Made by a program: the position numbers and the translations under genes
Part shown: positions 1-64,000 of the stretch, one piece after another
Layout: every line of letters begins with the position of its first letter
How positions within the stretch are numbered: position 1 is the stretch's first letter
The notes under the pieces: generated by a model
Told to the model about the DNA's origin: nothing
What the model saw: the letters and a program-made list of their open reading frames with translations, nothing else
The model's database searches: none
Source of the DNA: an uncultured Alphaproteobacteria bacterium
GTDB lineage: Bacteria; Pseudomonadota; Alphaproteobacteria; RF32; CAG-239
Direction: 5' to 3'
Assembly: GCA_949297415.1 (NCBI GenBank)
Contig: CASFSV010000007.1
Span: 4,932-68,931, forward strand
Length of the DNA stretch: 64,000 bases

Positions 1-371
1 AAAATACGCTTGTTGATATCTTCTATACCGTTATGAAAATCCAATATTTCATTTTTTTCTTCATCAAAATAAAGCGCATTACAAGTAAAATCACGGCGAA
101 GCGAATCTTCTTCTAAAGTTATGTCTGGGGTAAATTCAAATTTAAAATCTTGATGTTTTTTCCCGATTTTTATTTCTTTTCGTGCTAAGGCATATTCTTC
201 TCCGGTTTTGGAGTGCAAAAAAACAGGAAAGCTCTTACCGACTTTCTTAAACCCTAATGCTTGCATTTCTGCTTCCGTACCTCCTAAAACGACATAATCT
301 TTGTCTTGACTGGGACGCTTTAGAATTCTATCACGGACAGCCCCTCCTACCTGATAAAAACGCATTCTCAT
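1..371 (-). CDS. cca: CCA-adding tRNA nucleotidyltransferase, N-terminal part (rest of gene lies outside the window)
   Basis: Absent from the ORF track because it runs off the window edge. Reverse translation from ATG at 371 gives MRMRFYQVGGAVRDRILKRPSQDKDYVVLGGTEAEMQALGFKKVGKSFPVFLH... This carries the GGAVRD head motif of class II nucleotidyltransferases and resembles E. coli Cca. Confidence 0.8.
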   Translation of the reverse strand, partial: MRMRFYQVGGAVRDRILKRPSQDKDYVVLGGTEAEMQALGFKKVGKSFPVFLHSKTGEEYALARKEIKIGKKHQDFKFEFTPDITLEEDSLRRDFTCNALYFDEEKNEILDFHNGIEDINKRI

Positions 372-465
372 TCCTTTCTTCTCTACCAAATGTAATAAAA
401 GAAACTCCTTTTTGCAAGGTGTTTATCTGAAAGATAAAAAAAATTTCAAAAAACAAAAAAAATTG

Positions 466-493
466 TTGCAAAAAAAAAACTTTTAGTTATAGT
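466..493 (+). promoter_or_regulatory. candidate sigma-70 promoter for tRNA-Lys
   Basis: TTGCAA (466-471), 16-nt spacer, TATAGT (488-493), about 19 nt upstream of the tRNA 5' end. Confidence 0.35.
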
Positions 494-512
494 CATTGAA
501 GATTTTGGTTAT

Positions 513-589
513 GGATGCGTAGCTCAGTTGGCTAGAGCAACTGACTCTTAATCAGTGGGTCCAGGGTTCGAATCCCTGCGCGTCTACCA
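513..589 (+). tRNA. tRNA-Lys (anticodon CTT), CCA encoded
   Basis: Hand-folded cloverleaf. Acceptor GGATGCG/CGCGTCT, D arm GCTC-AGTTGGCTA-GAGC, anticodon stem ACTGA/TCAGT with loop CTCTTAA, T arm CAGGG-TTCGAAT-CCCTG, then ACCA. Close to E. coli tRNA-Lys. Confidence 0.9.
549..589 (+). repeat. direct repeat copy 1 (3' half of tRNA-Lys), att-like
   Basis: taatcagtgggtccagggttcgaatccctgcgcgtctacca is identical over 41 nt to 4222-4262. Confidence 0.9.
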
Positions 590-597
590 GTATAAAT

Positions 598-624
598 AGC
601 CTCGGTTTATCCGAGGTTTTTTTT
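598..624 (+). terminator. rho-independent terminator after tRNA-Lys
   Basis: CCTCGG-tttat-CCGAGG hairpin followed by T8. Confidence 0.7.
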
Positions 625-930
625 GTTATAGTGGCTGGTTTTCTTTGTCTTGCTTCGTATGGCTTGCGCTTTTTACGTATGCTCACTAATATAAAAGGGG
701 TACTCAGATCCTATTAGCCGCATCCAAGCGTGCTAATAGATACTGACTGGGCGATTTCGATTTCGTTCCCAGTAGCCGAATACACTTTTTACATAGGAAG
801 AATTTGCTACCTTGTCAACTGATTTAATTGCTCTACCAATATACTCAAAGGATTAGATATCTTATCTAGTCTGTATTTTTTTATTTTGGATACTAATGAA
901 ACTCTTTTAAAATATTTCTATTCAATAACA

Positions 931-1644
931 TTACAATGGAACGTCATCTTCTACATCGTGTTCCTTGTTTTGCTTTTTTGAAACCTTTTCCCATTCTTCA
1001 TCATAATTTCCGAGATTTTCGTTCAAATATTCATTATCTGAGTATTCAATATCCGAATCTTGATACTCGTTTGGATATCCATTCTTTTCTCTCGTTAATT
1101 CAGCATTTTCTTTATGTTTTTTATTTGTATGCTTCCACATCCTTGTTAAGAGGCTTTTTATCTTCCAATAGTACGATTTGAGTGCAATGATTATTTTTTT
1201 CTGCCAAGGTATATTTTCATACATCTTATTGACTATTTGCCCATAAATATACTGTTGTAACCTATCAAAAGGTAAATTATCTTTTCCATATAGGCTAATA
1301 AAGTATTTAGATATTTGACCGACTTCATCATTGTTTGCCAAAGGCAGACATTTTCTAATTTTTTCTTTCAACTGATGTTCGACTAAATCTTCGTCCGTAA
1401 TTGATAATTCATCTTCTTCATTGGCATAGACAACATCTTCCAATATGATATCATCCTCATATCCATCAGATTCATAATCATCATACTCCAAATCTTCTTC
1501 CTCATATTTTTCCGGATCATCAAATAATACCATTCTTTCATATTCTGAAGTATTTTTTTCGGACAATCTATCTTCTTCATCCAATAATGGATGGGTTTCT
1601 TTTTGATAAACTTCACTGATTTCTTCTTTGGAATATTTTGACAT
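931..1644 (-). CDS. hypothetical hyperacidic protein (long D/E/Y-rich N- and C-terminal segments)
   Basis: 237-aa ORF, last gene of a tightly packed minus-strand trio with the two nuclease genes. No family recognised. Confidence 0.6.
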   Translation of the reverse strand: MSKYSKEEISEVYQKETHPLLDEEDRLSEKNTSEYERMVLFDDPEKYEEEDLEYDDYESDGYEDDIILEDVVYANEEDELSITDEDLVEHQLKEKIRKCLPLANNDEVGQISKYFISLYGKDNLPFDRLQQYIYGQIVNKMYENIPWQKKIIIALKSYYWKIKSLLTRMWKHTNKKHKENAELTREKNGYPNEYQDSDIEYSDNEYLNENLGNYDEEWEKVSKKQNKEHDVEDDVPL

Positions 1645-1660
1645 ACTGTTTTCCTAATTT

Positions 1661-2137
1661 TTAATCTGATGCAAAGCACTTTCCTTTGTTTGTCATGTAC
1701 GTTGTCACGCTTTTATCACCAATATATAGAGTTCCTAGCAATCTTCCCCATACATCATAATGTGGAAGTATTTGTCCTTTGAAATAAATTTCATGTTTAT
1801 GTTTGGCTAATAAATCCGATAATATCTGTTTTGATTCTTTTCCTCTAGACACTACCTCTTCTACCGTTATATTTTGTTGCTTGGCTTGTTGACGAGCCTT
1901 GGCTGTTCTTTTTATTTCATTACATTCGATGTCCGTAAATCTGATTGTTTGTACCGTATCCAGATTGCCTTGCCATTCTTCTAAAAACACAATAACCGTA
2001 TCTCCATCTATAACTCTATAGTCATAGACTTTCTGCATACGAGTATTATACAAAAAAACAGATATCGTGCATAAAAACAAAACGCTCCATATAACTGCTT
2101 CAGAATGTTTTGCCAGAAACTCTTTATATTTATTCAT
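1661..2137 (-). CDS. thermonuclease (SNase-like) family protein with N-terminal TM anchor
   Basis: VIDGDTVIV ... IRFTDIECNE matches the staphylococcal nuclease fold signature (DGDT ... RL.giDaPE). Hydrophobic N-terminus AVIWSVLFLCTISVFLY. Confidence 0.7.
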   Translation of the reverse strand: MNKYKEFLAKHSEAVIWSVLFLCTISVFLYNTRMQKVYDYRVIDGDTVIVFLEEWQGNLDTVQTIRFTDIECNEIKRTAKARQQAKQQNITVEEVVSRGKESKQILSDLLAKHKHEIYFKGQILPHYDVWGRLLGTLYIGDKSVTTYMTNKGKCFASD

Positions 2138-2143
2138 GTTTTT

Positions 2144-2623
2144 CTATTTATCCGCGCAAGTAAATGGTCTGCATTGAGCCTCTTTCAATAGAAACTCATT
2201 AGCATTGATATCTTTTGCATATATGACACCAACTAATCTATCGCCATTGCCTGTTTTACAAACTTTTTCGGGCGTTTCTACAAAGTACACATCTTCTTCG
2301 TATAATTTTAGCAAACTTGATAATTTTTCTTTTGCTCGCTTACCTTGTTTAATAATTTCATCTTGTGATAAATTCCATTCTTGAGCTTGTTTTGATAATT
2401 TACGTGATTTTTTGCTAGATTCAGGGCAATCAATATCTGCTAGTCTTATTGTTGCATATGTCTTTCCATCAATAACGCCCTTAACTGTATCTCCATCTAA
2501 TACTTCGGTGACTACTAATCTCACTTTAGATTTATCCGTATTATTACTTACTTCGGCAAAAACATTGGTAAACGCTGCGCTTGCAAATAGAATACTCATT
2601 AACGGTAATACGATTTTTTTCAT
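2144..2623 (-). CDS. secreted thermonuclease (SNase-like) family protein
   Basis: VLDGDTVKG ... IRLADIDCPE. Start moved to ATG 2623 (MKKIVLPLMSILFASAAFTNVFA signal peptide), preceded by GGGGAG. The track ORF extends to 2695. Confidence 0.7.
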   Translation of the reverse strand: MKKIVLPLMSILFASAAFTNVFAEVSNNTDKSKVRLVVTEVLDGDTVKGVIDGKTYATIRLADIDCPESSKKSRKLSKQAQEWNLSQDEIIKQGKRAKEKLSSLLKLYEEDVYFVETPEKVCKTGNGDRLVGVIYAKDINANEFLLKEAQCRPFTCADK

Positions 2624-2815
2624 AATAAATCTCCCCATTATTTTATTAAAAAGAAAACCACCTTCAAAAAGGCGGTCGGAGAGTTCGTAAATCATATATG
2701 GTTAGATGACTCTTTTAGCCTTTCAGACTATTTTTTCAAGGATCAAGATAGTCTTTGGACATACGCTAAAAGCCTGTATATTGCAAAAAGACAGTAAAAA
2801 GCATATAAACTGTTA

Positions 2816-2912
2816 GACACGCAAGGTGTTGCAACACCTTGCGTGTCGGAACGGCGAGCTAAATTAAAAGCATGATTCCACGAGATCGACGGGGAGTAAA
2901 AGCCACCGTTCC
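2816..2912 (+). ncRNA. structured 5' non-coding region of the IS110 element (candidate bridge/guide RNA region)
   Basis: Perfect 32-nt palindrome GACACGCAAGGTGTTGCAACACCTTGCGTGTC (2816-2847). It is immediately followed by a GGAACGG (2848-2854) ... CCGTTCC (2906-2912) long-range stem. Confidence 0.3.
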
Positions 2913-2980
2913 AAGATTGATATATCGGACATTTACATGAACCCTTTTAAGGAGTTCGCATACAAGAGAGATAAACAATC

Positions 2981-3907
2981 ATGAATGATTATACTACAAT
3001 AGGAATAGATGTTTCAAAACATTTTTTAGATATTTGCATATTACCGACAGGTGAAACATTGCATATTGCTAATAATAAATATGGATACAAGAAAATAGTT
3101 ACTATTTTTTCTAAGTATGAAAACATTTTTAGGATAGTAATGGAACATACAGGCGGATATCAAAAAAATATAGCAGAATATTTAATACAAAAAGGTTTTC
3201 CTGTATCTGTTGTAAATCCTATACGGATAAGATACTTCGCAAAAGCAAATGGAAAAAGAGCTAAAACAGATATTATTGATGCTCTAATATTAGCTCAATA
3301 TGGCTCAATACACAAACCGGAATTAACGAAAAGTACAGACTATAATTTGGAGGAATTACGCCAAATGGTACATAGACGTGCAAATCTGGTGGAAATGTTA
3401 ACCGCTGAAAGAAATAGTTTGGAAAAGAATCCTGGAGTAGCTGAAACTAAAAGTATAAAACATATAATTAATGTATTAGAAAAGGAGATTCAAAAAATAA
3501 CTCTATTTATAAGAGAACGCATTAAAAACAATCCTGAATTAAAAAGAAAAAGTGAAATATTGCAAACCGTATCTGGGATAGGAGCTGAATGTGCTGCTTT
3601 GTTAGTTTCTGATGTACCTGAACTTGGTAAAGTAAGCCGAAGACAGATTGCTGCTCTTATCGGATTAGCTCCAATCAATAGAGACAGTGGAATGAAAAAG
3701 GGACATGCTTTTATTCAAGGAGGGAGAAGAAATGTCAGATGCTCATTGTATATGCCTACTATCGTTGCTTCAACCCAATGTAATCCTGTATTGAAAGAAT
3801 ATTATAACAGATTGGTCGCTAAGGGTAAACCTAAGAAAGTCGCCATTATTGCTTGCATGCGTAAATTGGTAATCTTCCTCAACTCTTTACTTGCTAAAAA
3901 CTTTTAA
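2981..3907 (+). CDS. IS110 family transposase/recombinase
   Basis: N-terminus IGIDVSKHFLDICIL (DEDD/RuvC-like) and C-terminal Transposase_20-like SGIGAECAALLVSDVPELG...RQIAALIGLAP. Confidence 0.85.
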   Translation: MNDYTTIGIDVSKHFLDICILPTGETLHIANNKYGYKKIVTIFSKYENIFRIVMEHTGGYQKNIAEYLIQKGFPVSVVNPIRIRYFAKANGKRAKTDIIDALILAQYGSIHKPELTKSTDYNLEELRQMVHRRANLVEMLTAERNSLEKNPGVAETKSIKHIINVLEKEIQKITLFIRERIKNNPELKRKSEILQTVSGIGAECAALLVSDVPELGKVSRRQIAALIGLAPINRDSGMKKGHAFIQGGRRNVRCSLYMPTIVASTQCNPVLKEYYNRLVAKGKPKKVAIIACMRKLVIFLNSLLAKNF

Positions 3908-4221
3908 TTTTAGTCTTGACTTTTAGTACATTTACTCCCCGACCTTCATCGGGGATATACGTCATTGTCTTATTACAATAACTAACGATGTTATCCAACA
4001 CCGAACCATATTAAAGAGCTTACGACAGCTCCGCACCTTTCTCAAGGTACTTTTTTATGCTATAAAATCGTAGGTTAATTTCAAGTTAAAATTATGCAAT
4101 CAACCTTTATCTAGTGTATCAGAATTTAAATCATTAAACTTCTCTTTTATAATCTTCTTCAAAATTTTTACTATAAATAATTTGAGTTTGAACGCTTGCT
4201 TATTCATTAAAGATGATAGCA

Positions 4222-4262
4222 TAATCAGTGGGTCCAGGGTTCGAATCCCTGCGCGTCTACCA
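4222..4262 (+). repeat. direct repeat copy 2: orphan 3' half of tRNA-Lys (att-like)
   Basis: 41/41 identity to 549-589. No 5' half of a tRNA precedes it. It is followed by a related but diverged terminator. Confidence 0.9.
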
Positions 4263-4267
4263 ATATA

Positions 4268-4297
4268 AAGCCTCCTTTCGGAGGCTTTTCTTTTTTC
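4268..4297 (+). terminator. rho-independent terminator after the orphan tRNA fragment (bidirectional position)
   Basis: AAGCCTCC-tttc-GGAGGCTT followed by a T-rich run. Sits just downstream of the convergent gene ending at 4305. Confidence 0.6.
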
Positions 4298-4304
4298 TAA
4301 CTTA

Positions 4305-5030
4305 TCAGTCATATGTTCGTTGTGCTTTGAATAAAGCCACTCTTTGCGGAACATTATTTTCATTGTTTGTTTCAGGAGCTTTTCTTAGTTCACTCTTCGG
4401 CGCTTTGTCTAGTTCGTGCTTTTCTTGATTGTAGTTATTCTCTTTTGTTTCTACTTTTTTATTATCTTTAGAATAATCTCGGGTCGCATTCTGTTGTTTC
4501 AATTCCTCCAATTTTTGACGCTCCTCTTCCAGATGCTTCTTCCGCTCTTCCAGCTTTTTCATCTTTTTTTCTATCTCTCTTCTTCTTTTAGAATCTCTTT
4601 CTCGACGATGTTGTTCTTCCAACTGTCTTCTTTCTTCGGCTATTTTTCTTTTTTGTTCTTCCATCCAATTTATACGGTCTTCAAATCTTTGTTGACGCTC
4701 TAATGCTGCTTCCTGCATATAGGCTAATTCTTTTGCGTCATCCGCTAATTCTTGTTCTGCTGCTAATTTCTCTCTTTTCGCATTGAGCTTTTCGTTTTTT
4801 TCTATTTTCTCTGCTACATTTTCTAATATATCCGCTACTTTGGCAAATACTCGAACTAGCTCATCTTGACTTAAGTTGCTATATTTCATCACCTTTTCCA
4901 TAGCGTTTTTTGCCATAGGGCCATAGTTCTGCTCCAAATAAGCGAGGGCTTTTTCATTCTCACCATTTCTTAGCATCAAACTGACGTTATCACTTACAAC
5001 ACTTCCTTGTTTTAGATTTTCCGTATTCAT
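4305..5030 (-). CDS. hypothetical coiled-coil protein (E/K/R-rich)
   Basis: 241-aa ORF with a long charged heptad-like region (EERRQLEEQHRRERDSKRRREIEKKMKKLEERKKHLEEERQKLEELK). Confidence 0.6.
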   Translation of the reverse strand: MNTENLKQGSVVSDNVSLMLRNGENEKALAYLEQNYGPMAKNAMEKVMKYSNLSQDELVRVFAKVADILENVAEKIEKNEKLNAKREKLAAEQELADDAKELAYMQEAALERQQRFEDRINWMEEQKRKIAEERRQLEEQHRRERDSKRRREIEKKMKKLEERKKHLEEERQKLEELKQQNATRDYSKDNKKVETKENNYNQEKHELDKAPKSELRKAPETNNENNVPQRVALFKAQRTYD

Positions 5031-5042
5031 GGTCTCCTCCTC

Positions 5043-6158
5043 CTACCTTCCGAGATAGGCCATTTTCTTTTGCTGTTGTCCATTTTGCGCTACTCGCTGT
5101 TCTCGTTCTAGTTTCGCTTTAATGCAAGCTTTGGCAAAATCTCTGCTTAATTCCATGTCTTTGGCTATAGATATATTAACGTTTTGTCCGTAACGATTAA
5201 AGTTTACCCCATTTACTTGTTCAAAATCACACGCTACATTGTGGCGATTGTTTATTACACCAGTGTGTCCATGAATTATTCCCTGATTGTCTTGTGGTAA
5301 TCTTCTTCCCTGAAACTCATCTACTCTATTATCTATGCTAATCGGCGTTCCTGGAGGCAGTTCTCTGATAAAATCATTCATCTGTTGATTTTTCTCTTGA
5401 GCTTCGTCGCTACTTATTCGGCGGCTATATGCTTGGTTTGCCACATGAACCGTCGTAAATTCTCCACCTTTTTCCAAAACAATATGAACGTTACACCCTG
5501 AATTGCTATTACCTGCTCCTCTTTCCTTCTCCGGCCAATTTGGATTACTTCCGGACACCATTTCCCCCATTCCGGCTTTGGCAAATATCATTTGTAAGCC
5601 TTGTGTGCATTTCCCTTTCGTTTCATTTTCTATATGATTAGCGGCTCTGGCTAACTTTCTATTAATTTCACCACCGCTCATTTGCTTTAACATTTCTGGA
5701 TTTTTATCTATTACAGACTGAATGTCTGCCTTTGTTACCCCTACTTTGCTGAATAAATCCTGCACAGATATATTACCGGTCATATTATCACCCAAATTTG
5801 ACGCATATATTTCTTCCACCTTGCTGCCAATATCTTCCTTCAACCACGTGGTTTGCTGGACAGCATCTTCCCATTTGATATTGCTTTGAATATTGGATTC
5901 AGGTCTTAATGGTGATAAACTTTGTGTTTGTGCTTTGACTTCTTTTATTTTTAACTTGTTTTCTAACTTTTGATTACCGCTTTTTAAACCTTCCGTATAT
6001 TTAGAGACATCGTCCGAGCTCATGACGCTACCAGTGGCTAATCCCAGAGCGACAACACCATATTTACTATAGCGATTAAAAACATCTTTAATCGTTTGCC
6101 ATGCACGTTTTGCATCTTCTTTCATTTTATTCTTTAATTCTAAACGCGTATCAGACAT
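5043..6158 (-). CDS. hypothetical protein, weak papain-fold-like Cys...His pattern in C-terminal half
   Basis: ORF with ATG at 6158 preceded by AGAGAGG (track start 6185 is GTG). GKCTQG ... HGHTGV is reminiscent of CHAP/NlpC-P60 catalytic Cys/His, but spacing is long. Assignment weak. Confidence 0.55.
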   Translation of the reverse strand: MSDTRLELKNKMKEDAKRAWQTIKDVFNRYSKYGVVALGLATGSVMSSDDVSKYTEGLKSGNQKLENKLKIKEVKAQTQSLSPLRPESNIQSNIKWEDAVQQTTWLKEDIGSKVEEIYASNLGDNMTGNISVQDLFSKVGVTKADIQSVIDKNPEMLKQMSGGEINRKLARAANHIENETKGKCTQGLQMIFAKAGMGEMVSGSNPNWPEKERGAGNSNSGCNVHIVLEKGGEFTTVHVANQAYSRRISSDEAQEKNQQMNDFIRELPPGTPISIDNRVDEFQGRRLPQDNQGIIHGHTGVINNRHNVACDFEQVNGVNFNRYGQNVNISIAKDMELSRDFAKACIKAKLEREQRVAQNGQQQKKMAYLGR

Positions 6159-6306
6159 AACAGCCTCTCTAAAAATATTCGACACTATCGTCTAAATTCT
6201 TTATTATTTTAGCACATTTTTATGAGCTTGTAAAGTTTTTTAGACACAAAAAAGACCTCCGTTTGCACACCCAAACAGAGGCCTTTTCTGATTGGTTAGA
6301 GGGGGA

Positions 6307-8865
6307 TTATTTTACCTCTAGCCCATCTGAACCAACATCAACAGTTACTTCTGAATTGTCGTGGATTGTATCAGCTAAAAGAGCATACGCTAATTTGTTT
6401 TCCAATTCTTTCTTCAGTAACCGCTTTAACGGACGAGCACCATAGATCTCGTCATAACCGTTATCAATAATCCATTGATCAGCTTGAGGCGTTAATTTCA
6501 ATTTAATACCTCTGTCAGTCAAGCGTTTTTCTATATTAGCCATAGCAAGTGAGGCTATCGCTTTTATATTATCTTTCGTCAAACGCTTGAAGACAACAAT
6601 GTCATCAATACGGTTAATGAACTCCGGTCGGAACGCATTTTTTAATGTTTCCAAAACTTTTGCTCGCTGTTCATCTTCAGTCAAACTCTGATTTATCAGA
6701 TATTCAGCACCTAAGTTTGAGGTCATGATAATGATTGTATTTTTGAAGTCTACCGTACGACCTTTACTATCTGTCAAACGACCATCATCCAAAACCTGCA
6801 ACAAGATGTTAAATACATCCGGATGCGCTTTTTCTACCTCATCAAACAAGATAACCTGATACGGACGACGACGAACACTTTCCGTCAAAATACCACCTTC
6901 TTCATATCCGACATATCCCGGAGGTGAACCGATTAAACGGGCTACTGAATGCTTTTCCATATACTCAGACATATCGACTCTCAGCATGGCATTCTCGTCA
7001 TTGAATAAGAATTCAGCCAAACTCTTACTTAATTCGGTTTTACCAACACCTGTCGGTCCTAAAAATAGGAATGAACCAATCGGTTGATTTGGGTTGGAAA
7101 TACCGGAACGTGAACGACGTACCGCATTAGCAACAGCTTCAACTGCTTCATCTTGTCCAACGACACGTTTCTTCAGATAGTTTTCCAAATGCAATAACTT
7201 TTCACGCTCTGAAGATAACATCTTATCGGTCGGAATACCTGTCCATTTAGAAACCACTTTCGCGATATCTTCTGGTTGAACTGTTTGTTGTTCCGTCTTC
7301 TTTGTATTCTTCTCAAGTTCGCTTAACTCTGAAGTTAACTTTGGAATAATACCATACTGCAACTCACCGGCTCGTTCATACTGTCCGTTACGTTCGGCAA
7401 TTTGAGCTTCGCTTCTGGCTTTATCCAATTTATCCTTAATCTCGGTGATATGTTGCAAATTCTGTTTTTCTTGTTTCCACTTTGCATCCAATGTACGAGA
7501 TTGCTCTTCCAAATTAGCCAGTTCTTTTTCAACTTCTGCCAATCGGTTTTTAGAGTTTTCGTCGGTTTCCTTTTTCAAGGCCTCTTTTTCTATCTTCAAC
7601 TGTAATATCTTACGGTCTAGGGTATCCAATTCTTCAGGCTTTGAATCTATACTCATACGCAGCGATGAGGCGGCTTCATCCATCAAGTCTATCGCTTTAT
7701 CCGGCATATATCGGTCAGCAATATAACGATTGGCTAAGGTTGCAGCGGCAATCAATGCTGCATCGGAAATTCTTACCCCATGATGTAGTTCAAACTTCTC
7801 TTTAATACCACGCAAAATGGTTATCGTTTCCTCAACATCCGGTTCATCAACATAGACCGGTTGGAAACGACGTGCTAACGCCGCATCTTTTTCTACATAT
7901 TTTTTGTACTCACTTAATGTCGTGGCTCCGACACAGTGTAACTCACCTCTTGCCAATGCCGGTTTCAATAAGTTTGAAGCGTCCATTGATCCTTCATTTG
8001 CTCCGGCTCCGACTATCGTGTGCATTTCATCAATGAACAGTATTATAGTTCCGGCGGCTTCTTCAACCTCTTTTAAAACCGATTTAAGTCTTTCTTCAAA
8101 CTCGCCACGGTATTTTGCTCCGGCTATCAAAGCCCCCATGTCCAAGGCCAATAAACGTTTATGTCTTAGGCTTTCCGGTACATCATTATTGATGATACGC
8201 ATTGCCAAACCCTCGACAATAGCCGTTTTACCAACACCAGGTTCGCCTATCAGTACCGGATTATTTTTGGTTCTACGTGACAATACCTGAATCGTACGAC
8301 GTATTTCCGCATCTCGTCCAATTACCGGATCTAATTTTCCTTCTTTGGCTCGAGCTGTTAAATCTATTGTGAATTTTTTCAAACTCTCAAATGTATCTTC
8401 CGCTGTTTCAGAATCAGCCAGACGACCTTTTCTATATGCAGCAACCGCTTGATTTAATTTTACAGGGTTTACACCTGCCGCTTTCAATAACTCAGAAGCT
8501 TTATTTCCTGCAGACTGTGCTAAAACTTGTAACAAACGTTCTATTGTCACAAATTTATCATTATTCTTTTCGCTGAAACTTTCTGCTTCCAACAACACTC
8601 TGCTCAATTCTTGTGACATTGAGCTTTGAACATTTTCTCCCGATACCGACGGCAATTTTTCAAGTTCACTGCCGGTACTCGCTTTTAATACAGCAAGATT
8701 ACCACCACTTTCGGTGATTAAATTCTCCGTCGTCGGATCATTTAAATCCAATATTGTTCCCAACAAGTGTAATGGGGTTACGAATTGATTGCCTCTTTTT
8801 ATGGCCATATCAATCGCTCCTTTTATCACCTCTTGGCTTTTGACTGTGTATTTTTCTATATTCAT
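6307..8865 (-). CDS. clpB: ATP-dependent chaperone ClpB
   Basis: 852 aa with two AAA+ modules ([13 protein letters not shown]; [12 protein letters not shown]), a middle coiled-coil and a Clp N domain. Start at MNIEKYT (8865), preceded by AAGGAG. Confidence 0.95.
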
Positions 8866-8889
8866 CCTTTTCATCTCCTTCATCTTTTT

Positions 8890-8919
8890 ATGTAGTGCGC
8901 CTTATTACCCAAAATCAAG
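8890..8919 (-). promoter_or_regulatory. candidate sigma-32 (RpoH) type heat-shock promoter of clpB
   Basis: Minus-strand CTTGATT, about 15 nt, then CACTACAT. Resembles CTTGAAA-N13-15-CCCCATnT. Weak match. Confidence 0.3.
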
Positions 8920-9086
8920 TAGCGACATTTAAAACTCTCTTATTTTTTGATTTAAAAACGAAACTCCCGCTTTACCTTAAGGCAAAATGGGAGTTCTCTT
9001 TAGTTGTTCAGATACAATGTGCGATGAATAATTTAATTCTTCTTTTTTATCTAAAATCTCTGTTGGGGATTTCTTGCCAATGTTTT

Positions 9087-10595
9087 TTATTTGGGGATTT
9101 GCGCTTGGATGGCTGCTATCCCTTCTTTTGACAACAGAATTATCGCATAAGTGTCATCAACATATAATCCCTCATCTGACGGCCATGGAGCTTTTGCATC
9201 TCTTAAAAAGATATACAACGGAACGGTCAACTCCCCTATTTGCGACTGCCCCGCGTATATCGGTTTTGTAGCATAAAAATTCAATATACCCGCAGGAATG
9301 TGACGCACCATAAAGGAATTGGTTAACATATACGGATTATCTTTTTGATATGTTTCTTTGTAGTATCGAGGTCTTAAAGATTGTTCGCCGGCTACTACCG
9401 GTATTAGTCTTGATTGAGCTGAATTGTTTAATCGGTTTTCTATTCTCCCCATTATTCTTTCAATCAGCTTTTCTTCAGCGTTTCGTCCTAATTGCCATAC
9501 CTTTTGCGCGTAAAAACCTTCTCTTGCGGCCAAGCATACAAACAAAACGCCTAGCACCAATCCTATATTTCTACCTATTTTAGGTGTTTTCTTATTCAGC
9601 AAGAGAACCAACGCTCCCGCATATAGGAAATTTACTCCATAGAAATTGATGCGTGCCACATACGCAGCCTCTTCCCAATGGGCTGCCAAGAATGCACTTA
9701 TTACCGTTGCGCCTAATCCAACGCCCCAGAGTATCAGATTTCTAAATTTTCTTTCTTCTTGCAATGTCTTTATAACCGCGCCCGTGATTATCAATATTCC
9801 GATAATTTTCAGAGTGTTTGGAAAAAACGGAATACTCATATATAACTGACTAAAAGCCAATAACATCATATCGGGAATTCGCTTTACCAATTCGGCTAAA
9901 CCTGCGGTTTGAACGTTATAATGCCCTGTGTAAATGATATTCTTATAGGTTAAATACTTCAATATCAGAGCAAAAAATATCAGTGATACTATAATTGTTC
10001 CTAACGTGACTTTAGATATTTTCTTCTCTTGCAAGCATTTTATTGCCCAGCAGACAATCATCATTTCCGCTACGCTCGGATAAACGCCTAATGCAGTCAA
10101 AAAGCAAATTATCGCCGCTATTTTATAATACCACTGTTTATTTTCCGACCATATTAAACCGCCTATTACTAATAGTATCGCTGCAAAGTTTCCTATAATA
10201 TTTATCGGAAAATACAACCAATCCCAAATATATGGTGAACTAATGAGAAAAGCTCCTACAATTATTTCAGAACTTCTTCTTTCTATTTGCCAATATTTGG
10301 TTAGCAGAACTAATCCGAAAGATAACAATCCGAATGCCGTCAAATTATTTAAAATCGGCAATATTTGCCCACCATACAAGCAGACATTTAAAATAAATTT
10401 GGCATATCTTCCTTCAAACAGACCTGTATCTAAACTTAAAACTTGCGTTGTACCTTTTACCCAATCCCAATCATGATTTCCAATAAAAAATGTTGTCTGA
10501 TAGTACAGAAAAAGCAGGTTGCAGATACAGAAAAATATCACGCCTAACTTTATTTCGTTTATGTATTTATATGTTTTTACAGCATTATTTTCCAT
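9087..10595 (-). CDS. polytopic membrane protein, GtrII-like/GT-C-like glycosyltransferase (putative)
   Basis: 502 aa with more than 10 hydrophobic segments plus a soluble C-terminal domain. Forms an operon with the next membrane protein. Confidence 0.5.
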   Translation of the reverse strand: MENNAVKTYKYINEIKLGVIFFCICNLLFLYYQTTFFIGNHDWDWVKGTTQVLSLDTGLFEGRYAKFILNVCLYGGQILPILNNLTAFGLLSFGLVLLTKYWQIERRSSEIIVGAFLISSPYIWDWLYFPINIIGNFAAILLVIGGLIWSENKQWYYKIAAIICFLTALGVYPSVAEMMIVCWAIKCLQEKKISKVTLGTIIVSLIFFALILKYLTYKNIIYTGHYNVQTAGLAELVKRIPDMMLLAFSQLYMSIPFFPNTLKIIGILIITGAVIKTLQEERKFRNLILWGVGLGATVISAFLAAHWEEAAYVARINFYGVNFLYAGALVLLLNKKTPKIGRNIGLVLGVLFVCLAAREGFYAQKVWQLGRNAEEKLIERIMGRIENRLNNSAQSRLIPVVAGEQSLRPRYYKETYQKDNPYMLTNSFMVRHIPAGILNFYATKPIYAGQSQIGELTVPLYIFLRDAKAPWPSDEGLYVDDTYAIILLSKEGIAAIQAQIPK

Positions 10596-10597
10596 CG

Positions 10598-12001
10598 CTA
10601 CTTCCTATATAATACATACAACGTTTCGTCTTGCGACATATCTTGCAGACCGAAAAAATGTTGGGATGAAAATGTTTTCATCTGATAATTACCTAATTGT
10701 TGCAACTCTTTTATTTTTTCTTTGCTATAAATGTATAATTCTTTGTTCAATATTATTGCTTTTTTGGAAATTAACTGGTTTATATCGCTTTTTTTCACAA
10801 AACCATATTTGCTCCAATCCCAATAACTCATTGATTTATCCAGATAGTACGGATTCATTCCCACACTATTAAATGATATTTGTTCTATTTCTTGTGGCGA
10901 AATCTTTTCTTTCTGCAAAAAAGCATATACATCTTCCGATACCGCATATTTTCCGTTTATATCTTTTATGCCTCCTGCTACGCTCCATATTAACTCCGTT
11001 ATTATCAATATTCCAAGCCCGAGTTTTAGTTTTATGTTTATTTTGTTTGGCTCCGTCCAGAATATAAATAACGCTGTCATAATAAATATTCCCGCATGCC
11101 ACAACTTATATTTTACCAAACACATAAATAGTAAATTAGGAAGCCATAATATCCAGAATTTAACTCCGTACTCTTTGCTTAACAGATAACTCATCCCTAT
11201 AAAATAAAACAAACCGATGTATATGTACCATAAATTTTCCGGTGCTAATTTACTGGAGGTTATCAAACCGCTTGATAGGATACTTAGAATATTGCGAACA
11301 CGATATCCCTCCAACATTTGATAATTTTGTAAATATTGATTTTCTGTTTCCGGATAAACGTATAAAACGCTCAAAACTATAAAAATTATAAAAATCCCCA
11401 GTGCTTTTATATTTTTTTCTATAAATGCTCTATATCCCTTTATTCCTTCTTCTTTGTCTGCATCTTTGTATATCCAAAACAGCACTATTGAACAGGAAAG
11501 CAAAAAGGCATGAGAACTTACCGAGCCCAATAACAATAAACTCAGCACTAATCTATACGGATGCTTCTTGCGATTTTCAAAACATATCGCTGCAAAAGTT
11601 GTCATCAGAAACAGTAAACTATAATTTCTAGCCACGATATTGTATTGGTATAAAACAAAATATGTCAGCGGAAATATATATTTTATGTACTTTGGAAAAG
11701 GGGCTTTACTTATAAATAGGTATACAGCGACTATATTAGGGATAATTGATGCCATATATAACTTTGAATAATCTACCCCACAAAATATCAAAAATTTTAA
11801 CCAAAAATACCATAATGCCGGGGTGCCCTCTGTTCTTGATACCTTGGTTATTATATCCCAAACCGAAGCATCATGGGCTATTAAATACGCTTGAGCTTCG
11901 TCGGCGAAAGGCTCATGATTTATCCCTATCCAAAGCACTAAGCCTAACCAACATAAAATATAAAGCGGTGTCAGTATCTTTTCTTCTATTCTCTTTTGCA
12001 T
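10598..12001 (-). CDS. polytopic membrane protein, ArnT/PMT (GT-C) like glycosyltransferase (putative)
   Basis: N-terminal FADEAQAYL loop motif after TM1, as in GT39/GT83 enzymes. Many TM segments. Confidence 0.5.
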   Translation of the reverse strand: MQKRIEEKILTPLYILCWLGLVLWIGINHEPFADEAQAYLIAHDASVWDIITKVSRTEGTPALWYFWLKFLIFCGVDYSKLYMASIIPNIVAVYLFISKAPFPKYIKYIFPLTYFVLYQYNIVARNYSLLFLMTTFAAICFENRKKHPYRLVLSLLLLGSVSSHAFLLSCSIVLFWIYKDADKEEGIKGYRAFIEKNIKALGIFIIFIVLSVLYVYPETENQYLQNYQMLEGYRVRNILSILSSGLITSSKLAPENLWYIYIGLFYFIGMSYLLSKEYGVKFWILWLPNLLFMCLVKYKLWHAGIFIMTALFIFWTEPNKINIKLKLGLGILIITELIWSVAGGIKDINGKYAVSEDVYAFLQKEKISPQEIEQISFNSVGMNPYYLDKSMSYWDWSKYGFVKKSDINQLISKKAIILNKELYIYSKEKIKELQQLGNYQMKTFSSQHFFGLQDMSQDETLYVLYRK

Positions 12002-12104
12002 CACGAAGTTTTATCCCTTCTTATCAACATCTGTCAGGATAAAATTCTCCTTCTCGTTTGTAAAGTGCTTTTCGCATTTCATGCAAAACAAATACTTCAG
12101 GGCT

Positions 12105-12512
12105 TTATATATTTGCTAATGACAGAAGATCGTTGCGAATCGTTTTTAATTCTGTCACAGCTGTTTTTATTACGCTTTCATTTGCAGATGTTTGCAGCTC
12201 GTTTCCTGTCTTTTCTTCTTCTTCAAAAAAATCTTTTTGAATTTCCGTGCCTAAAATATCTTTTAAACTGCGATTTTTGAATAATTTTTGTACACCTTCT
12301 ATCGTATAGCGGCGCTCATATAACAATTCTTTAATCAGAGATAAAAGTTCTACATCGTCTGGACGATAGTAGCGACGCGAACTCTTGGTTTTCATTGGCT
12401 TTATTTGACTGAATTTTGTTTCCCAAAAGCGCAATACGTGCGGTGCTATACCTAAATCTTCTGTCACTTCCGCAATGCTTCGGAATGCTGATTTTGATTT
12501 ATTTACGCCCAT
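12105..12512 (-). CDS. MerR family transcriptional regulator
   Basis: [30 protein letters not shown]...[15 protein letters not shown]. Lies downstream of ihfA, as in many alphaproteobacteria. Confidence 0.85.
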
Positions 12513-12597
12513 TTTTATCTCCCTTATTTTATATAAAAAGGACGGAAAACCTCATTTTTTAGTTTAACCGCCCTTTTTATCTGATTGTTTTTAAATG

Positions 12598-12882
12598 TTA
12601 TTTATTTACAGCCATTTTAAGGTTCTGCGATGGACGGAAAGATATAACCGTTCTGGGCGTAATTTCTGCTTCTACACCTGTCTTCGGGTTACGTCCGATA
12701 CGAGCATTCTTTCTCTTCAAAAGAAATGAACCAAATGATGAAATTTTGACATCCTTTCCGGAAATCAATTCCCCTTTGATTTCATCAATAACCATATCCA
12801 GAATATCGCCAGCATCTTTTCTGGATAAACCAATTTCCGTACAAATGGTTTCTGCTATATCGGCACGTGTTACTGTTGTCAT
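12598..12882 (-). CDS. ihfA: integration host factor subunit alpha
   Basis: 94 aa with the HU/IHF fold signature FGSFLLKRKNARIGRNPKTGVEAEITPRTVISFRPSQ. Confidence 0.85.
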   Translation of the reverse strand: MTTVTRADIAETICTEIGLSRKDAGDILDMVIDEIKGELISGKDVKISSFGSFLLKRKNARIGRNPKTGVEAEITPRTVISFRPSQNLKMAVNK

Positions 12883-12986
12883 TTTACACCTTTCCTAAAA
12901 ATAAATATTACCTTTTGATTTGATATATACCATAATCTATGCTCTGACACAATTCAATACTTCTTCGAAATTATACAGAGCAATTT

Positions 12987-13967
12987 TTAGTATCTGATTA
13001 ACATTCCACCCCAAGTAAAACCTGCACCCATTGCCGGTATCAATATCATATCGCCTTTTTTGATTTTTCCTGATGATACTGATTCTGATAATGCCAATGG
13101 TATTGATGCTGCTGATGTATTACCGTGATGATCTACCGTAACTATTACTTTTTCATTTGGAACACCTAATTTTTGGCCAACACCCGATATAATTCTTACA
13201 TTGGCTTGGTGCGGTAATAACCAATCTACATCTTCCGCTGTTATGTTGGCTTGATGCATAACTTCTTGGCAGGCTTCGCTCATGGCGCCAACCGCAAACT
13301 TAAACACTTCTTTTCCGTTCATTCTGATATATCCCGGAGATTGGGTTGCCGATACACCTCCGGTCGTATACAAATTTTCATATTGTGTTCCATCTGCATA
13401 AATTTTAGTCGCCAAAACGCCTGTATCTGTTGATAATCCTTCGCCATCAGAGGCTCTTACAATTACAGCTCCCGCTCCGTCGCCAAATAATACGCATGTG
13501 TTTCTGTCTGTCCAATCCGTGATTTTTGATAAACTTTCAACGCCTATAACCGCTGCGGTCTTTATTTGACCTAAGCGAATCATGTTATCTACCATCGTCA
13601 TCGCATATACGAATCCCGAACATGCCGCACCGATGTCAAACGCAGGCGTACCGACTTTAACGCCTAATCGACCGGCTATTTTTGCCGATACCGACGGCGT
13701 TGTGTTATCCGGGGTTAGTGTTGCTACCACTACCAAATCTAAATCTTCCGCAGTCACTTTTGATGCTTGCATCGCCATCTCAACCGCATGCATTGCCATA
13801 TCCGAGGTCAATTCGCCTTCCGTAACTATATGACGCGAACGTATTCCTGTTCGGGTGCTAATCCATTCATCGTTGGTGTCCACCATTTTAGACAAATCGT
13901 CATTCGTCAGCTCTTTGGACGGTAAATAATGTCCGCAGCCTATTATCTCTGTTCTAATATACTTCAT
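12987..13967 (-). CDS. fabH: 3-oxoacyl-ACP synthase III
   Basis: Active-site context AACSGFVYA, HQAN, GNTSAAS. Start chosen at MKYIRTEIIG. Confidence 0.9.
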   Translation of the reverse strand: MKYIRTEIIGCGHYLPSKELTNDDLSKMVDTNDEWISTRTGIRSRHIVTEGELTSDMAMHAVEMAMQASKVTAEDLDLVVVATLTPDNTTPSVSAKIAGRLGVKVGTPAFDIGAACSGFVYAMTMVDNMIRLGQIKTAAVIGVESLSKITDWTDRNTCVLFGDGAGAVIVRASDGEGLSTDTGVLATKIYADGTQYENLYTTGGVSATQSPGYIRMNGKEVFKFAVGAMSEACQEVMHQANITAEDVDWLLPHQANVRIISGVGQKLGVPNEKVIVTVDHHGNTSAASIPLALSESVSSGKIKKGDMILIPAMGAGFTWGGMLIRY

Positions 13968-15018
13968 AGCATGCTTCCTGTGAAAGTTCATCTAAATCAA
14001 TATTTTCTAGTTCGCGACGAATTGAACCGACAAAGTCTTTTCTGACCAAACGTGCCGCATTTTCAACAGCTATTGAAAAGCCAAATGCATCCGTGCCACC
14101 ATGACTTTTTACCGATAAGCCGTTTAGTCCGACAAACATCGCCCCGTTGTATAACCGCGGATCCATGGTCTTTTTAAGCTTACGACTTGCTCCTATCATA
14201 AAAGGTAAGCCTAATTTGGCGAAAAAAGATTGTTTTACGGCCTGTTTTATCAATTTCATTATCAGGTTACATGTTCCCTCAACCGATTTTAAGGCAATAT
14301 TGCCCGAAAATCCATCAGCAACAACAACATCTGCCTTTCCATTTGGTATTTCATGAGGTTCGATATATCCGATAAAATTCAGATTCAAATGGGGATTTTT
14401 GACGATATGTGCCGCAACATGTATCTCGCCCTTGCCTTTCATTTCTTCGGCTCCGATATTCATCAAAGCGACTCGTGGACGTTCTATGCCTAATGCATAT
14501 TTAGCAAAAATATTTCCCATTATCGCAAATTCTGCTAAATTGATACCATCGCAATCCGTATTAGCGCCTAAATCCAGCATCACGTATTTACCGCTCATAT
14601 GTGGCATAATACTGATTATTGCCGGACGATGTATCTTTTGTATCGTTTTTAGCACTAATTTAGAAATAGCCATCAACGCTCCCGTATTACCTGCTGAAAC
14701 GACTGCTGCTGCTTTGCCTTCTTTAACAGCTTCCACAGCTTTATACATACTTGTTTCTCGGTTACGGATAACGTGTGACGGCTTATCTTCATTATGAACA
14801 AATTCTTCTGTATGAAAAATCTGACAAACATCTTTTAATGCCGGATACTTATCCATCTCAGCAGTTACTTTCGGTTCATCCCCATACACTAAAAATCTTA
14901 TATCCGGATTTCTTTTGTGGGCAAGAGCCAGACCTTCTATTACTACTGCGGGGGATTTGTCCCCCCCCATAGCATCTATTGATATGACCAGATTACTCTC
15001 AGACAAAACCTGCTCCAT
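13954..15018 (-). CDS. plsX: phosphate acyltransferase PlsX
   Basis: IDAMGGDKSP N-terminal motif, 354 aa. Classic rpmF-plsX-fabH order. Confidence 0.9.
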   Translation of the reverse strand: MEQVLSESNLVISIDAMGGDKSPAVVIEGLALAHKRNPDIRFLVYGDEPKVTAEMDKYPALKDVCQIFHTEEFVHNEDKPSHVIRNRETSMYKAVEAVKEGKAAAVVSAGNTGALMAISKLVLKTIQKIHRPAIISIMPHMSGKYVMLDLGANTDCDGINLAEFAIMGNIFAKYALGIERPRVALMNIGAEEMKGKGEIHVAAHIVKNPHLNLNFIGYIEPHEIPNGKADVVVADGFSGNIALKSVEGTCNLIMKLIKQAVKQSFFAKLGLPFMIGASRKLKKTMDPRLYNGAMFVGLNGLSVKSHGGTDAFGFSIAVENAARLVRKDFVGSIRRELENIDLDELSQEACYEVY

Positions 15019-15049
15019 AAAAATAAATTAATTAATCTTCCGTTAGATA

Positions 15050-15241
15050 TTACTCAGCATCTTGTGTTTTTTGAGCAATAACTTCTTTACCATCATATTG
15101 GCCGCATTTTGGGCATACGTTATGAGGTCTCTTCAATTCGCCACAGTTCGGGCATTCATGATATGCATTGGGTTTCAAAGCATCATGAGAGCGGCGCATA
15201 TTGCGACGAGATTGTGATGTTTTCTTCTTTGGTGTAGCCAT
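15050..15241 (-). CDS. rpmF: 50S ribosomal protein L32
   Basis: [19 protein letters not shown]... with a CPNCG..CPKCG zinc ribbon. Confidence 0.9.
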
Positions 15242-15463
15242 CTCTTTTACTCTTTTTACCTTAAATTATTTGACACAAATAACTCTCGCTAATCTCTTAA
15301 CCGAAATTACGCAAGGGTCGCTGGATTAGCTTTTATATAAAAAAATTGTATTTGGCAAGTGTTTTTTTATTTATTTTCTCCTTTTTACCCTATCGTTTTC
15401 TTTTTTCTATATCTTTACACAGATTTCCTTTGGATTTTTCAAGTTTTTTTTCACTGAATATCT

Positions 15464-15976
15464 TTATTTTTTTAACTTGGATAACACCGCAAACGGATTT
15501 TCTCTTATAGGACTATCGTCTTCTATAAATGACGTAAACTCTTCTCCGTCTTTGCGCGGATGATCCTCCATCACTAAAGCCAACTGCTCTATAGCTATAT
15601 CCCCTAAATCTATTTTCCCATCAATTACAATATCCGGAATATCATCCTCTATATCTTCATCCATTTCACGAATCTGCTCATATGTCGCATTCGTATCATA
15701 AGTTAGGCTAAAATTACTCTTATATTCTTTTTCAAATTCATCCAAACTTATCACGCTGATTAATGTTAAGCCGGCACGAACTTCGCCACTGACATCTAAA
15801 ATACCTTTTTTCTTTTGAAATGTCAGTTTAATATCCGCTTCAAAATAATTCACAGCCGGAATTTGCAATATTTCCCTCAATGTTTCCAGCTGCGCCTTAT
15901 TGGCTCTTAATTTATACGTTTGCTCACCTTGATTGATATCCTCAATTTTTAACGGATAAGAAAAATCTTTTTGCAT
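15464..15976 (-). CDS. yceD: YceD/DUF177 family protein
   Basis: 170 aa, acidic, C-terminal NPFAVLSKLK. Conserved position upstream of rpmF. Confidence 0.8.
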   Translation of the reverse strand: MQKDFSYPLKIEDINQGEQTYKLRANKAQLETLREILQIPAVNYFEADIKLTFQKKKGILDVSGEVRAGLTLISVISLDEFEKEYKSNFSLTYDTNATYEQIREMDEDIEDDIPDIVIDGKIDLGDIAIEQLALVMEDHPRKDGEEFTSFIEDDSPIRENPFAVLSKLKK

Positions 15977-16037
15977 TCCTTTTTTCCTTGTGTTATAGGC
16001 TTATATATATTCAGTATATAATTGTAAGGATGGTGCT

Positions 16038-16499
16038 ATGTCAATAAACAAAGTATTTTTTTCAACGGTCGCTTCTTTTTTCTTATTTACGGCTTGCTCT
16101 AATGAGTATTTTATTCAGACGGAAGGAAATATGCCGTCTAAAGATGATATTATGCAAATAAAACGAGGAATGCCGCAAAGCGAAGTTAGAAAAATTATGG
16201 GCTCCCCCAGTGTTATCTCCAGTTTAGATCATCGCACCTGGATTTATATGAACTCCACCATGGAACGCAAAGCCTTTTTCGAACCCAAAGAATTAGATCG
16301 TAATGTGGTTGCTATTGAGTTTAATCATGACGGAGAAGTTCAAAAAGTTGTGCAACTTACCAAAGAAAATGGTAGAGATATCGCTATCTCCAAAGATGCT
16401 ACTCCAGTTATGGGAAGTGAAGAAACCTTCATGGAAAAATACTTTGGTGGTGTCGGCTATATGCCAATTCAGCCAACAAAAGAAAACAATGGTTTATAA
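16038..16499 (+). CDS. bamE: outer membrane protein assembly factor BamE (SmpA/OmlA lipoprotein)
   Basis: Lipobox LFTAC; IKRGMPQSEVRKIMGSPS core motif. Confidence 0.75.
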   Translation: MSINKVFFSTVASFFLFTACSNEYFIQTEGNMPSKDDIMQIKRGMPQSEVRKIMGSPSVISSLDHRTWIYMNSTMERKAFFEPKELDRNVVAIEFNHDGEVQKVVQLTKENGRDIAISKDATPVMGSEETFMEKYFGGVGYMPIQPTKENNGL

Positions 16500-16548
16500 T
16501 CTGTTTAGCCTAAGCGATTGCTTTTCGCTTATTCATCTTAATTATAAG

Positions 16549-16586
16549 AAGCTCCGCCTTTCTATTTGAAAAGCGGAGCTTTTTAT
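16549..16586 (+). terminator. rho-independent terminator between convergent bamE and M48 genes
   Basis: AAGCTCCGC - 15 nt loop - GCGGAGCTT followed by TTTT. A second small hairpin lies at 16511-16531. Confidence 0.6.
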
Positions 16587-16619
16587 ACAATCTTTCTTTA
16601 TATCTAAGTTTTTTTGAGA

Positions 16620-17333
16620 TTATTTATAAGTATAGAGTAAATGCCCATTTTCGGTCAACCACTCTCTTCCCTTAGCAGCGTCTTCCTCCAAAAACTCTAC
16701 TAACGCCCAAAAATATGCCGAGTGGTCTTGATGCTTTAAATGCGACACCTCATGCGCCACTATATAGCGAATCACAAATTCCGGTGCTAACGCCAAACGC
16801 CAACTATAATTGATATTGTTCAGTGTTGAGCAACTTGCCCACCGTGATTTTGTATCTTTTATACAGACATTATGAACAGTCTTACCTATTTTATCAGCTA
16901 CTTCTGCCGAACGTTTGCTAAATTCTTCCAACGCCATTTTTTTGATAAAGTCTTTGACGCGACGGTGCATAAACTCTATTCCGCCTGATACGTACAATAT
17001 CTTATTCTTCTTATCTAATCGCGTATTGCCTCGTATCGGACTGTGCTCGATTGTATATTCTTTACCAAATAGGCTTATTTTGTCATGATTCTTAAAAAAT
17101 CTCAGCTCCGGTATTTTACTTAAATTATCCCTTACCCAGTCTTGGTGACTTTCAACAAATGATACTGCCTTTTTGCGGGAACAATATTTAGGAATCGTCA
17201 ATACCGCGACTCTGTCTTTTTTATCAATGCGGAGCGTCAACCGACGAGAGCGACCGGAATGTACAACTTTCATATCAAAACCTAAATCGGCATTGATTTC
17301 AAAGGTCTTTCCACTCAACAATGTAATTTTCAT
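16620..17333 (-). CDS. YgjP-like (DUF45/M48 family) metallopeptidase
   Basis: HEVSHLKHQDH zinc motif near the C-terminus, 237 aa. Confidence 0.75.
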   Translation of the reverse strand: MKITLLSGKTFEINADLGFDMKVVHSGRSRRLTLRIDKKDRVAVLTIPKYCSRKKAVSFVESHQDWVRDNLSKIPELRFFKNHDKISLFGKEYTIEHSPIRGNTRLDKKNKILYVSGGIEFMHRRVKDFIKKMALEEFSKRSAEVADKIGKTVHNVCIKDTKSRWASCSTLNNINYSWRLALAPEFVIRYIVAHEVSHLKHQDHSAYFWALVEFLEEDAAKGREWLTENGHLLYTYK

Positions 17334-17808
17334 AGTCTGTTACCTCAGATTCATTTATTAATGTTCTTTTTTGCAGAGACATACCCGCTTTATGTACCGA
17401 GTCTGCACGGCCGGTTATTAAAGGATGCCACTCCGGCAACGGTTTTCCTTCATCTAATAACACGTAAGCGCAAGTTTTCGGGAGCCATCGGGGTTTCTCT
17501 CGAATCGCAGAGATATCTATATCACGGCAATCGTTAACTTTTTGAAAACGATTTGCATAAATTTTGCATAAACAGCTTTCAGTATCCAAAAAACGACAGT
17601 AAGTGTTTGTAAAACATATCTTTCTTTTTATCTCAATTTTATTCAGACAACATTTACCACATCCATCACAAAGGAGCTCCCACTCCCTTTTGTTCATTTC
17701 TTCCAGCTTTTTCTTTTTCCAAAACTCCGGCTCTGTATCAGATAAATCCGCAAAGCGGCTTTGCGGATCGTAGGATTCTTCTATCAAGTATTCATCTTCT
17801 TGCGTCAC
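17299..17808 (-). CDS. YcgN-like (UPF0260) cysteine-cluster protein, paralogue 2
   Basis: EWELLCDGCGKCCLNK ... PKTCAY ... EWHPLITG...SVHKAGMS...IVEW matches the YcgN family pattern. Confidence 0.75.
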   Translation of the reverse strand: MTQEDEYLIEESYDPQSRFADLSDTEPEFWKKKKLEEMNKREWELLCDGCGKCCLNKIEIKRKICFTNTYCRFLDTESCLCKIYANRFQKVNDCRDIDISAIREKPRWLPKTCAYVLLDEGKPLPEWHPLITGRADSVHKAGMSLQKRTLINESEVTDYENYIVEWKDL

Positions 17809-18192
17809 TTACAAATCCTCCCACTCAACAATATGGTCTTCTAATTCTTCTTCCGAAACTTTATCTTCACTTATTACTCTTCCTTTAATTGTGGTTTTTA
17901 TCGGAGAAACTTCTTTTTCAAACAACTCTCGATAAGCACAAGTTTTCGGCATCCATTGCAATTTATCGACGTTTTCCGGTGTCAGTTTTAAACAAGTCGG
18001 CACTAATTCGCAACGTTTATCATACACAGTACAGCACATTTTTTCTTCATCAAAATAACGGCAGACCACATTGGTATAATAAATATCGCCGCTTTCTTCA
18101 TCCTCTAACTTTATCAGGCAACATTTCCCACAACGGCGACAGATTTTTTCCCATTCTTCCGGCGTATATCTCTGAGTAGGATTCTTATTCAT
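17809..18192 (-). CDS. YcgN-like (UPF0260) cysteine-cluster protein, paralogue 1 (shorter, lacks the WHPL..VH segment)
   Basis: EWEKICRRCGKCCLIKLEDEESGDIYYTNVVCRYFD ... PKTCAYRELF ... HIVEWEDL. Confidence 0.7.
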   Translation of the reverse strand: MNKNPTQRYTPEEWEKICRRCGKCCLIKLEDEESGDIYYTNVVCRYFDEEKMCCTVYDKRCELVPTCLKLTPENVDKLQWMPKTCAYRELFEKEVSPIKTTIKGRVISEDKVSEEELEDHIVEWEDL

Positions 18193-18195
18193 CTG

Positions 18196-19668
18196 CTACC
18201 CTCTCATTTCCGGCAGACGATCATCTGGTGATAAATTGCTGAAGCGTGCGTACTCACCGTTCCAGAATAACTTTACGGTTCCGGTTGAGCCGTGACGGTG
18301 TTTACCAATAATTACTTCACCTAAATTTGCAGTTTCTCTATCTCGTTGCTGCCACTCCTCTGTTCTTTTAGCAAAGTGCTCATCGGTTTCTCCGGTGTTT
18401 CTCTTTGGCTCGGCATTGTGAATATAGTAGTTTTCACGGAACACAAACATTACAATATCAGCATCTTGCTCGATAGATCCAGACTCACGCAAATCGGACA
18501 TTAACGGACGCTTATCATCTCTTTGTTCCAAACCACGGTTTAATTGGGAAAGTGCAATTACAGGGACTTTCAACTCTTTTGCCAGAATCTTTAGACCTCT
18601 GGAAATCTCTGACACTTCTTGCACACGGTTGCCCTCACTTTTTTTATCCCCAGAACCGCTGATTAATTGAATATAGTCAATTACAATTAAGCCCAAGCCG
18701 TTGGTCCTTTTTAAACGGCGCGCGCGTGTGCGAATGGTACTAATATTTATACCAGGGGTATCATCTATATACAATGGTAATTTTTGATATTCTCGTACAG
18801 CGGCGGCAATTCGGTTAAATTCTCCCAACTCCATATCGCCAGTTCTCAATTTATGTCCGGGTGTATCGGTAATACTGGATAAGATACGGGAGGCCAATTG
18901 CTCTGCGGACATTTCCAGAGAAAAGATTGCCACGCCCTTATCATGCGGATCCATTTTGTCATTAGTACGCATACTTTCGGCAACATTGTATGCAATATTC
19001 ATAGCCAACGCTGATTTACCCATTGCCGGACGACCTGCCAAAATAATCAAGTCAGAATCGTTTAAACCGCCCATTTTATAGTCTAAATCATTTAACCCCG
19101 TCGAAAGTCCTGAAACTTTTCCTTCTTTTTCATAGGCTTTTTGAATCATCTGTAAGGTGGAATTTAAGGTCGTTCCAAAATCTTGAAAACCCTTTTGACC
19201 ATCGCCGTGCATTGCCAAATCAAACAATCTTTTTTCGGCTTTTTCAATTTGTGATGCCGTTGATACATCAAAACTTTCATTCATCGCTTCGCTGGCAATA
19301 TCGTAGCCGGTCGAAATTAACTCGCGCCGCAGAAATTTATCATAAACGAATTGCGCATAATACTCTATATTTGTTAATGGAGAAGAAGCTTCCGATAATT
19401 TAATCAAATAAGCCATTCCGCCTACATCATTTAAGGTGCCTTCTTGCTCAAAGTAGTTTTTTAGCGTAATGACGTCGGCAACGTGTCCTTTCTGGATTAA
19501 ACGAGAGATGACATCATACACTTTTACGTGTATCGGATCCGAAAAATGTTCCGCACGCAAAAACTCCGAAACCTTTTCATAGGCTTTGTTATTTGCCAAT
19601 AATGCTCCCAAAAGAGCTTGTTCTGCTTCTATATTGCGCGGCAAACGCGTTACGTCCAATTCTTCCAT
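18196..19668 (-). CDS. dnaB: replicative DNA helicase DnaB
   Basis: 490 aa with Walker A GRPAMGKSALAMN, IVIDYIQLI and SQLNRGLEQR motifs. Confidence 0.95.
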   Translation of the reverse strand: MEELDVTRLPRNIEAEQALLGALLANNKAYEKVSEFLRAEHFSDPIHVKVYDVISRLIQKGHVADVITLKNYFEQEGTLNDVGGMAYLIKLSEASSPLTNIEYYAQFVYDKFLRRELISTGYDIASEAMNESFDVSTASQIEKAEKRLFDLAMHGDGQKGFQDFGTTLNSTLQMIQKAYEKEGKVSGLSTGLNDLDYKMGGLNDSDLIILAGRPAMGKSALAMNIAYNVAESMRTNDKMDPHDKGVAIFSLEMSAEQLASRILSSITDTPGHKLRTGDMELGEFNRIAAAVREYQKLPLYIDDTPGINISTIRTRARRLKRTNGLGLIVIDYIQLISGSGDKKSEGNRVQEVSEISRGLKILAKELKVPVIALSQLNRGLEQRDDKRPLMSDLRESGSIEQDADIVMFVFRENYYIHNAEPKRNTGETDEHFAKRTEEWQQRDRETANLGEVIIGKHRHGSTGTVKLFWNGEYARFSNLSPDDRLPEMRG

Positions 19669-19851
19669 CTCTCAGAATCCTTTATCATCTCTTTCTTTAC
19701 GCGTTATGGAACAATCAACGTTGAATTGCACGAAAAAAAACTTTGTCTTGTGGATTGTGTGGATAAACTGCTCTCACTCCTTTATTTTATAAGCTCGCAT
19801 GCTATCTTGACTTTGCTTTATATGACTTATCTATTAAGGGAGTTTTATATT

Positions 19852-20817
19852 TTGGAAAAAGTTTTAGTTGCCGGTGGTGCCGGTTATATTGGTAGTCATG
19901 TTCAGAAACAGCTGTTAGATGAAGGTTTCGAAGTTATTGTTTATGATGATTTATCCAGCGGAGATATTGTTAATGTCCTTCCGGGCGCGGAGTTTGTGCA
20001 GGCTAATATCCTAGATAAAGTTCAACTCAATAATGTTATGAAAGATGGGGTTGATGCCGTTATTCATTTGGCAGCGAAAAAGGCTGTCGGGGAATCGATG
20101 GTTAATCCTTCTCTTTATGCAGAAAATAATATTTCAGGCTCTATCAATATCTTAAATGCTATGGTCGAAAATCAAGTTAAATATATTGTTTTCTCATCTT
20201 CCGCTGCCGTTTATGGTATGCCGCAATATTGCCCGATTGATGAAAAACACCCGATTAACCCCATTAACTATTATGGTTATACCAAACTTGCTATCGAAAA
20301 TAATATGCGTTGGTTCTCTCAACTCGGTAAACTGAATTATGCCGCCTTACGCTATTTTAATGCGGTCGGATATGATGCCGGTGGGGCTATTCGCGGTAAA
20401 GAGAGAAATCCTCAAAACCTCTTGCCTATCATCATGGAAACGGCGACAGGTAAAAGAGAAAAACTTTCTATCTTTGGAAACGATTATGATACACCCGACG
20501 GAACTTGCGTGCGTGATTATGTTCATGTTTCCGATTTGGCCAAAGCTCATACGTTGGCTCTCAAATATATGATGAACTCAAATAACTCCTTTGCCGTTAA
20601 TCTCGGTACGGGTAAAGGTACAAGCGTACAGGAAATTGTTGATGCAACCGAAAAGGTTATCGGTAAAAAATTGAATTATGATTTTGCGCCTCGCCGTCCA
20701 GGTGATCCAGCTAAATTGACCGCTAACGCTGATTTAGCTCATCAACTTTTAGGCTGGTCTCCGCAATACACAAATATTGAAGAGATTATTCAAACGGTGT
20801 GGAATTTGGAAATTTAA
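19852..20817 (+). CDS. galE: UDP-glucose 4-epimerase
   Basis: KVLVAGGAGYIGSH Rossmann motif and YGYTK catalytic motif. Start placed at TTG 19852, preceded by AAGGGAG. The track ORF from 19618 is an unlikely N-terminal extension overlapping dnaB. Confidence 0.85.
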   Translation: MEKVLVAGGAGYIGSHVQKQLLDEGFEVIVYDDLSSGDIVNVLPGAEFVQANILDKVQLNNVMKDGVDAVIHLAAKKAVGESMVNPSLYAENNISGSINILNAMVENQVKYIVFSSSAAVYGMPQYCPIDEKHPINPINYYGYTKLAIENNMRWFSQLGKLNYAALRYFNAVGYDAGGAIRGKERNPQNLLPIIMETATGKREKLSIFGNDYDTPDGTCVRDYVHVSDLAKAHTLALKYMMNSNNSFAVNLGTGKGTSVQEIVDATEKVIGKKLNYDFAPRRPGDPAKLTANADLAHQLLGWSPQYTNIEEIIQTVWNLEI

Positions 20818-20908
20818 CCTTGACATCTGGCGACCTTCAACGCTAATCGGTATCTATGAGTTTGTTTATCAGATTTTTTTTTAATTTAACTTATACGGAT
20901 TGGAAATT

Positions 20909-21907
20909 ATGTTAGAAAAATTACAATATCTCTTTACGCACCACGCCGTGCTTTCACAAGAGTTGATGTGGACTTGTTTCGGTATTGCCGTTATTGTCTT
21001 ATTATTTTTGGATTTATGCGTTTTTAACCGCAAAAATGAAGTACCAAGCTTTTCTCATACTTTATGGGTGTGTGTCGCTTATATCGGTGCGGGACTTCTT
21101 TTCGGTGTCTTTGTTTGGTACGAAGAAGGTACTAATAAAGCTATGGAATATTTTACCGGCTTTTTAGTTGAAAAAAGCTTATCTATGGATAATATTTTTG
21201 TTATGTCCATTATCTTCAGCAGTATCGGCGTGCCGAGAATTTATCAGCACCGTGTGCTCTTTTGGGGTATTCTCGGGGCTATCGTTATGAGAGCCCTACT
21301 CATCGGTGTCGGTGAGGCTTTAATCAAAAATTTCCATTGGGTGCTTTATGTCTTCTCCGCTTTCCTTATTTATACGGGTGTCAAAATGGCTATGCACACT
21401 CTTAAAAAGGATGAACCCGAAGATAATGAGGAAAATATTAAAAACAGCACCATCTATCGCTTTGTTGAAAAGTATTTTCCGGTTACTCATGAAATTGACG
21501 GACCTCACTTTATTACCAAGAAAAACGGTAAACACTATATCACTCCATTGTTCTTTGCGCTCATTACCATTGAGTTGATGGACGTAGTATTTGCTCTGGA
21601 TAGTATTCCTGCTATTTTCTTGCTGACTGATGACGTATTTATTGTTTATACCAGCAATATTTTTGCCATCTTAGGTTTGAGAGCGCTCTATTTCTTGCTT
21701 GAAGCTGCCGTTCATCGCTTTGTTTATCTCAAACAAGCTTTGTCTATCGTGCTTATCTTTATCGGACTTAAAATTTTCTTGCCGAAATTTGGTTTGGAGC
21801 TCGAAACATGGCACTCCTTAACCGTTACTTTTGCTTTGTTGTTCGGCAGTATTTTTCTGTCGCTCTTCAAAGAAAAGAAAGACAAAGCCCAGAAGCAACA
21901 GGCTTAA
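20909..21907 (+). CDS. TerC family integral membrane protein
   Basis: EKSLSMDNIFV and ELMDVVFALDSIPA repeated TerC signatures. Confidence 0.85.
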   Translation: MLEKLQYLFTHHAVLSQELMWTCFGIAVIVLLFLDLCVFNRKNEVPSFSHTLWVCVAYIGAGLLFGVFVWYEEGTNKAMEYFTGFLVEKSLSMDNIFVMSIIFSSIGVPRIYQHRVLFWGILGAIVMRALLIGVGEALIKNFHWVLYVFSAFLIYTGVKMAMHTLKKDEPEDNEENIKNSTIYRFVEKYFPVTHEIDGPHFITKKNGKHYITPLFFALITIELMDVVFALDSIPAIFLLTDDVFIVYTSNIFAILGLRALYFLLEAAVHRFVYLKQALSIVLIFIGLKIFLPKFGLELETWHSLTVTFALLFGSIFLSLFKEKKDKAQKQQA

Positions 21908-21918
21908 TATCAAAAATC

Positions 21919-21939
21919 GGGGCGGAAACGCCCCTTTTT
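21919..21939 (+). terminator. rho-independent terminator after terC-family gene
   Basis: GGGGCG-gaaa-CGCCCC followed by T5. Confidence 0.75.
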
Positions 21940-21959
21940 GCCATTGGAGGAGCTCTGAT

Positions 21960-23435
21960 ATGTTTAACTTTAATTCGCAAATGCTTTTTAAGATTTCTTA
22001 TGGCTACTTAGCTCTGCCTTTGTTTATCTTTATTTGCTCGTGGTTAAATTATTTTTGCGCTGTTCCTTTGGCTATTTTATTTTTGTTGGCTCTATATAAA
22101 ATTTATCGTGGAAAATCTACAGCTTCCCTTGAGTGGAAACTTGATGATAAAGCGGCTGTCACTTTTGCTGTATTAGCTTCTATCTGGTGTTTTTTTGCCG
22201 GTATCGGTTATTTCTACTATCAATCCTTTGATTATCATTTCAGAAATGCCGTTTTTCGCGACCTACTGACTTATGATTGGCCGGTGTTTTATGATAAAGC
22301 AAACACGCCTATGGTTTATTATATGGGATTTTGGTTGGTTCCTGCCCTTTTGGGTAAGTTGTCGGCGCTATTTGTGCAAAGCGCTTATTGGAATTTTTAT
22401 ATCGCTAATCTCTTTTTGCTTATTTATGCAGTCTTTGGCACGGTTTTAATTTTTGCTCACCTCTCGTTGGCGCTTAAATCATACTCTTGGAAAAAATCTG
22501 TACTGATTGCTTTGCTCTTTATCTTATTCTCTGGCTTAGACTTAATCGGTATCATTTTTTTCAGAACTCAAGCCCAACCTTTTGTCTTTCATCTTGATTG
22601 GTGGGCTACTTTTATGCAATATTCCTCTTTTTCTACTGCAATGTTTTGGGTTTTTAATCAATTTATTCCTATCGCTCTTATTACGCTACTTGTTTTTAAC
22701 GAGAGAAATATTCAGAATTTCGGCTTTTTGATTGTATTAGCATTGTTCTTTTCTCCTTATCCGACGGTTTCTCTCGGAATCTTTATGCTTGCTTACGCCT
22801 TTCAACAATTTATTCAATCAACTCAAAAAAATAATTTCCTTCTCACTCAGATTTTTTCTATTCCCAATATTATCGGCGTTTTTTGGCTATTGCCGATGTG
22901 TATCCTCTATTTTATGACCAATTCCGATGGAATTGATCGCCTGTGGTATATTTTTGATCAAACATCGCCGTGGAGATTGCTGATTTTCTTACTCTTAGAA
23001 TTTTTACTCTATGCCCTTATTATTGCTCCTACTTACAAGAAACATCTTTTCTTTATCACTTCTGTTATTTTATTATGCTTTATTCCTTTCTTTAGGCTTG
23101 ATCAACAGAACAATTTTTGTATGCGTGCTTCTTTGCCGCCACTTATTATTCTTGCTGTTTATATCTTTCGCTTTATTTTTGTGAAAGAACAAAAACGTTT
23201 GGCTAAAATTCTATTACTGCTCTTGCTTTTTATCGGTACAGCAACACCTGCTTTCGAATTTTTCAGAGGAATTTATTTTGTACAAAAACATCATCAATTA
23301 AATCTGGTTGCCGATGAAATTTACACTCTTAATCAACAGGTGGTTACCATGCCCGTTTTCGGCTGGAGTGCAAACCATCAATTTACCGCTAAAGATTACC
23401 AAACAGATTTCTTTTGGAAATATCTGGCACAATAA
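21960..23435 (+). CDS. polytopic membrane protein (possible GT-C glycosyltransferase/polymerase-like)
   Basis: ATG 21960 preceded by GGAGG; about 12 hydrophobic segments. The track start 21831 overlaps the terC end and its terminator. Confidence 0.5.
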   Translation: MFNFNSQMLFKISYGYLALPLFIFICSWLNYFCAVPLAILFLLALYKIYRGKSTASLEWKLDDKAAVTFAVLASIWCFFAGIGYFYYQSFDYHFRNAVFRDLLTYDWPVFYDKANTPMVYYMGFWLVPALLGKLSALFVQSAYWNFYIANLFLLIYAVFGTVLIFAHLSLALKSYSWKKSVLIALLFILFSGLDLIGIIFFRTQAQPFVFHLDWWATFMQYSSFSTAMFWVFNQFIPIALITLLVFNERNIQNFGFLIVLALFFSPYPTVSLGIFMLAYAFQQFIQSTQKNNFLLTQIFSIPNIIGVFWLLPMCILYFMTNSDGIDRLWYIFDQTSPWRLLIFLLLEFLLYALIIAPTYKKHLFFITSVILLCFIPFFRLDQQNNFCMRASLPPLIILAVYIFRFIFVKEQKRLAKILLLLLLFIGTATPAFEFFRGIYFVQKHHQLNLVADEIYTLNQQVVTMPVFGWSANHQFTAKDYQTDFFWKYLAQ

Positions 23436-23530
23436 ATTTCCTGCTTTCATGGCTATAACTCTTAAAAAAAATTTGACTTTGCTTATATATCATCCATACT
23501 TGTCGAAGATTTATTTTATTGAGGTTTGAA

Positions 23531-24061
23531 ATGTTGGCTTTATTTATTTTATCGCTTTGTTTGATTAGTTTTCAGGCTCTGGCTAATCCGGCTTGCGCCG
23601 TTTGTACTGTTGCTGTCGGCGCTTCGCTTGAAATTGCCAGAAGATTAGGTGTGGACGACGCTGTTGTTGGCGTTTGGTCCGGTGCTTTTCTGCTTCTTTT
23701 AGGTTACTGGACGCTCAAATGGATGGATAAGAAAAAATACTTCTTCAAAGGCAGAGATTTTATTATCTTAGCTTTATCCGTTGCCATGATTGGTTTTATC
23801 TACATCTCTCATCTGGTTTATACTCCTAAAGCTATTCTCTGCTTTTGGATTGATCCTTTCTTGTTTGCAACAATTTGCGGTGCTCTCGTTCTCCACTACT
23901 CTTCGGAATTTTATCAGTGGATGAAGAAAAATAACGGCGGACATGCTCACTTTCCTTTTGAAAAAGTTGTTGTTCCCGTTGTGGCTCTGGCTTTAACCTC
24001 TTGGTTGTTTGCCTATTTGCAACTTTGCGCTCCGGCTCTTCCGGATTTAAGTAATATTTAA
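23531..24061 (+). CDS. hypothetical membrane protein with signal peptide
   Basis: MLALFILSLCLISFQALA signal-like N-terminus and 4 hydrophobic segments. Confidence 0.55.
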   Translation: MLALFILSLCLISFQALANPACAVCTVAVGASLEIARRLGVDDAVVGVWSGAFLLLLGYWTLKWMDKKKYFFKGRDFIILALSVAMIGFIYISHLVYTPKAILCFWIDPFLFATICGALVLHYSSEFYQWMKKNNGGHAHFPFEKVVVPVVALALTSWLFAYLQLCAPALPDLSNI

Positions 24062-24074
24062 ATGGAGATTTGAT

Positions 24075-24683
24075 ATGAAAAAAGCTGAAAATGTTAAAGA
24101 ATTTGTGGAACGCATTGATGCCACTAAAAAAGTTAATCCGAAAGATTTATCTTCTGACCAAGATTTAACTATTGCTATTATGAACCTTATCTCTATTGAG
24201 GAACATTTGGTCTTTTCGGGCGCTAAAACCGGCAAAACGTCTTTTTACGATTTAATTGAAGATGTTCGCGAAACACGCAAAAAACTTATGATGAAGATTA
24301 TTCCCAGTTATGAAGGAGAAGTTTGGTGCATCTCCAAACATTTACTCGCTACTTCCATGCGTTTGATGGAGGTAGGAACAAAACAACAGAGTTTGGGAAA
24401 CAAAGAACAAGCCTATGACCTCTTTAATAAGGCCTATGATTTGTATTGCCTGTTCTGGGGCTTAAATATGAATATGCTTGATGTTAGTAATGTTAAGTGG
24501 ATTGAAGACAGCGTTGATGACATCAAGAAAATCAGTGAAAAAATTAACGCTGCAGATGTTGCGACAAGTTCTCCTGTTGAAGAAAGTATCACTACCGAAT
24601 CTGTTGCAGATACAGAACCAAAAACTGCTTTTGCTAAAATGAAAGCTTTTGTACGCAAAGCTGTTGATTGTTGTATTGAGTAA
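24075..24683 (+). CDS. hypothetical protein
   Basis: 202-aa ORF, GGAG upstream, terminator downstream. No family recognised. Confidence 0.55.
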   Translation: MKKAENVKEFVERIDATKKVNPKDLSSDQDLTIAIMNLISIEEHLVFSGAKTGKTSFYDLIEDVRETRKKLMMKIIPSYEGEVWCISKHLLATSMRLMEVGTKQQSLGNKEQAYDLFNKAYDLYCLFWGLNMNMLDVSNVKWIEDSVDDIKKISEKINAADVATSSPVEESITTESVADTEPKTAFAKMKAFVRKAVDCCIE

Positions 24684-24713
24684 TATCTTTTGACGGATTT
24701 TATCGGAACGATT

Positions 24714-24738
24714 AAGCGGTCGTATGACCGCTTTTTTA
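24714..24738 (+). terminator. rho-independent terminator
   Basis: AAGCGGTC-gtat-GACCGCTT followed by TTTT. Confidence 0.75.
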
Positions 24739-24781
24739 TGATTTATTTCTTTTCTTGTCTTTTTCTTAACTATTTATTTTT

Positions 24782-25654
24782 ATGATGAAAAAAAATGAAT
24801 TGTGGAGAACTGATATGGATATTTCAAATACTGATAATGCAATTGAACAAGTTGAAATTGTTTCTAACTCACCATCTTATAGCTTGCCTATTTCTCTTAA
24901 TTGGTGGCGTTTTTTCGTTACTGATTTTTTTGGGCGTAATTATTTTAATTTTAAAGGACGCGCGTCCAGAAAAGAATATTGGGCAGGCCTTATTTTAGGA
25001 TATATTTATTCTATTTTAATTTCTCTTGTTATTGCTATTTTTTGTATTTCTCTGTTTGGATTATCGCCTCAAAATCACGAAGATTTAAAAGCTCTAACGA
25101 ACATAAATAATCTTATTTCATTTTTTCTTGTTTCTGTTCCGACCTTTTCTCTAACGGTTCGTCGTCTACATGACTTTAATCTGAGAGGTTGGTGGTTATT
25201 GTTATTTATTCCTTCTCTTTTTGCCCCTTTCTTTAGAGGCGATAGAGCCGATAATCGTTTTGATGCTAACATCTATGATGAATATGAAGATCCTAATATT
25301 GAAAAAATTAATCTTGCAAATCGCTCTATCTGGCAAATTATTTATTCTATTTTTACAGAGAACTTTTGCTCTATCAAAGGACGGGCTTCCCGTAAGGAAT
25401 TTAATACTGTTTGGATGCTGTTAGTTGTTCTTCCTTGTTTTATGGCTAATATTTTTCCCAATACAGCTTTAATCTGGTTAACTGTTTTTCTTTTAATCTT
25501 CCTTTATCCCGTGATTAGCGTTGCTATCAGACGACTTCACGATTTAAACATTAGTGGATGGTGGTTATTGCTTGGTATAATTATCCTTATTTTACCTTTT
25601 ATTAAAGGGAAAGAAGATGATAATTCTTATGGCCAAAATATTTATGTAAACTAA
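24782..25654 (+). CDS. tandem DUF805 (YhaH-like) inner membrane protein
   Basis: Two copies of the DUF805 pattern: FKGRASRKEYW ... RRLHDFNLRGWWLLL and IKGRASRKEF ... RRLHDLNISGWWLLL. Confidence 0.75.
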   Translation: MMKKNELWRTDMDISNTDNAIEQVEIVSNSPSYSLPISLNWWRFFVTDFFGRNYFNFKGRASRKEYWAGLILGYIYSILISLVIAIFCISLFGLSPQNHEDLKALTNINNLISFFLVSVPTFSLTVRRLHDFNLRGWWLLLFIPSLFAPFFRGDRADNRFDANIYDEYEDPNIEKINLANRSIWQIIYSIFTENFCSIKGRASRKEFNTVWMLLVVLPCFMANIFPNTALIWLTVFLLIFLYPVISVAIRRLHDLNISGWWLLLGIIILILPFIKGKEDDNSYGQNIYVN

Positions 25655-25674
25655 TTTTTTTCAATCCATCAAAA

Positions 25675-25703
25675 AACTCCCTGCTGTCTTAGGGAGTTTT
25701 TTT
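25675..25703. terminator. bidirectional terminator between convergent genes
   Basis: AACTCCCT-gctgtctt-AGGGAGTT flanked by an A-run and a T-run. Confidence 0.7.
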
Positions 25704-25729
25704 CGTATAATGAATTAAAAGTTTTTAGG

Positions 25730-26119
25730 TTAATCTCGAACAAAATTCTTGCTTGCCATTATTACTGAATTTGCCAAATGCTGTGCATTTTCCTCTTTTT
25801 CTTGACCGGTAATATATTTGTTCATCTCGGTTTTGAAAAATTTAACGCCTTTTTTGCTTATTTGTTGATATTTATCGGCAGCCATATTCACACAATCTTG
25901 GTGAGAAGTTCTTAATCCTTGACTTGCATTGAATCTTGCAACTTGCGCATTTAGAGCAACCACCAAATCATTATCGCGTACATTTTGCAAACGATTTTTT
26001 AGAACTTCTTTATCCATAGTTTCTGACAGCAACCCAAAAATAGCTTTTGGGGTTTGACAACCTTCAAGCTTAGCAATAAACTCTTTGCCGTTCAGCTCCT
26101 TTTTTATTTCTTTACTCAT
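25730..26119 (-). CDS. hypothetical protein
   Basis: 129-aa ORF with GGAGGAG upstream. No family recognised. Confidence 0.5.
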   Translation of the reverse strand: MSKEIKKELNGKEFIAKLEGCQTPKAIFGLLSETMDKEVLKNRLQNVRDNDLVVALNAQVARFNASQGLRTSHQDCVNMAADKYQQISKKGVKFFKTEMNKYITGQEKEENAQHLANSVIMASKNFVRD

Positions 26120-26218
26120 GGTTTGCTCCTCCTATAATAATTTTCTTCTATTTATATTTGGAGTATAGCAGATTTTTGAGACCTTGGCAAGGTGTTTTTG
26201 TTACAAAAATGTCATATT

Positions 26219-27112
26219 TTAGTGATTTCTGATTAAAATATATCTTGACAAGCTTTTTAAGGTGTGGGCTTTTTCTCCGAATACAGACAGACTTGTTTCT
26301 GCTTCGTTTATTAGCCGTTCTGCTATATTTTTTGCCCCATTAACACCATATATGCTTACAAAATTCAGTTTATTTTGGGCTTTATCTTTTTTGAGAGTCT
26401 TACCTACTAATTGTTCATCCCCCTCAACATCTAAAATATCATCCGTTATTTGGAACGCTATACCAACATTACGAGAATATTGTATCAGCAATTTTCTTTC
26501 TTCTGCACTCGCATCTCCCAAAATACAACCAGCTTCACACGGATATCTCAATAAACAGCCGGTTTTTAATTCTTCCGTTTGACGAATTATTGTTTCAGGA
26601 TTCGGAAAATCTTTGTGTGTATCCGTATATAAATCAAGAACCTGCCCTGCTATCATCCCCTTAAATGCTCCGGCGGCTTGAGATAGTAAAAGTGTTAATT
26701 CAACCTTCTTGCTATCCTCTATTTTCGCACTATTTAACACCTCAAAAGCATACGTCAATAATCCGTCACCAGCCAGAATCGCTGTTGCTTCATCGAAAGC
26801 CTTATGGCAGGTTGGCTTGCCCCGGCGCATATCATCATTATCCATCGCAGGCAAATCATCATGTATTAGAGAATATGTATGCAACATTTCTAAAGATATA
26901 GCAACCGGCAATGCCTTTTCATATGATACCCCGAACAATTTTGCCGTTTCATGCAATAAAAACGGACGCAATCTTTTGCCTCCGTTCATGACACTGTACC
27001 GCATGGCTTCAACAGCTCGCTGCTCTATATTTCCACTTATAGGAAAATACTTTTCTATATTTTCATTAAACTTCTCGGAATAACTTTTTAATATGCTTTC
27101 TATCTCTGTCAT
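26219..27112 (-). CDS. ispA: farnesyl diphosphate synthase (polyprenyl synthetase family)
   Basis: FARM LIHDDLPAMDNDDMRRG and SARM FQITDDILD motifs. Confidence 0.9.
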   Translation of the reverse strand: MTEIESILKSYSEKFNENIEKYFPISGNIEQRAVEAMRYSVMNGGKRLRPFLLHETAKLFGVSYEKALPVAISLEMLHTYSLIHDDLPAMDNDDMRRGKPTCHKAFDEATAILAGDGLLTYAFEVLNSAKIEDSKKVELTLLLSQAAGAFKGMIAGQVLDLYTDTHKDFPNPETIIRQTEELKTGCLLRYPCEAGCILGDASAEERKLLIQYSRNVGIAFQITDDILDVEGDEQLVGKTLKKDKAQNKLNFVSIYGVNGAKNIAERLINEAETSLSVFGEKAHTLKSLSRYILIRNH

Positions 27113-27154
27113 TGTATTTTCCTATCTTCGTCCTTGTCCTATTTAATTCTCTGT

Positions 27155-27406
27155 TTATGCTTCGACATTATCCAGAGGAGTGGTACTCAGACTGCCATCT
27201 TTGTTTAATTCTATTTTTTCCACTTTAAGAGTAGCGGCTGCCAACTTATCTGAGCATAATTTTTTCAAAGCCATGGCTTTTTCATAAGCATTTACCGCAT
27301 CATCTAATTTAATGCGACCGCTTTCCAATTCTCTTACAATATTCTCCAACTGAGCTAAAGCATCTTCAAAGCTCAGGTTACTAAAATCTTCCTTTTCTTC
27401 TGCCAT
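27155..27406 (-). CDS. xseB: exodeoxyribonuclease VII small subunit
   Basis: LSFEDALAQLENIVRELESGRIKLDDAVNAYEKA typical XseB helix hairpin. Classic xseB-ispA linkage. Confidence 0.85.
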   Translation of the reverse strand: MAEEKEDFSNLSFEDALAQLENIVRELESGRIKLDDAVNAYEKAMALKKLCSDKLAAATLKVEKIELNKDGSLSTTPLDNVEA

Positions 27407-27408
27407 TT

Positions 27409-28086
27409 TTATCTCCTAATTGTTTGATAGCTTCCGGCCATAAAACCGCCGTCTACGATAATATCTTGTCCGCTAATGAATGTATTGGTCGGATTGCCCA
27501 AAAAATATACCATCTTCGCAATATCTTCTGGTTCTGCCAAACGGTTAATTGCTGTTTTTGCCGCCAACTCCGCTCTTTTCATCTCATTATTGTTTTGTTG
27601 GAACATTTTGGTATTAACAAAACCTGGTGACACCGTATTGCAGAGTACATTATAGGGACCATACTCTAAAGCCAAGGTTTTTATCAAACCAACTAAAGCA
27701 TGTTTAGAACATGTATAGGCAGCGCGTCCTTCTCGCGATATGCTTGCATATAAAGAACCTATTCCCACGATATGACCGCCATGTTCCTTAAAATAAGAAT
27801 CGTTCGCCTTAACAATTTCCAACAAAGAAATGTAATTTATATATTGCGTTTTCATAAACTCTTCCAGAGGTATTTCCGCTGCAGGCATCGGCTTATTATA
27901 ACCTGCACAATGGATGATGACATCAAACTCGGCTCGATGCGTTTCAAACCACTGATGTATCGCTGACATATCCGATAAATCTAATTCTGCGCTTCGAGGA
28001 GCTACAACCTCATATCCGCTATGCAGATACAGTTCCTTTATGGCACTGCCTATTCCTCCTCCCGCTCCGGAAATAAATGCTCTCAT
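27409..28086 (-). CDS. SDR family oxidoreductase
   Basis: ISGAGGGIGSA cofactor motif and YTCSKHAL catalytic YxxxK. Confidence 0.8.
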   Translation of the reverse strand: MRAFISGAGGGIGSAIKELYLHSGYEVVAPRSAELDLSDMSAIHQWFETHRAEFDVIIHCAGYNKPMPAAEIPLEEFMKTQYINYISLLEIVKANDSYFKEHGGHIVGIGSLYASISREGRAAYTCSKHALVGLIKTLALEYGPYNVLCNTVSPGFVNTKMFQQNNNEMKRAELAAKTAINRLAEPEDIAKMVYFLGNPTNTFISGQDIIVDGGFMAGSYQTIRR

Positions 28087-28097
28087 TGTTCCTCCTT

Positions 28098-29519
28098 TCA
28101 GAGTTTTATCAGTTCGATTTCTTTATTCGGTAAATCTTTTACACCAACTCCGAGACTTGCCAATTTATCTCGAATTTCATCAGACTTTGCCCAATTTTTT
28201 GAAGCTCTTGCTTCAGCTCTTTGCTCCAATAATGCCTTAATTTCGGGAGTTACCTCCACCGTTTCTTTCTGTTTTGGGGCAATATCTTTTAAGAATAAAT
28301 GTAATACGCCATCTACGTGCATTAAGAATGCTAAACGCAAACCTGTCGACTTGCTATTATCTTTTACTACATTCCACATATATGACAAGGCTACTGGTGT
28401 TTTTAAATCATCAAACAGATATTCGTTAAATTCAGCTGTTAATTTAGCCAGTTCTTCTTGCTCTTGAGCCGAGAGGTTTTTGTTCTCATTTTCAGCCTTA
28501 AACGTGGCTACATAATCCGCTAAATTCTCATAGGCTTTCTTGGCAGCATCCATCGCTTCATCCGAGAATATCGCAGAACTACGATAGTGTGAGGTTAAGC
28601 AGAAGTATTTATAATGAACAGGCGCATATCCTTTTTCTTTCAACGTATCCAATGTCAAAAATCCGCCTTTTGATTTGCTCATTTTTCCGGACTTGTTATT
28701 CAAAAATTCCATGTGTACCCAAAAATTTACCCATTCATGTCCCAAATGAGCTTCACTTTGAGCGATCTCGTTTTCATGATGAACCGGAATATGGTCAATT
28801 CCACCGCAGTGAATATCTATTCTCTCTCCTAAATACTTCGTTGACATGGCTGAACATTCTATATGCCAACCGGGATAACCTCTTCCCCATGGAGAATCCC
28901 ATTGTAAAATCTGATTTTCAAATTTTGATGAGGTAAACCACAATACGAAATCTGACGGATTGCGTTTATTCATATCTTGCTCCGTACGCGCACCATGTTT
29001 TAAATCATCGCGGCTTTGTCCCGATAAGCAACCATATTTCGGAAACTTTGCTGTATCAAAATAAACATTGCCATTTGAAATGTATGCAAACCCCTTGTTT
29101 TCCAAATCTTTTACAAAATCTATCATATCTTGGATATGTTCGGTTGCACGACATACTACTGTCGGACGAGCCAAGCCTAATTCTTTGGTATGACGGAAAA
29201 ACGCATCTTCATACATTCTGGCAATTTCCAAAACGCTTTTCTTTTCGCGTTCGGCCGCTACTTTCATTTTATCTTCGCCTTCATCGCCATCGCTGGTTAA
29301 GTGGCCAACATCGGTTACATTCATAACGTGTTTCACTTTATAGCCGGCTAATTTCAACATATTAACCAATAAATCTTCAAAAATATAGGTACGCAAATTA
29401 CCAATATGTGCATAGTTATATACAGTCGGACCACAGCAATACATTGTTACCATCGGTGGGTTTAACGGCTTAAATTCATCTTTATTTCTGGTCCTTGTAT
29501 TATATAAATATACACTCAT
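28098..29519 (-). CDS. cysS: cysteine--tRNA ligase
   Basis: CGPTVYNYAHIGNLRTY (HIGH) and KMSKSKG motifs, 473 aa. Confidence 0.95.
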   Translation of the reverse strand: MSVYLYNTRTRNKDEFKPLNPPMVTMYCCGPTVYNYAHIGNLRTYIFEDLLVNMLKLAGYKVKHVMNVTDVGHLTSDGDEGEDKMKVAAEREKKSVLEIARMYEDAFFRHTKELGLARPTVVCRATEHIQDMIDFVKDLENKGFAYISNGNVYFDTAKFPKYGCLSGQSRDDLKHGARTEQDMNKRNPSDFVLWFTSSKFENQILQWDSPWGRGYPGWHIECSAMSTKYLGERIDIHCGGIDHIPVHHENEIAQSEAHLGHEWVNFWVHMEFLNNKSGKMSKSKGGFLTLDTLKEKGYAPVHYKYFCLTSHYRSSAIFSDEAMDAAKKAYENLADYVATFKAENENKNLSAQEQEELAKLTAEFNEYLFDDLKTPVALSYMWNVVKDNSKSTGLRLAFLMHVDGVLHLFLKDIAPKQKETVEVTPEIKALLEQRAEARASKNWAKSDEIRDKLASLGVGVKDLPNKEIELIKL

Positions 29520-29542
29520 TTTCTTTTCCTTCTTATTCTAAC

Positions 29543-29573
29543 AAAAAAGAGACAGTCTTTTTCACGCTGCCTC
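29543..29573 (-). terminator. intrinsic terminator inside the cysS leader (attenuator 3:4 hairpin)
   Basis: Minus strand GAGGCAG-cgtgaaaaaga-CTGTCTC followed by T6. Lies 23 nt upstream of the cysS ATG and before its AAGGAA RBS. Confidence 0.55.
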
Positions 29574-29614
29574 TTTATTTTCCTTTTACAGCTGAAAACA
29601 GCGTGGCAGCAATC

Positions 29615-29662
29615 TTACGCTTTGCTGCTACAACACGCTTTGTTTTCATTTATCTGCAACAT
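29615..29662 (-). CDS. candidate 15-codon leader peptide MLQINENKACCSSKA with tandem Cys codons
   Basis: ATG 29662 preceded by GAGAGGA. Tandem TGT TGT at codons 10-11. The stop TAA lies in the loop of the first hairpin. Confidence 0.45.
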   Translation of the reverse strand: MLQINENKACCSSKA

Positions 29663-29684
29663 TTTTCCTCTCTTTTCGGCTGTT

Positions 29685-29713
29685 AGTTTGAAATGTTTTC
29701 TCCTCTTTGTCAA
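29685..29713 (-). promoter_or_regulatory. candidate promoter of the cysS leader
   Basis: Perfect TTGACA (29713-29708), 17-nt spacer, weak -10 CAAACT (29690-29685). Confidence 0.35.
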
Positions 29714-29859
29714 GACTTTATCCGCCTTAATTACATAAAATTTGTTTTTTCGGTTCGAAAAGTGTTTTTTATGCAAAAAAATCTTGATTCTTTTCTTCCT
29801 TTCACTTATCTTTTTTAGAGTTTTGTAATTTTTATTTTAATCATTAATCTTATTATTCT

Positions 29860-30408
29860 ATGGTACATTTAACTTTTGTTCGTTGTGCTGATTTAAATGC
29901 TTACGGCAGTATTTCTTTGGCTCACGCTAAGGCTTTATTCTTACTTTCTAAACTTGTTGTTGAAAAATGTGGAAAGCCACAAATGCTCTATGCCTCTGGT
30001 AATGATGAAGCTTTGGTTTCGGCTAAAGTGCTTAATCTTAGTTGTTCCATACACGGAATTGTCGAAACATCTGCCCTTAATCATAAGGCTTCTTCCTCGG
30101 ATACAAGAGCTTTTGTAGATTATTTGGAAAAAGAAGCTACGTTAAATAAGGTTTCCCATATTCTCTTAGTTTGCACTCATGAGGCTTTTGCTAAAATTTT
30201 TCACAAAACACCTGTGTTTGCTAATACCTATACGCTCTGTGCTCCTAATTGGGATAATATTCTTCTCAATTATCACGAAATATGGTCACCCTTTGCTACA
30301 GATGATGATGTTTCACATCCCTTGGATGAGGTCTTGAAACTGCCTTGCAGTGCTCATGATGCTTTACTTATCGAAAAAACACTTCATGAGCTCAGTCATG
30401 CTTATTAA
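29860..30408 (+). CDS. hypothetical protein
   Basis: 182-aa ORF followed by a strong terminator. No confident family. Confidence 0.5.
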   Translation: MVHLTFVRCADLNAYGSISLAHAKALFLLSKLVVEKCGKPQMLYASGNDEALVSAKVLNLSCSIHGIVETSALNHKASSSDTRAFVDYLEKEATLNKVSHILLVCTHEAFAKIFHKTPVFANTYTLCAPNWDNILLNYHEIWSPFATDDDVSHPLDEVLKLPCSAHDALLIEKTLHELSHAY

Positions 30409-30415
30409 AACAATT

Positions 30416-30451
30416 AGCCCCTGACAGATTTTTTCTGTTCAGGGGCTTTTT
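30416..30451. terminator. terminator between convergent genes
   Basis: AGCCCCTGACAG ... CTGTTCAGGGGCT followed by TTTT. Confidence 0.7.
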
Positions 30452-30476
30452 AGTTTGCTGACAATTAAATTTCCGA

Positions 30477-31085
30477 TTATCCATTTATTTGCTGTACCAA
30501 CACCGCAACGTTGGTAATAAATAATTTTACCGATATTGCCAACAAGACCATTCCGAAAAATTTCTTCATCACATATATCGTGGCACCGCTTAAATGCTTT
30601 TTGAAAAAACGTGACAACCTTATTGTTGCGTATATTGCCATGCAGTTTAGCAAAACAGCTATCAGAACGTTAATATCAGCGTATTGCGACCGAATTGCCA
30701 GTAAAGCGGTCAGCACTCCTGCGCCGACAAATAATGGGAAAACAACTGGGACAAAAGTCGCGTCACTCGAAATATCCGTTCCTTCACTCACCAAATTGAT
30801 ATCTAAAATCATCTCTAAGCTAAACAAAAAGACTATCAATGCACCGGCTATCGCAAATGACGATATATCCAAGCCAAATAACTTCAAAAATGCTTCTCCG
30901 GCATAAAAGAAAAATACCAGTAATACCAACGAGTACCAAAATGCTCGGCGGGCACTGATATGTATTCCTTTATTTTGCAAGTTAATGACTATCGGGATGT
31001 TTCCAGGTATATCCGTAATCGCTAATAATACGACAAACGCACTCAATAACTCTCGAATATTAAACTCTGAAAAGAAATTCATCAC
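30477..31085 (-). CDS. marC: MarC family (UPF0056) membrane protein
   Basis: 202 aa, 6 TM segments, N-terminal FVVLLAITDIPGNIPIV family motif. Confidence 0.75.
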   Translation of the reverse strand: MMNFFSEFNIRELLSAFVVLLAITDIPGNIPIVINLQNKGIHISARRAFWYSLVLLVFFFYAGEAFLKLFGLDISSFAIAGALIVFLFSLEMILDINLVSEGTDISSDATFVPVVFPLFVGAGVLTALLAIRSQYADINVLIAVLLNCMAIYATIRLSRFFKKHLSGATIYVMKKFFGMVLLAISVKLFITNVAVLVQQING

Positions 31086-31101
31086 AGCACCTATTTGTTA
31101 A

Positions 31102-32136
31102 TTAAATTTCATCCCATCCTTCTACCGCCGTACTCTGATTATATGACGACACATTGGCTTCAAAGAAATTGCCTTTTACATTACCTTCACCATTCGTGTC
31201 GGCGACTTTTTCTAATTGCTTATACGGATTTGTATCGTAACCTTCGTATCTCGGCTGTAGACCGATATCCTTTAACCGCTTATTGGCAATAAATTTTGTA
31301 TATTCTTCTATTGTCTTTTCGGTTATTCCAATAATATTGCCGCCAATGATATGGTTGCTCCACGCAATCTCTTGTTCTACGGCTTTATCAAACATTGTAT
31401 ATATCTCATCTTGGTTAAAAAATCCTGAATTTTCTTTCATGATTTCTCTTATCATATTCGCAAATATCACACAATGCGTTAACTCGTCACGGTTAATATA
31501 TTTTATTTCATCCGCTGTTCCTATCATTAGGCTTCTTGCCGCAAGATTATAAAAGAAATTAAACCCATTATAAAAATATACGCCTTCAAGCAAATAGTTT
31601 GCTATCAACACACGGGCGAAATTTATATCGCTCTTGTTATCAATGAAGTTCTGATAAATTTCGGCAATATATTTATTTCTTTCCAACAAAATCTTATCTT
31701 CGCGCCACTTATCATATATTTCCGCACGCTTTGCTGCCGGAATGATACTCTCTATAATATACGCATAGCTTTGAGAATGCACTGCTTCTTGGTAGGTTTG
31801 AATGGCCAAAATCAGATTAACTTCCGGCGCGGTGATATATTCACTGATGTTTGGCAAATTGTTGGTCTGAATACTATCCAGAAATACCAAAAATGATAAA
31901 ATGCCGTCATAAGCTCTCTTTTCCGATGCGGTTAGTTCTTCATATGCGCGTTTATCGTCAAACAATGACACTTTTTCCGGAATCCAAAAGTTTTCCATCA
32001 TTAAACGGTATACTTTATTCGCCCATTGATATTTTACGTTATTCAAATTGAACAGATTGGTCACATTACCACCAATCATGCGACGATTAATTATTTCATC
32101 ATTGCCTTCAATATTAAACAGTTTTTTTCTTTGCAT
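31102..32136 (-). CDS. nrdB: class I ribonucleotide reductase beta subunit
   Basis: Di-iron ligand contexts FLDSIQ and YQEAVHSQSY...; start chosen at MQRKKLF. Confidence 0.85.
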   Translation of the reverse strand: MQRKKLFNIEGNDEIINRRMIGGNVTNLFNLNNVKYQWANKVYRLMMENFWIPEKVSLFDDKRAYEELTASEKRAYDGILSFLVFLDSIQTNNLPNISEYITAPEVNLILAIQTYQEAVHSQSYAYIIESIIPAAKRAEIYDKWREDKILLERNKYIAEIYQNFIDNKSDINFARVLIANYLLEGVYFYNGFNFFYNLAARSLMIGTADEIKYINRDELTHCVIFANMIREIMKENSGFFNQDEIYTMFDKAVEQEIAWSNHIIGGNIIGITEKTIEEYTKFIANKRLKDIGLQPRYEGYDTNPYKQLEKVADTNGEGNVKGNFFEANVSSYNQSTAVEGWDEI

Positions 32137-32149
32137 TGTTCTCTCCTTA

Positions 32150-34429
32150 TTATCCCGCGCAGCTGACACATTCTTCTTTTTCCAGACTTGATCCGTCTTT
32201 TTGAATCGTTCTGGTGTAGTATAGTGTTTTAATATCTTTTTTCCATGCGCTCATAATCGTATCATATATGTCTTTGGCGCGAATATTACGATTTAAGTTA
32301 TACATCAGTTCTATGGAAATTCCCGTATCTATCCACTTATTTATGCGTGACATTACATCTATCACTGTTTCTTGACTGATGTTACGGTTTTCTTGATAGA
32401 ACCAGAATTTTTCCCGAATATACGGAGGACAGTTCGGAATAGAACCTTTACCATGTGTTTCTACAAAAAACTTGCTGTAAATCGGCAATACCGATGCCGT
32501 GCACCCTTGTATCAATGAAGAACTGGTATTTGGCGCAATCGCCGCAATTTGACTGTTACGAATGCCGTATTTTTGTAAATCCGTAAAAATTTGTGCCCAT
32601 TCCGCCGGATGTTTTGCATTTTTTGCAAACCATATTTCATCGTGGCCTAAAATAATTCCTTTGCTCCAATCCGAACCTTCATAAGCGCCGAAAGTTCCTT
32701 TAGCTTTCGCTAACTTAATTGATGCTCTGATATTGTACAATGCTATTTTTTCAAACAGCTCATCAACGTATTCTGCTGACAAAATATATGGAATATTGTT
32801 TTTAGCTAACTTATCTGCCAACCCCATTGCGCCAACACCGATGGTACGATAGCGCTTATTGTGTTGTTGTCCCTCTAAAACCGGAACTTTCGTGAAATCT
32901 ATTGCATTATCCAATAAACGAACGGATGTTTCACACACACTTTCCAATTCTTCATCAGTATCTATATTGGCTAAGTTTATGGAAACTAAATTGCACACGT
33001 GTACTAAGCCATCGGTTGCTCGTCTGGTAACTTTACCATTTTCTAAAACATCATCTTCTATGTGACTTGGGCGAACATTACTATGTGATTCCGTGCAGAG
33101 GTTTGTTCCTACGATTAGACCATCATGCTTATTGGGGTTATACTTATTCAACGTATCCTTAAAAGCAATATAAGGCATGCCGGTTTCTATTTGTGAACGC
33201 ATTACTTTTTTCAGCAATTCTTTTGCCGGATAAAACTTATATAACTCTAACTTACCAAAAGAGGCTTCTAAATACAGTTGATTATAGGCCTTTTCAAACT
33301 CTTTGCCCCAAAGATTTGCCAATTCTATGCCATATTTGCTACGAACTTCGTGCGGATCAACCATTAACCAATCTTCGTTGTTTTCCACTTTTTCCATAAA
33401 TAAATCCGGCACAACAATCTGCGGAAAAATATCATATGCTTTCATCCGTTGGTCGCCGTTTTCGGTTCTTAACTCCAAGAAATCTTCAATATCCAAATGC
33501 CACATATCCAAAGAAACGGTTACTGCCCCTTTTCTCTTGCCTTGTTGATTTACGGCCACTGCGGTATCATTCAAAATACGAATCCATGGTATAACACCTC
33601 CCGATGAGTTTTTGATCCCTTTAATTCTTGCTCCTTTGGCTCTGACACGAGAAATATTTACGCCGACGCCACCGCCAAATTTTGATATTGATGCTACTTG
33701 GTCTATCACATAAAATATGGACTCTCTTGTATCATCCATCGCTGTTATAAAGCATGAACTCAAATTGCCGTTAGGACGTCTTAAATTCATCAGAAGCGGT
33801 GTTCCCAAAGAAATTTTACGGTCTGCCAATTTTTCATATGTATCTTTGACTTTTGCCATACGTGTCGCTTTATCTTCGTTTTGCTCTATCAGCAAAGCTA
33901 TGGATAAAAACATATCTTGAGGCAATTCCACAATGTTGTCATTAAATTCGCACAAATAACGTTTGATTAAAAGATTGGCACCGGCATAATCATAAACCAT
34001 ATCAAATTCTGGTTTAATGAAGTTTGCGGCCTCTTTAATTTCTGAATTCGTATATTTTTCTTTAATAACTGAATCATAAATATTATTGCTGATAGCATAC
34101 TCTAAAAAGTGCTCGTAATTATATGGTGTTTCATTTTTGGGAATTTGACGAAGCTGTGATACTTTTTTGTAAAGAGCCAACATTTTCATACGGCCAGCCA
34201 CATTTTTCCACTCTGGCTCCTCAACCGATGTCAGATTTAGGACATTCATCGTTAACGCATTAAACAAATCCGATGTCGTCATTTCATCTTTCAAATATTC
34301 ATCCAAATTTAACAGCGGTTTGTGGGTATCAAGTTGATAACCTTTACAAACTTCATTTAACAATCTTTGGAGCTTAAATATTGAAAATTCTTCTTTCTTT
34401 CCATTTCTTTTAATTAGATTTACAGCCAT
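32150..34429 (-). CDS. nrdA: class I ribonucleotide reductase alpha subunit
   Basis: 759 aa with N-terminal ATP-cone-like LIKRNGKKEEFSIFKL, catalytic NLCTE and C-terminal CVSC pair. Confidence 0.9.
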   Translation of the reverse strand: MAVNLIKRNGKKEEFSIFKLQRLLNEVCKGYQLDTHKPLLNLDEYLKDEMTTSDLFNALTMNVLNLTSVEEPEWKNVAGRMKMLALYKKVSQLRQIPKNETPYNYEHFLEYAISNNIYDSVIKEKYTNSEIKEAANFIKPEFDMVYDYAGANLLIKRYLCEFNDNIVELPQDMFLSIALLIEQNEDKATRMAKVKDTYEKLADRKISLGTPLLMNLRRPNGNLSSCFITAMDDTRESIFYVIDQVASISKFGGGVGVNISRVRAKGARIKGIKNSSGGVIPWIRILNDTAVAVNQQGKRKGAVTVSLDMWHLDIEDFLELRTENGDQRMKAYDIFPQIVVPDLFMEKVENNEDWLMVDPHEVRSKYGIELANLWGKEFEKAYNQLYLEASFGKLELYKFYPAKELLKKVMRSQIETGMPYIAFKDTLNKYNPNKHDGLIVGTNLCTESHSNVRPSHIEDDVLENGKVTRRATDGLVHVCNLVSINLANIDTDEELESVCETSVRLLDNAIDFTKVPVLEGQQHNKRYRTIGVGAMGLADKLAKNNIPYILSAEYVDELFEKIALYNIRASIKLAKAKGTFGAYEGSDWSKGIILGHDEIWFAKNAKHPAEWAQIFTDLQKYGIRNSQIAAIAPNTSSSLIQGCTASVLPIYSKFFVETHGKGSIPNCPPYIREKFWFYQENRNISQETVIDVMSRINKWIDTGISIELMYNLNRNIRAKDIYDTIMSAWKKDIKTLYYTRTIQKDGSSLEKEECVSCAG

Positions 34430-34702
34430 TTTTCCCTCTTTGTTCAGCAGTTATTTGAGGGCAGTATAAGGATGAGTTTTGGGGCTGTAAAGTGATGGCT
34501 AAAGTTATACTAAGATTTTTTAAGTATTGTCATTACTGTTGAAAAAGAGTTTTTTTATTTATATTTTTGCATAACTAATAACCTAAATTTTATTTTATAG
34601 ATATGTTTCTAAAAATATTTTTTATGTAACTATAAGCTCTTAAAAATTTTTTTATAATTATTTTTCACAATTTCAAAAAAAATGCTTGCATTTATATTTT
34701 TT

Positions 34703-36439
34703 TTAGCATAGATATGTCTTTGCTTGAGATGATTGAGATTTTACCACAGATGATTGGGGTGTCGCCAAGTGGTAAGGCATCGGCTTTTGGTGCCGACATT
34801 CGTTGGTTCGAATCCAGCCACCCCAGCCAAACTGGAGAAGAGTTGCGTTTTTTGACGCAACTCTTTGATTTTTAAAAGCAATTTTCGGCCCGAACGATTT
34901 TGTGTTTTCATCCTTTTTATTATCTTCAATGTCTTGGTTTTCCTCGTTTTGCGAGCCTTGTAAAAATTTGCTTCTTTTTTCGTAAAAATACGCTTTTTCA
35001 AACTCGCTGAACGGAAAATTCAGCTCATACGTCAATTCTCCTTCCGTTAATATCATTTCCTTAAAAACAAATTTTAACAACAGGTGCTTCAACTCAAGAT
35101 TATCGGATTTGGCAAACACTTTTCCTGCCTGCGATGCAAGATTTATGAGATCTAATATCGTTGAAGTGAAGGCATTTCCCGTCTTTTCATAGGTTTTAAT
35201 CTTCCTTCCCATACGGTCAATTTTGAGTTGGATTTCATTGCGCTTGGTTTCAAACGTTTCTCGGTCAAGCTCTCCGTCCAAACGCAAATCAAACAAATTA
35301 TCCAATTTTGCCTTCAATTTCTCCTGTTCCTGTCTCAGTTTTCCGATTTCCTGCTGACAGTATTGTTTTTCTGAAATTTCAGCATTTTTAATCTCTTCAT
35401 ACAACGGATTTATTAAGGAATCCGGTATTTTGATACGGTTTAGGACGGTTTCTATCATGCTTAAAACATCTTGTTCCGGGATGTATCGCCTCTGCCCGGT
35501 TTTGGTGTAACAAACCACCCACGAATAGTATTTTCTTCTCAGTTGATCTTCGCAGGGACAAACCCTTCCCGTTCTTCCGCAGGTGATTAAACCTCTCAGT
35601 ACAAAAGGCTTTTGGCTGTATTTCAGCCCCGCGCCGTTATGATTGTTCAGGGCTTTTTGTTTTTGGCATTGCTCCCAAAGCTCTTGCGAAATCAGCGTCG
35701 GATAAACATGTTTGATAATGCCTCTTTTGGTTTTCATCTCGCCATAATAAAAGGGATTGTCCAATATATAGTAGATACTGGAATTGACCAGTTTTTTGCC
35801 GGCTCTGGTCTTAAGTCCCATTAAATCGGCAAAATGCACGGCTTCCAATATGCTCATCTTACCGAGAGAATAAAGTTCAAATATTTGCTTGATGATACCG
35901 GCTTCCGGTTCTTTAAGGCGAATATTATGCTTTCCCCGCTCGTCGACATAATTTTCATACCCGAGCGGCGCGACACCGCATCTTTCCCCGTTTTTGGTTT
36001 TCAACTCCGTAGAGCGGCGGACATTCTCGGAAAGTTGCAAGACATAGGCTTTGGCTCCCATGACCGAGAAGTCCCAGCGCATGATATCGGCTGAGGTGGA
36101 TTTGCTGTTTAATATCATCCCTTCGCGATAAAAATGCAGCTCAATCTTGTCTTGGCGCATCAGTTCATCAAGAAGCACGCTTTCTTTGAAACTTCTTTGC
36201 ACCCTGTCAACCGTATCGGCCACAATCGCTATGGTTTCCTTTTGTTTCTTGCAAAAATTTATCATCTCCATAAAACGCTTACGTTCGCCGCGGGTGGAAC
36301 TTTCTATAATTTCAAAACGCTTGATAACATCAAGCTCCCTTCTTTCGGCATATTCTTCCAAGCGTTTACTTTGAGCGCGCAGGCTCAATCGCTCTTCCTG
36401 CATTTTGGTTGACACGCGTGTCAGTATGACGGCTTTCAT
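34703..36439 (-). CDS. large serine recombinase (integrase)
   Basis: MKAVILTRVSTKMQ catalytic Ser context, VADTVDRVQRS, recombinase domain GVAPLGYEN, Cys cluster CGRTGRVCPCE..VVC and a C-terminal coiled coil. ATG 36439 is preceded by AGGAG. The last ~45 codons are antisense to the tRNA-Gln terminator and tRNA-Gln. Confidence 0.85.
   Translation of the reverse strand: MKAVILTRVSTKMQEERLSLRAQSKRLEEYAERRELDVIKRFEIIESSTRGERKRFMEMINFCKKQKETIAIVADTVDRVQRSFKESVLLDELMRQDKIELHFYREGMILNSKSTSADIMRWDFSVMGAKAYVLQLSENVRRSTELKTKNGERCGVAPLGYENYVDERGKHNIRLKEPEAGIIKQIFELYSLGKMSILEAVHFADLMGLKTRAGKKLVNSSIYYILDNPFYYGEMKTKRGIIKHVYPTLISQELWEQCQKQKALNNHNGAGLKYSQKPFVLRGLITCGRTGRVCPCEDQLRRKYYSWVVCYTKTGQRRYIPEQDVLSMIETVLNRIKIPDSLINPLYEEIKNAEISEKQYCQQEIGKLRQEQEKLKAKLDNLFDLRLDGELDRETFETKRNEIQLKIDRMGRKIKTYEKTGNAFTSTILDLINLASQAGKVFAKSDNLELKHLLLKFVFKEMILTEGELTYELNFPFSEFEKAYFYEKRSKFLQGSQNEENQDIEDNKKDENTKSFGPKIAFKNQRVASKNATLLQFGWGGWIRTNECRHQKPMPYHLATPQSSVVKSQSSQAKTYLC
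34755..34829 (+). tRNA. tRNA-Gln (anticodon TTG), CCA encoded
   Basis: TGGGGTGTCGCCAAGTGGTAAGGCATCGGCTTTTGGTGCCGACATTCGTTGGTTCGAATCCAGCCACCCCAGCCA. Near-identical architecture to E. coli tRNA-Gln (U1-A72, loop TTTTGGT). Confidence 0.9.
34838..34871 (+). terminator. rho-independent terminator of tRNA-Gln
   Basis: AAGAGTTGCG-ttttttga-CGCAACTCTT (10 bp) followed by TGATTTTT. Confidence 0.75.
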
Positions 36440-36575
36440 TTTCTTTAATCTCCTGTTTGATTGATAACATACACCTTGCAAAACCTGTCAGGTTGCGAAC
36501 ACCTTGTTTCAGTTCCTCCTCGGTTTTGGGAACGGATGCAATGTTTCTCAATGCTTCGGTTAAACTTATTGTCAT
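36366..36575 (-). CDS. small hypothetical ORF upstream of and overlapping the recombinase start
   Basis: 69-aa ORF overlapping the recombinase start by about 74 nt. Could be a small accessory or directionality factor, or spurious. Confidence 0.2.
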   Translation of the reverse strand: MTISLTEALRNIASVPKTEEELKQGVRNLTGFARCMLSIKQEIKENESRHTDTRVNQNAGRAIEPARSK

Positions 36576-36636
36576 TTTATCTTTCCCTTAATCGAACTCA
36601 ATCTAATATATTGTTTTGTCCTGGTTTTATTGCAAA

Positions 36637-36660
36637 GGGGGCTTATTTTTGATAAGCCCC
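36637..36660 (-). terminator. hairpin downstream of 36673-37248 gene
   Basis: GGGGCTTAT-ttttg-ATAAGCCCC. Weak U-run on the minus strand. Confidence 0.4.
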
Positions 36661-36672
36661 GGACACTTTTAA

Positions 36673-37248
36673 TTAAACCCGTTCAGAAACATATTGATTC
36701 TGTCCGTTTTGGCGGGTAGCTTCAGATTGTATGTACATTTCATGAAGCATCGGTTCAGCGGCGGCAAGCGTCCTCTGCCTTGTTTCCTCTACTTTTCGAG
36801 CATATTCTTCCTGTTTTTCCTTGGCTTTTTGCTCGCGTTCGGCTTTTTTCTTATTTTTCCGGCGCTCATTGGCTTCTTTTTTGCGTACCGCGGCATTATC
36901 AATCTCTTTAGCCAGAAAGTCGGTAATGTCCTCATTAAACTCGCCGGCCTCAACACTGTTGTAAAAATCAAACAGAAAGCTTATTTTCTGCTGAGTATCC
37001 AGCAAATCCAGTGAATAGCGGACAATGCGTTTGCCGCCCAGACGAAGCGTAAAGATTGAATTCTTTTCCGTATCAATAATCAGCTTGTTCATGCGGTTTT
37101 GCAAATTCCAGCTGTCTTCCTTGAAGTTTCTGATATTATCGGTCAACAGTTTCAAAATCCGTTCTTTGGCCGTTTCCAAGGTCAGCTTGCCTTCGTCTTT
37201 TGAGGTTTCAATCTTAAAAGCGTTATATTTTTCCAAAAAGTTTTTCAT
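36673..37248 (-). CDS. hypothetical protein with K/E-rich C-terminal tail
   Basis: ATG 37248 (MKNFLEKY) preceded by AAAGGAAAA. No family recognised. Confidence 0.55.
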   Translation of the reverse strand: MKNFLEKYNAFKIETSKDEGKLTLETAKERILKLLTDNIRNFKEDSWNLQNRMNKLIIDTEKNSIFTLRLGGKRIVRYSLDLLDTQQKISFLFDFYNSVEAGEFNEDITDFLAKEIDNAAVRKKEANERRKNKKKAEREQKAKEKQEEYARKVEETRQRTLAAAEPMLHEMYIQSEATRQNGQNQYVSERV

Positions 37249-37367
37249 TTTAATTTTCCTTTCTAAAGTAGGGTTTTTGTTAAAAAAGAGCATAATAATT
37301 CTGTATGGCGCTTTGGTATCCCCTCCGAGCCATTGGGGCTAAATATTTAATTTTGTTAGAAAATCAG

Positions 37368-37805
37368 TTAATTATGGCAATCTGTCACATAAACCACGTC
37401 ATCGGCGGCAAACGGACAGCGCTTTTCGGTTACGTAATAAAAATCTCCGGCCGCGGAAATAAAGGCATAAACACCGCGCGGGTCGGCAATGACATCTTTA
37501 TAGCGTCTGATGCCTTTGATGACAAAGCTGTCAAAATGGGTTGATACTTTTTCATAGATTTTGCGGTCATCTCCAAAAGCAAACCCGTGTTGACGTAAAA
37601 TGCCGTCCTGCTCATCAACGGTTCGGGCTTCGTCGGTATCAATGCCTTCATCGGCGGCAAATGCTGCAAAATCGGCATAACGCGCAAGCTTCCAACATCC
37701 GTATTGATGAACCGCTTCGTCTGCCACCGGCATAAATCCCTGCAATTTATTGAGCAATTCTTCCGGTGTGAAATCGGCGGTTTTGGCAACCAGTCGGTAA
37801 TGCAT
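37368..37805 (-). CDS. hypothetical protein (island backbone, GC-rich)
   Basis: ATG 37805 (MHYRLVAK) preceded by AGGAGAAAAG. Chosen over the overlapping 37430-38023 ORF, whose product is C/R/K/P-rich and looks out of frame. Confidence 0.5.
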   Translation of the reverse strand: MHYRLVAKTADFTPEELLNKLQGFMPVADEAVHQYGCWKLARYADFAAFAADEGIDTDEARTVDEQDGILRQHGFAFGDDRKIYEKVSTHFDSFVIKGIRRYKDVIADPRGVYAFISAAGDFYYVTEKRCPFAADDVVYVTDCHN

Positions 37806-38058
37806 GACTTTTCTCCTAGCAGGCAAAACGGGCAGCGTTGAGAAGATTTTTCAGGTTTTCTGCTTCTTTTTTGAAACGATATTTTTTCAGCAAAGAAGCA
37901 ATAATGTAGGTTAATATGGTCATTTTGTTTTCCTTTCGGTTTAATCGTTAAATTATGGCATTGCTGCCTGACACGGTTAGTATGAGAGAAAAACAAAACG
38001 CAAGTCAACAGATTGTTTTTCAAGGTTTTTCTCGAAACTCGTTTTTAAATGTATTTAA

Positions 38059-38457
38059 ATGGATATGTGTGGATATAGCGGGGTAAAAAGTTTTGCAGAG
38101 TTTTGCTTAAAACCGGATAATTTTGTTTCAATCAGCAAAAGAATCGCAGAATCGGATAAAAAAGTAGACATTCAGACTTCAGAAGTAGACATTGAAACAC
38201 CAAAAGTAGACATTGGACGTATCTGTAAAAATAAAATCCCTGGTATTACTGAAAAATCTATTCAACATGTTATTAAAATGTATGACAAATATACGACGGT
38301 CGGATGTTTTGGGCGCTCAGACGTTACCGCACTCTTAAACTTAAGCCCAGCCATGACATCAAGGCTGCTTAAAACCTTGTTGGATAATCACATCATTGAG
38401 CCGGTTAAAGGTTTAGGCAAAGGAAAATATCGGTTTTCGGCCAAGCATAACGATTAA
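38059..38457 (+). CDS. hypothetical winged-helix DNA-binding protein
   Basis: C-terminal DVTALLNLSPAMTSRLLKTLLDNHIIEPVKGLGKGKYRF is wHTH-like. Contains a 3x21-bp in-frame repeat (KVDIQTS EVDIETP KVDIG). Confidence 0.5.
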   Translation: MDMCGYSGVKSFAEFCLKPDNFVSISKRIAESDKKVDIQTSEVDIETPKVDIGRICKNKIPGITEKSIQHVIKMYDKYTTVGCFGRSDVTALLNLSPAMTSRLLKTLLDNHIIEPVKGLGKGKYRFSAKHND

Positions 38458-38779
38458 CATGTCCGTAAATATCTTTTTATCGCTTTACCCGCACAAATCA
38501 TAAGAAATGGAAAGGTATTACGATAAAAAATTTATCAATATTAATGAATTAATAGACAATATCATTAACTTGCAAAGACATGCTAAAGGTGTATAAAATA
38601 CGCTATGCTTAATGTGAAAGAAGAACTGCTTATAGCAGAGTAAAAAGTTTTAAAACTTTTATTGTAAAATAGGTATTTTGATAGATTTTGATTATGAATC
38701 GGAAAATTTTTGATGTTAAAAGAAATTAAACCTATATACGATATTGATTATTATAGGTTGGTTTTGAGGTAGAAAAAAG

Positions 38780-40426
38780 ATGTCATGGATTAATATTAAA
38801 GATTACCAATTTGAAAAAGATACATATATGAATGCGGCAAAAGTTGACGAAGAAATCTCATCGTTAAACCAACATAATATTGAAAAATTTAGTTTTGAAT
38901 TTCAAAATACTGTTGTTGATGATGTTTTGTTAAGAGAATATGCCAAAAGTCTTGCTGAACCAATACAACAAGGCGAATTTGTATATTGTGACAGCATTGA
39001 GCAACTTAAAGAATTTTGCCAACTGTTTATGATGAGACTATCAGATGTTTTTTTAAGATTAAGAAATCCTGATATTGAAAAAGTAGGCAGTTCTATCCAA
39101 AACTTAATAGCTCATTTTGATGAATATGTAAAAGAAACAGGAGATAATTATAAAACTTTCCAATCAGTAAAGGAATTTCTTATTAGCCTTCCATCTAAAG
39201 AAGAAGACCCTATAAGGGTTAGAGATGAATATTTAGATCAATATTACCCTTATTATGCTGATGCTCTCAAAGCATTCTTGTCCATTTTAGCGACAATATT
39301 CAACTATAATTTAAAACAGCCCAATTTACCACCTGAGGAGTTAAAGTTATACGAAAAAAGAGGATATAGTCGCAATTTTATAGCCAATGATGAACGCAAA
39401 TTAAAAACGTTTTTGGCTGATTTTGAGAAAGAATATTGTTTTGCAAAACAAGAGCCTTATTTAACTTTTGAAAATCCTTGTGTAGACATAGAGTTAAAAT
39501 CTCTGGGATTTAACAATTTATGCTTACATCTAAAAAATATGAAAATTGCTTCTGGGGATGAGAATGTTAGCTTATTTGCGTTTATTGATTATGTAGATAT
39601 CAGGACGGTAATTTTTGAAAATTGTTACTTCAGCGGAGCAGAATGCCTGTTTCTAAGAAGTAAATCTTTTATGTTCAAAAATTGTACTTTCAATTGCAAA
39701 CTTAATTATTGGGAAAGGGGGTTCGCTAGAAACTTTCAAACAATAATAAGTTTATTAAAATTTGAAAACTGTACATTCAATGATAACTTTGAGATTGATA
39801 AAATACAAAAGGGATGCTATTCAGCTATTATTTTGAGAAATTGTACTTTTTCAGAACAGGCAAATTTTTCGTTATCCAATATATCCAAATTGAAAATTAT
39901 TTTCAGCAATACTATTTTTGGTGGTAAGGTATCTTTTTCGGACATACACTTTCATTATGGACAGTTTTGTAATATCATATTCTTAAATGAATTTAGAGTT
40001 AAAAACATTACGTTTACTACTCATGTTGATTTTAAGCAGATTGTATTTTCAGCAAACGTTGTAAAAACTATGAGTAATTCTATCCGCTCATTTGTAAAAG
40101 CATTAGAAGATAATGGGTTTAATGATTATGCCGCAGAATTGGCTGAATTTTATTTAAACGATTTAAATAGTGCTAAAAAACAAGAAGAATTTGACATTGC
40201 TGCGCGTTCAAACTGGCTCAATATCAAGCAAACGGCAGCATTTTTAGGGATTTCATACGCCACCCTGCTCGCCATGCGCAAAGAAGATAAGGCCGACGGT
40301 ATCCGCCGCATTCCCTACATCGGCGAAGGCAAAAGCTCCCGCTACTATCTCCCCCTCCTCGAAGCCTACAAAAGCAGGGATATGGATTTGGTTAATAAAC
40401 TGGCAAAAAAAATAGAGGGGAAGTAA
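38780..40426 (+). CDS. chimeric protein: unknown N-domain + pentapeptide-like beta-helix repeats + C-terminal Xis/AlpA-type HTH
   Basis: Repeats of F(E/K)NCTF...F every ~20-25 aa (aa 285-430). C-terminus NIKQTAAFLGISYATLLAMRKED...IPYIGEGKSSRYY resembles excisionase/MerR-type HTH_17. Confidence 0.6.
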   Translation: MSWINIKDYQFEKDTYMNAAKVDEEISSLNQHNIEKFSFEFQNTVVDDVLLREYAKSLAEPIQQGEFVYCDSIEQLKEFCQLFMMRLSDVFLRLRNPDIEKVGSSIQNLIAHFDEYVKETGDNYKTFQSVKEFLISLPSKEEDPIRVRDEYLDQYYPYYADALKAFLSILATIFNYNLKQPNLPPEELKLYEKRGYSRNFIANDERKLKTFLADFEKEYCFAKQEPYLTFENPCVDIELKSLGFNNLCLHLKNMKIASGDENVSLFAFIDYVDIRTVIFENCYFSGAECLFLRSKSFMFKNCTFNCKLNYWERGFARNFQTIISLLKFENCTFNDNFEIDKIQKGCYSAIILRNCTFSEQANFSLSNISKLKIIFSNTIFGGKVSFSDIHFHYGQFCNIIFLNEFRVKNITFTTHVDFKQIVFSANVVKTMSNSIRSFVKALEDNGFNDYAAELAEFYLNDLNSAKKQEEFDIAARSNWLNIKQTAAFLGISYATLLAMRKEDKADGIRRIPYIGEGKSSRYYLPLLEAYKSRDMDLVNKLAKKIEGK

Positions 40427-40507
40427 AATCATTGTGGATTTAGCATTATGTCTCTAGTACTTTGAAATGTCTAATTATATACTGTTTCTATATAAAGGGA
40501 GACTAAC

Positions 40508-42013
40508 ATGCCACAAAAAATAAAAAAAACACTTACAATTCAAGAAATTGCTATTGCAAAAAAATTGCATGCCAATGGGAAAAATAATCAAGAAATAGTT
40601 GGTATTATAAACACTAAAAGAGCGAATCCTTCTTTACATATTAACAGTGGCAGAATTAGTGAGATTATTAACGGCCAAAAAGGTCAAGATATTCCTATAG
40701 CGACTGAAGACGAGCTACATGCATTTCTATCGTCATCCATTCCTCAAGAAGACACCTCTCCAATCTCTGAAAGTATCTTATTTCAGTTACTTAAAATCAA
40801 AAAAGGAACTATTAACTGTCTAGACATTGGAGAAAATGATACATTTGAATGCAAAGAGAATTTCAATACAGATATAAAATCTCTCATAAAACCATTAGTA
40901 TCATTTGCTAACAATAAGGGAGGTTATATTTTATATGGTGTTAAAGATGCTGTTTGGGAAATAATAGGGCTATCTGATAAAAAAATAGAGGCCTTTTCTA
41001 CTTGGGATCTAGAAAAATTAAGTGGAAGTCTTTTTGAATTTGCAGGATGTGGATTACGAATAGAAAAAACAACTTATGACATAGCGGGAAAAACAATAGG
41101 AGTTTTATATGTTTATAAAGCCTCTAAACGTCCTGTTATTATGAATAAACAAGATGGAGATATAGGAATTGGACAAATATACTATAGATATCCCGCCGCT
41201 AATAGACTTATTGGAAGTGTTGAACTTGGTGAAATAATTGAAGATCGCATAAACTCTATGATTTCAACTACTTTATCAAAACATATTGAAAACATAATTA
41301 AAAATGGCATAGAAAACACCGCAATATTAAATCTAAAAACTGGAGAAGTAGAAGGAAAATCCGGGAATTTTGTTATAGATGAAACATTATTATCTAAAAT
41401 TCAATTTATAAAAGAAGGAGAATTTGTAGAGAAAAAAGGGGCTCCGGCTTTAAAACTTATGGGGGATCTACATCCTATTACAACCTTAGCGGAAGTTGAG
41501 GTAGAAAAAGAAGTTGAAAAATCTATTACGATAAAAGGAGTAATAGAAGCGTTTGTAAAACAAACAGTAATTGCGGCTCCTATGGAATATATAAAAGCAA
41601 TAGCTTTAGATACTGGAAAATGGATTCCAATTTACTACTTCATAAAAGAAAGCAAAAAAAGTAGTGATGAAATAAAAGAGTATTTACTAGGATTAAAAAA
41701 GAGCGAAGGCAAAAATTATCCTCAAAAAACTATTGAGTTACTTGATTCTGACAAGATTCCGAATTTTGGAAGAAATAGTGAAAAGACTAAAATGAAAGAT
41801 ATAAAAGAAAAGACCATCATAATGATTAACAATAAAGAAGAAGCTCTTTCCTTTCTAGCTAGTGTTGGAATACTTACTAAAGACGATATAGATCTTAAAT
41901 ATTGCTTAAAGATTCTTCAGCAAATCATAAAGGACTTCTGGACAGATAAAGAAGTTCAATCCAAAACAAAATATTGTTGTGCCTATTTAGATCGATTATT
42001 TTTTAAACAATAA
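40508..42013 (+). CDS. HTH + AlbA_2 (Schlafen-like, divergent AAA) domain protein
   Basis: ENDTFECKENFN...LVSFANNKGGYILYGVKDAVWEIIGL matches the AlbA_2 putative DNA-binding domain core. N-terminal HTH-like segment. Confidence 0.6.
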   Translation: MPQKIKKTLTIQEIAIAKKLHANGKNNQEIVGIINTKRANPSLHINSGRISEIINGQKGQDIPIATEDELHAFLSSSIPQEDTSPISESILFQLLKIKKGTINCLDIGENDTFECKENFNTDIKSLIKPLVSFANNKGGYILYGVKDAVWEIIGLSDKKIEAFSTWDLEKLSGSLFEFAGCGLRIEKTTYDIAGKTIGVLYVYKASKRPVIMNKQDGDIGIGQIYYRYPAANRLIGSVELGEIIEDRINSMISTTLSKHIENIIKNGIENTAILNLKTGEVEGKSGNFVIDETLLSKIQFIKEGEFVEKKGAPALKLMGDLHPITTLAEVEVEKEVEKSITIKGVIEAFVKQTVIAAPMEYIKAIALDTGKWIPIYYFIKESKKSSDEIKEYLLGLKKSEGKNYPQKTIELLDSDKIPNFGRNSEKTKMKDIKEKTIIMINNKEEALSFLASVGILTKDDIDLKYCLKILQQIIKDFWTDKEVQSKTKYCCAYLDRLFFKQ

Positions 42014-42102
42014 TTAGTGAAAAAAATGATTTCTTAAGAGATTTTCAAGGTATTTTGAATAGGATAAAATAAGTTATATTAAATTTTGATTAGGCCTTAA
42101 GA

Positions 42103-44232
42103 ATGACTGTAAATAGAAATAACATTGATATATTATGGGATGATAATCCTATTGACATTACACAAGAAGCAAATTTTATATGGAGCATTGCCAATAAACT
42201 TCGAGGCTCATATATGCCGGATAAATACGGCGACGTTATCATTCCTATGACTATTGTAAGAAGATTAGAATGCGCACTAGTTGATACAAAAGCTAAAGTT
42301 ATTGCCAAATATAATGCTCAACATGATTATCCTGCACAAGCAATGTATAGGATTACAGGCTATCAATTTTATAATACCAGTGGTTTTGACTTGACAGAAC
42401 TATGTAATGACCCAGAACATATAGCATCAAATTTCAAATCATACATCTTGGGATTTTCATCCAATGTGCAAGATATTTTTGCTGAATTGGAGATGAATAA
42501 ACATATTGATAAAATGAATAAAGATGGGTGCTTATATCAAGTTGTTAAAGCCTTTTCAGAACTGGATTTAAGCCCGAAAACGTATGATAGTATAAAGATG
42601 GGCTACATTTTTGAAAATCTTATTGGAAGATTCTTTCAAAATGTGGATGCTGGTCAGTATTACACTGGTCGCGATATTATTAAAATGTGTGTTTCTGTGC
42701 TGATTTCCGAAGGTTGTGATGATATTTTTGATGATGGCAAAATTATTACGGTTTGCGACCAAGCCTGCGGAACTGGTGGTATGTTATCAACAGCATACAG
42801 TTATTTAAAGCATTATAACCCAACAGCAGATGTAAAACTGTTTGGACAAGAATTTATGGGCGTGTCTTATGCTGTTGGTCTGGCTGAAATGTTGATTAAA
42901 GGACAAAATGCGGATAATTTTAAGCATGCGGATACATTTAAGGAAGATTGCTTTCCGAATATGAAAATGCGTTTCCTGCTGGAAAATCCGCCCTTCGGAA
43001 CCCCGTGGTCTGGTAAAGATGCTAAAGCAGGACAGGAAGATGCCGTAAAAAAAGAATATGAAAAAGCACCATTAGGCAGATGGGGTGCAGGTTTGCCAAG
43101 TGGTGGCGATTCACAACTTTTGTTCTTGCAGTCAGCTATCTCCAAGATGGATGATAAGCTTGGCCGAGCAGCTATCATTGAAAATGGTTCGCCTTTATTC
43201 AGTGGTGGAACATCATCAGGGGAATCCCAAATCCGAAGATATTTGTTGGAACATGATTTAATTGAAGCAATTATACAGTTGCCAACAGATTTATTCTACA
43301 ACACGGGAATTACAACCTATGTGTGGATTTTATCAAAGAATAAGCGTTCTGAACGCAAGGGGAAGATTCAACTAATTGATGCTTCAAACATCTACCACAA
43401 GTTAAGAAAACCATTGGGTAATAAGAAAAATGAATTTTCTCCGGAGGATAGAGCAGAAATAACAAAACTATATACCAACTTTAAAGAAAATGAATTTTGT
43501 AAAATCTATAATAATGAAGAATTTTTATATAGAGAATATACTGTGATGCAGCCGCTACAAAGAAGTTATGCTATTACGCAAGAACGGATTGATGATTTGC
43601 TTTCCGATGGAACTTTGAGTTACCTTTATGATAAAAGCAAGGTCTATGAACTTGAAAACCAACCTGAACTTACTGGAAAAGATAAGAATAAATTAGATAA
43701 CTTCAAACAAAACAAGCCAATTTACGATACAATTATTCAAACTCTTCAAGATAATATCTCGGATAAAATTTGGATGAATCCAGAAACATTCACACCAGTA
43801 TTAACCAAGATATTAGAAAAAGCTTTGCACGATAGCATCGGTAAGAAAGATATAGAAAAGCTGGTAAAAGGCCTATCCAAAATGGATAAATCCGCCGATA
43901 TTCAAAGAGATAAAAAGGGAAATATTATTTATGATAAGGATAGCAAAGATATTGAAATTGTGAAATATCAAGAAAATATTTCAGATTATATAGCAAGAGA
44001 AGTTTTACCGCATTTGCCGGATGCTAAAGCTTTTTTTGAAGCAGAAGATGAAAATGCCATATTTGAAGAAGACTGCGGTCGCAAAATCATAAAAATTGGG
44101 GCGGAAATACCATTTACTCGCTATTTTTACAAATATCAGCAACCAACACCATCAGAAGAATTGAAAAAGAAGTTTTTAGAACTTGAAAATTCTGTTGATT
44201 CCAAGATTAAAAAACTATTCGGAGCAGCATAA
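42103..44232 (+). CDS. hsdM: Type I restriction-modification system methyltransferase subunit
   Basis: AdoMet motif VCDQACGTGGML and catalytic LLENPPFG. N-terminal HsdM_N-like IWSIANKLRG. Confidence 0.9.
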   Translation: MTVNRNNIDILWDDNPIDITQEANFIWSIANKLRGSYMPDKYGDVIIPMTIVRRLECALVDTKAKVIAKYNAQHDYPAQAMYRITGYQFYNTSGFDLTELCNDPEHIASNFKSYILGFSSNVQDIFAELEMNKHIDKMNKDGCLYQVVKAFSELDLSPKTYDSIKMGYIFENLIGRFFQNVDAGQYYTGRDIIKMCVSVLISEGCDDIFDDGKIITVCDQACGTGGMLSTAYSYLKHYNPTADVKLFGQEFMGVSYAVGLAEMLIKGQNADNFKHADTFKEDCFPNMKMRFLLENPPFGTPWSGKDAKAGQEDAVKKEYEKAPLGRWGAGLPSGGDSQLLFLQSAISKMDDKLGRAAIIENGSPLFSGGTSSGESQIRRYLLEHDLIEAIIQLPTDLFYNTGITTYVWILSKNKRSERKGKIQLIDASNIYHKLRKPLGNKKNEFSPEDRAEITKLYTNFKENEFCKIYNNEEFLYREYTVMQPLQRSYAITQERIDDLLSDGTLSYLYDKSKVYELENQPELTGKDKNKLDNFKQNKPIYDTIIQTLQDNISDKIWMNPETFTPVLTKILEKALHDSIGKKDIEKLVKGLSKMDKSADIQRDKKGNIIYDKDSKDIEIVKYQENISDYIAREVLPHLPDAKAFFEAEDENAIFEEDCGRKIIKIGAEIPFTRYFYKYQQPTPSEELKKKFLELENSVDSKIKKLFGAA

Positions 44233-44242
44233 GGAATAGCAG

Positions 44243-44887
44243 ATGGGTAATGATATGAAAAAAATAGGAAAAAATGCTGCTCTGGCACTATTAAGCCAAA
44301 TACCAATTGCATCTGCATTTAGTAAGTTTTTTGAAGATTTTGTGCAAGATGGTTGGCAAGAACGCATAGATTTATGGAAAGAAGAAGTGATAAAGCGTCT
44401 GTCTCAATTAGATGCTGAAATGGAACAAAAAATAAGAGAAACAACTAATTTTGCCAATATATTGGCATCAGCTCAAAGAGAGGCCTTGGAAGATATAGAA
44501 GAAAATAAAGTTTCTCTTTATGCAAATGCGGTTATAAATGCTATCAAAAATGAAAGTATTGATGACACAAAGAAACATATCTTTTTGAATATACTGCGTG
44601 ATTGCACATTGTTACATATTGAAGTACTTAAAGAGATTTCAAAATCAAAAGGTCCTATTGTTACAATTCGTCCTAATGGTTTCCACTCCGAAAATCCATT
44701 GTTTTTTGACTTGAAAATGAATTATAAGGATAAAGACCTTTTAGAGGCCATTATTAAAGGCTTGTCAGAACATCATTTGACTTATGTAGCCGTAGGGAAA
44801 ATTGGTGCAACTGAACCGACTATTATAACAGATTTAGGCAAAGAATTTTTAGCTTTCATTGCTGAACAGGAGAATAACGGTGACTAG
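44243..44887 (+). CDS. hypothetical helical protein embedded between hsdM and hsdS
   Basis: 214-aa ORF with AAGGAA RBS, 10 nt after the hsdM stop. Its stop overlaps or abuts the hsdS start. Contains one Rx5H string (RDCTLLH). No family confidently recognised. Confidence 0.6.
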   Translation: MGNDMKKIGKNAALALLSQIPIASAFSKFFEDFVQDGWQERIDLWKEEVIKRLSQLDAEMEQKIRETTNFANILASAQREALEDIEENKVSLYANAVINAIKNESIDDTKKHIFLNILRDCTLLHIEVLKEISKSKGPIVTIRPNGFHSENPLFFDLKMNYKDKDLLEAIIKGLSEHHLTYVAVGKIGATEPTIITDLGKEFLAFIAEQENNGD

Positions 44888-44891
44888 AGCG

Positions 44892-46160
44892 ATGAAAGAT
44901 AGTGGAATTGAGTGGATTGGTACTATTCCTGTGAACTGGAAAATTGAAAAAGGAAAATATTGCTTATCATATTTAGAAAAGCCTGTTAAACAAACAGATG
45001 AAGTTATTACTTGTTTCAGAGATGGTGAAGTAACACTTCGTAAAAATCGTAGAGAAGATGGATTTACGATATCTGATAAAGAAATCGGTTATCAGGGTAT
45101 TGATGCCGGGGACTTGGTAGTTCACGGAATGGATGGTTTTGCAGGTGCTATTGGTATTTCTGATTCAAGGGGGAAAGCATCTCCTGTTCTGAATGTTTTG
45201 GATACAAATCAAAACAAAACCTATATAATGTATTACTTGAGAAGTATGGCATATAACGGTGTGTTCCTTGCTTTAACAACTGGTATAAGAGTGAGAACAT
45301 GTGATACAAACTGGAGAAAATTAAAAGAATTGCCTTATCTTTTACCCGACAGAGAAGAACAGGATAAAATTGTTAATTGTATTAATCGGCAAGTATCTCA
45401 AACAAATGAGATAATTTTGGGCATCCAAGAACAGATAACCACATTGGAAGAATACAAGAAATCAGTTATTACCGAAGCTGTTACTAAAGGGCTTAATTCA
45501 AATGCCCCAATGAAAGACAGCGGTATTGAATGGATAGGCAAAATCCCTGCAAATTGGGAAATAAAGAGAACAAAATATCTAGCATCTTCAATAAGTAAAG
45601 GAAATGGTATTACTAAAGAAGATGTAAATAGTGATGGAAATATACAATGCATTAGATATGGAGAAATATACTCAAAGTATAAAAATTGCTTTTTGAATGC
45701 AATATCAGCAACCAATTTGAATAAAATATCCTCTCCAAAATATATATTTAAAGGTGATATATTATTTGCAGGAACAGGAGAATTAGTAGAAGAAATAGGC
45801 AAAAATATTGTTTATTTAGGAGATAAACCTTGTTTAGCAGGTGGAGATATTATCATATTAAGACATCATCAAAATTGTAAATTTTTGAATTATGCACTAT
45901 ACAGTTCTTATGCTCAATTACAAAAAAGTATAGGGAAAGCAAAGTTAAAGGTTGTTCACATATCTTCAACTGACATAGGAAATATATATGTCGCATTACC
46001 ATCTCCGACAGAACAGCAAGAAATTGCAGATTATCTTGATAGTCAATGCTCTCAAGTTGAGGAAGCTATTGCAGACAAACAAAAGCAGATTGAAACGCTT
46101 GAAGAATATAAGAAAACCTTAATTTATGAATATGTTACCGGTAAAAAGGAGGTTGCATAA
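44892..46160 (+). CDS. hsdS: Type I restriction-modification system specificity subunit
   Basis: Two target-recognition halves, each opening with MKDSGIEWIG.IP.NW.I. Conserved spacer helices ITTLEEYKKSVITEAVTKGL and IETLEEYKKTLIYEYVTGK. GTG 44880 is an alternative start. Confidence 0.9.
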   Translation: MKDSGIEWIGTIPVNWKIEKGKYCLSYLEKPVKQTDEVITCFRDGEVTLRKNRREDGFTISDKEIGYQGIDAGDLVVHGMDGFAGAIGISDSRGKASPVLNVLDTNQNKTYIMYYLRSMAYNGVFLALTTGIRVRTCDTNWRKLKELPYLLPDREEQDKIVNCINRQVSQTNEIILGIQEQITTLEEYKKSVITEAVTKGLNSNAPMKDSGIEWIGKIPANWEIKRTKYLASSISKGNGITKEDVNSDGNIQCIRYGEIYSKYKNCFLNAISATNLNKISSPKYIFKGDILFAGTGELVEEIGKNIVYLGDKPCLAGGDIIILRHHQNCKFLNYALYSSYAQLQKSIGKAKLKVVHISSTDIGNIYVALPSPTEQQEIADYLDSQCSQVEEAIADKQKQIETLEEYKKTLIYEYVTGKKEVA

Positions 46161-49132
46161 TGAATATTATCCAATCAGAGAAAGAGTATCAGGCATTTAT
46201 TTTAGATTATTTGCATAAGCAAAATGGTTATGTAATCCGCAAAAATGCTAACTTTGATAGATATAACGCTATGGATAAAGAGTTGTTGTTCAAGTTTTTG
46301 AGCGATACGCAACCAAAGCAAATGGAAACATTAAGAAAAATCTACAAATCTGATTTGGAGAATACCCTTATCAATTATATCAATAGCGAAATAAGCAAAC
46401 CAAAGAGTAGCTTATTATCTGTATTAAAGCACGGTATTGACATTGCAAACAGTGTCCATTTAGATTTTATGTTCACGAAACCTGCAACAAATTTTAATAA
46501 AGAAGCAACCAAGCAGTATGAGCAAAATATCTTCTCGGCAGCTGAAGAAATATGGGCAAATGATAAGGAAAGAGTTGATGTTGTTATCTTCTTAAATGGT
46601 TTTGCGATTATGTCCTTTGAATTAAAGTGCAATCATGCCGGACAATCTTATCAAGATGCTATCTATCAATATCGCACCGAAAGAACACCTACCAATCGCC
46701 TATTCTTATTCAAAAGTGGATGTTTGGTAAATTTTGCCATGGACTTAGAACGGGTCTATATGACTACAAAACTAGAAGGAGAATCGACATTTTTCTTACC
46801 ATTTAATATGGGAAATGGCGAAGGTGTTAATGCTGGTGCAGGAAACCCGATATTGGAAGACAAATATAGCGTTTCATATATGTGGGAAGATGTTTTACAA
46901 AAAGATTCTATTTTGGAGCTTATAAGCAAATTTATTCTCCTTGAAGTAAAAGAAAAAGAAGATGAAAATACAGGAAAGAAATCTATTAAAGAAAACATTA
47001 TCTTTCCAAGATTTCATCAGAGAGATGTATTGCATAAGGTTTTGAATGATGTTAGGGAAAACGGAACATCGCAAAACTATCTCATTCAACACAGTGCTGG
47101 TTCTGGCAAAACCTATTCTATTGCTTGGTTAGCACATCGTTTAGCTTCTCTGCATGATGAACAAAACAAAATTATTTTTGATAATATTGTGATTATTACG
47201 GATAGAATTGTTGTCGATAGACAATTACAAGATGCTGTAAAAAGCATTGAACACAAGTCAGGCGTTATTAGAGTTATGGATGATAAATGCAATTCATCAG
47301 ACCTTGCAACAGCTTTGAAGGGTAATACTAAGATTATTGCAACAACAATTCAAAAATTCCCTTATATTGTCAGCGAAGTTTCTAACTTAAAAAAGAAAAA
47401 GTTTGCCGTTATTATTGATGAAGCACATTCTTCTACGGCAGGTAAAGATATGATAGCCGTATCAAAGACTTTAGGTGCAGGTGAAATTCAGGACGAAGTA
47501 TCTACAGAAGATTTGATTGTAGAAGAAATCAATAAACACGGAAAACAAGTCAACGTTTCAGTATTTGCTTTTACAGCCACCCCAAAACCAACAACTCTGA
47601 ACTTGTTTGGTAGGGTTAATAGTAAGGGACAAAGAGAAGCTTTCCATATCTATTCTATGAAACAGGCCATAGAAGAAGGTTTTATTTTGGATGTTTTACA
47701 AAACTATACCACTTATGACACATATTATCGCTTGAACAAAGAAATTAAAGATGACCCAAAATGTAAAACAAATGCTGCAAAACGACAAATTGCTCGTTTT
47801 GTTGAATTACATGAAACTAACATCGCTCAAAGAATTGAAGTTATTGTGGAGCATTTCAGAACAACTGTTATGCAGGAACTCAATGGCAGAGCAAAGGCTA
47901 TGGTTATTACAGCTTCCAGAGAAGGTGCTGTAAAGTATTGCCAAGCATTTAAGAACTATATAAGCAAAAAGGGATATGAAGGTATTGATGCTTTGGTCGC
48001 ATTCTCAGGCAAAGTTACAATGCGAGAAGATGGAAAAGAATATACAGAAGCAGGAATGAACGGTTTTAGCGAAGACAAATTACCTAAAGAGTTTGAAAAA
48101 GATGATTATAAGGTTTTGTTAGTTGCTAACAAGTATCAAACAGGGTTTGACCAACCAAAACTTTGTGCAATGTATATTTTAAAGACTTTGAAGGGAGTAA
48201 ATGCTGTTCAAACACTATCAAGATTAAACAGAATTTGTCCACCATATAACAAGCAAACCTTCATTTTGGATTTTGTAAACAGTTATAAGGATATGGAGGA
48301 TGCTTTCTCCAAATATTATACTGTTACGCTGCTGTCCAATTCCGTAACACCTAACCAAATTTATGACATTGAAGTAAAAATTGATGGGTTCTGCATTATT
48401 GATCCTTCCGACATTGAAGCTGCAAATGATTTACTCTATAAAGATAATATTACTGCAACAGACAAGAAAAAACTAACATTTATATTCCAAAAGACCAAGA
48501 AATTTATAGAACAAATGGATGATGAAAAGCAAAAAGAATTTGTAACAACCTTAAAAGGTTTTGTCAGATTTTATGAGTTTTTGTTACAAGTTACATGCTT
48601 TGAAGATAAAGAACTCCACAAAAAGTATAATTTTATTACCTGTTTGCTTTCTTACATCAATATTAAACATGCTGGTGGAGGATTTAATTTAGATGGGAAA
48701 ATTCAGGCTATGAACTTTGTTCAGAAGAAGACAGGCGAACACAAGAAGACCAATATCAAATCTAATCCTATTGTTACATTGCCAACTGCAGAAACGCTTG
48801 TTTTGCCGGAAGATAAAGTTCAAAAACTTTCTGAAATAATTGCTCAAATCAATAATATGACTGGTAAAAACTATGACAATGATGTTGCGGTTAAAGCAAT
48901 GCTTCAGATTAGGGACATTATGCTAAAATCGGACAAGTTGAAAACATCAGCCAAGAATAACACAGTAAAAAACTTTGAGTTGGCTTATTTTGATAATGTA
49001 AATGATGCTTTGATTGAAGGATTATCGCAAAACCAAGATTTCTTTACCTTATTGTTAAATAATGATAATATAAAGAAAGAAATTCTCGGTATTTTTGTCG
49101 ATGAAATTTATAATAGTTTAAATAAAGCATAA
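46160..49132 (+). CDS. hsdR: Type I restriction endonuclease subunit R
   Basis: 990 aa with HSAGSGKTYS Walker A, IIDEAHSS DEAH box, QTLSRLNR motif VI and an N-terminal nuclease region. ATG overlaps the hsdS stop (ATAATG). Confidence 0.9.
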   Translation: MNIIQSEKEYQAFILDYLHKQNGYVIRKNANFDRYNAMDKELLFKFLSDTQPKQMETLRKIYKSDLENTLINYINSEISKPKSSLLSVLKHGIDIANSVHLDFMFTKPATNFNKEATKQYEQNIFSAAEEIWANDKERVDVVIFLNGFAIMSFELKCNHAGQSYQDAIYQYRTERTPTNRLFLFKSGCLVNFAMDLERVYMTTKLEGESTFFLPFNMGNGEGVNAGAGNPILEDKYSVSYMWEDVLQKDSILELISKFILLEVKEKEDENTGKKSIKENIIFPRFHQRDVLHKVLNDVRENGTSQNYLIQHSAGSGKTYSIAWLAHRLASLHDEQNKIIFDNIVIITDRIVVDRQLQDAVKSIEHKSGVIRVMDDKCNSSDLATALKGNTKIIATTIQKFPYIVSEVSNLKKKKFAVIIDEAHSSTAGKDMIAVSKTLGAGEIQDEVSTEDLIVEEINKHGKQVNVSVFAFTATPKPTTLNLFGRVNSKGQREAFHIYSMKQAIEEGFILDVLQNYTTYDTYYRLNKEIKDDPKCKTNAAKRQIARFVELHETNIAQRIEVIVEHFRTTVMQELNGRAKAMVITASREGAVKYCQAFKNYISKKGYEGIDALVAFSGKVTMREDGKEYTEAGMNGFSEDKLPKEFEKDDYKVLLVANKYQTGFDQPKLCAMYILKTLKGVNAVQTLSRLNRICPPYNKQTFILDFVNSYKDMEDAFSKYYTVTLLSNSVTPNQIYDIEVKIDGFCIIDPSDIEAANDLLYKDNITATDKKKLTFIFQKTKKFIEQMDDEKQKEFVTTLKGFVRFYEFLLQVTCFEDKELHKKYNFITCLLSYINIKHAGGGFNLDGKIQAMNFVQKKTGEHKKTNIKSNPIVTLPTAETLVLPEDKVQKLSEIIAQINNMTGKNYDNDVAVKAMLQIRDIMLKSDKLKTSAKNNTVKNFELAYFDNVNDALIEGLSQNQDFFTLLLNNDNIKKEILGIFVDEIYNSLNKA

Positions 49133-49166
49133 TTAGGAAAAAGTATAAAAAAGAAAGGTACGCGAT

Positions 49167-49835
49167 ATGACTAAAGAGCGCGGAATTATATATATTTTAA
49201 CTAACCCAATGTTTCGAGAAGACGTTATCAAAATTGGTATAACTAAAGATTTACCCATGCGATTGAAACAACTTGGTTGCGAAACAGGGGTGCCTTGTCC
49301 GTTTGAATGTTATGTCGCATATGAAATAGATAATTATAAACAAGTAGAAAAGATTATGCATAGCATTTACCGTGGTGTTGAACGGCATACAGATAAAGAA
49401 CATAAGAAAAAAGAGTTCTTTCAAGTACATCCTAGCCGAGCTGATGAAGTTTTATCTCAACTTGCCGAATTGTTAAATGGTAAAAAAGTTATTATTGATA
49501 ATCGTAAAATTTATACTTTGGAACAACAACAGATTCTTGAAGAAAGTACAAAGGCGGCCGAAAAAAATCAAATTGCTAAAAGATTTAAATTTCAAGATTA
49601 TAACATTCCTATAGGAGCTACTTTAATTTTTATTAAAGATGATAAAATTCGTTGCAAAGTTATTGAAGACAACAAGGTCAATTATAATGGAGAAATATTC
49701 AGTTTAAGCCGCCTAACAATGAATTTGATGCAAGAACGAGGTTATTTAGGTAAACATTATAACGGCTATAATTATTGGCTATACAATGATACAATCCTAA
49801 CTGATATGTCTCCATCTACCGAAGAACAAGATTAA
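49167..49835 (+). CDS. GIY-YIG (T5orf172/MUG113-type) domain protein with DUF4357-like C-terminal domain
   Basis: GIIYILTNP...VIKIGIT core and EFFQV. C-terminal FKFQDYNIPIGATLIFIKDD...VNYNGEIFSLSRL. Paralogue at 60372-60977. Confidence 0.65.
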   Translation: MTKERGIIYILTNPMFREDVIKIGITKDLPMRLKQLGCETGVPCPFECYVAYEIDNYKQVEKIMHSIYRGVERHTDKEHKKKEFFQVHPSRADEVLSQLAELLNGKKVIIDNRKIYTLEQQQILEESTKAAEKNQIAKRFKFQDYNIPIGATLIFIKDDKIRCKVIEDNKVNYNGEIFSLSRLTMNLMQERGYLGKHYNGYNYWLYNDTILTDMSPSTEEQD

Positions 49836-50239
49836 CTAGACGGATATCTCAATTTTCCAAGTTCCTCCGCTAGTCTACCAGCCCTATCCTTTTCTAGCTC
49901 GTATTGTTGTTTGTAGTATTCGGCGTCGCGTTGATAGTTCAGGACTTCTTGGGCGAGAATGCGTTTATCTATGTTGCTTAAATCAACGCAAGAAATGGTT
50001 AAGTAGGGTTTGCCGGAGAGGTTTAGCACTCTGCGGCCGTGGATATCCGTTGATTTTAGAAGGTATCCCTCGCGGATAAGTTCGTTTACCATCACTTTGG
50101 CAGAATTAACCGTCAATCCTAGTGCGGCAGCGATTTTATCGTTCCCCATAAAAAATGTATGATTATTGTTGGTTTTGTATTTAATGAAATCCAATAGCAA
50201 ACGTTTGGTTATGGATAGCTCAGCTTTGCTTTTGCTCAT
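49832..50239 (-). CDS. small winged-helix DNA-binding protein with C-terminal coiled coil (Rep/regulator-like)
   Basis: IAAALGLTVNSAKVMVNELIREGYLLKS HTH. The iteron-like array lies 80-225 nt upstream of its start. Confidence 0.55.
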   Translation of the reverse strand: MSKSKAELSITKRLLLDFIKYKTNNNHTFFMGNDKIAAALGLTVNSAKVMVNELIREGYLLKSTDIHGRRVLNLSGKPYLTISCVDLSNIDKRILAQEVLNYQRDAEYYKQQYELEKDRAGRLAEELGKLRYPSS

Positions 50240-50319
50240 GTTTTCTCCTCATAAAAATTTGTCTCACAAATATTTATTAAAGAAGGACACAGGATTTTCA
50301 TTTGAACAAAATCCTCGCT

Positions 50320-50463
50320 GGAAATTGTTATTTCCACCTGTTTTAGATATCGGAAACTGTTATTTCCGGTTTTCTTGAAACGGAAACTCTTATTTCCACC
50401 GATGGAAATTGTTATTTCTGTTAACGGAAGTCGTTATTTCCCGAAATGGAAGCCGTTATTGCC
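50320..50463 (+). repeat. six iteron-like 16-bp repeats GGAA(A/G)nnGTTATT(T/G)CC
   Basis: Copies start at 50320, 50352, 50382, 50404, 50426 and 50448, with spacing 32, 30, 22, 22 and 22 bp. Each unit is itself an imperfect palindrome (GGAAAT...ATTTCC). Confidence 0.8.
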
Positions 50464-50527
50464 TTTGCTTTTTACGGAATGTGTTGTGTGACAAGGGATT
50501 GAGAGCGATTTTAAAGCCCTATAATAG

Positions 50528-50563
50528 TATTATAATAGAAAATAAAATAGCTATTATAATAGA
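50528..50563 (+). repeat. AT-rich tract with 2x TATTATAATAGA (possible unwinding element)
   Basis: 12-mer at 50528-50539 and 50552-50563 within a region of more than 80% AT next to the iterons. Confidence 0.4.
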
Positions 50564-50645
50564 CGGGAATTTAACAATAGCTCCTTTGTTTCTTTCTTAA
50601 AATAGAAGAAAAATAAATCAGTTGAAAGGAGTTTGATTCTTTCAA

Positions 50646-50676
50646 TAAAAAAGGAATGCAATTTAAGGCATTCCCT
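50646..50676 (-). terminator. rho-independent terminator of the hydrolase gene
   Basis: Minus strand GGAATGC-cttaaatt-GCATTCC followed by T6. Confidence 0.65.
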
Positions 50677-50749
50677 CTAAAGACAAATTAATATGATGAG
50701 ATTTATAGCTGTTTGCTACATAGGTATTTATCCGTTAATTGTCCGAAAA

Positions 50750-51508
50750 TCACTTTTCATTCCGGATTTGAGAATAAATTTCTTCCCAGCCGGAATTGTG
50801 CATGGCGCCCCCAACCTCAATGATATTGTCGTTCTTGCCGACAAATTCGCGCACCAATACCGGCGGCATGACTTTATCATCACTGCCGACATAGTGGATT
50901 TGCGGGATTTTGGCGAACTGTTTTCGGTAGCTTTCCAAATTCATTGATTCATTAAGCGGCGGCAGGTTGTGATATTGTGTCCATGCTAAGTGGTCGAGAT
51001 TTCCGGCAATGGTTATAATTTTTTTGACATTTAATCCCTGCTTGGCGGATGCTATCAACCCTGCAACTTGCGCCCCACCGGAGAATCCAATTAAAATAAC
51101 CGGATTGTCACCGACAATTTGTTTGACAGCTGCCTGTTCGGCGTTAATAACTTCCGGCGCAAAACGGGCGGTTGTCCAATGACGTTTGGAACAAATCGGA
51201 CTCTTGACATATTGGCATGGTCTTGCAAGATAAACGACATTAGGAGAATCGTCTCCAAAGGCTAATTCCCGCATGAGTATTCCTTTAGGTGTCGGGTCTT
51301 GCGTGGCGTGTCCGTGAGCATTAAAAGCATAACCATCGCCTTCAATGTATATTTTATAAACGCCGGAGAGATCGGTTATTTTTTGCCAGCTGGCAAGCGT
51401 AAAGTCTCTTGTCGGAATTTCTTTATAAACATACGCCGGCGGAACGGCAATACTGCTGCAGCCGCTGAGCAAAAATAATATGGCAAACAGTTTTAACATA
51501 AATTTCAA
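50750..51508 (-). CDS. alpha/beta hydrolase-fold lipoprotein
   Basis: Lipobox LLSGCSS and nucleophile elbow GFSGGAQ. Confidence 0.65.
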   Translation of the reverse strand: MKFMLKLFAILFLLSGCSSIAVPPAYVYKEIPTRDFTLASWQKITDLSGVYKIYIEGDGYAFNAHGHATQDPTPKGILMRELAFGDDSPNVVYLARPCQYVKSPICSKRHWTTARFAPEVINAEQAAVKQIVGDNPVILIGFSGGAQVAGLIASAKQGLNVKKIITIAGNLDHLAWTQYHNLPPLNESMNLESYRKQFAKIPQIHYVGSDDKVMPPVLVREFVGKNDNIIEVGGAMHNSGWEEIYSQIRNEK

Positions 51509-51573
51509 CCTCTTATAAAAAGCACTATAAAGGCTTATTTCTAAAAATTCCAGAGGGTTTTTGATGATTTAAC

Positions 51574-51602
51574 TTGATTCTAACTCATTTACTTTATAGA
51601 GT
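51574..51602 (+). promoter_or_regulatory. candidate promoter for the structured leader/autotransporter
   Basis: TTGATT (51574-79), 17 nt, TAGAGT (51597-602). Confidence 0.3.
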
Positions 51603-51609
51603 AGAAACG

Positions 51610-51801
51610 AGCGGGAAACTGCTTAGGGCGTCAGAAACCCTTGAAAATACTAACAGTCGTGTGCACACGACTTAAAAACTGTGCCGACTTCTTGTCTAAT
51701 GGACGGATGTCGGTGAATAAGGCTCAGCCAAATAAGCCGAGCCGTTTGTTAGTATACGGTTTCTGAACATCCGCCCGCCTTTCAAAGAAAAGCGGGTTTT
51801 T
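51610..51801 (+). promoter_or_regulatory. highly structured ~190-nt leader RNA (candidate riboswitch/attenuator or sRNA) ending in an intrinsic terminator
   Basis: A long interrupted closing helix is formed by GGGCG/CGCCC, UCAGAAACC/GGUUUCUGA and AUACUAACA/UGUUAGUAU. It encloses three hairpins. The terminator CCCGC-13 nt-GCGGG-U5 overlaps the 3' strand of the closing helix. Confidence 0.45.
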
Positions 51802-51822
51802 CTTTAACTAGTTAGAAAAAGG

Positions 51823-54270
51823 ATGTTTAATCGTATGAAAAATAAACTTTTAATTACAACGGCATTAGTGGCTTTATTTTCTGCCAATAATGCTTTTTCT
51901 CAGGTAAGAGAAGATTTGATTGTAGATTCTCAAACCCCGATCAGCAATCAGGGAATGGACGAAGAACCATATTACTACAAATCAATCAAAGTAGAAAAAG
52001 AAGGCTCATTAAATATTGAAACTTCTAATATCAAAACCGAACAAGATATTACGGTTTTAGGCGGACTGGATTTGAAAAACAGCGTTTTGGAAGCCGGAAA
52101 TGATGCCGATGACCAGCCCAATAACTCCAACATATTGTTGGATGGTGCAACCGTAACCATGAATGATTCGGATTTGGAAGCCAACGGCAACATTACCATT
52201 AAAGATACCAGCTTGAGTTCTGTTTCCACAATCGGAGAGCCGGATAATTATGGAATTTGGGCAGATGGCAATATTACCATTGAAAACAGTAATATTAATT
52301 TGGAAAAAAGCTATATTGATTCTTTCGGTGATATTACCATCGATGGCGGTGTTATCAATATGGCGAATATGGAAATTAACAGTTGGCGCGGAAACTTGAA
52401 TGTAAACGGCGGTGAAATTAATTTCAAAGGTGATGAAGATTCTGAAACACTGCTATATGCCCGCAAGGAGCTGAATATTAACGGTGGCGTTATTAATATG
52501 GGTGGTGCTAAACCTATTATTGATAATATCGCAGATTCTGAACCCGATGCCTATCCGGCGTATGATTTGAATATCAACGGCGGAACAATCAACGTTACTG
52601 GTAAACAGGCTGAAATTTCCAGCAGCAAAAACGTTAACATTAACGGCGGTACAATCAATATTGCCGAAGGCAGCACTCTGGGAATCTATGGCGGAAACGA
52701 TCAAACGCCGACAACGGCTCAGCTTGGTTCCGCAGCAATTTTGAATATTGCCGGAACATTGGACACCAGCCTGAACGGCAACGGAACGCTTAACTTTAAT
52801 TCAAACAGCGGAAAGATTACCGGCAATGTCAATATGACAAGCGGCGGCGTTATGAACGTCGGGTTGAATAATGCGGTTATTGACGGCGATGCAACATTTA
52901 ATTCTGGTTCAACGCTGAAGCTGGAAATTGCCGACGGCGGTAACGGTTCTCTGCAAGCAGCAAACATTACCGGCAAAGAAGGATCCAAACTGGCGCTGAA
53001 CATTACCAAGAAAATGGAAATAGGCCAGACTTTGGAAGATGTGGCTTTGTTGAAAGGCAATGTAGACAATCACTTTACCAATGAGATTTCCAATAACCGT
53101 TATAAGGTAACCTCGGAAGACGGTAAGAATTTTGACATTACCTATGAAAATTCGGCTTCTGATGTCGTGGCAGACGCCGGCGGTTCAGCTAACAATGCCC
53201 AAACAGCTGAAGCTTGGGATACGTTGGGACAATCATCAACAGCAAGCGACAATGCCAAAGCGGTTGCTTCGGTCTTAAACGATTTGTCGCAGAATAACGA
53301 ACAGGCTTATGTTGACGCGTTGACGGCTGTTGCACCTGAAGTTGCACCGATGGTACAGAAAACCCAAACCGAAACTGCAAATCGGGTATTCGGAGCAGTC
53401 AGCACACGCTTGACCGGCGGGTCAATCTCAACCGGCGGTGAAGGTATGTCTTCCGGCGATAACATTTTTGAACGTGCAGCCGTGTGGGTTCAGGGAATGT
53501 TTAACAAATCCAAGCTGGACGATACATCCAAAGCCAAAGGTTTTGACGCAGATTCTGCAGGTGTCACATTCGGTGCCGAGAAGTTTGTAACTGATGATAC
53601 GAAGGTTGGTATTGGTTACGCTTACACCAATACGGATATTGACGGCTTTATGAGAAGCACAGACGTTGATACGCACACGGCAATTTTGTACGGTGAATAC
53701 AAACCAAGCAACTGGTATGTAAACGGTATTGCAACATACGGCTGGTCTGATTACTCCGAAGACAAGAGTGTTGCCGGCGTTGGCGTCAAAGCTGACTATG
53801 ATGTTGAAACCTTTGGTTTACAGGCTATGACCGGTTATGACATGAATGTTAATGGTTTAGGCTTCACGCCCGAGGTTGGATTGCGTTATGTCCACATCAA
53901 ACAGGACGCTTACAAAGATTCTGCCGACCAGAAAGTCTCCGGAAACGACAGCGATATCCTGACCGGCGTTATCGGAGCAAAAGTCAGCAAGTCTTGGGAA
54001 TTGTCTAACGGTATGAACATCAAGCCGGAAGCCCGTATTGCCGCAACTTATGACCTGTTTAACGATGATGTTAATTCAGTCGTAACTCTGGCCAACGGTT
54101 CGGCTTATGCGGTCGAAGGCGAAGCTCTTGACCGTTTCGGTATGGAATTCGGTGCCGGCGTAACTGCGGAAGTTAACGACAACGTTGAGCTTTCGCTTGG
54201 TTATGAAGGTAAATTCCGTGAGGATTACCAAGACCACACTGGCTTAATTAACGCTAAATATAAGTTTTAG
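51823..54270 (+). CDS. autotransporter (type Va) outer membrane protein
   Basis: Signal peptide MKNKLLITTALVALFSANNAFS (alternative start 51835). Passenger has repeated (L/V)NINGG(V/T)IN beta-helix units. C-terminal ~270-aa beta-barrel ends in ...INAKYKF. Confidence 0.85.
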   Translation: MFNRMKNKLLITTALVALFSANNAFSQVREDLIVDSQTPISNQGMDEEPYYYKSIKVEKEGSLNIETSNIKTEQDITVLGGLDLKNSVLEAGNDADDQPNNSNILLDGATVTMNDSDLEANGNITIKDTSLSSVSTIGEPDNYGIWADGNITIENSNINLEKSYIDSFGDITIDGGVINMANMEINSWRGNLNVNGGEINFKGDEDSETLLYARKELNINGGVINMGGAKPIIDNIADSEPDAYPAYDLNINGGTINVTGKQAEISSSKNVNINGGTINIAEGSTLGIYGGNDQTPTTAQLGSAAILNIAGTLDTSLNGNGTLNFNSNSGKITGNVNMTSGGVMNVGLNNAVIDGDATFNSGSTLKLEIADGGNGSLQAANITGKEGSKLALNITKKMEIGQTLEDVALLKGNVDNHFTNEISNNRYKVTSEDGKNFDITYENSASDVVADAGGSANNAQTAEAWDTLGQSSTASDNAKAVASVLNDLSQNNEQAYVDALTAVAPEVAPMVQKTQTETANRVFGAVSTRLTGGSISTGGEGMSSGDNIFERAAVWVQGMFNKSKLDDTSKAKGFDADSAGVTFGAEKFVTDDTKVGIGYAYTNTDIDGFMRSTDVDTHTAILYGEYKPSNWYVNGIATYGWSDYSEDKSVAGVGVKADYDVETFGLQAMTGYDMNVNGLGFTPEVGLRYVHIKQDAYKDSADQKVSGNDSDILTGVIGAKVSKSWELSNGMNIKPEARIAATYDLFNDDVNSVVTLANGSAYAVEGEALDRFGMEFGAGVTAEVNDNVELSLGYEGKFREDYQDHTGLINAKYKF

Positions 54271-54288
54271 TATTTAATCCGTAGCACA

Positions 54289-54327
54289 AAATACCCTGTG
54301 GCCGATTGGTTACAGGGTATTTTTTTG
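54289..54327 (+). terminator. rho-independent terminator of autotransporter gene
   Basis: ATACCCTGT-12 nt-ACAGGGTAT followed by T7. Confidence 0.75.
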
Positions 54328-54391
54328 CAAACAACAAATTACCGATTTGCCGGATAAATATCTTTGTAACAAAAAGACAAAGGAGATTTTT

Positions 54392-54952
54392 ATGTTGATT
54401 TATAACTCAGAGAACGAATGCTACTCCAGATTTATCCCTATTGACCAAGCAGCTGAAACACAAGAGAAAATAAAGAAACTGGAAACGAGATTGCAAAATA
54501 TGCCGGTTAATCCGATTGATCAGACAGAATGCACGGATGAACTAGATATTGATGACGTTAATTCATTAAAGGAATTACTCAAAACGGAAAATTTTAATAT
54601 CAATATGCCGATAAACCGCCGCCGTGCCAGTTTGTTCCTGGTTGCCTGCTACTTTTGCTCCGATAAAGAGCCTTTAGAATATTTGCTTGCACAGAGCTGC
54701 GAAATCAACAGAACGGATATTTTTGGTTACAACGCTATTATGTCCGTGATTTTGAACGAAAATATGGACGATGAAACAAAATTAGCCGTATTGCAAATGT
54801 TGATTGACAAGGGCTGTGACGTTAATTGGATTAATTGTCAGGGCAAATCCGCATTAATGCTGGCCTTGGAGCGTATAGAGCCTGATATTGCCAATCTTTT
54901 GCTTGATAACGGAGCTGTTTTATATAAAAGTTCTGAAAACCAAATAAACTAA
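54392..54952 (+). CDS. ankyrin repeat protein
   Basis: ATG 54392 preceded by AAAGGAG. ANK-like units (...GYNAIMSVILNEN...MLIDKGCDVNWINCQGKSALMLAL...LLLDNGA). Confidence 0.7.
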   Translation: MLIYNSENECYSRFIPIDQAAETQEKIKKLETRLQNMPVNPIDQTECTDELDIDDVNSLKELLKTENFNINMPINRRRASLFLVACYFCSDKEPLEYLLAQSCEINRTDIFGYNAIMSVILNENMDDETKLAVLQMLIDKGCDVNWINCQGKSALMLALERIEPDIANLLLDNGAVLYKSSENQIN

Positions 54953-55119
54953 ATTGACTGTGCATTTGTTTTAATTATGGCTTGATAGAATATATAATAC
55001 TCTCCTTGCAATAAAACACCTATATCTTCTTAGCTTACCCAACCTTTTTTAAAATATTCGTTAACTTGTTTTATTAATCCGTCAATACTTACGTCATAAA
55101 GAATATTATATTTCATTGG

Positions 55120-55893
55120 TTATATAAAACGCCAAAGATTTACACCTAAAAGCGCTAATAAAGTTAATAAAGCAAACAACCCACCAAAGCAAATTCCAAA
55201 TAGAAATTCAATAATTCCAATTTCTTTATCTTTACAGATTGATAATAAGGACTTTGCTACAAACGCAAAAAAAGATGCCGGAACAAAACATTCAAATAAG
55301 TATCCTGGAACAACAATAAATCCACGAACAACAAGAATGGCTGCTAAAATTGAAAGAATAATCATTATCCCTTCTGAAACGTTAAATTTATCAGAAGCCA
55401 CTATTTTATTTTTGTGATTTATTAATAGCTTGGTTCTTTTTTCTACTTCATTTATTTTATATACTAAATAAATCCCTATTTCTCCATCTGCTAAGTCTTT
55501 AATATTTTCCCAATTAATTAAATTTATAGCCGGAACAATATTTTTATTAATGGAACATTCTGTTGGAATAATTTCAGGAGGTCTTTTATTATTACTATTA
55601 ATTGGAGCTATACCATTATACATAAAATTACCATTCATTATTTGATTTTCAATAAATGATGTTTTATTCCAATCAATTTCTATGTCATTGTTAGATTTAT
55701 TTTCAATATTAATATTAAAGAAGATATTATTTTTAATACTGAAAACAATATCAACATTTTCATCAGAATATTTTGCTACCTGCGAATCTATATCATTTAA
55801 GAATTCCTCTCGTTTCTGATTAAATTCTTCTTCTGTAATAACGCCCTTTTCTTTTAGTTCGTTAAGTTTTTCTAATTCCTCTGCCGTAATCAT
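55120..55893 (-). CDS. N-terminal SHOCT-like domain protein with C-terminal multi-TM region
   Basis: AEELEKLNELKEKGVITEEEFNQKREEFL matches the SHOCT pattern. The C-terminal ~85 aa form 3-4 hydrophobic helices. GAGGTG RBS. Third gene of the cassette. Confidence 0.6.
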   Translation of the reverse strand: MITAEELEKLNELKEKGVITEEEFNQKREEFLNDIDSQVAKYSDENVDIVFSIKNNIFFNINIENKSNNDIEIDWNKTSFIENQIMNGNFMYNGIAPINSNNKRPPEIIPTECSINKNIVPAINLINWENIKDLADGEIGIYLVYKINEVEKRTKLLINHKNKIVASDKFNVSEGIMIILSILAAILVVRGFIVVPGYLFECFVPASFFAFVAKSLLSICKDKEIGIIEFLFGICFGGLFALLTLLALLGVNLWRFI

Positions 55894-55908
55894 TTTTTAC
55901 ACCTCAAA

Positions 55909-56337
55909 TTACAAATTATTTTCAATATAATTAAATATCTTATTTGTAATTTTTTTCTTTTCTCCCCAGTCAAAAGCTTGAAAGGAAATACATTTACCAA
56001 ATATAGAAACAGATGTAGATTGTTTTGATTTTGAGATTTGAATTAACATTGTTTGACCATACGATAACCAAGTCTTAGGTGTATCAAACATAATGATTCC
56101 TTTGTTTTTATTTGAATTGGAGATTGTATAATCAAATTCTTTTATTGCATTTTGAGCCGAATTAAATATTTTATCATAATCAGCATTAAATAACCTTTCT
56201 CCTTGTTTAGGAAGCTGAATATCTATAACATCCGATTCAATATTTAAAAGCTGTTTCTTTTTTTCGTTAAATTGATCTTCTGTAATAATACCTTTTTCTT
56301 TTAATTCAAACAATTTTTCAAGTTCCTGTGTATCCAT
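55909..56337 (-). CDS. N-terminal SHOCT-like domain protein (soluble)
   Basis: TQELEKLFELKEKGIITEDQFNEKKKQLL followed by an unknown ~105-aa domain. Second gene of the cassette. Confidence 0.6.
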   Translation of the reverse strand: MDTQELEKLFELKEKGIITEDQFNEKKKQLLNIESDVIDIQLPKQGERLFNADYDKIFNSAQNAIKEFDYTISNSNKNKGIIMFDTPKTWLSYGQTMLIQISKSKQSTSVSIFGKCISFQAFDWGEKKKITNKIFNYIENNL

Positions 56338-56365
56338 AATTTTAACCTTTCATAAGAAATTAAAC

Positions 56366-56809
56366 CTAATTTATCTCCGCCAATTCAATTACCATAACAC
56401 CTTTATTTTTTGCTCTTTTACAAACATCAAAAGCTCTGCCTTTTAGCTGGTTATAGGCAATGATAAAATCCGTATTTTCTATTATCCAATTATTGCGGTG
56501 GACAATGCACCAACGTTTATATCCGATAGCGGCTCGGTCAGGATATATGAAACTATCAAAATATCTTTCCCCGTCATTAACCTCTTTCATACCGGATGCA
56601 ACAAAGACTATCCGGATGCCGGGATTGTTTTGTTTTATTTGCAAAACGGCATTATAAGCATCTCGCTCATAAGCACCTTTTGAACCGACATAAAAAGTAT
56701 CTACACCTTCTTCGGCAATAAGCTGAAGAGCTTGCTCTTTTACTTTTTCTATAATGTCATCTCTTCTCCACTTATAATCGTTTCCAAAAAAGGCACAGGA
56801 TTTACTCAT
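56366..56809 (-). CDS. SLOG-fold protein, DUF1273/YpsA-like
   Basis: CAFFGNDY..., EGVDTFYVGSKGAYERDAYNAVLQIKQNNPGIRIVFV and HRNNWIIENTDFIIAYNQLKGRAFDVCKRAKNKGVMVIEL follow the DUF1273 pattern (Rossmann-like; GxxG-type loop; RN..mvd.sD.liavy). Start set at ATG 56809. Confidence 0.55.
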   Translation of the reverse strand: MSKSCAFFGNDYKWRRDDIIEKVKEQALQLIAEEGVDTFYVGSKGAYERDAYNAVLQIKQNNPGIRIVFVASGMKEVNDGERYFDSFIYPDRAAIGYKRWCIVHRNNWIIENTDFIIAYNQLKGRAFDVCKRAKNKGVMVIELAEIN

Positions 56810-57093
56810 TTGAATTTCTTTCAAAATAGAGGTGTTTTTTATACGATACACAAACCAACGATTATGTTCCTGTCTGCTTTTATCTATTTGAAAGAAATTA
56901 TTTTTCTTTTATCAAGCTCCTTGAAAACCTTAGTTTTCCTGACATTTATGCCCATTATATATTTTTGAAGCGGGCGGAAGAAAATAAAACGAATAACCAT
57001 ACAAAAGGGTTGATTTTATCGTTCATTAAAAATGCCCTTCTATTTTATCTCAACTCTTTGAATCTCCGATAAATATGTAAAAAGGGGAAAAAG

Positions 57094-57699
57094 ATGTCGG
57101 TTATTGCATATATAAGGAAAAGTACGGATAAACAGTCATTTGAACATCAGGAATATGAAATTGAACAATACGCAGAAAAGCACAACCTTAAAATAGATAG
57201 ATGGGTTGAAGAAAGCATTTCCAGTCGGAAAGAACTTAAAAAACGACAATTAGGAAAATTGCTGGAAGAGCTACAAGACGGAGATATTTTGATAGCAACT
57301 GAAATTTCAAGACTTGGAAGGTCATTACTTGAAGTAATGGGAATTTTACAAACTTGTTTAGAGAAAAATTGTCAGGTATGGACTATTAAAGAATCATATA
57401 ACCTGAAAAATGATTTGCAATCGCAACTACTTGCCGTTGTATTTTCTATAGGAGTAAGCATTGAGCGTTCTTTGCTTTCACAAAGAACAAAAACAGCATT
57501 AGATGCTAAAAAAGCCGCGGGAATTAAACTAGGTCGTCCTTTCGGAGCAGAAAGCAAAAAACTAAAATTATCAAAAAATACCAAAAGAATAAGAGATTTA
57601 TTGGATAAGAAAGTTCCCAAAGCCCAAATTGCCAGAATAATGGGGGTACAAAAAATAACTTTAAGACGATTTATCAAACGTATGGGATGGAGTGATTAA
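57094..57699 (+). CDS. small serine recombinase (resolvase/invertase family)
   Basis: VIAYIRKSTDKQS catalytic Ser context, ISRLGRS, and C-terminal HTH KAQIARIMGVQKITLRRFIKR. Confidence 0.85.
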   Translation: MSVIAYIRKSTDKQSFEHQEYEIEQYAEKHNLKIDRWVEESISSRKELKKRQLGKLLEELQDGDILIATEISRLGRSLLEVMGILQTCLEKNCQVWTIKESYNLKNDLQSQLLAVVFSIGVSIERSLLSQRTKTALDAKKAAGIKLGRPFGAESKKLKLSKNTKRIRDLLDKKVPKAQIARIMGVQKITLRRFIKRMGWSD

Positions 57700-57704
57700 G
57701 TTAA

Positions 57705-57727
57705 AACCAGAGATACTGCTCTGGTCT
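57705..57727. terminator. hairpin between convergent resolvase and 57728 genes
   Basis: ACCAGAG-atactg-CTCTGGT followed by a T-rich run. Confidence 0.55.
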
Positions 57728-58033
57728 TTATTTTATACAGGATTTTATAGCGGAAACAGCTTCGCAAAGACGACCGGCCGCATAAAGAAGTTTGTTATAA
57801 TCTGAATGTTGATTGGCTTTAGTAAAAAATAGCTGAATAAGATGATTTTCCAGCATTTCACATTGTTTAGCAACATTTTGCAGCTGTTTATTTAAGCCGT
57901 CATCATCTTCCTGTAAAATCTGATAACCGGTGATTTTGTTATGGTTTTGCGAAAGAAAGTCGTCAAATTCCGCCTCATCGGCAAAGTTTTTATATCCCCT
58001 GCGGCTAGTTATTGTTTCAATCAATACCTTCAT
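57728..58033 (-). CDS. hypothetical protein
   Basis: 101-aa ORF. No family recognised. Confidence 0.45.
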   Translation of the reverse strand: MKVLIETITSRRGYKNFADEAEFDDFLSQNHNKITGYQILQEDDDGLNKQLQNVAKQCEMLENHLIQLFFTKANQHSDYNKLLYAAGRLCEAVSAIKSCIK

Positions 58034-58225
58034 ATTAAATCCTTATGCTTTATAAGGATATTTATTGATTTCTTGCATTCCCAACCCGTTGAATTTAAAA
58101 TAAATGATGATGAATCAAAGCATTAACATGAAAAAATGTTAAAAAAAAAGTGCTTGACTTGAGAATCCCGGCATGATAACCCGGGTGCCATCTTTAAATC
58201 TTGATTGATTTTGATGGAGATTCAA

Positions 58226-58735
58226 ATGGATAGCAACAATTTAATGCAAGCACTTTATGCTATGGATCGGGAGCGGATTAAAACCGAACTCAACGCCGGT
58301 GCGGATGTTAATGCTCCTTATAACAAGCACGGTTGGACGCCTTTTATGTTGGCATGCCGGGAATTTTATGAACCTGAAGCGATTGAAACATTTCTGGCGG
58401 CCGGCGGCAATGTTAACTCCCTCAATCAGTATGAAGAAACGCCTTTTATCATTGCTGCCAAGCACCGGAGTTCACCACAGACATTGTCGGTTTTACTCAA
58501 GGCCGGAGCGGATATCAACGCACAGGATAAATTCGGCAATACCGCGTTTGTTTATATCGTAAAGCATCCGCAGGCTATGATGCGGCTTCGGGTTTTGGAT
58601 TTTATGATTGATAACGGCGCCGATCCGAATATCAAAAACAAGCACGGCAAAACCGTTTGGGATTATGCCGCCGAACAAGAAGGCTTAAGCGATTATCTCT
58701 GTGTCCGTTTGTTGGAGGAGAAGAGCGATGAGTAA
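58226..58735 (+). CDS. ankyrin repeat protein
   Basis: GADVNAPYNKHGWTPFMLAC, GGNVNSLNQYEETPFIIAA, GADINAQDKFGNTAFVYIV and GADPNIKNKHGKTVWDYA are four ANK units. ATG 58226 follows GGAG. Confidence 0.8.
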   Translation: MDSNNLMQALYAMDRERIKTELNAGADVNAPYNKHGWTPFMLACREFYEPEAIETFLAAGGNVNSLNQYEETPFIIAAKHRSSPQTLSVLLKAGADINAQDKFGNTAFVYIVKHPQAMMRLRVLDFMIDNGADPNIKNKHGKTVWDYAAEQEGLSDYLCVRLLEEKSDE

Positions 58736-59054
58736 TGCTGCCCAAATTGCCGCGTTAAACGATGCTTTCAGAGCTAATCCTGCGCTCGGGACATTTGTTT
58801 TAACCGCCGGTATCCGTGCCAATATGCCGCAGGACGTTGCCACAATTCTTAACAAAGTGCGGACTTTTAAGGATTTCAACGAAGGCGACGATCCGTATGG
58901 TGAACACGATTTCGGGACTTTTGATTTTAAGGGCAAGAAGATTTTCTGGAAGATTGATTACTATGACCGCAATTTTGGATTTGCCTCGCCGGATGCTGCC
59001 GATCTGGCGGTTACCAATCGCGTTTTGACCGTTATGTATGCCGACGAATACTAG
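58728..59054 (+). CDS. DUF3768 domain protein
   Basis: IAALNDAFR...DDPYGEHDFGTFDFKGKKIFWKIDYYD...RVLTVMYADEY is the DUF3768 signature. Its ATG overlaps the ankyrin gene stop (ATGAGTAA). Confidence 0.8.
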   Translation: MSNAAQIAALNDAFRANPALGTFVLTAGIRANMPQDVATILNKVRTFKDFNEGDDPYGEHDFGTFDFKGKKIFWKIDYYDRNFGFASPDAADLAVTNRVLTVMYADEY

Positions 59055-59063
59055 GAGCCCGTT

Positions 59064-59222
59064 ATGGAATATGATGTTATTTGCAGCGAAAGCATAGACA
59101 AGCTGGTGGAATATGTGAACGTTTATCTTCAGGACGGTTGGCAATGTCAGGGCGGTATCGGGGTTTTAACCCAAGGGTTGAGTTACAAAGTGTTTTATCA
59201 GGCGGTTGTGAAAGGAAAATAA
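59064..59222 (+). CDS. small DUF1737-like protein (52 aa, below ORF-track cutoff)
   Basis: MEYDVICSESIDKLVEYVNVYLQDGWQCQGGIGV..., AGGAG 6 nt upstream. Its stop lies 1 nt before the next ATG. Confidence 0.55.
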   Translation: MEYDVICSESIDKLVEYVNVYLQDGWQCQGGIGVLTQGLSYKVFYQAVVKGK

Positions 59223-59223
59223 A

Positions 59224-59808
59224 ATGACTAATGACGTTTTTGTGGATGATAAGAAAATCAAGGATATTCTTACCTATATCAGCGGAATGAAGCATGCCGA
59301 ACAAATCCGGATGATGTTTCTTTGTTCCTTAAATGGTATGCGTTCCATCAACTTTGCCTACTTGCAGGTTAAGGACGTTTTTACCGACAACCTCAAAATC
59401 AAAGATGTGATTTGCCTGGATTACGACAAGAACAAAGGCAAAAACAAATGTTCCTACTATATGAACAGCCAGCTGAAGAAGGAATTTTGTGAATATTTGA
59501 AGTATTTACAGCGGAAATGGAAAGACAGACTGACGGCTGAAACATATCTCTTTACTTCGCAGAAATTAAACAAACCTTACAACCGCGCCAGTATCAGCCG
59601 CCTGTTTGCTTCGGTTTACCGGAAATTTAACATTCAGGGTGCGAGCCACTTGGGACGACATCTGTTTGTTTCCAAACTGGTTAATTCCGGCGTGAATATC
59701 TGTATTGTGCAGAAACTGGCCAATCATAAAAACATCAGTACCACCCAGCATTATTTTAATTACAACGACCAAATGCTCGCCAACGCCGTGGAAAATGTTA
59801 GGATTTAA
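59224..59808 (+). CDS. tyrosine recombinase, catalytic domain only (194 aa)
   Basis: GMRSINF (Arg I), SHLGRHLF (HxxR), ANHKNISTTQHY (His, Tyr). No N-terminal core-binding domain. Confidence 0.7.
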   Translation: MTNDVFVDDKKIKDILTYISGMKHAEQIRMMFLCSLNGMRSINFAYLQVKDVFTDNLKIKDVICLDYDKNKGKNKCSYYMNSQLKKEFCEYLKYLQRKWKDRLTAETYLFTSQKLNKPYNRASISRLFASVYRKFNIQGASHLGRHLFVSKLVNSGVNICIVQKLANHKNISTTQHYFNYNDQMLANAVENVRI

Positions 59809-59809
59809 G

Positions 59810-60370
59810 ATGAACAAAGAAGAATACAACAAAATACTCCGTAATTATCAGGCTAAGATTGAATGCCTAAATGAGGAAATGAACGATTTTAAGCAGACAA
59901 ACCTGCCGTTAGTCAAAGAACATATAAAATTACAAAAGCTGCAATGCCGAGAGTGGTTTCTGGAACATTTTGATAAGATTTGGGAAAATCGTCACAAATT
60001 CAAACTGGGAACACCCTATGCCTCGGTTATTGTTGACGGCATCATCATTACAAGCTTTGCTTGCCCGTATTACGGTTACGTGGTAGATAAAATCAGTATT
60101 GGGAATCTGGTGAAACTCTGGGACAACGGCTTTATGTTCAGAGGTTATCCGTTAATCCACTACCGCAGACATCACAATAGTGATTATAGCAGTATTTCCT
60201 ACATTAAAGACCGAAAAATCATCAGCTACGACTATTCCTGCCGGCAACCTCCGGAAGAACAATATATTCCGTCACGACTGGTTTTGCAGATACTCAAAAA
60301 CCTCCGCCGCTACCAACCGGATGATTTGGATAATTACAGAACGGTGAAAGAACTGGCGGAAGTTTTGTAG
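59810..60370 (+). CDS. hypothetical protein
   Basis: ATG 59810 lies 1 nt after the recombinase stop (MNKEEYNKILRNYQ...). The track start 59705 is an overlap artefact. Confidence 0.5.
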   Translation: MNKEEYNKILRNYQAKIECLNEEMNDFKQTNLPLVKEHIKLQKLQCREWFLEHFDKIWENRHKFKLGTPYASVIVDGIIITSFACPYYGYVVDKISIGNLVKLWDNGFMFRGYPLIHYRRHHNSDYSSISYIKDRKIISYDYSCRQPPEEQYIPSRLVLQILKNLRRYQPDDLDNYRTVKELAEVL

Positions 60371-60371
60371 A

Positions 60372-60977
60372 TTAGAACTTATCCGGTAAATCTTTGAGTT
60401 TTGTTCCGTTATACTCAAAATAAGCCGCACCTTGATACGCCCCACTTTTATTCGCTTCACTGCGATTTTCAAATAAATGTCGCACTAGCGGAGACAATTT
60501 CCAAATGTGTCCTTTGTATTCTACCTCTCTTTCCCCGACAACTTTGGCTTTTTCATTTTTGTCTTTAATAAAAGTGACTTTATCTCCGTTTTTGAGTCCT
60601 TTGGCATAGAAATTAAATCTGTTGTTTTGTTCGTTCGTCTTTGCCAAAGCTGTAAATTCTTTCTCACGGTCTTTTACCTGAGGGTAGATGATTTCTCCTT
60701 CAAATGCCGTCAATAAGCGCGTAACCAGTTCGGAATCCAAGGCAAACAGTTCACTTTGTCCCAGTCTTTGTTTAGAAAAGATATCTTGTAACAACCTTTC
60801 TTTTTCCTGATAATCTGAAACTTTGATGGCAAATACTCTTTTAAGTCCGACAACATTATAATAGCCATTCATTTCCAAATAGCGCATCCGTTCAGGATAT
60901 TGCTTTTCCTGAGTAATACCGATTTTAATCAAATCCGGAACAGCTGTTGTCATGATATAAAGTATTCCTGTCGCCAT
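60372..60977 (-). CDS. GIY-YIG (T5orf172/MUG113-type) domain protein with DUF4357-like C-terminal domain
   Basis: GILYIMTTAVPDLIKIGIT...SELFAL and C-terminal FNFYAKGLKNGDKVTFIKDK...VEYKGHIWKLSPL. Same architecture as 49167-49835. Confidence 0.65.
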   Translation of the reverse strand: MATGILYIMTTAVPDLIKIGITQEKQYPERMRYLEMNGYYNVVGLKRVFAIKVSDYQEKERLLQDIFSKQRLGQSELFALDSELVTRLLTAFEGEIIYPQVKDREKEFTALAKTNEQNNRFNFYAKGLKNGDKVTFIKDKNEKAKVVGEREVEYKGHIWKLSPLVRHLFENRSEANKSGAYQGAAYFEYNGTKLKDLPDKF

Positions 60978-61216
60978 TTTAGTTCCTTTCCCAGAAATTA
61001 GCTTATTAAGTTAAGATTACTTTATCAGAAATTATAAAAACGTTAAAAATATGGTAAAATAATTAAATTTTAATGTTTAATAATTATGATTTTAAAATTT
61101 CAAATAAAATCCTAGATAATTCTAACTATATCAAAACAACATTTAAAAACGTGTATTTTTTAACATTTTTGAAGATTTTTTGTTAATTATGTGTTTTATT
61201 GTATATAGGGAGATTT

Positions 61217-61930
61217 ATGGTGATTGATATTGTTACAAATCAAATTATAGATAATTCTGAGCACACCTATGAGAAAAATAATGTTACATTTATTGGTGTA
61301 CGTATTCAAGATATTGAAAGTTATGCCAATAAAATGAAGTTTCAAATTTTAGATACAAGTTGGATTGCTCAAATGTCGCCCTTAAATCAGCAATCTTATT
61401 CAGCAAGAGCTAACGAAACTATAAAAAGTTTAGTCAATAATGTATTGAATGAAGTCAAAAATTCAGTAACAGCGGAATTTGGTGAAATCCTGATATCAAT
61501 GTCAGCTCAAGATGCTCTGAGTATAACACAAGATCACCATATACTTCCTTTATCTGAACTTTGGAAAACTAGAGTTAGAGGAAATGATAGTTTCGATTTT
61601 CATACTGAAACAAAAGAATGCTATATAGTTTTTGGTGAAGCAAAGTACCAGACCAATAAAACATCCTACAATACAGCATTAAAACAGGTAGTGAGATTTA
61701 TAAACCTTCGAAAAGATGATATGGATCTCGCTGATTTAATGAATTTGGTTACAGCCAAAACTAAATCTACATTTGAAACATATGGTGCTTTAAAATCATA
61801 TGCGGCAGCATTTTCTGTAAAAAATTTAAATAATAAAAAACTTATTAAACAAATAAAAGAAAATAAATTTTTTAAGCAACTGATGAGACAATATAAATTA
61901 TATTTGATTGGAATTGAAATATGTCAATAA
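61217..61930 (+). CDS. hamA: HamA-like (DUF1837) protein, Hachiman-type defence system component
   Basis: 237 aa, ATG 61217 after GGGAG. PD-(D/E)xK-like DSFDFH...VFGEAKYQ. Overlaps by 10 nt the start of an SF2 helicase gene, the arrangement characteristic of Hachiman. Confidence 0.55.
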   Translation: MVIDIVTNQIIDNSEHTYEKNNVTFIGVRIQDIESYANKMKFQILDTSWIAQMSPLNQQSYSARANETIKSLVNNVLNEVKNSVTAEFGEILISMSAQDALSITQDHHILPLSELWKTRVRGNDSFDFHTETKECYIVFGEAKYQTNKTSYNTALKQVVRFINLRKDDMDLADLMNLVTAKTKSTFETYGALKSYAAAFSVKNLNNKKLIKQIKENKFFKQLMRQYKLYLIGIEICQ

Positions 61931-64000
61931 AAAATATATTTTCTGAGAAATGTGATATAAATAGAGAACTAAATAGTATATTGAATGAGATTCATACTAA
62001 CGGTCCTATAAATGCGTATAATCTTGAAAAACTAGCATATATAAAAAAATATTATCCAGATAATTTTAACAAAATAGAACATGAATTAATGTATTTATTA
62101 GGGTTGTTTTATAAAACTACAACACCTAAGAGTCTTGTGGAAATTTTTTACAAAATATACCAAGATCATATACAAGAAGAAACTGGAAGCATTTTGACTC
62201 CTGTTCAAGCAAATGCTTTTAATTTAATAAAATCTTATAAATATTTTTCTTTTTCAGCGCCAACAAGTATTGGAAAATCTTATCTCTTTAGAAAAATGAT
62301 AAAAACTTCAAGCAAGGACATTGTAATAATTGTACCTTCAAGAGCTTTGTTGACAGAATATATATTGGAAATTCAAAATGAGGTTCCCAAAGACGTATTG
62401 GTTTTGCAATTTGTCGATTTAATAAATAAAAAGCATACAAAACGTCACATTTTTGTATTAACCCCAGAAAGGACCTCTGATTTATTTAAATATGTAAACC
62501 ATTTGAATGTTGAGTTTTTTCTATTTGATGAAGCTCAAATATCTGAAGAAAGTTTGAGAGGAATACGTTTCGATGCATTAGTTAGAAGAGTGGATAAGAT
62601 TTTTTCTTCATCGAAAATTGTATTTGCACATCCTTTTGTGAATAATCCAGAAGCTCAACTCTCTAAACATCGCTTTATATCTGATGCTATATCTCAAAAT
62701 TATCATCAACAAGCTGTTGGAAAAATATATATAAAATATGATGATGATAATAATTTTGAATATTTTTCTCCAAATGAAGATATAAAAGGTATCATTAAAC
62801 CTGAAAAAAACTTAATTTCACAGATATTAAATAATAATGGAACAATATTGATTTATATTGCAAAGGAAAAAATATATTCTGGAGAATATTTAATTAAATA
62901 TAAAGATATAATAAAAAATTGTCCTGAAATAACAAACCAAGAAGCACTGAATTTAATTGCTGAATTACATGATTATATTGGGGGTTCCAACAAAAGAAAT
63001 GCTATACAATATTCTTCATTGATAGATATGATGAAAAAAGGAATAGTTATTCATCACGGTTCAATACCTTTGTATGGCCGTTTACTCATTGAAAGGTTTA
63101 TAAATAAAGGATTTGCTAAACTGTGTTTTTCTACATCAACTTTAATGTATGGTATAAATTTACCATTTGATATTGTGTGGATTGACTATTTTCATTTTGA
63201 CGGAAATAAAAATGAAAAAATATTAAAATTAAAAAATCTGATAGGTAGAGCCGGTCGCAGCTCTCTTAAAAAGAATAAATTTGATTTTGGATATGTTTTT
63301 ATACATAAAAAGAATATAAAAACTTTTAACAACCGTTTAAATGATGCAGCAAATTTATCAACAACTTCATTACTAGATATTTCTGATAATAAACACTCTG
63401 AAGATGATTTAGATTTGATCAATGCAATTAGAAACAATACTTTTGATCCGTATTCTCAGTTACCCCAAGCACAAATTGATAGAATAAAAAAAGATGAACA
63501 GTTAAATGAGAAAATACGATATATACTGGATGTTTTATTAAAAAATGGTACTTTAACAGCTGAAGAATATTATAAATTATCTAATACTGATAAGGATCTA
63601 TTGAAATCATATATAGCAGACATTTTTTCAAGTCATTTAAGAAGAGATAGCTTAACACCGGCAGAAAAAAGCGTGTTAAGCACGGCAATTCCCATTATGC
63701 TGTGGAGAATACAAGGTCGTTCATTTAAGCACATTGTTTCAATGAGGTATGCTTATGTAACAAACCAAAAAGAACGTAGAGATATTGAAAATAAGTATAA
63801 AAATGAACTAATAAGTGCGACTGAAATGTACGAACGACTAAAAGAAGTCCCATTAAAATATACTCAAATTGCAGCAACTTTGCCCAATAAAACATTAAAA
63901 AAGAATAACTTATTTAATTATGGGAAATTACCAGATTTTAGATATGACATTTTAATGTATGATACATATGATTATCTTGATAAAGTTATTTCTTTTTCTC
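61921..64000 (+). CDS. hamB: HamB-like SF2 (DExx-box) helicase, 3' end beyond window
   Basis: Not in the ORF track (no stop in the window). I translated frame 1 from ATG 61921 to 63999 without a stop. Walker A SAPTSIGKS, Walker B LFDEAQ, motif VI LIGRAGRS. Confidence 0.6.
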   Translation, partial: MSIKNIFSEKCDINRELNSILNEIHTNGPINAYNLEKLAYIKKYYPDNFNKIEHELMYLLGLFYKTTTPKSLVEIFYKIYQDHIQEETGSILTPVQANAFNLIKSYKYFSFSAPTSIGKSYLFRKMIKTSSKDIVIIVPSRALLTEYILEIQNEVPKDVLVLQFVDLINKKHTKRHIFVLTPERTSDLFKYVNHLNVEFFLFDEAQISEESLRGIRFDALVRRVDKIFSSSKIVFAHPFVNNPEAQLSKHRFISDAISQNYHQQAVGKIYIKYDDDNNFEYFSPNEDIKGIIKPEKNLISQILNNNGTILIYIAKEKIYSGEYLIKYKDIIKNCPEITNQEALNLIAELHDYIGGSNKRNAIQYSSLIDMMKKGIVIHHGSIPLYGRLLIERFINKGFAKLCFSTSTLMYGINLPFDIVWIDYFHFDGNKNEKILKLKNLIGRAGRSSLKKNKFDFGYVFIHKKNIKTFNNRLNDAANLSTTSLLDISDNKHSEDDLDLINAIRNNTFDPYSQLPQAQIDRIKKDEQLNEKIRYILDVLLKNGTLTAEEYYKLSNTDKDLLKSYIADIFSSHLRRDSLTPAEKSVLSTAIPIMLWRIQGRSFKHIVSMRYAYVTNQKERRDIENKYKNELISATEMYERLKEVPLKYTQIAATLPNKTLKKNNLFNYGKLPDFRYDILMYDTYDYLDKVISFS

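Follow-up and report, generated by a model that had tools for sequence, protein, structure and literature searches.

The regulatory codon pair of the leader peptide gene trpL in E. coli lies at codons 10-11. The E. coli pheST genes are governed by an attenuator with the leader peptide PheM, through which low charging raises synthetase synthesis, and in Firmicutes cysS and cysES carry Cys-specific T-box leaders. For Cys codons there is closer precedent. The motif uORFC-8-2 has been described from 145 occurrences, all of them preceding cysS and all in Rhodobacterales (Brewer et al. 2021, RNA Biol 18:2417, PMC8632094). Two Cys codons (UGC and UGU both occur) stand side by side in its upstream ORF, usually at positions 14-15. 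Of its two stems, one holds these codons and the next is a terminator with a U-run; its authors read it as ribosome-mediated attenuation, as a computational prediction (PMC8632094). Leaderless polycysteine small ORFs (sORFs) of mycobacteria are cysteine-responsive, with experimental support, and control cysteine-metabolism operons by unmasking a downstream ribosome-binding site (Canestrari et al. 2020, bioRxiv 10.1101/834739). Cys-codon leader peptides have also been predicted upstream of actinobacterial cys operons (PMC1262725).

The leader described here precedes cysS in a 64,000-nt stretch of DNA from an uncultured alphaproteobacterium (the window, by which we mean the whole of the stretch that was analysed), and very probably represents a classical ribosome-mediated transcription attenuator that tunes cysS to the supply of Cys-tRNA-Cys. 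It is like uORFC-8-2 in its gene (cysS), its class (Alphaproteobacteria), its tandem-Cys upstream ORF, its two stems and its proposed logic, and both are computational predictions. The carriers differ, Rhodobacterales for uORFC-8-2 and uncultured gut or rumen Alphaproteobacteria here, and so do the sensor codons: two at positions 14-15 in uORFC-8-2, as against a run of two to five beginning at codons 7-10 here, in an ORF of 12-16 codons. The antiterminator and the spacing worked out below are not described for uORFC-8-2, with which the comparison was made by its published description. The element is a lineage-specific addition, whose gene, sensor codon and architecture are common with the Rhodobacterales motif. 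The original prediction had offered a Cys-codon attenuator of cysS as something not established in proteobacteria, a claim to novelty that fails because of the Rhodobacterales motif of Brewer et al. 2021 (PMC8632094) and of the mycobacterial polycysteine attenuators.

Comparison with the other systems separates shared logic from shared sequence. Like E. coli trpL, the leader has four regions, tandem codons near the end of the ORF (the regulatory pair at codons 10-11 in both), a stop codon just upstream of region 2, an intrinsic terminator, and mutually exclusive 1:2, 2:3 and 3:4 pairings. It differs from trpL, a Trp sensor before a biosynthetic operon, in having Cys codons before a tRNA synthetase gene; trpL has no sequence similarity to the cysS leader, and the Rfam Trp_leader model gave no match. 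The likeness to pheST is that of leader-peptide transcription attenuation of a cognate aminoacyl-tRNA synthetase gene, although the E. coli system uses Phe codons, belongs to gammaproteobacteria and is unrelated in sequence. As in trpL- and pheM-type attenuators, there is a Shine-Dalgarno (SD)-led ORF by a promoter, a set of cognate (Cys) codons, a terminator, an antiterminator and a 1:2 hairpin overlapping the ORF. The mycobacterial sORFs, which also lie upstream, likewise sense cysteine supply through a run of Cys codons; they are, however, leaderless and work by sequestration of the ribosome-binding site, whereas here an SD-led ORF follows a predicted 5' UTR and precedes an intrinsic terminator and cysS. 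The Firmicutes T-box leaders have the same signal (uncharged versus charged tRNA-Cys) and the same output (antitermination upstream of cysS), but a T-box binds tRNA directly and does not need translation, whereas the leader here is about 135 nt long and has no T-box match.

All elements named in the original prediction were found on the minus strand, base for base and at the coordinates it gave (Table 1). The perfect -35 hexamer TTGACA that it had placed at 29713-29708 is there, and is in fact part of CTTGACA, starting at 29714. The 15-codon leader ORF runs from an ATG at 29662 to a TAA at 29617-15. The segments GCAGCAA (29628-22) and TTGCTGC (29612-06) enclose a 9-nt loop with the stop codon, and farther downstream CTGTCTC (29555-49) is followed by T6 (29548-43) and then by the cysS ATG at 29519. 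Region 3 is stretched to 29563 in the table to include GAGGCAGCGTG (29573-63), whose final bases are in the terminator loop. We infer a transcription start at about 29678. The 140-nt leader of the window folds at -39.5 kcal/mol (z = -2.88). A consensus scan of the window called neither end of the element: the leader promoter was missed because its -10 (CAAACT) is weak, and the terminator because its loop, at 11 nt, is longer than 8 nt. Both were recovered through comparative analysis. A search of the window for other leader-peptide attenuators, in which a mini-ORF would accompany a terminator immediately before a long ORF, gave none that was convincing.

Table 1. Positions in the window of the leader elements, of cysS and of the genes that follow it
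Feature	Position	Strand	Basis or remark
-35 element CTTGACA	29708..29714	-	CTTGACA kept in 38/40 leaders
-10-like hexamer CAAACT	29685..29690	-	17 nt past -35; family consensus CAAAnT
Shine-Dalgarno GAGAGGA of leader ORF	29666..29672	-	purine-rich motif in nearly all 40 leaders
Leader mini-ORF MLQINENKACCSSKA + stop	29615..29662	-	TGT TGT at 29635-29630
1:2 hairpin (anti-antiterminator)	29586..29659	-	per-sequence folds, arm-swap test, model-fitted alignment
Region 2 core GCTGCC	29605..29610	-	partner is region 1 or region 3
Region 3, terminator 5' arm AAAGAGGCAGC (29576-29566)	29563..29576	-	GGCAGC at 29572-67
Region 4, terminator 3' arm CTGTCTCTTT + T-run 29548-29543	29543..29557	-	folds, family z
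cysS Shine-Dalgarno AAGGA	29527..29531	-	7 nt upstream of ATG
cysS (cysteine--tRNA ligase, 473 aa), predicted regulated gene	28098..29519	-	Pfam
SDR (short-chain dehydrogenase)	27409..28086	-	Pfam
xseB	27155..27406	-	Pfam
ispA-like polyprenyl synthase	26219..27112	-	Pfam

The product of cysS is matched by the Pfam family tRNA-synt_1e (E 1.7e-96). The intergenic gaps from cysS through SDR and xseB to the ispA-like gene are 11, 2 and 42 nt, and the three downstream genes are probably co-transcribed with cysS. No convincing internal terminator was found in the window between cysS and ispA, which makes co-regulation of SDR, xseB and ispA a plausible deduction. The order cysS-(SDR)-xseB-ispA-hyp129 is kept in 30 of 39 relatives, with SDR present in only a subset.

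Relatives were found by a CysS protein scan of species-representative genomes. The leader is present at every one of the 39 loci whose CysS is 76-97% identical, and these 39 species representatives, with the window, make up the family of 40 leaders on which the comparisons below are based. It is absent from six loci with CysS at 59-64% identity and from all other phyla scanned. A scan with R1, a covariance model of the leader, agrees, giving no match in L038-L045 (CysS at or below 64%), in other phyla, or in Sphingomonas, Sinorhizobium and Paracoccus. One Sphingomonas locus, L081, hints at a broader distribution. The carriers are metagenome-assembled genomes of uncultured gut and rumen Alphaproteobacteria, which we take to belong to the GTDB order RF32; their labels include 'Acetobacter sp. 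46_36', Rickettsiales and Rhodospirillales, and none is labelled Rhodobacterales. As for Rhodobacterales cysS itself, tblastn of plasmids found a Paracoccus copy with an upstream gap of only 49 nt, and none of the copies retrieved by a protein search seeded with that gene, whether following an oxidoreductase gene (Paracoccus) or belonging to the Fur/Zur-CobW-linked paralogues, has the leader. A pattern scan of metagenomes yielded 80 loci, 15 of which pass model R1 at 82-109 bits. Wherever these passing loci have enough flank (14 of 14), cysS lies directly downstream. The element follows cysS rather than the wider neighbourhood, since it is retained in nine loci with different downstream genes and lies directly before cysS in all 14 testable metagenome loci.

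Across the family the promoter reads CTTGACA-N17-CAAAnT, the exceptions at the -35 being TTTGACA in L006 and the lack of TTGACA at that position in L005. Within the -10, A2 is found in 39, A4 in 36 and T6 in 36 of the 40 leaders. The distance from the -10 to the ATG is 16-33 nt (47 nt in L005), and nearly all 40 have a GGA/GAGG purine motif within some 4-10 nt ahead of the ATG. Without exception the leaders encode an SD-preceded ATG ORF of 12-16 codons with two to five consecutive Cys codons, TGT and TGC interchanging freely; the run begins at codons 7-10, and the stop codon comes two to four codons past the last Cys. Cys makes up 1.0% of residues in the long ORFs of the window. Beyond the Cys run the leader peptides are essentially unrelated (MLQINENKACCSSKA, MLTVTVISFCCCCNS, MYINFNCCCCCQTS and MQNKNICCCRSS are examples).

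The weakest leader in the family is that of the window itself, which has the fewest Cys codons (two, like L013 and L016), followed by AGC AGC where relatives have TGC and GGC. The window has 846 ATG mini-ORFs 8-30 codons long; Cys-Cys occurs in 11 of them, two of which have an SD-like sequence, so that the chance test on this copy alone is modest and only suggestive. At the level of sequence, it is the comparative evidence that is decisive on the reality of the element. The comparison of cysS leaders that had been suggested along with the original prediction turned out in its favour: mini-ORF and Cys codons are kept in 40 of 40, and compensatory changes are found in the helices.

The sequence that follows the mini-ORF is constrained as well. 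GCUGCC occurs 4-7 nt past the stop codon in 31 of the 40 leaders, with covarying variants in the other nine. Farther downstream, 20-45 nt upstream of cysS across the family, lies a terminator of the form GGCAGC-loop-GCUGCC with a U-run. Family mean z for the terminator hairpins is -3.7. The consensus structure returned by RNAalifold on a MAFFT alignment consists of the terminator only, and compensatory changes affect three of its seven pairs.

Pairing of the post-stop GCUGCC with the GGCAGC of the terminator 5' arm (in the window, GCTGCC at 29610-05 with GGCAGC at 29572-67) gives an antiterminator, and antiterminator and terminator are mutually exclusive. Two registers had been proposed for this 2:3 helix. 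The one just described is conserved and shows compensatory changes, whereas the other, CACGCTG (29605-599) with CAGCGTG (29569-63), is complementary in the window but is not kept; the closest relatives have CAGCCTG, and this register was rejected as a family feature and is specific to the window. On the MAFFT alignment, the six pairs of the conserved 2:3 helix are 98.7% paired, compared to 12-60% when the partner is slid by one to three columns. Compensation is seen in two of the six pairs: L017 has A-U in place of G-C, and L032 and L034-36 have U-A in place of C-G. L023 has an additional GCC/GGC variant of the pairing. The covariation in 2:3 comes to few independent events because the helix is so highly conserved.

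Formation of the antiterminator was modelled by masking a ribosome at the last Cys codon (the A-site codon plus 10 nt) and cutting the RNA before region 4. In such folds the post-stop segment pairs with the terminator 5' arm in 37 of 40 leaders. The remaining three are truncation artefacts, since L005 and L024 kept the whole terminator and L006 has a 2:3 helix that went uncounted. In line with the switch that the original prediction had drawn, the folds give 2:3 under the mask, in RNA cut before region 4, and a long 1:2 hairpin in free RNA. In full-length folds, even with the Cys-stalled ribosome mask, about 34 of 40 sequences have the terminator in their minimum-energy structure, and therefore read-through must rest on 2:3 forming before region 4 has been made. 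The terminator of E. coli trp is likewise the energy minimum, and read-through there depends on the order of co-transcriptional folding.

The 1:2 hairpin proved to be larger than first proposed. The GCAGCAA/TTGCTGC helix of the original prediction is present, but at 7 bp it is too short a version of a hairpin that spans 29659-29586 and takes in most of the ORF. Its 5' arm (29659-29622) comprises ORF codons 2-14, with the Cys codons in the upper part; its loop (29621-29613) contains the stop codon; and its 3' arm (29612-29586) includes region 2. In free RNA, the partner of codons 2-14 is region 2 together with the next 20 nt or so. Segment mean z is -2.0, with negative values in 39 of 40 sequences. 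RNAalifold missed this hairpin, which came to light only through folds of single sequences, an arm-swap test and alignment to a covariance model.

The arm-swap test is free of any alignment: cognate pre-Cys ORF and post-stop arms fold together at -11.3 kcal/mol, as against -7.2 kcal/mol when the two come from different genomes. None of 5000 permutations matched the observed value, and the result holds in a non-redundant subset of 21 sequences. In the R1 alignment, which is structure-fitted and so biased by construction towards the 1:2 structure, 79.5% of 1:2 cells are paired (38-53% in slid controls), compensatory cells number 85 (40 in shuffles), and the main helix has double changes in seven of its nine pairs. 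These comparisons indicate that the two arms of the 1:2 hairpin co-evolve.

The position of region 2 relative to the ORF is what would allow a ribosome to choose between these structures. Counted from the first base of the stop codon, region 2 occupies +3 to +16 nt across the family (median +7 to +14); relative to the last Cys codon, again counted from its first base, it starts at +15 to +22 nt (median 18.5). A ribosome extends about 12-15 nt beyond the first A-site base in the 3' direction. A terminating ribosome would therefore cover region 2, and by the same geometry a ribosome stalled at Cys would leave region 2 free while keeping the 5' arm of the 1:2 hairpin open. Given a footprint of that size, this spacing is exactly that of trp-type decision logic.

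What was computed here is the set of elements with its conservation, alternative pairings, covariation and spacing; translation of the ORF, stalling, footprint size, the co-transcriptional folding order and the physiological response are added by inference. Transcription would begin at the conserved CTTGACA-N17-CAAAnT promoter, and a ribosome would translate the 15-codon leader ORF. With Cys-tRNA-Cys plentiful, the ribosome would reach the stop codon and its footprint would lie over region 2; once it is released, the ORF would re-pair with region 2 and the following sequence into the long 1:2 hairpin. With region 2 either covered or held in 1:2, region 3 would pair with region 4, and transcription would end at the U-run, near 29543. 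With Cys-tRNA-Cys scarce, the ribosome would stall on the Cys codons, the 5' arm of 1:2 open and its own 3' edge short of region 2, which would pair with region 3 as soon as that is transcribed and so block the terminator. RNA polymerase would then enter cysS and, probably, SDR, xseB and ispA. The most likely outcome is that more cysteinyl-tRNA synthetase is made when charged tRNA-Cys is low. The classical attenuator sensing Cys-tRNA-Cys that the original prediction had proposed is strongly supported, in computational terms only, by conservation of the ORF and Cys run, by the exclusive pairings, by the covariation and by a spacing that fits the ribosome.

It is very unlikely that the leader acts mainly through translation or Rho-dependent polarity, or that it senses some signal other than tRNA-Cys (translation rate, ppGpp), in which case the Cys codons would lend it little specificity. 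There is a model for such action in the mycobacterial polycysteine sORFs, which unmask a ribosome-binding site and do not act through a terminator (bioRxiv 10.1101/834739), and any slowing of leader translation would favour the antiterminator. However, a canonical hairpin with a U-run is kept in all 40 leaders, and the SD of cysS lies outside every predicted leader helix, which argues against sequestration of the ribosome-binding site in the mycobacterial manner. As to other signals, the sole residue type enriched in every leader is the amino acid of the regulated synthetase.

The poly-Cys peptide is kept in 40 of 40 leaders, and the terminator is strong, the thermodynamic minimum in most folds, as might be expected if the mini-ORF were an independent gene for a Cys-rich peptide (with a metal or redox role, for example) ending at its own terminator. 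The Cys codons would then be selected for the peptide and not for stalling, and cysS would depend on a promoter of its own or on basal read-through. This is highly improbable. The peptide is unconserved beyond its Cys run, in which the number of Cys varies from two to five. A free-standing peptide gene would have no purpose for a post-stop GCUGCC that covaries with the terminator arm, nor for an ORF-to-region 2 spacing held to within a few nt. The element is always found directly upstream of cysS, despite changes in the other neighbours, and in the window the T-run and the cysS ATG are only 23 nt apart, with no alternative promoter between them.

Because the Cys codons are part of the 1:2 hairpin, pairing could be what keeps them conserved, and control of cysS by T-boxes in Firmicutes offers an example of an RNA-only cis element. 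It is nonetheless improbable in the extreme that the leader is a riboswitch, a T-box-like element or a protein-binding site with structural UGU/UGC repeats and an incidental ORF. The ATG with its SD is invariant, that ATG and a nearby stop codon share their frame with the Cys run in every leader, and ORF lengths vary in whole codons. Scans with Rfam (15), over the window at gathering thresholds and over 29300-30000 at E up to 10, returned two tRNAs elsewhere and noise, and the T-box and the known leader families were rejected for want of a match at either level. Beyond the two helices there is no conserved core resembling a ligand pocket. As for a chance meeting of hairpin, T-run and short ORF in an AT-rich genome, Cys-Cys mini-ORFs do occur in the window at 11 in 846 and the fold z is only -2.9, but conservation in 40 species-level genomes and in metagenome contigs, covariation and fixed spacing refute it, leaving a negligible probability.

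Ribosome-mediated attenuation of cysS leaves room for a wider suggestion. It is a joint proposition, that the leader arose independently of the Rhodobacterales motif, also ties the conserved cysS-xseB-ispA operon to cysteine or tRNA-Cys status, and might act in trans; we put it forward tentatively, and as a whole it is rather unlikely. If the independent origin is true, cysS has come under Cys-codon attenuation at least twice in one class, and the operon tie, if true, would link isoprenoid precursor synthesis and exonuclease VII to the status of cysteine or tRNA-Cys. Action in trans has an analogy in the rhizobial trpL transcript, and here its agent might be the abundant terminated leader RNA or the poly-Cys peptide.

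The cysS leader does not open a new mechanism. It would make a second lineage, clearly documented, that has cysS under a Cys-codon leader peptide and not a T-box. This favours the idea that Alphaproteobacteria control aminoacyl-tRNA synthetase genes by leader-peptide attenuation more widely than model organisms suggest. With at least 40 sequences, Cys runs of two to five codons, a fixed spacing from stop codon to region 2, and covariation visible in all three helices, the family is well suited to an Rfam-type model and to tests of the rules of attenuation. For uncultured gut Alphaproteobacteria, cysteine limitation in situ would be readable from metatranscriptomes, as the ratio of leader to cysS coverage.

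The region between rpsU and cysS on a Sphingomonas parapaucimobilis plasmid (locus L081) presents a candidate for another Cys-codon leader of cysS, this time in the Sphingomonadales. Within these 388 nt, an ORF that opens with the ATG at either 1242 or 1266 and ends with the stop codon at 1344-46 carries tandem TGC TGC codons at 1278-1283, and very stable hairpins follow the ORF on its 3' side, one of them terminator-like (CCCCGGUUCCGG...CCGGACCGGGG, then CCUCUUUC). The fold z-score upstream of cysS is -4.5. Covariance model R1 of the cysS leaders in the window and its relatives has no match in this region. In Sinorhizobium meliloti (locus L083), a mini-ORF about 110 nt from cysS encodes MKTVICIICRNIIR, with two separated Cys and five Ile residues; inspection by eye of the region upstream of this cysS gave no clear terminator.

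A second type of cysS lies directly behind cobW in Poseidonocella and in marine alphaproteobacterial contigs, with a Fur-family gene upstream in the marine contigs L207-L209 and sometimes thrS, sufE or nifU downstream of cysS; the cobW-linked arrangement looks similar to that of zinc-starvation (Zur) paralogues. In Paracoccus, an oxidoreductase gene precedes cysS by a gap of about 45-50 nt. The leader is absent from all of these cobW-linked and Paracoccus copies.

Features of the window and of the compared cysS loci (L-handles)
Feature	Locus or source	Coordinates	Remarks
SDR gene	window	27409-28086	between cysS and xseB
129-aa ORF	window	25730-26119	downstream of ispA; no Pfam match
Promoter-like site	window	26162-26190	before 129-aa ORF; TTGCCA-17-TATACT with upstream TG
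tRNA gene	window	513-586	Rfam match at gathering threshold
tRNA gene	window	34755-34826	Rfam match at gathering threshold
Candidate leader	L081, NZ_CP155753.1	1242-1460	upstream of cysS
Mini-ORF	L083, CP090106.1	630-674	SD sequence; upstream of cysS
cobW/Fur-context cysS	L085, L206-L209		Poseidonocella and marine alphaproteobacterial contigs
Paracoccus cysS	L084, L082

Downstream of cysS, the SDR gene occurs in only part of the relatives (the window and loci L001-L009, L011, L024, L030, L040 and L043), and elsewhere xseB comes next after a gap of 10-30 nt, so the SDR gene looks like an insertion into the cysS operon. The ORF 3' of ispA is kept in most relatives at 30-92% identity and, given the good promoter-like site ahead of it, may have a transcript separate from that of the operon.

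Across the whole window, Rfam searched at gathering threshold matched the two tRNA genes and nothing else. GC skew and AT skew both switch sign at about 36000-40000, with the cumulative GC skew minimum near 36 kb, as is characteristic of DNA in which replication starts or ends; a replication origin or terminus would thus lie inside the window.

In a pattern-limited similarity scan, the proteins nearest to the CysS of the window (gene at 28098-29519), its own clade aside, belong to MAGs from outside the proteobacteria (Cloacimonadota, Elusimicrobia, Clostridia, Peregrinibacteria) at 50-55% identity, whereas identity to Sphingomonas or Burkholderia CysS is lower, 43-46%. This difference hints that the window cysS may have been acquired horizontally.

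Follow-up and report, generated by a model that had tools for sequence, protein, structure and literature searches.

The window, that is, the whole 64,000-nucleotide stretch of contig CASFSV010000007.1 that was analyzed, carries a Type I restriction-modification (R-M) operon of four packed reading frames on the forward strand (42103-49132). The first is hsdM (42103..44232), which encodes a 709-aa protein with HsdM_N and N6_Mtase domains (Pfam matches at 1.8e-21 and 1.8e-56). It is followed by orf214 (44243..44887; 214 aa plus stop), which we regard as an Abi-alpha-like embedded gene on the basis of its reading frame, its family, hhalign comparisons and an AlphaFold model. Then come hsdS (44892..46160; 422 aa; Methylase_S at 1.2e-13), with two target-recognition domains, and hsdR (46160..49132; 990 aa), with HSDR_N, ResIII, SWI2_SNF2 and T1R_D3-like matches. 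HsdM, HsdS and HsdR are all strong matches to their Pfam families. The order and tight coupling of these genes had been proposed in the initial annotation, and its description of the three junctions was accurate: the hsdM stop codon (TAA, 44230-44232) is separated by a 10-nt spacer (GGAATAGCAG) from the orf214 ATG at 44243; the orf214 stop codon (TAG, 44885-44887) abuts the hsdS start, with a gap of 4 nt to the ATG at 44892; and the hsdS stop codon shares 1 nt with the hsdR start (TAATG, 46158-46162). An alternative hsdS start, GTG at 44880, would overlap orf214 by 8 nt. We chose the ATG from a junction alignment with a congeneric operon, in which both hsdS genes share the start MKDSGIxW. A promoter and terminator scan of positions 41800-50400 performed no better than on shuffled sequences and returned nothing within the operon. 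The source assembly (1.56 Mb in 52 contigs) contains a single copy of orf214.

Several genes flanking the operon recur elsewhere. A 548-aa pentapeptide-repeat protein (38780-40426), with a weak, below-cut-off C-terminal HTH_17 match, has nearly identical counterparts (phmmer E ~1e-296) upstream of hsdM in several other loci from metagenome-assembled genomes (MAGs), among them L001 (4538-6187) and L011 (1125-2774), where hsdM is of another type and other cargo is embedded; this gene may be a conserved edge of the hsd island. Between it and hsdM in the window sits a Schlafen/AlbA_2 gene (40508-42013; PDC-S50-like). Directly 3' of hsdR lies a T5orf172/GIY-YIG gene (49167-49835), a full-length match to PADLOC PDC-S57 (3.7e-58), with a weaker relative close to an orf214 homologue in locus L016. 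A 135-aa HTH_36 protein, encoded on the reverse strand (49832-50239) and convergent with hsdR, is kept at the same position (E ~1e-66) in L001 (16133-16543), L011 (11385-11795) and L069 (352-762), and seems to mark the second fixed border of the island.

Comparison with a congeneric genome (G791) reveals the same operon without orf214: an hsdM of the same long type (710 aa) is followed after 4 nt by hsdS, and a different, 223-aa gene is located between hsdS and hsdR. In the junction alignment, the two operons become homologous again 12-15 nt upstream of the hsdS ATG, a point that falls in the final codons of orf214. The R-M enzyme therefore does not need orf214, and we rejected the possibility that its product is a core subunit of the Type I system. 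Conversely, orf214 does not need the operon, since close homologues with 71-75% identity and the same type of variable domain (see below) are found at L008/L020 and L009, with no hsd gene within 9 kb; this is evidence against an obligate dependence on the Type I enzyme. At L008 and L009, the DNA of the gene itself is 67-90% identical, and just beyond its ends identity drops to about 40%. orf214 is thus a facultative, mobile insert.

The hsdS-hsdR spacer constitutes a second cargo slot in related operons (L001 11543-13114; L068 5234-5905; L069 3781-4635). Its contents vary: a PIN_12 gene and a 142-aa gene in L001-3, a 129-aa gene in L004, the 223-aa gene in G791, and genes of 131 and 151 aa in G796. 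PIN_12 is the sole cargo gene there with a known family. On Planktothrix plasmid p4 (L034 8472-9037), a small ORF and a MazF/PemK toxin gene are inserted between hsdM and hsdS, in the same slot as orf214.

Sequence searches with orf214 retrieved 105 homologous clusters at E<=1e-3, none of which has a name or a Pfam domain, and a second search returned 358 representatives at 50% clustering. This conservation indicates that orf214 is a real gene. Almost all named records are MAGs of gut or rumen Alphaproteobacteria, and the family is sparse, being present in 5 of the 401 genomes sampled across the class. Direct scans of orf214 against Pfam, NCBIfam, PADLOC 2.0.0 and PHROGs yielded noise only, the best matches being Mst1_SARAH, YbjQ_1 and BrxA at 13.8 bits. 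A sequence profile search of the PDB returned only hemolysin E (E 0.35), and tblastn against 50,697 phage records found no match to orf214. By these searches the family is unannotated. Across 137 members of the wider family, the best kept residues are K89 (135 sequences), H125 (132), R41 (129), T/S122 (129), N99 (125) and N95 (118). One member, at L012 9001-9678, has an in-frame TAA at codon 19 (LAVLS*IPIVSAF) and is therefore either a pseudogene or the source of an N-terminally truncated 192-aa product; the N-terminal module is also missing in several database members (P0087, P0088).

The protein can be divided into four parts. Residues 1-35 (44243..44347) form a hydrophobic helix-Pro-helix module that exists in three allelic types family-wide. 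In the window protein its Kyte-Doolittle maximum is 1.39 (residues 12-30), below the usual transmembrane threshold of 1.6, a value that 40 of the 137 members exceed; P21 is nearly invariant. Residues 36-132 (44348..44638) make up a conserved helical core bearing R41, K89, N95, N99, T122 and H125. Residues 133-195 (44639..44827) form a variable, winged-helix-like alpha/beta domain of low sequence identity, apparently a swappable cassette, and residues 196-214 with the stop codon (44828..44887) a conserved C-terminal helix (TxLGxEFLxFI), the downstream conserved flank of this cassette, in which G199, F202 and F205 are at least 90% conserved over the 137 sequences. An AlphaFold2 model built with the 137-member alignment (pLDDT 85.6, pTM 0.78) has seven helices (4-17, 21-54, 58-66, 70-83, 89-102, 108-120 and 123-134) followed by a beta-beta-H-H-beta-beta-H succession, so the protein is not all-helical as first supposed. 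The computed pI is 5.2 for the whole protein, 4.8 for the core and 8.0, that is, mildly basic, for the variable domain. A Foldseek search of the PDB with this model gave no match with E <1: winged-helix proteins of the MarR/PadR/HxlR type matched the C-terminal part weakly, at E 0.02-0.4 with a first, poorer model and >1 with the better one. In BFVD, the matches were two unnamed phage proteins that aligned over the full length (prob 0.95 and 0.85, TM ~0.43).

Family members are mosaics of these parts. Many homologues are 70-85% identical to the window protein over residues 36-132 and 70-100% over residues 196-210, with an identity of 6-15% over residues 133-195, where nucleotide identity falls to about 40%. 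Residues 1-35 are either 66-89% or about 20% identical, depending on type. Clustering of the 96 close homologues produced a single core cluster, 14 variable-domain types and three N-terminal types. N-terminal types 0 and 1 are each paired with variable types 0, 1, 6 and 7, so that all four combinations of N0/N1 and V0/V1 are present; so many combinations require recombination. The arrangement recalls the shuffling of HsdS target-recognition domains, where variable domains likewise lie between conserved stretches and are re-assorted among alleles, but this is an analogy only, as HsdS has no sequence relationship to the orf214 family.

A HEPN-type RNase had been suggested on the strength of a single Rx5H string, RDCTLLH, at residues 119-125. 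The protein has a second Rx4-6H string, RPNGFH, at 143-148, and since 35% of shuffled versions of its sequence contain one or more such strings, the motif by itself is no evidence. The 41 closest homologues all keep R119 and H125; over the 137 wider members, position 119 is acidic in 73 (D in 60, E in 13), R in 33 and N in 8. In the model the two residues do not share a helix, R119 being close to the end of helix 108-120 and H125 near the beginning of helix 123-134. No HEPN family scored above threshold in orf214 or in the 41 scanned members, three of which have sub-threshold matches to HEPN_Toprim_N (best E 0.0064), and HEPN structures are absent among the PDB matches of the pLDDT 85.6 model. 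Membership of the HEPN superfamily was rejected, as neither a conserved Rx4-6H motif nor a HEPN fold or profile match was found. The supposed absence of the NTPase domain of PrrC and RloC was verified: orf214 has neither a Walker A motif nor any match to an NTPase family, and is therefore not PrrC- or RloC-like. We likewise rejected membership of that group, whose N-terminal ABC/Rad50-like NTPase with Walker A has no counterpart in these 214 aa. orf214 shares with PrrC and RloC its placement within an hsd operon and the notion of a back-up defense, a comparison of position only; it differs from them in lacking the ABC-type NTPase domain, the Walker A motif and the HEPN domain, in lying between hsdM and hsdS, and in belonging to a family that is not restricted to hsd loci.

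A relationship to Abi-alpha (PF14337, DUF4393) emerged from profile comparisons. orf214 itself has no Abi_alpha hit in Pfam (gathering cut-off 29 bits), and a genome-level scan was also negative. Sub-threshold matches occur in 5 of 41 members (best 3.7e-4); the best family member for Abi_alpha, P0104, scores 18.7 bits (E 0.0019) against the cut-off of 29. Ten representatives of the wider family and the Vibrio and Planktothrix homologues are below the Pfam thresholds of both Abi_alpha and DUF2806, so there is no transitive link through thresholds. As a reference we aligned nine Abi_alpha proteins above the Pfam cut-off, taken from 401 genomes of the phylum. Against this alignment, hhalign gave a probability of 80.3% for the close family (alignment A1) and 87.6% for the wide family (alignment A3; E 3.5e-6), the latter over 140 collinear columns that extend from residue 71 to the C-terminal TxLGxEF motif. 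Controls with reversed and eight column-shuffled Abi_alpha alignments remained at or below 0.4% (P >=0.14). Profile-profile comparison thus supports a common ancestry with bona fide Abi_alpha proteins.

The published phenotypes of this group are those of abortive infection. Abi-alpha (EF2833, from prophage 6 of Enterococcus faecalis V583) is a prophage-borne single-gene abortive-infection protein, and E. faecalis cells infected in its presence lyse about 10 minutes early (PMC6356687); in a phiNM1 lysogen, no prophage protein is more abundant than Abi-alpha (bioRxiv 10.1101/2025.10.23.684294). Belisama, a DUF2806 protein, causes strong, unrecoverable culture lysis and is toxic on over-expression, and DUF2806 has been reported as remotely Abi-alpha-like (bioRxiv 10.1101/2024.07.02.601686). 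In our hands, Abi_alpha and DUF2806 (PF10987; 19 proteins) aligned with a probability of 73% (E 3e-5), whereas the orf214 family and DUF2806 scored as an unrelated pairing (0.1%), and membership of the DUF2806/Belisama family was rejected on this ground. Because the Abi_alpha profile is matched and that of DUF2806 is not, the orf214 family is best described, at the level of sequence profiles, as a separate remote branch beside Abi_alpha that fails the Pfam membership threshold.

Proteins of the orf214 family resemble Abi-alpha in several respects: both are encoded by a single small gene of similar size, both have an N-terminal hydrophobic segment with a conserved Pro, and the collinear match of about 140 columns includes the motifs LYxNxxxxA, HxxF..L(T/S)P/x..xxL and C-terminal TxxGxxF. 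A prophage neighbor and defense neighbors of family members (see below) give the prophage and defense-island location typical of Abi-alpha. There are also differences. The near-invariant K89 and H125 of the orf214 family are not conserved residues of Abi_alpha, so that the biochemical activity may differ; the family is mostly found in Gram-negative gut Alphaproteobacteria; it is often embedded in restriction operons; and it has a cassette-like variable domain. With Belisama, which resides in a Vibrio cholerae integron cassette, the likeness lies in single-gene abortive defense and in the fact that one orf214-family member is also a Vibrio integron cassette, in spite of the lack of direct profile similarity. 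The lone occurrence of that member in an integron cassette is compatible with abortive infection by a single gene, as is known for EF2833.

The genomic contexts of family members were surveyed in part of the family, a small set of related, phylogenetically clustered and non-independent MAGs, in which roughly 7 of the 19 distinct loci lie within or adjoin a Type I operon and most others are located beside other defense genes. The gene lies directly behind hsdM, with gaps of 1-10 nt, and ahead of hsdS in the window and in L001-4, L010, L011, L015 and L069; these make up at least six distinct loci, in which two types of hsdM are represented. In L001-4 and L015, two tandem paralogues behind hsdM are followed by a 313-aa gene, and in L069 a single copy is followed by a 320-aa gene; these 313-320-aa genes are PDC-S42-like. 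On a Planktothrix plasmid, a 325-aa relative sits just upstream of an hsdM-x-MazF-hsdS-hsdR operon. Beyond Type I systems, the family gene is found 1 nt behind GmrSD and beside a Cas9 locus, upstream of a 226-aa gene in the vicinity of CBASS, Type III R-M and Fic, within an island of Hachiman and Type II R-M genes, and next to PD-T4-7. In L064, a weakly HEPN-like gene overlaps it from upstream, and in two diverged loci it precedes and overlaps a SIR2_2-like gene, the two partners being 41% identical. One member adjoins a phage tail tube gene in a prophage, and another is a Vibrio integron cassette whose array also contains DUF3265 ORFs.

Two of these contexts deserve mention in their own right. 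The pairs at L017 8929-10666 and L023 7001-8678, each an Abi-alpha-like gene overlapping the start of a SIR2_2-like gene of 335-343 aa, are a candidate for an undescribed two-gene defense system. In the Hachiman/Type II R-M island (L005 7729-8654), an 81-aa ORF without known family, 26 nt upstream of the family gene, is possibly a small partner gene.

The survey fits the principle of 'guilt by embedding' that is documented for defense genes (bioRxiv 10.1101/2024.01.29.577857; PMC11411939). TgvAB in VPI-2 (PMC11411939) and the HEC/PDC candidates (bioRxiv 10.1101/2024.01.29.577857) are examples of defense genes embedded in R-M, BREX or DISARM operons, to which orf214 is comparable as optional cargo in a slot of a Type I operon; the orf214 protein family is distinct from these and absent from PADLOC-DB 2.0.0. 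The notion of an embedded defense accessory, with which the analysis started, is supported by these contexts and by the fact that the one known relative detected is an abortive-infection protein, although not for the HEPN kind of effector.

We incline, with some reserve, to the view that orf214 is probably an autonomous Abi-alpha-like defense gene riding in a restriction operon. By the comparisons above, it is no HEPN RNase and is dispensable for the R-M enzyme. A divergent, horizontally mobile relative of Abi-alpha would have dropped precisely into the hsdM-hsdS spacer, where it would borrow the transcription and translational coupling of the operon and travel with it. Its winged-helix-like domain, which alleles exchange through recombination in the conserved flanks, would be the specificity or sensor part and would recognize a phage component, while the constant output part would consist of the acidic core and the hydrophobic helix-Pro-helix at the N-terminus. 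Recognition of phage would release this constant part, and the infected cell would be killed or lysed, so that orf214 may provide a second line of defense behind restriction. This lytic, possibly membrane-directed, output is proposed on the model of Abi-alpha and Belisama, both of which cause lysis. Several observations speak against this autonomous Abi-alpha-like reading: orf214 and the ten wider members fail the Pfam gathering score, K89 and H125 are not conserved in Abi_alpha, and the N-terminal hydrophobicity of the window protein stays below the transmembrane threshold. Furthermore, the recurrent tight pairing with SIR2-like, HEPN-like, hsdM and GmrSD genes could mean that the protein works with a partner, and the counts that support a defense context were obtained from MAGs that are related to one another and lack phylogenetic independence.

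A further reading, possible though rather unlikely, is that of a programmable Abi protein with a constant killing core and a swapped winged-helix-like sensor cassette, the latter exchanged at its two conserved flanks as are the recognition domains of Type I HsdS. Placed behind hsdM or GmrSD, such a protein would guard the restriction enzyme and trigger lysis in response to phage anti-restriction factors or a failure of restriction.

We consider it unlikely that orf214 is a PrrC-style guard, kept inactive on HsdM/HsdS and freed when an Ocr- or Stp-like anti-restriction protein disables the enzyme. PrrC itself is a precedent (PMC3710099; bioRxiv 10.1101/2024.01.29.577857), and the tight placement behind hsdM in several loci with two hsdM types, the equally tight placement behind GmrSD and the position next to a Type I operon on a cyanobacterial plasmid would all be accounted for. 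The function of such a guard would depend on the surrounding R-M system, however, and the homologues at L008/L020 and L009 carry the same variable type with no hsd gene within 9 kb, other members exist as lone integron cassettes or in prophages, and orf214 has no NTPase regulatory domain.

No better placed is the idea that the protein is a sensor or adaptor for a neighboring effector (a SIR2-like NADase, a HEPN-like RNase, HsdR or GmrSD) and not an effector itself. The hypervariable domain would suit a sensor; the SIR2_2-like pairing, with overlapping starts, has been kept between diverged loci; and the upstream overlap in L064 and the 226-aa or PDC-S42-like genes that follow the family gene elsewhere point in the same direction. 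Yet no partner is common to all loci, the neighbors in the window are R-M subunits only, one member is a single-gene integron cassette, and Abi-alpha and Belisama act alone (PMC6356687; bioRxiv 10.1101/2024.07.02.601686).

A DNA-binding regulator of the restriction operon, akin to a controller protein and acting through the winged-helix-like domain, is quite improbable. The H-beta-beta-H-H-beta-beta-H topology of the C-terminal part, its MarR/PadR/HxlR-type matches and the mildly basic pI of the variable domain would be in keeping with such a role, but these matches are weak and exceed E 1 with the better model, the protein is acidic overall, and the same gene occurs in unrelated operons, prophages and integron cassettes. 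In addition, the domain that would read DNA comes in 14 unrelated types, whose exchange is not accompanied by a corresponding change of operon, and the orthologous operon of G791 works without orf214. Finally, a minimal HEPN-type RNase toxin using R119-x5-H125, for which the invariance of both residues in the closest homologues, the broad retention of H125 and the three faint HEPN_Toprim_N matches could be invoked, is hardly credible and largely refuted by the replacement of R119 across the wider family, the frequency of the motif in shuffled sequences, the separate helices and the lack of HEPN profile and structure matches.

The finding is incremental and introduces no new principle, since the embedding of defense genes in Type I loci is already documented. 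Its interest comes from the nature of the relatives: Abi-alpha-type proteins are validated single-gene phage defenses, and the orf214 family offers three handles on this superfamily. The first is the set of residues kept over the wide family (R41, K89, N95, N99, T122 and H125); the second is that a hypervariable domain subject to recombination can be told apart from a constant core, the former being the obvious candidate for phage sensing; and the third is the repeated lodging of the gene directly behind restriction genes. Together they may provide a route to dissect the sensor and effector parts of the superfamily, and orf214 would add an unannotated family to the defense genes that lie within R-M operons, here those of little-studied gut Alphaproteobacteria.

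Follow-up and report, generated by a model that had tools for sequence, protein, structure and literature searches.

Positions 51609-51827 of the window, the 64,000-nucleotide stretch of uncultured alphaproteobacterial DNA analysed here, probably form the 5' leader of an autotransporter mRNA, one of a large family of RNA switches that act in cis; we found no earlier description of this family. Comparison of homologues establishes the helices of this leader, the mutual exclusivity of two of its structures, the family itself and its association with a particular set of genes. Apart from two tRNAs, an Rfam 15 scan of the window at gathering thresholds returned nothing, and E-value scans (E <= 10) of the region and eight relatives brought no Rfam family to threshold. 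A known riboswitch, a T-box or a thermometer was rejected as Rfam lends none of them support. The original prediction that the RNA matches no known class agrees with these scans, the only match being a sub-threshold one to sRNA-Xcc1. Searches of the literature by name and by sequence, including 200 of the 408 files of the PMC8040213 supplement, found no description of the leader.

The leader region lies between a divergent hydrolase-like ORF on the minus strand (50750-51508) and the autotransporter gene (Table 1). The product of this gene is 815 or 811 aa long; public gene calls give 811 aa, equivalent to a start at 51835, and ATG 51835 is the likely start codon. That a structured RNA occupies the 5' leader of this gene had been proposed from the letters alone, and the proposal is supported; all the sequences and coordinates quoted for it are present in the window. 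Evidence for the proposed promoter, TTGATT-17-TAGAGT, is divided: a -35-like CTTGA motif recurs in relatives at a fixed distance, ~30-36 nt 5' of the P0 hairpin, whereas a strict consensus promoter scan gave the TTGATT/TAGAGT site no score. Transcription is predicted to start at or adjoining G51609. A hairpin adjoins the 5' side of the core (P0) in 100 of 104 distinct members, with G-U to A-U changes among close strains. A search for repeat copies of the element within the window found none, leaving a single copy there.

Table 1. Coordinates of the leader, its structural elements and the adjoining gene in the window
Feature	Position	Strand	Description	Basis
Promoter-like site	51576..51604	+	TTGATT, 17-nt spacer, TAGAGT	predicted from sequence
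P0	51609..51624	+	5'-terminal hairpin GAGCGG-GAAA-CUGCUU, variable in sequence	comparison with relatives
P1*	51625..51641	+	AGGG 51625-28 with CCCU 51638-41; 9-nt loop holds P2 5' strand	covariation
P2 5' strand	51630..51637	+	(G)UCAGAAA, pairs with 51760-51767; pseudoknot with P1* loop	covariation
P3 5' strand	51647..51654	+	AUACUAAC, pairs with 51748-51755; hypervariable helix	covariation
H1	51655..51672	+	hairpin AGUCGU...ACGACU	6/6 pairs covary
PK-B		+	H1 loop GCACA (51663-67) with UGUGC (51680-84)	covariation counts
H2	51685..51712	+	hairpin; 5' strand, anti-antiterminator; 3' strand GGACGGAUGU(CGG), switch strand and SD mimic	covariation
Hp1		+	UCGGU (51710-14) with GCCGA (51736-40) around mini-hairpin GGC-UCA-GCC; alternative to H3	covariation
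Junction and H3	51713..51741	+	invariant GUGAAUAAGG junction; H3 (51723-28/51736-41), AAAUAA loop	invariant columns
P4	51742..51759	+	CCGU 51742-45 with ACGG 51756-59; loop is U-linker plus P3 3' strand (51748-55)	covariation
P2 3' strand and tail	51760..51779	+	UUUCUGA(A), then tail ACAUCCGCCCGCC	covariation
Intrinsic terminator	51773..51801	+	GCCCGC...GCGGGU hairpin and U5	-12.6 kcal/mol; covariation
SD region	51819..51837	+	AAGGAUGUU (51819-27), complementary to tail AACAUCC (51766-72)	sequence
Autotransporter gene	51835..54270	+	predicted regulated gene, a classical autotransporter	Pfam PF03797, E = 1.5e-53

The flanks of the locus carry a Type I R-M system (HsdM, HsdS, HsdR; 42103-49132), a T5orf172 protein (49167-49835) and a small serine recombinase/invertase-like gene (57094-57699), and the neighbourhood looks like a variable 'island'. 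Also in the window, the 5' ends (55813-55896 and 56260-56343, 73% identical) of two adjacent minus-strand genes encoding SHOCT domains mark these genes as tandem paralogues. Further away, at 513-596, lies a tRNA (513-586) whose 3' 48 nt are repeated 3.7 kb downstream (4222-4269, 98% identity); the segment between the repeats holds an IS110-family transposase (ORF 2981-3907) and two SNase-like proteins, and has the appearance of an element inserted into the tRNA gene. A bridge RNA is usual upstream of the recombinase in IS110 elements.

The leader has more than 120 homologues in ~85 gut alphaproteobacterial MAGs. Scanning species-representative genomes with the fixed 19-base pattern GNNGGATGTCGGTGAATAAGG yielded at least 119 loci, and among those listed all but one are true homologues; in 119 members, GGATGTCGGTGAATAAGG was fixed by the search pattern itself. 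The loci are nearly all from MAGs of uncultured gut Alphaproteobacteria from human, deer, yak, sheep, buffalo, rabbit and mouse. A covariance model (R1) gave 105 + 23 matches in the fetched DNA, extra copies included, with four divergent ones (L093:4012-4154, L038:2055-2193, L068:2382-2569 and L118:5700-5883). The DNA sampled, only ~1 Mb, holds more than 120 copies. The sequence of the window is also that of CALXZL010000003.1 (BRZ_FT__bin57), a genome with at least four leader copies (L034, L062, L080, L133), and other genomes carry at least three to four each. As far as sampled, the leader is confined to gut Alphaproteobacteria, abundant yet uncultured, that live in humans, ruminants, rabbits and mice. 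Some leader-bearing MAGs (L022, L031/L032/L092/L112, L040, L110 and L122) are labelled Lachnospiraceae, Eubacteriales, Bacteroidaceae, Lactobacillales or Gastranaerophilales; since neither the leaders in these MAGs nor the genes downstream depart from the pattern of the family, mis-binning or mislabelling is more likely than spread. The same autotransporter is carried by metagenomic contigs and by a faecal 'Bacteriophage sp.' contig (UNVERIFIED); the latter, with the same locus, was the sole phage-database match, and a phage origin was rejected. Viral-contig matches to an 18-mer proved to be chance matches inside a coding gene, and a plasmid search gave no match.

The minimum free energy fold of 51600-51805 (RNAfold; -76.8 kcal/mol, z = -5.76, with none of 200 shuffles as good) reproduces the helices and terminator first proposed by eye. 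The opposite strand folds equally well, so thermodynamics alone cannot settle whether the element acts as RNA or DNA. The raw MAFFT alignment yielded a mixed structure in RNAalifold and was therefore replaced by a model-based one, in which 93.3% of cells are paired and 26-28 pairs change on both sides (28/45 compensatory), by statistics not corrected for phylogeny. The observed covariation was reached by none of 500 shuffles, and slid controls scored ~0.05 against 0.37-0.39. Within helices, G·U and U·G together number 267 against 52 for A·C and C·A, an excess that identifies RNA of the gene-sense strand as the functional form.

Comparative data, with pseudoknots derived by eye and from counts, point to a pseudoknotted fold. 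The original prediction had drawn a plain four-way junction within a long interrupted closing helix, a layout that is correct only in part. Within the closing helix, the segments 51631-37/51760-66 and 51647-54/51748-55 have strong comparative support, whereas the pairing of GGGCG (51626-30) with CGCCC (51772-76) is not supported: G51630 becomes C, U or A in 35/105 members without compensation, and its GGG covaries instead with CCC(U) at 51638-41. The latter pairing, P1*, is 95.5% paired, with double changes in two of its four pairs, U-A and C-G variants of the closing pair, and GAGG/CCUC and GAGC/GCUC in divergent members. P2, in which the P1* loop (51631-37) pairs with 51760-66, corresponds to what had been drawn as the closing helix; it shows CG/AU, GC/AU and AU/GC swaps at three pairs, and C30-G67 covaries in one subfamily. 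The two hairpins placed at 51656-71 and 51684-51713 have strong comparative support as 51655-72 (H1) and 51685-51712 (H2). From the loop of H1, GCAY pairs with RUGC immediately 5' of H2 (PK-B; GCAC/GUGC 38, GCAU/AUGC 36, GCAU/GUGC 5, GCAC/AUGC 0), and subfamilies keep this pairing with other sequences (GUGUAU/AUACGC, AUGCGC, AUGCAC). A third hairpin, placed at 51721-43, holds in part: its upper portion, H3, stands, kept largely through wobble changes, whereas its bottom two pairs compete with the covarying CCGU/ACGG helix (P4).

P4 changes from G-C to A-U in five members (CCAU/AUGG), and divergent members have CUAU/GUAG and UCAU/AUGA. It crosses P3, and its U-linker grows with P3 length (Spearman 0.56, p = 9e-10), which fits what a P4/P3 pseudoknot would require. 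P3 itself shows compensatory changes in 8/8 pairs (90-98% paired), and the whole helix is swapped between near-identical strains. Whole-helix compensatory swaps are already seen in the faecal 'Bacteriophage sp.' contig and the metagenomic contigs with the same autotransporter, where CAG/CUG becomes CGA/UCG, and AUACUAACA/UGUUAGUAU becomes AUAAAGCUA/UAGCUUUAU or AUAUCUACA/UGUAGAUAU. Strains L012-L015 and L009-L011, with autotransporters 98-100% identical, differ from the window (51609-51655 and 51747-51755) by at least five positions on either side of P3 and in P0 as well, in a leader that is otherwise identical, which suggests gene conversion among paralogous leaders, not point mutation. Pairing of P3 or P0 with the downstream RBS was considered and dropped, as no covariation between strains was seen by eye. 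In the main family several of the key strands do not vary, so the evidence for P1*, P4, Hp1 and the antiterminator comes from a few independent changes and a few divergent members.

The centre of the proposed switch is the 3' strand of H2 (51701-10, GGACGGAUGU), which is complementary to 51767-76 of the tail (ACAUCCGCCC). The tail can pair with three partners: firstly, this H2 strand, forming an antiterminator; secondly, the 3' arm of the terminator, whose 5' arm is the 3' part of the tail; thirdly, the SD. H2 has ten pairs, is 92% paired and shows double changes in four, and divergent members have perfect hairpins of other sequence. The antiterminator is 92.4% paired (slid controls 29-50%), with double changes in 4/9 pairs and the covariants ACCGGAAG/CUUCCGGU, GGUUGGAAG/CUUCCAACC, GGUCGGGGUG/CACUCCGGCC and GGGUGGAUG/CAUCCACCC, as well as GGAUAU/AUAUCC in L118. 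As H2 and the antiterminator helix each covary, two mutually exclusive structures are both conserved. Hp1 forms together with the antiterminator and covaries in one main-family and three divergent members (UCGAC/GUCGA, GCAGU/ACUGC, AUGGU/AUCAU, GUUUUGAC/GUUAAAAC). An intrinsic terminator had been proposed at this place, and a terminator-like hairpin is present in 93/99 members, with CCCACC/GGUGGG, CCCGCU/AGCGGG and UCCACUUG/CAAGUGGA as covariants. Its involvement in mutually exclusive pairing likewise holds; the competing strand is the 3' strand of H2, not the closing helix or the 5' GCGGG (51611-15), which is not conserved even in near-identical strains (GAGCAGG or GAGTAG).

To this layout we add the SD as part of the expression platform. 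GGAUG occurs in 54/112 leader-associated RBS contexts as compared to 16/432 background genes, a ~13-fold enrichment, and L093 has a compensatory SD/tail change. An expression platform with mutually exclusive structures (covarying H2, antiterminator and terminator, with SD complementarity) and a conserved, covarying structured domain in the 5' UTR are both features by which riboswitches in general are recognised. Local energies are -9.1 kcal/mol for H2 and -12.6 kcal/mol each for antiterminator and terminator, and a calculation restricted to nested pairs favours the terminator state by ~20 kcal/mol.

We propose that transcription would start at the P0 hairpin, and that a compact pseudoknotted sensor domain (P1*, P2, P3, P4, H1 with its loop pairing, H2 and H3) would fold next. 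In the OFF state, H2 would be closed and the tail free; the CCGCCCGCC part of the tail would form the terminator, and its AACAUCC part could mask the SD. In the ON state, the 3' strand of H2 would capture the tail, with Hp1, leaving neither terminator nor SD mask, and the gene would be transcribed and translated. Energies and the order in which the strands are made predict OFF as the default. The leader is predicted to control termination, and probably translation as well. A signal is presumed to shift the balance between the two states, and the direction of the response is likewise presumed; most likely, the invariant core (GUGAAUAAGG, AAAUAAGCCGAG and UUUUCGAA) would bind the signal, either a small ligand or an ion.

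The genes downstream have a coherent theme, that of surface or 'contingency' functions. An ORF starts 35-60 nt downstream of the tail in nearly all cases, and its product has a signal-peptide-like N-terminus, by a heuristic measure, in about three quarters. The products include 23 autotransporters, outer membrane beta-barrel/Opacity-type proteins, prepilin-type (pilin-like) proteins, lipoproteins (PEGA, DUF2846, TRL), tail-collar and Lcl-like proteins, GT29 and GT2 glycosyltransferases, APH-type kinases, R-M enzymes (EcoRI-type methylase, Mrr nuclease), ankyrin proteins and HTH proteins; genes of these kinds also follow the divergent leaders. As pointers to a ligand through its synthesis, transport or use, the downstream genes give no metabolic clue, which is unusual for genes under riboswitch control. 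A conserved neighbouring regulator gene was also sought and not found, 71 of 96 upstream neighbours being mutually unrelated singletons.

The leader most resembles transcription-terminating riboswitches with dual control of transcription and translation: firstly, it is conserved, structured and 5'; secondly, it has exclusive anti-antiterminator, antiterminator and terminator helices, with the SD masked by the same shared strand; thirdly, it occurs in several copies per genome that form a regulon. It differs from them in corresponding to no described Rfam 15 class, in placing the shared strand in an internal hairpin, not P1, and in a regulon of surface/contingency genes rather than metabolism and transport. 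c-di-GMP riboswitches (GEMM-I/II) likewise precede genes for pilins, adhesins and surface proteins and occur several times per genome. The GEMM-I/II models gave no match to the leader even at E <= 10, and no GG[DE]EF motif was found in 1.03 Mb of host-genome DNA, weak evidence against c-di-GMP signalling there. The complexity of the leader and its invariant core favour a putative ligand-sensing riboswitch. A fuller version of this reading, which we put forward tentatively as somewhat short of probable, is that both the riboswitch class and its pseudoknotted fold are new, that the leader senses a host- or envelope-related small molecule or ion, and that termination combined with SD masking co-ordinates the whole variable surface repertoire of an order of gut Alphaproteobacteria that is widespread but uncultured, from adhesins, porins, lipoproteins and pilins to enzymes that modify glycans and those of R-M systems.

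An unlikely competitor is a protein-dependent attenuator, in which an RNA-binding protein, such as a CsrA-like GGA binder or a dedicated antiterminator, on the GGAUGU strands of H2 and the SD sets the balance with no small ligand. GGAUGU is indeed present in both the switch strand and the SD, and resembles the 3' half of the CsrA SELEX consensus, RUACARGGAUGU; a surface-protein regulon would suit a global post-transcriptional regulator, as would a gene set with no metabolic signature. Both copies of GGAUGU are, however, fully explained by complementarity to the same tail, with which they covary; so elaborate a pseudoknotted fold is atypical of protein-binding leaders, and no regulator gene is linked to the leaders, as their mostly singleton upstream neighbours attest.

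The nearest Rfam families are sRNA-Xcc1 (RF02221) and, with a weaker likeness, the C4-type upstream antisense RNAs (RF01695). In outline, the antiterminator fold of the leader's 3' half is like theirs, with a closing helix, then a mini-hairpin set in a hairpin whose internal loops are A-rich, and last a second hairpin. The leader has in addition a 5' domain of ~90 nt (P1*, P2, P3, H1, H2) and a terminator, and its second hairpin has a loop whose partner lies upstream (P3) rather than at the RBS, where the loop of a genuine sRNA-Xcc1 appears to pair. Against a gathering cut-off of 53 bits, the sRNA-Xcc1 model reaches 32.0 in the window and 28-37 among relatives, and, reciprocally, R1 gives only 6 bits on genuine sRNA-Xcc1. 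sRNA-Xcc1 is found directly upstream of symE (PMC12444791 / 10.1101/2025.06.18.660453). A genuine copy (72.6 bits) at 1498-1625 of L135, on P. aeruginosa plasmid NZ_CP093017.1, lies directly upstream of a BRO-family gene; by eye, its second-hairpin loop, CCUCUGCUUGG, is perfectly complementary to CCAAGCAGAGG at that gene's RBS, and it may act in cis on its own downstream gene. L118 has, at 5790-5990, a tandem pair of units made up of the 3' half alone (GGGCGGAUAUCGGCGAAUAAGG...AAUAUCCGCCCGCC); they lie ~100-300 nt upstream of a complete leader and resemble free-standing sRNA-Xcc1-like units.

This likeness, sub-threshold in every member, together with the 3'-half-only copies and the thermodynamic dominance of the terminator state, speaks for a leader that generates an sRNA independently of any signal: constitutive termination at the several copies in a genome would yield a stable ~190-nt RNA acting in trans, or low basal expression, and the alternative fold would serve only folding or processing. 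We judge this distinctly improbable, since both alternative structures and the SD complementarity are kept with compensation, at a cost that makes little sense without a switching function, and the leader keeps a strictly fixed place with respect to the ORF start. A wholly independent sRNA or 6S-like RNA, raised originally as an alternative, is rejected because the terminator and RBS are only ~20 nt apart, the position upstream of ORFs is constant and no 6S match appears even at E <= 10; the strand likened to the 6S 3' bubble is the junction between H1 and H2.

A DNA-level element (a MITE, recombination site, invertible segment or attC-like site) would fit the equal folding of both strands, the several copies per genome, the recombinase genes nearby in the window (the resolvase at 57094-57699 and the IS110 transposase) and the P3 and P0 differences between near-identical strains, but is largely refuted and very improbable given the strand-asymmetric excess of G·U over A·C, the constant orientation towards the downstream ORF with promoter, terminator and SD integrated, the lack of a repeat in the window and the invariance of unpaired sequences.

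The leader family is large, with at least three to four copies per genome, invariant cores and multiple pseudoknots, a complexity usual in ligand-binding RNAs or ribozymes, and it gives the search for ligands a well-defined orphan-riboswitch candidate. A further suggestion is that 'sRNAs' of the sRNA-Xcc1 type may be related cis-acting leaders. As the same leader precedes many surface/'contingency' genes, it would co-ordinate the cell-surface repertoire; it would thereby define an RNA-level regulon of such genes and give a handle on surface remodelling in unstudied symbionts.

What the first reader, a model, noticed from the sequence alone, without database searches (positions are those of the whole stretch)
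55120..56809. AT-rich SLOG (DUF1273/YpsA-like) + SHOCT + SHOCT-transmembrane three-gene cassette beside a resolvase: candidate undescribed defence/abortive-infection module
Three co-directional genes with 15-28 nt gaps and their own RBSs. Sampled GC is about 23-28%, against 45-50% in the flanking island backbone.
- Gene 1 has the DUF1273 SLOG pattern. SLOG is a nucleotide or ADP-ribose-derivative binding fold that recurs in conflict systems.
- Genes 2 and 3 both open with a near-identical SHOCT-like helix pair (ELEKL.ELKEKG(I/V)ITE(D/E)(Q/E)FN.K). SHOCT is normally C-terminal; here it is N-terminal in both, which suggests the two proteins co-assemble.
- Gene 3 ends in 3-4 TM helices, a plausible membrane-disrupting effector.

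The cassette lies in a defence island between a Type I R-M system and a Hachiman-like pair, next to a small serine recombinase in the same AT-rich block. This sensor, adaptor and membrane-effector architecture does not correspond to any named defence system I can recall.
Basis: partly seen in the sequence, partly recalled or inferred. Interest (0 to 1): 0.75.

Follow-up and report, generated by a model that had tools for sequence, protein, structure and literature searches.

The report
Invertase-switched SLOG-led cargo operon
The three genes are real, but they are the output of a flip-flop DNA switch run by the neighbouring recombinase: a conserved SLOG "leader" gene followed by a swappable cargo slot that elsewhere holds BREX, Lamassu and restriction systems and here holds two unknown SHOCT proteins, one of them membrane-bound.

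Summary
There are three co-directional minus-strand genes with 28- and 15-nt gaps. Gene 2 and gene 3 are AT-rich (22-30% GC). Gene 1 has a YpsA/SLOG fold. Genes 2 and 3 each start with a SHOCT domain. Gene 3 ends in three long TM helices. PADLOC matches none of them, and a Type I R-M system and a Hachiman pair flank the region.

The proposed sensor-adaptor-effector triad is not supported.
- The conserved unit across about 60 loci from uncultured gut and rumen Alphaproteobacteria is the small serine DNA invertase (57094-57699), a 155-bp invertible segment, and gene 1.
- The segment lies between arms at 56857-56862 and 57018-57023 and carries a TATATAAT box.
- Both orientations occur in independent metagenome assemblies of sister lineages. 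The window copy has the box facing gene 1, which I call ON.
- Genes downstream of gene 1 vary between loci: Type I, IIG and ISP R-M, BREX, Lamassu, McrB-like genes, ankyrin proteins, arrays of small SHOCT membrane proteins, or nothing.
- The g2-g3 pair recurs only in near relatives. g3's core occurs elsewhere without g1 or g2.

About 18 other loci replace the invertase and switch with a covarying ~235-nt RNA leader that is absent from Rfam.

Verdict: a phase-variable, SLOG-led defence hot spot, a new variant of a known kind. A defence role for g2/g3 is plausible only by association.

The parts
57094..57699 (+). Small serine recombinase (201 aa), Hin/Mpi-type DNA invertase, transcribed divergently from g1.
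   Evidence: Pfam Resolvase, 1.3e-30. NCBIfam 'master DNA invertase Mpi family', 252 bits against a cutoff of 272. PHROG 'DNA invertase', 5e-39. Found about 285 bp upstream of g1, divergent, in about 25 of 45 species-level loci.
57018..57023 (.). Recombinase-proximal arm of the switch. It reads ATCGTT on the + strand, and GAACGAT followed by AAAATCAACC on the g1 strand.
   Evidence: The inversion boundary is mapped to this hexamer by comparing L007 with L008.
56863..57017 (.). 155-bp invertible segment.
   Evidence: The homologous segment is reverse-complemented between otherwise identical flanks in L008, L010 and L062 compared with L007, L009, L011 and L012. In L065 the interior is 89% identical to the window's interior but inverted.
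56954..56961 (-). TATATAAT, a -10-like box inside the invertible segment. In this window it faces g1, which I call the ON orientation.
   Evidence: The same octamer directly precedes the structured leader in class-2 g1 loci. That it acts as a promoter is inferred, not shown.
56857..56862 (.). g1-proximal arm of the switch. It reads AACGAT on the + strand, and ATCGTT followed by GGTTTGTGTATC on the g1 strand.
   Evidence: It is unique in the window (0.01 matches expected by chance).
56366..56809 (-). g1: 147-aa YpsA-like SLOG protein, the conserved leader gene directly downstream of the switch.
   Evidence: It is present in all related loci and is followed by variable cargo.
55909..56337 (-). 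g2: 142-aa soluble protein with an N-terminal SHOCT domain and an uncharacterised ~100-aa domain. Cargo gene 1.
   Evidence: Pfam SHOCT, 33.2 bits. No predicted TM segment. Orthologues at 91-94% identity in L001 and L058. No PDB, PADLOC or NCBIfam match.
55120..55893 (-). g3: 257-aa membrane protein. Residues 1-35 are SHOCT, 39-160 a beta-sandwich domain with a DIEIDWNKT...FM signature, and 172-256 three TM helices. Cargo gene 2.
55813..55896 (.). 84-nt SHOCT-coding direct repeat, copy 1 (5' end of g3). Copy 2 is at 56260-56343 (5' end of g2). The copies are 73% identical.
   Evidence: family D1. In L001 and L004 the cargo breakpoints fall just after SHOCT-coding segments.
57728..58033 (-). 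101-aa ORF lying tail-to-tail with the invertase. It is a conserved neighbour in the window clade, and at 39% identity in L024 and L025. Function unknown and membership of the module uncertain.
   Evidence: cluster c9. No family or PDB match.

Best explanation
The cassette is the expressed arm of a phase-variable (ON/OFF) switch inside a defence island of an uncultured gut alphaproteobacterium.

Shown by comparison with related loci:
- A small Hin/Mpi-type serine invertase (57094-57699) inverts a 155-bp segment (56863-57017) bounded by short inverted arms, AACGAT and ATCGTT.
- g1, a YpsA-like SLOG protein, is the conserved first gene after the switch in every related locus.
- The position after g1 is a cargo slot that turns over between strains and species. 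Its contents are often complete defence systems.

Inferred:
- The segment carries a TATATAAT promoter element. In the window's orientation it faces g1, so g1, g2 and g3 are transcribed as one unit with 28- and 15-nt gaps.
- In the opposite orientation the promoter faces the invertase gene, and the operon is silent.

In this window the cargo is two AT-rich, recently acquired SHOCT proteins. One is soluble (g2). The other (g3) has a beta-sandwich domain and three TM helices. The most likely reading of the pair is a membrane-associated complex tethered by SHOCT helices. Its role is either phage exclusion or abortive infection, or envelope variation. Defence is favoured only by guilt by association.

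g1 most likely binds or processes a nucleotide or NAD-derived ligand, as SLOG proteins generally do. Its function is tied to the switch and island rather than to any particular cargo. Its expression is always gated, either by DNA inversion or, in about 18 other loci, by a ~235-nt structured RNA leader.
For: Inversion:
- blastn of the window against L007-L012 shows that the 145-bp spacer segment is inverted in L008 and L010 only.
- Alignment A1 places the boundaries at GAACAAT and ATTGTTGG.
- The predicted OFF-state junction was found in four further metagenome contigs. L062 matches the L008 type, L064 is another lineage, and L065's interior is 89% identical to the window's interior but inverted.
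- The arms sit at fixed positions (about -215 and -53 from the g1 ATG) in about 30 class-1 loci.

Recombinase type.

Promoter:
- A TATATAAT or TATATAAT-like box faces g1 in the window and in most class-1 loci.
- The same octamer precedes the RNA leader in class-2 loci.

Generality of the module:
- A second recombinase with its own switch, immediately upstream of brxA-brxB-brxC, is captured in both orientations in two MAGs.
- Its 132-bp interior is 100% identical as a reverse complement, between 14-bp perfect arms.
- A TTGCAA-N16-TATGAT promoter faces brxA only in L040.

g1 as a conserved leader with variable cargo.

Cargo identities:
- Type I R-M, MmeI-type IIG R-M with AIPR, Type ISP R-M, BrxC, an EVE-McrB-like protein, Schlafen/AlbA_2, an autotransporter and ankyrin proteins.
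- BrxA/B/C and LmuA/LmuB.

g1 fold.

g2/g3 features.

Alternative gating by RNA:
- 36 predicted pairs, of which 17 show changes on both sides.
- 97.6% of cells are paired, against 23-45% when the partners are slid.
- G-U pairs are strand-specific.
- The leader is found in 18 loci, always directly 5' of g1.
Against: - Both orientations were not observed in the window's own lineage. The window, L001-L006 and L058 are all in the ON orientation.
- The window's arms share only a 6-bp perfect core.
- The two arms do not match at every position in some lineages, for example L017, L029 and L031.
- Promoter activity and co-transcription of g1-g2-g3 are inferred from sequence only. The generic sigma-70 scan found no canonical -35/-10 pair in the spacer.
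- Some loci have gaps of 100-350 nt between g1 and the cargo, so co-transcription is not universal.
- Non-defence cargo (ankyrin proteins, an autotransporter) and g1-only loci show that the slot is not exclusively for defence.
- A distant g3 relative sits with envelope proteins.
- No biochemical function can be assigned to g1, g2 or g3.
Confidence: 0.78

Rival explanations
1. g1 (SLOG sensor), g2 (SHOCT adaptor) and g3 (SHOCT-TM effector) form a self-contained, undescribed three-component abortive-infection system. The recombinase is incidental.
For: - The genes are tightly spaced and co-directional.
- Both partners carry SHOCT.
- g3 has TM helices.
- The setting is a defence island.
- The triad is syntenic in L058.
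- There is no PADLOC hit, so it would be new.
Against: - g1 occurs in about 57 loci with unrelated cargo or none. SHOCT genes follow it only in the window clade and in L020-L022, and there with different SHOCT proteins.
- Close relatives with g1 98% identical have a different set: a 113-aa TM-SHOCT protein, g2, and only a 34-codon remnant of g3. L004 has lost most of g2 as well.
- The g3 core occurs without g1, g2 or SHOCT.
- g1 is 32-38% GC while g2 and g3 are 22-30% GC, which suggests separate origins.
Confidence: 0.1
2. g1 is only a conserved backbone gene flanking an integration hot spot of a genomic island. g2 and g3 are envelope or surface-variation proteins like the neighbouring ankyrin and autotransporter genes, not immunity genes. 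The switch serves surface or antigenic phase variation.
For: - The island backbone is conserved around the module: tyrosine integrase, DUF3768, ankyrin protein, the 101-aa ORF, invertase and g1.
- Cargo includes ankyrin proteins and autotransporters.
- g3's beta-sandwich domain family consists mainly of lipoproteins.
- The distant g3 homologue is in an operon with a signal-peptide Skp/OmpH-like protein and a lipoprotein.
- Invertible promoters classically control surface structures (PMC13139388).
Against: - At least 9 of about 20 distinct cargo types are recognised defence systems.
- g1 expression is itself gated, by the switch or by the RNA leader, even where no cargo follows. That argues for a g1 function linked to the control element rather than passive flanking.
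- g3 lacks a signal peptide, so its beta-sandwich domain and SHOCT are predicted to be cytoplasmic.
Confidence: 0.3
3. The orientation differences are assembly artefacts, and the recombinase is a transposon or integron-type resolvase with no role in regulating the cassette.
For: - The repeats are short, in AT-rich DNA.
- One contig (L063) is a palindromic chimera.
Against: - Each orientation recurs in several independent samples and assemblers, with base-precise boundaries at the inverted arms and identical flanks.
- A second, unrelated-arm switch upstream of BREX shows a 100% reverse-complement interior between two MAGs.
- There are no attC-like or transposon terminal repeats.
- The best family matches are DNA invertases.
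Confidence: 0.03

Closest known systems
Bacteroides fragilis Mpi invertase with invertible capsular-polysaccharide promoters and UpxY/UpxZ leader genes
   Same: - A small serine invertase that scores best against the Mpi family.
- A short invertible promoter segment between inverted repeats.
- A conserved leader gene directly after the switch, followed by variable multi-gene cargo.
- Several such loci per genome (PMC13139388 for Mpi and the CPS promoters; the UpxY/UpxZ comparison is from my own knowledge).
   Different: - The host is a gut alphaproteobacterium, not a member of the Bacteroidales.
- The invertase is encoded next to each switch rather than acting as one global master.
- The leader is a SLOG/YpsA protein, not a NusG-like antiterminator.
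- The cargo is mostly anti-phage systems rather than polysaccharide synthesis genes.
- The arms are different sequences: (G/C)AAC(A/G)WT here.
- The recombinase scores 252 bits, below the family cutoff of 272.
Hin/Gin/Cin-type DNA invertase switches, such as Salmonella hin-fljBA
   Same: - A ~200-aa serine recombinase with a C-terminal HTH.
- Inversion of a promoter-bearing segment next to the recombinase gene, giving ON/OFF expression of a downstream operon.
   Different: - Here the invertase gene lies outside the invertible segment.
- The segment is only 155 bp.
- No enhancer or Fis dependence can be assessed.
YpsA/YoqJ (DUF1273) clade of the SLOG superfamily (Burroughs et al. 2015; Brzozowski et al. 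2019, PMC6459960)
   Same: - The fold matches (2NX2, TM 0.76).
- g1 is a stand-alone single-domain protein.
- It is associated with conflict-system neighbourhoods.
   Different: - Only 13% identical to YpsA.
- Below the Pfam cutoff.
- There is no gpsB or PRTase neighbour.
- It is always preceded by an invertible switch or a structured RNA leader. I found neither context in the literature searched.
Defence hot spots of mobile elements, such as the P2/P4 hot spots and integrative islands
   Same: Conserved flanking genes surround a slot in which BREX, Lamassu, R-M and unknown genes replace each other between strains.
   Different: Here the slot lies downstream of a programmed ON/OFF switch and a conserved co-oriented leader gene. 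The element was not found on viral contigs.
SHOCT-domain proteins (PF09851; PMC3581485, PMC11237479)
   Same: A bihelical SHOCT module is fused to TM segments or small globular domains. Its proposed role is tethering or assembly at the inner face of the membrane.
   Different: The partner domains are uncharacterised: g2's C-terminal domain, and g3's DWNKT beta-sandwich. They are arranged as tandem paralogous cassettes behind g1.

Membership tests
SLOG superfamily, YpsA/DUF1273 clade (g1) | Match to the PF06908 profile at or above the gathering score | tested here: not met
   g1 scores 14.3 bits against a cutoff of 27.7, E=0.041. About 20 homologues at 46-55% identity carry precomputed PF06908 hits, so membership is transitive.
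SLOG superfamily, YpsA/DUF1273 clade (g1) | Rossmannoid SLOG fold superimposable on YpsA | tested here: met
   AF2 model with pLDDT 88 and pTM 0.85. Top Foldseek PDB hit is 2NX2 (YpsA): E 9e-6, probability 1.0, TMq 0.76. LOG-like 1rcu and 2iz7 are also hit.
SLOG superfamily, YpsA/DUF1273 clade (g1) | Conserved glycine-rich loop with an acidic residue (the GxD/E motif discussed in PMC6459960) | tested here: inconclusive
   The alignment has near-invariant G42, G45, Y47, E48 and D50 (VGxKGxYExDAY). No residue-level alignment to YpsA was made.
SHOCT domain (g2, g3) | Match to PF09851 at or above the gathering score, forming a two-helix module | tested here: met
   33.2 and 33.7 bits against a cutoff of 27. 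The g3 model has helices at 4-15 and 21-35.
Mpi-family master DNA invertase (NF009949) | Score at or above the NCBIfam equivalog cutoff | tested here: not met
   252.2 bits against a cutoff of 272, full length. It is Mpi-like but should not be filed as an Mpi equivalog.
Mpi-family master DNA invertase (NF009949) | Acts in trans on many promoter switches across the genome | not testable with these tools
   Only one copy of the arms is present in the 64-kb window. The genome is not available. In related MAGs each switch usually has its own adjacent invertase.
Invertible promoter (inverton) with a cognate serine invertase | Segment bounded by inverted repeats next to a site-specific recombinase gene | tested here: met
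   Arms at 56857-56862 and 57018-57023. The invertase starts 70 bp from the nearer arm.
Invertible promoter (inverton) with a cognate serine invertase | Both orientations observed in natural populations, with identical flanks | tested here: met
   Met for sister lineages: L007, L009, L011 and L012 against L008, L010 and L062; also L064 and L065. Only the ON orientation was seen for the window's own lineage.
Invertible promoter (inverton) with a cognate serine invertase | A functional promoter inside the segment | not testable with these tools
   A TATATAAT box faces g1, and the same box precedes class-2 leaders. There are no transcription data. The generic scan found no canonical -35/-10 pair.
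Named anti-phage defence systems (PADLOC-DB v2) | HMM match of any component | tested here: not met
   No hit for g1, g2 or g3 at E<=1. Neighbouring cargo in other loci does match BREX and Lamassu.
Integron-like cassette array | IntI-type tyrosine integrase, attI/attC recombination sites and promoterless cassettes | tested here: not met
   The adjacent recombinase is a serine invertase. No attC-like imperfect palindromes or repeated cassette boundaries were found.

The most novel reading that the evidence does not exclude
Gut and rumen Alphaproteobacteria carry a dedicated, previously undescribed expression platform for immune genes. It consists of a YpsA-like SLOG protein that is always the first product of a gated transcription unit. 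The gate is either an invertase-driven promoter flip or a new ~235-nt riboswitch-like RNA that senses a nucleotide or NAD-derived signal. The SLOG protein would actively enable or license the swappable defence cargo behind it, for example by buffering self-toxicity when R-M or BREX systems switch on, or by feeding back on the switch. Under this reading the g2-g3 SHOCT pair would be a new membrane-acting anti-phage system.
Probability: 0.2. Interest if true: 0.85.

Novelty: new variant of a known kind. Interest (0 to 1): 0.62.

Why it matters
Phase-variable promoters are well studied for surface structures in Bacteroides. Here the same logic is wired to a hot spot that exchanges whole immune systems (BREX, Lamassu, and Type I, IIG and ISP R-M) in an uncultured, poorly known gut lineage.

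If confirmed, three things follow:
- Individual cells would stochastically switch costly or autoimmune defence systems on and off. This bears on how defence cost, phage pressure and horizontal gene uptake are balanced in the gut.
- The conserved position behind g1 can be used as bait to discover new defence genes. The SHOCT pair in this window and several unannotated cargo genes are candidates.
- The consistent pairing of a YpsA-like SLOG protein with two alternative gates gives a concrete experimental handle on a protein family whose biochemical role remains unknown. One of those gates is an RNA leader absent from Rfam 15.

Tried and rejected
- **Invertible-promoter repeats by generic repeat search.** The true arms are too short (6-7 bp perfect) to stand out. 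They were found only by comparing loci.
- **16-nt inverted repeat bracketing the cassette (55013-55028 / 56823-56838, I24).** One arm lies in the conserved g1 5' UTR. No second line of evidence was found, so I treat it as chance.
- **Integron-like cassette capture.** Rejected: the recombinase is a serine invertase and there are no attC-like sites.
- **Class-2 inverted repeats as a second kind of DNA switch.** Rejected in favour of an RNA structure. The reasons are several nested helices, strand-specific G-U pairs and covariation.
- **Rfam.** Gathering and permissive scans gave no family for the class-2 leader.
- **Sequence searches of g1, g2 and the 101-aa ORF against PDB.** Nothing significant.
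- **PHROGs.** For g1-g3 only the SHOCT helices match.
- **Viral contigs.** No g1 relatives.
- **Plasmids.** One distant 'SLOG family protein'.
- **Fold search of g3.** Only generic Ig-like beta-sandwich matches with TM<=0.28 over the full length. No functional inference was drawn.
- **Generic sigma-70 scan of the spacer.** No canonical promoter was found.
- **Literature.** Searches for this architecture, and for any RNA motif tied to DUF1273, found nothing specific.
Full report
**1. Observation**

The three minus-strand ORFs exist as described:
- g1 runs 56366-56851. Its conserved start is the ATG at 56809, giving 147 aa.
- g2 runs 55909-56337 (142 aa).
- g3 runs 55120-55893 (257 aa).

The gaps are 28 and 15 nt. 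GC falls to 0.22-0.30 over g2 and g3 and is 0.32-0.38 over g1. The flanks are at 0.38-0.49.

SHOCT (PF09851) is above the Pfam cutoff at the N-terminus of both g2 and g3. The two SHOCT-coding 5' ends form an 84-nt direct repeat, 73% identical.

g1 is below the PF06908 cutoff (14 bits). However, 69 relatives were found, and many at about 50% identity carry PF06908. An AlphaFold model built on their alignment (pLDDT 88) has B. subtilis YpsA (2NX2) as its top structural match, with TM 0.76 and probability 1.0.

g3 ends in three long hydrophobic helices.

PADLOC, NCBIfam and PHROGs give nothing for g1-g3 beyond the SHOCT helices.

The stated context is correct:
- Type I R-M at 42103-49132.
- HamB with a weak HamA-like ORF from 61199 to the window end.
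- A serine recombinase at 57094-57699.

**2. Host**

Relatives of g1 come almost entirely from uncultured gut and rumen Alphaproteobacteria MAGs. Some MAGs have two to four copies. None is on IMG/VR viral contigs, and only one distant relative is on a plasmid.

**3. The conserved unit is invertase, switch and g1, not the triad**

Contexts of g1 orthologues, a tblastn map of 57 loci and gene clustering show the following.
- The small serine recombinase lies divergently about 285 bp upstream of g1 in about 25 of 45 species-level loci.
- What follows g1 is hypervariable.

The recombinase scores best against NCBIfam 'master DNA invertase Mpi family' (252 bits, cutoff 272) and PHROG 'DNA invertase'.

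**4. The spacer contains an invertible segment**

blastn of the window against L007-L012 showed that the roughly 145-bp stretch matching 56879-57023 is inverted in L008 and L010 only. The alignment places the breakpoints at GAACAAT and ATTGTTGG, with identical flanks.

In the window the arms are AACGAT (56857-56862) and ATCGTT (57018-57023). They enclose 155 bp and are unique in the window.

Across about 30 class-1 loci the arms sit at about -215 and -53 from the g1 ATG. Their consensus is (G/C)AAC(A/G)WT, extending to 13 bp perfect in L024. The A/G position usually agrees between the two arms of a locus, but not always; L017 is an exception.

I predicted the OFF-state right junction and searched metagenomes for it. 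Four contigs carry it.
- L062 matches the L008 type.
- L064 is another lineage.
- L065 has an interior 89% identical to the window's but inverted, with collinear flanks.
- L063 is a palindromic chimera.

All copies of the window's own lineage (window, L001-L006, L058) are in one orientation.

**5. Promoter and direction (inferred)**

The segment carries TATATAAT (minus strand, 56961 to 56954) facing g1. Most class-1 loci have the same or a near-identical box in the same place and direction. The identical octamer directly precedes the RNA leader of class-2 loci.

I therefore call the window ON. In the OFF state the box faces the invertase gene, which may give orientation-dependent invertase expression; that is speculation. 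The generic sigma-70 scan found no canonical -35/-10 pair, so promoter function is not demonstrated.

**6. The module is general**

A second recombinase with its own switch lies directly upstream of brxA-brxB-brxC in L040 and L042.
- The 132-bp interior between 14-bp perfect arms (TAAATCACCATTTA and TAAATGGTGATTTA) is 100% identical as a reverse complement between the two MAGs.
- Only L040 presents TTGCAA-N16-TATGAT toward brxA.

In L024 and L025, 11-bp arms lie between a second recombinase and an autotransporter gene.

**7. Cargo behind g1**

Pfam and PADLOC identify the following cargo.

| Cargo | Loci |
|---|---|
| HsdM/HsdS or HsdM-S-R | L033, L036, L049, L057 |
| HsdR | L035, L043 |
| MmeI-type IIG R-M with AIPR | L029 |
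| Type ISP R-M | L031 |
| BrxA/B/C | L040, L042 |
| LmuA/LmuB | L045 |
| EVE-AAA_5 McrB-like protein | L046 |
| Schlafen/AlbA_2 | L043 |
| GHKL ATPase | L044 |
| DEAD/RecQ-like helicase | L032 |
| Autotransporter | L024, L025 |
| 500-786-aa ankyrin proteins with three small genes | L007-L016, L019 |
| Arrays of small SHOCT membrane proteins | L001-L005, L020-L022 |

In several loci nothing follows g1 on the same strand. The slot is thus a defence-rich hot spot, but not exclusively a defence one.

**8. g2 and g3**

The g1-g2-g3 order recurs only in L058, where g3 is 85% identical and the Ank and autotransporter flank is the same.

In relatives whose g1 is 98% identical:
- g1 is followed by a 113-aa TM protein with a C-terminal SHOCT, then a g2 orthologue (91%), then only the first 34 codons of g3.
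- L004 retains just about 43 codons of g2 before an opposite-strand IIG R-M gene.

Breakpoints therefore fall right after SHOCT-coding segments.

A sensitive HMMER search shows that g3 residues ~58-160 belong to a widespread family with no Pfam model (~290 clusters). Nearly all members are small lipoproteins with a D(I/L)E(I/L)DWNKT...GGFM(F/Y)(E/D)G signature. The AF2 model (pLDDT 81) shows a beta-sandwich with only generic Ig-like matches.

A 45%-identical g3 relative lacks SHOCT. It sits behind another invertase with a Skp/OmpH-like secreted protein, a TM protein and a lipoprotein, without g1 or g2.

SHOCT at N-termini is documented, and the domain is proposed to tether proteins at the inner membrane face (PMC3581485, PMC11237479).

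Nothing identifies g3 as a pore-former. A defence function for g2/g3 rests on association only.

**9. Alternative gate**

About 18 g1 loci lack the invertase. They have instead a conserved ~235-nt element after a TATATAAT box.
- RNAalifold predicts six helices.
- 17 of 36 pairs change on both sides.
- 97.6% of cells are paired, against 23-45% when the partners are slid.
- None of 500 shuffles reaches the observed covariation score or the observed percentage of paired cells.
- G-U pairs are strand-specific.

The element is absent from Rfam 15. By nhmmer it occurs only directly 5' of g1.

Its 3' half weakly resembles an element at window 51696-51784, just upstream of the autotransporter gene. 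That element is a sub-threshold match to sRNA-Xcc1 (32 bits against 53). sRNA-Xcc1 is reported upstream of mobile cargo genes such as symE (10.1101/2025.06.18.660453).

**10. Interpretation**

Shown:
- The inversion (in sister lineages).
- The invertase adjacency.
- The conservation of g1 as leader.
- The cargo turnover.
- The identity of many cargoes.

Inferred:
- Promoter location and the ON state.
- Co-transcription of g1-g2-g3.
- Any function for g1, g2 or g3.

g1 is always gated and is sometimes the only gene gated. Its function is therefore probably linked to the switch and island rather than to a specific cargo. By family, a nucleotide or NAD-derivative binding or processing role is the default (PMC6459960).

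**11. Novelty**

Invertible promoters, Mpi and phase-variable phage resistance are known (PMC13139388, PMC9881135). I found no description of any of the following:
- an invertase-switch-SLOG-leader platform feeding a defence hot spot;
- the RNA leader;
- gut Alphaproteobacteria using such a platform.

I rate this a new variant of a known kind. The specific claim of a three-part defence system is not supported.

Noticed in passing
L026, L027, L028, L032, L034, L035, L037, L038, L039, L041, L043, L046, L047, L048, L050, L053, L055 and L056; about 260 nt directly 5' of g1 (for example L046:5745-6002): A ~235-nt structured RNA leader follows a TATATAAT box and replaces the invertase and switch in front of g1. 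It has six helices. 17 of 36 pairs show compensatory changes, and 97.6% of cells are paired against 23-45% in slid controls. It has no Rfam family. It is a candidate new cis-regulatory or riboswitch-like RNA.
   Followed up: partly
window 51696-51784 (+), just upstream of the autotransporter gene 51823-54270; the same position in L058: A sub-threshold, full-length match to Rfam sRNA-Xcc1 (RF02221): 32 bits against a gathering score of 53, E 7e-4. nhmmer also links it to the 3' half of the class-2 g1 leader (E 8e-5). This may be a shared leader module for island cargo genes.
   Followed up: partly
L040:7175-7334 and L042, same position: A complete BREX operon (brxA, brxB, brxC) lies behind a second invertase and a 132-bp segment between 14-bp perfect inverted arms. 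The segment is captured in opposite orientations in two MAGs (100% identity as a reverse complement). A TTGCAA-N16-TATGAT promoter faces brxA only in L040. This indicates phase-variable BREX.
   Followed up: yes
L024 and L025, about 7160-7310: 11-bp inverted arms (ATAAATGACCA and TGGTCATTTAT, about 127 bp apart) lie between a second invertase and a 1013-aa autotransporter gene. This is a likely further switch. Only one orientation was seen.
   Followed up: partly
window 61199-64000 (+): A Hachiman-like pair. A HamB helicase ORF runs off the window end (PADLOC E 3e-48). It is preceded by a 243-aa ORF with only a weak HamA match (E 0.0026). The region is 22-30% GC.
   Followed up: partly
window 49167-49835 (+) and 60372-60977 (-): Two T5orf172/MUG113 genes match the PADLOC candidate system PDC-S57 (E 4e-58 and 3e-52). 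They bracket the island segment that holds the switch. A Schlafen/AlbA_2 protein (40508-42013) matches PDC-S50.
   Followed up: no
window 44243-44887 (+): A 214-aa ORF with no Pfam or PADLOC match sits between hsdM (42103-44232) and hsdS (44859-46160) of the Type I R-M system.
   Followed up: no
g3 residues ~58-160; proteins P0110-P0354: A widespread family with no Pfam model (about 160-290 clusters) of small lipoproteins sharing a beta-sandwich domain with a DIEIDWNKT...GGFMFEG signature. One 4174-aa protein (P0113) carries 17 repeats, and some members are fused to PDZ domains.
   Followed up: partly
L001:7324-7425 and L004:6886-7008: Truncated remnants of g3 (34 codons) and g2 (about 43 codons) end just after their SHOCT-coding segments. 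This suggests that cargo is exchanged or deleted by recombination at, or right after, the repeated SHOCT-coding DNA.
   Followed up: partly
L063 (whole contig, 2838 bp): A palindromic chimeric contig whose two ends are the same g1-proximal flank in opposite orientations around the invertible segment. This kind of assembly artefact is expected where both switch states coexist in a sample.
   Followed up: no
window 55013-55028 and 56823-56838: A 16-nt inverted repeat (88% complementary) brackets g1-g3. One arm lies in the conserved g1 5' UTR. No supporting evidence was found, so it is probably chance.
   Followed up: partly
L037:6898-6984 and L050:6900-6986 (-): A tRNA gene lies directly downstream of g1 in two class-2 loci. 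This suggests that the g1 module sits at the edge of a tRNA-integrated island.
   Followed up: no
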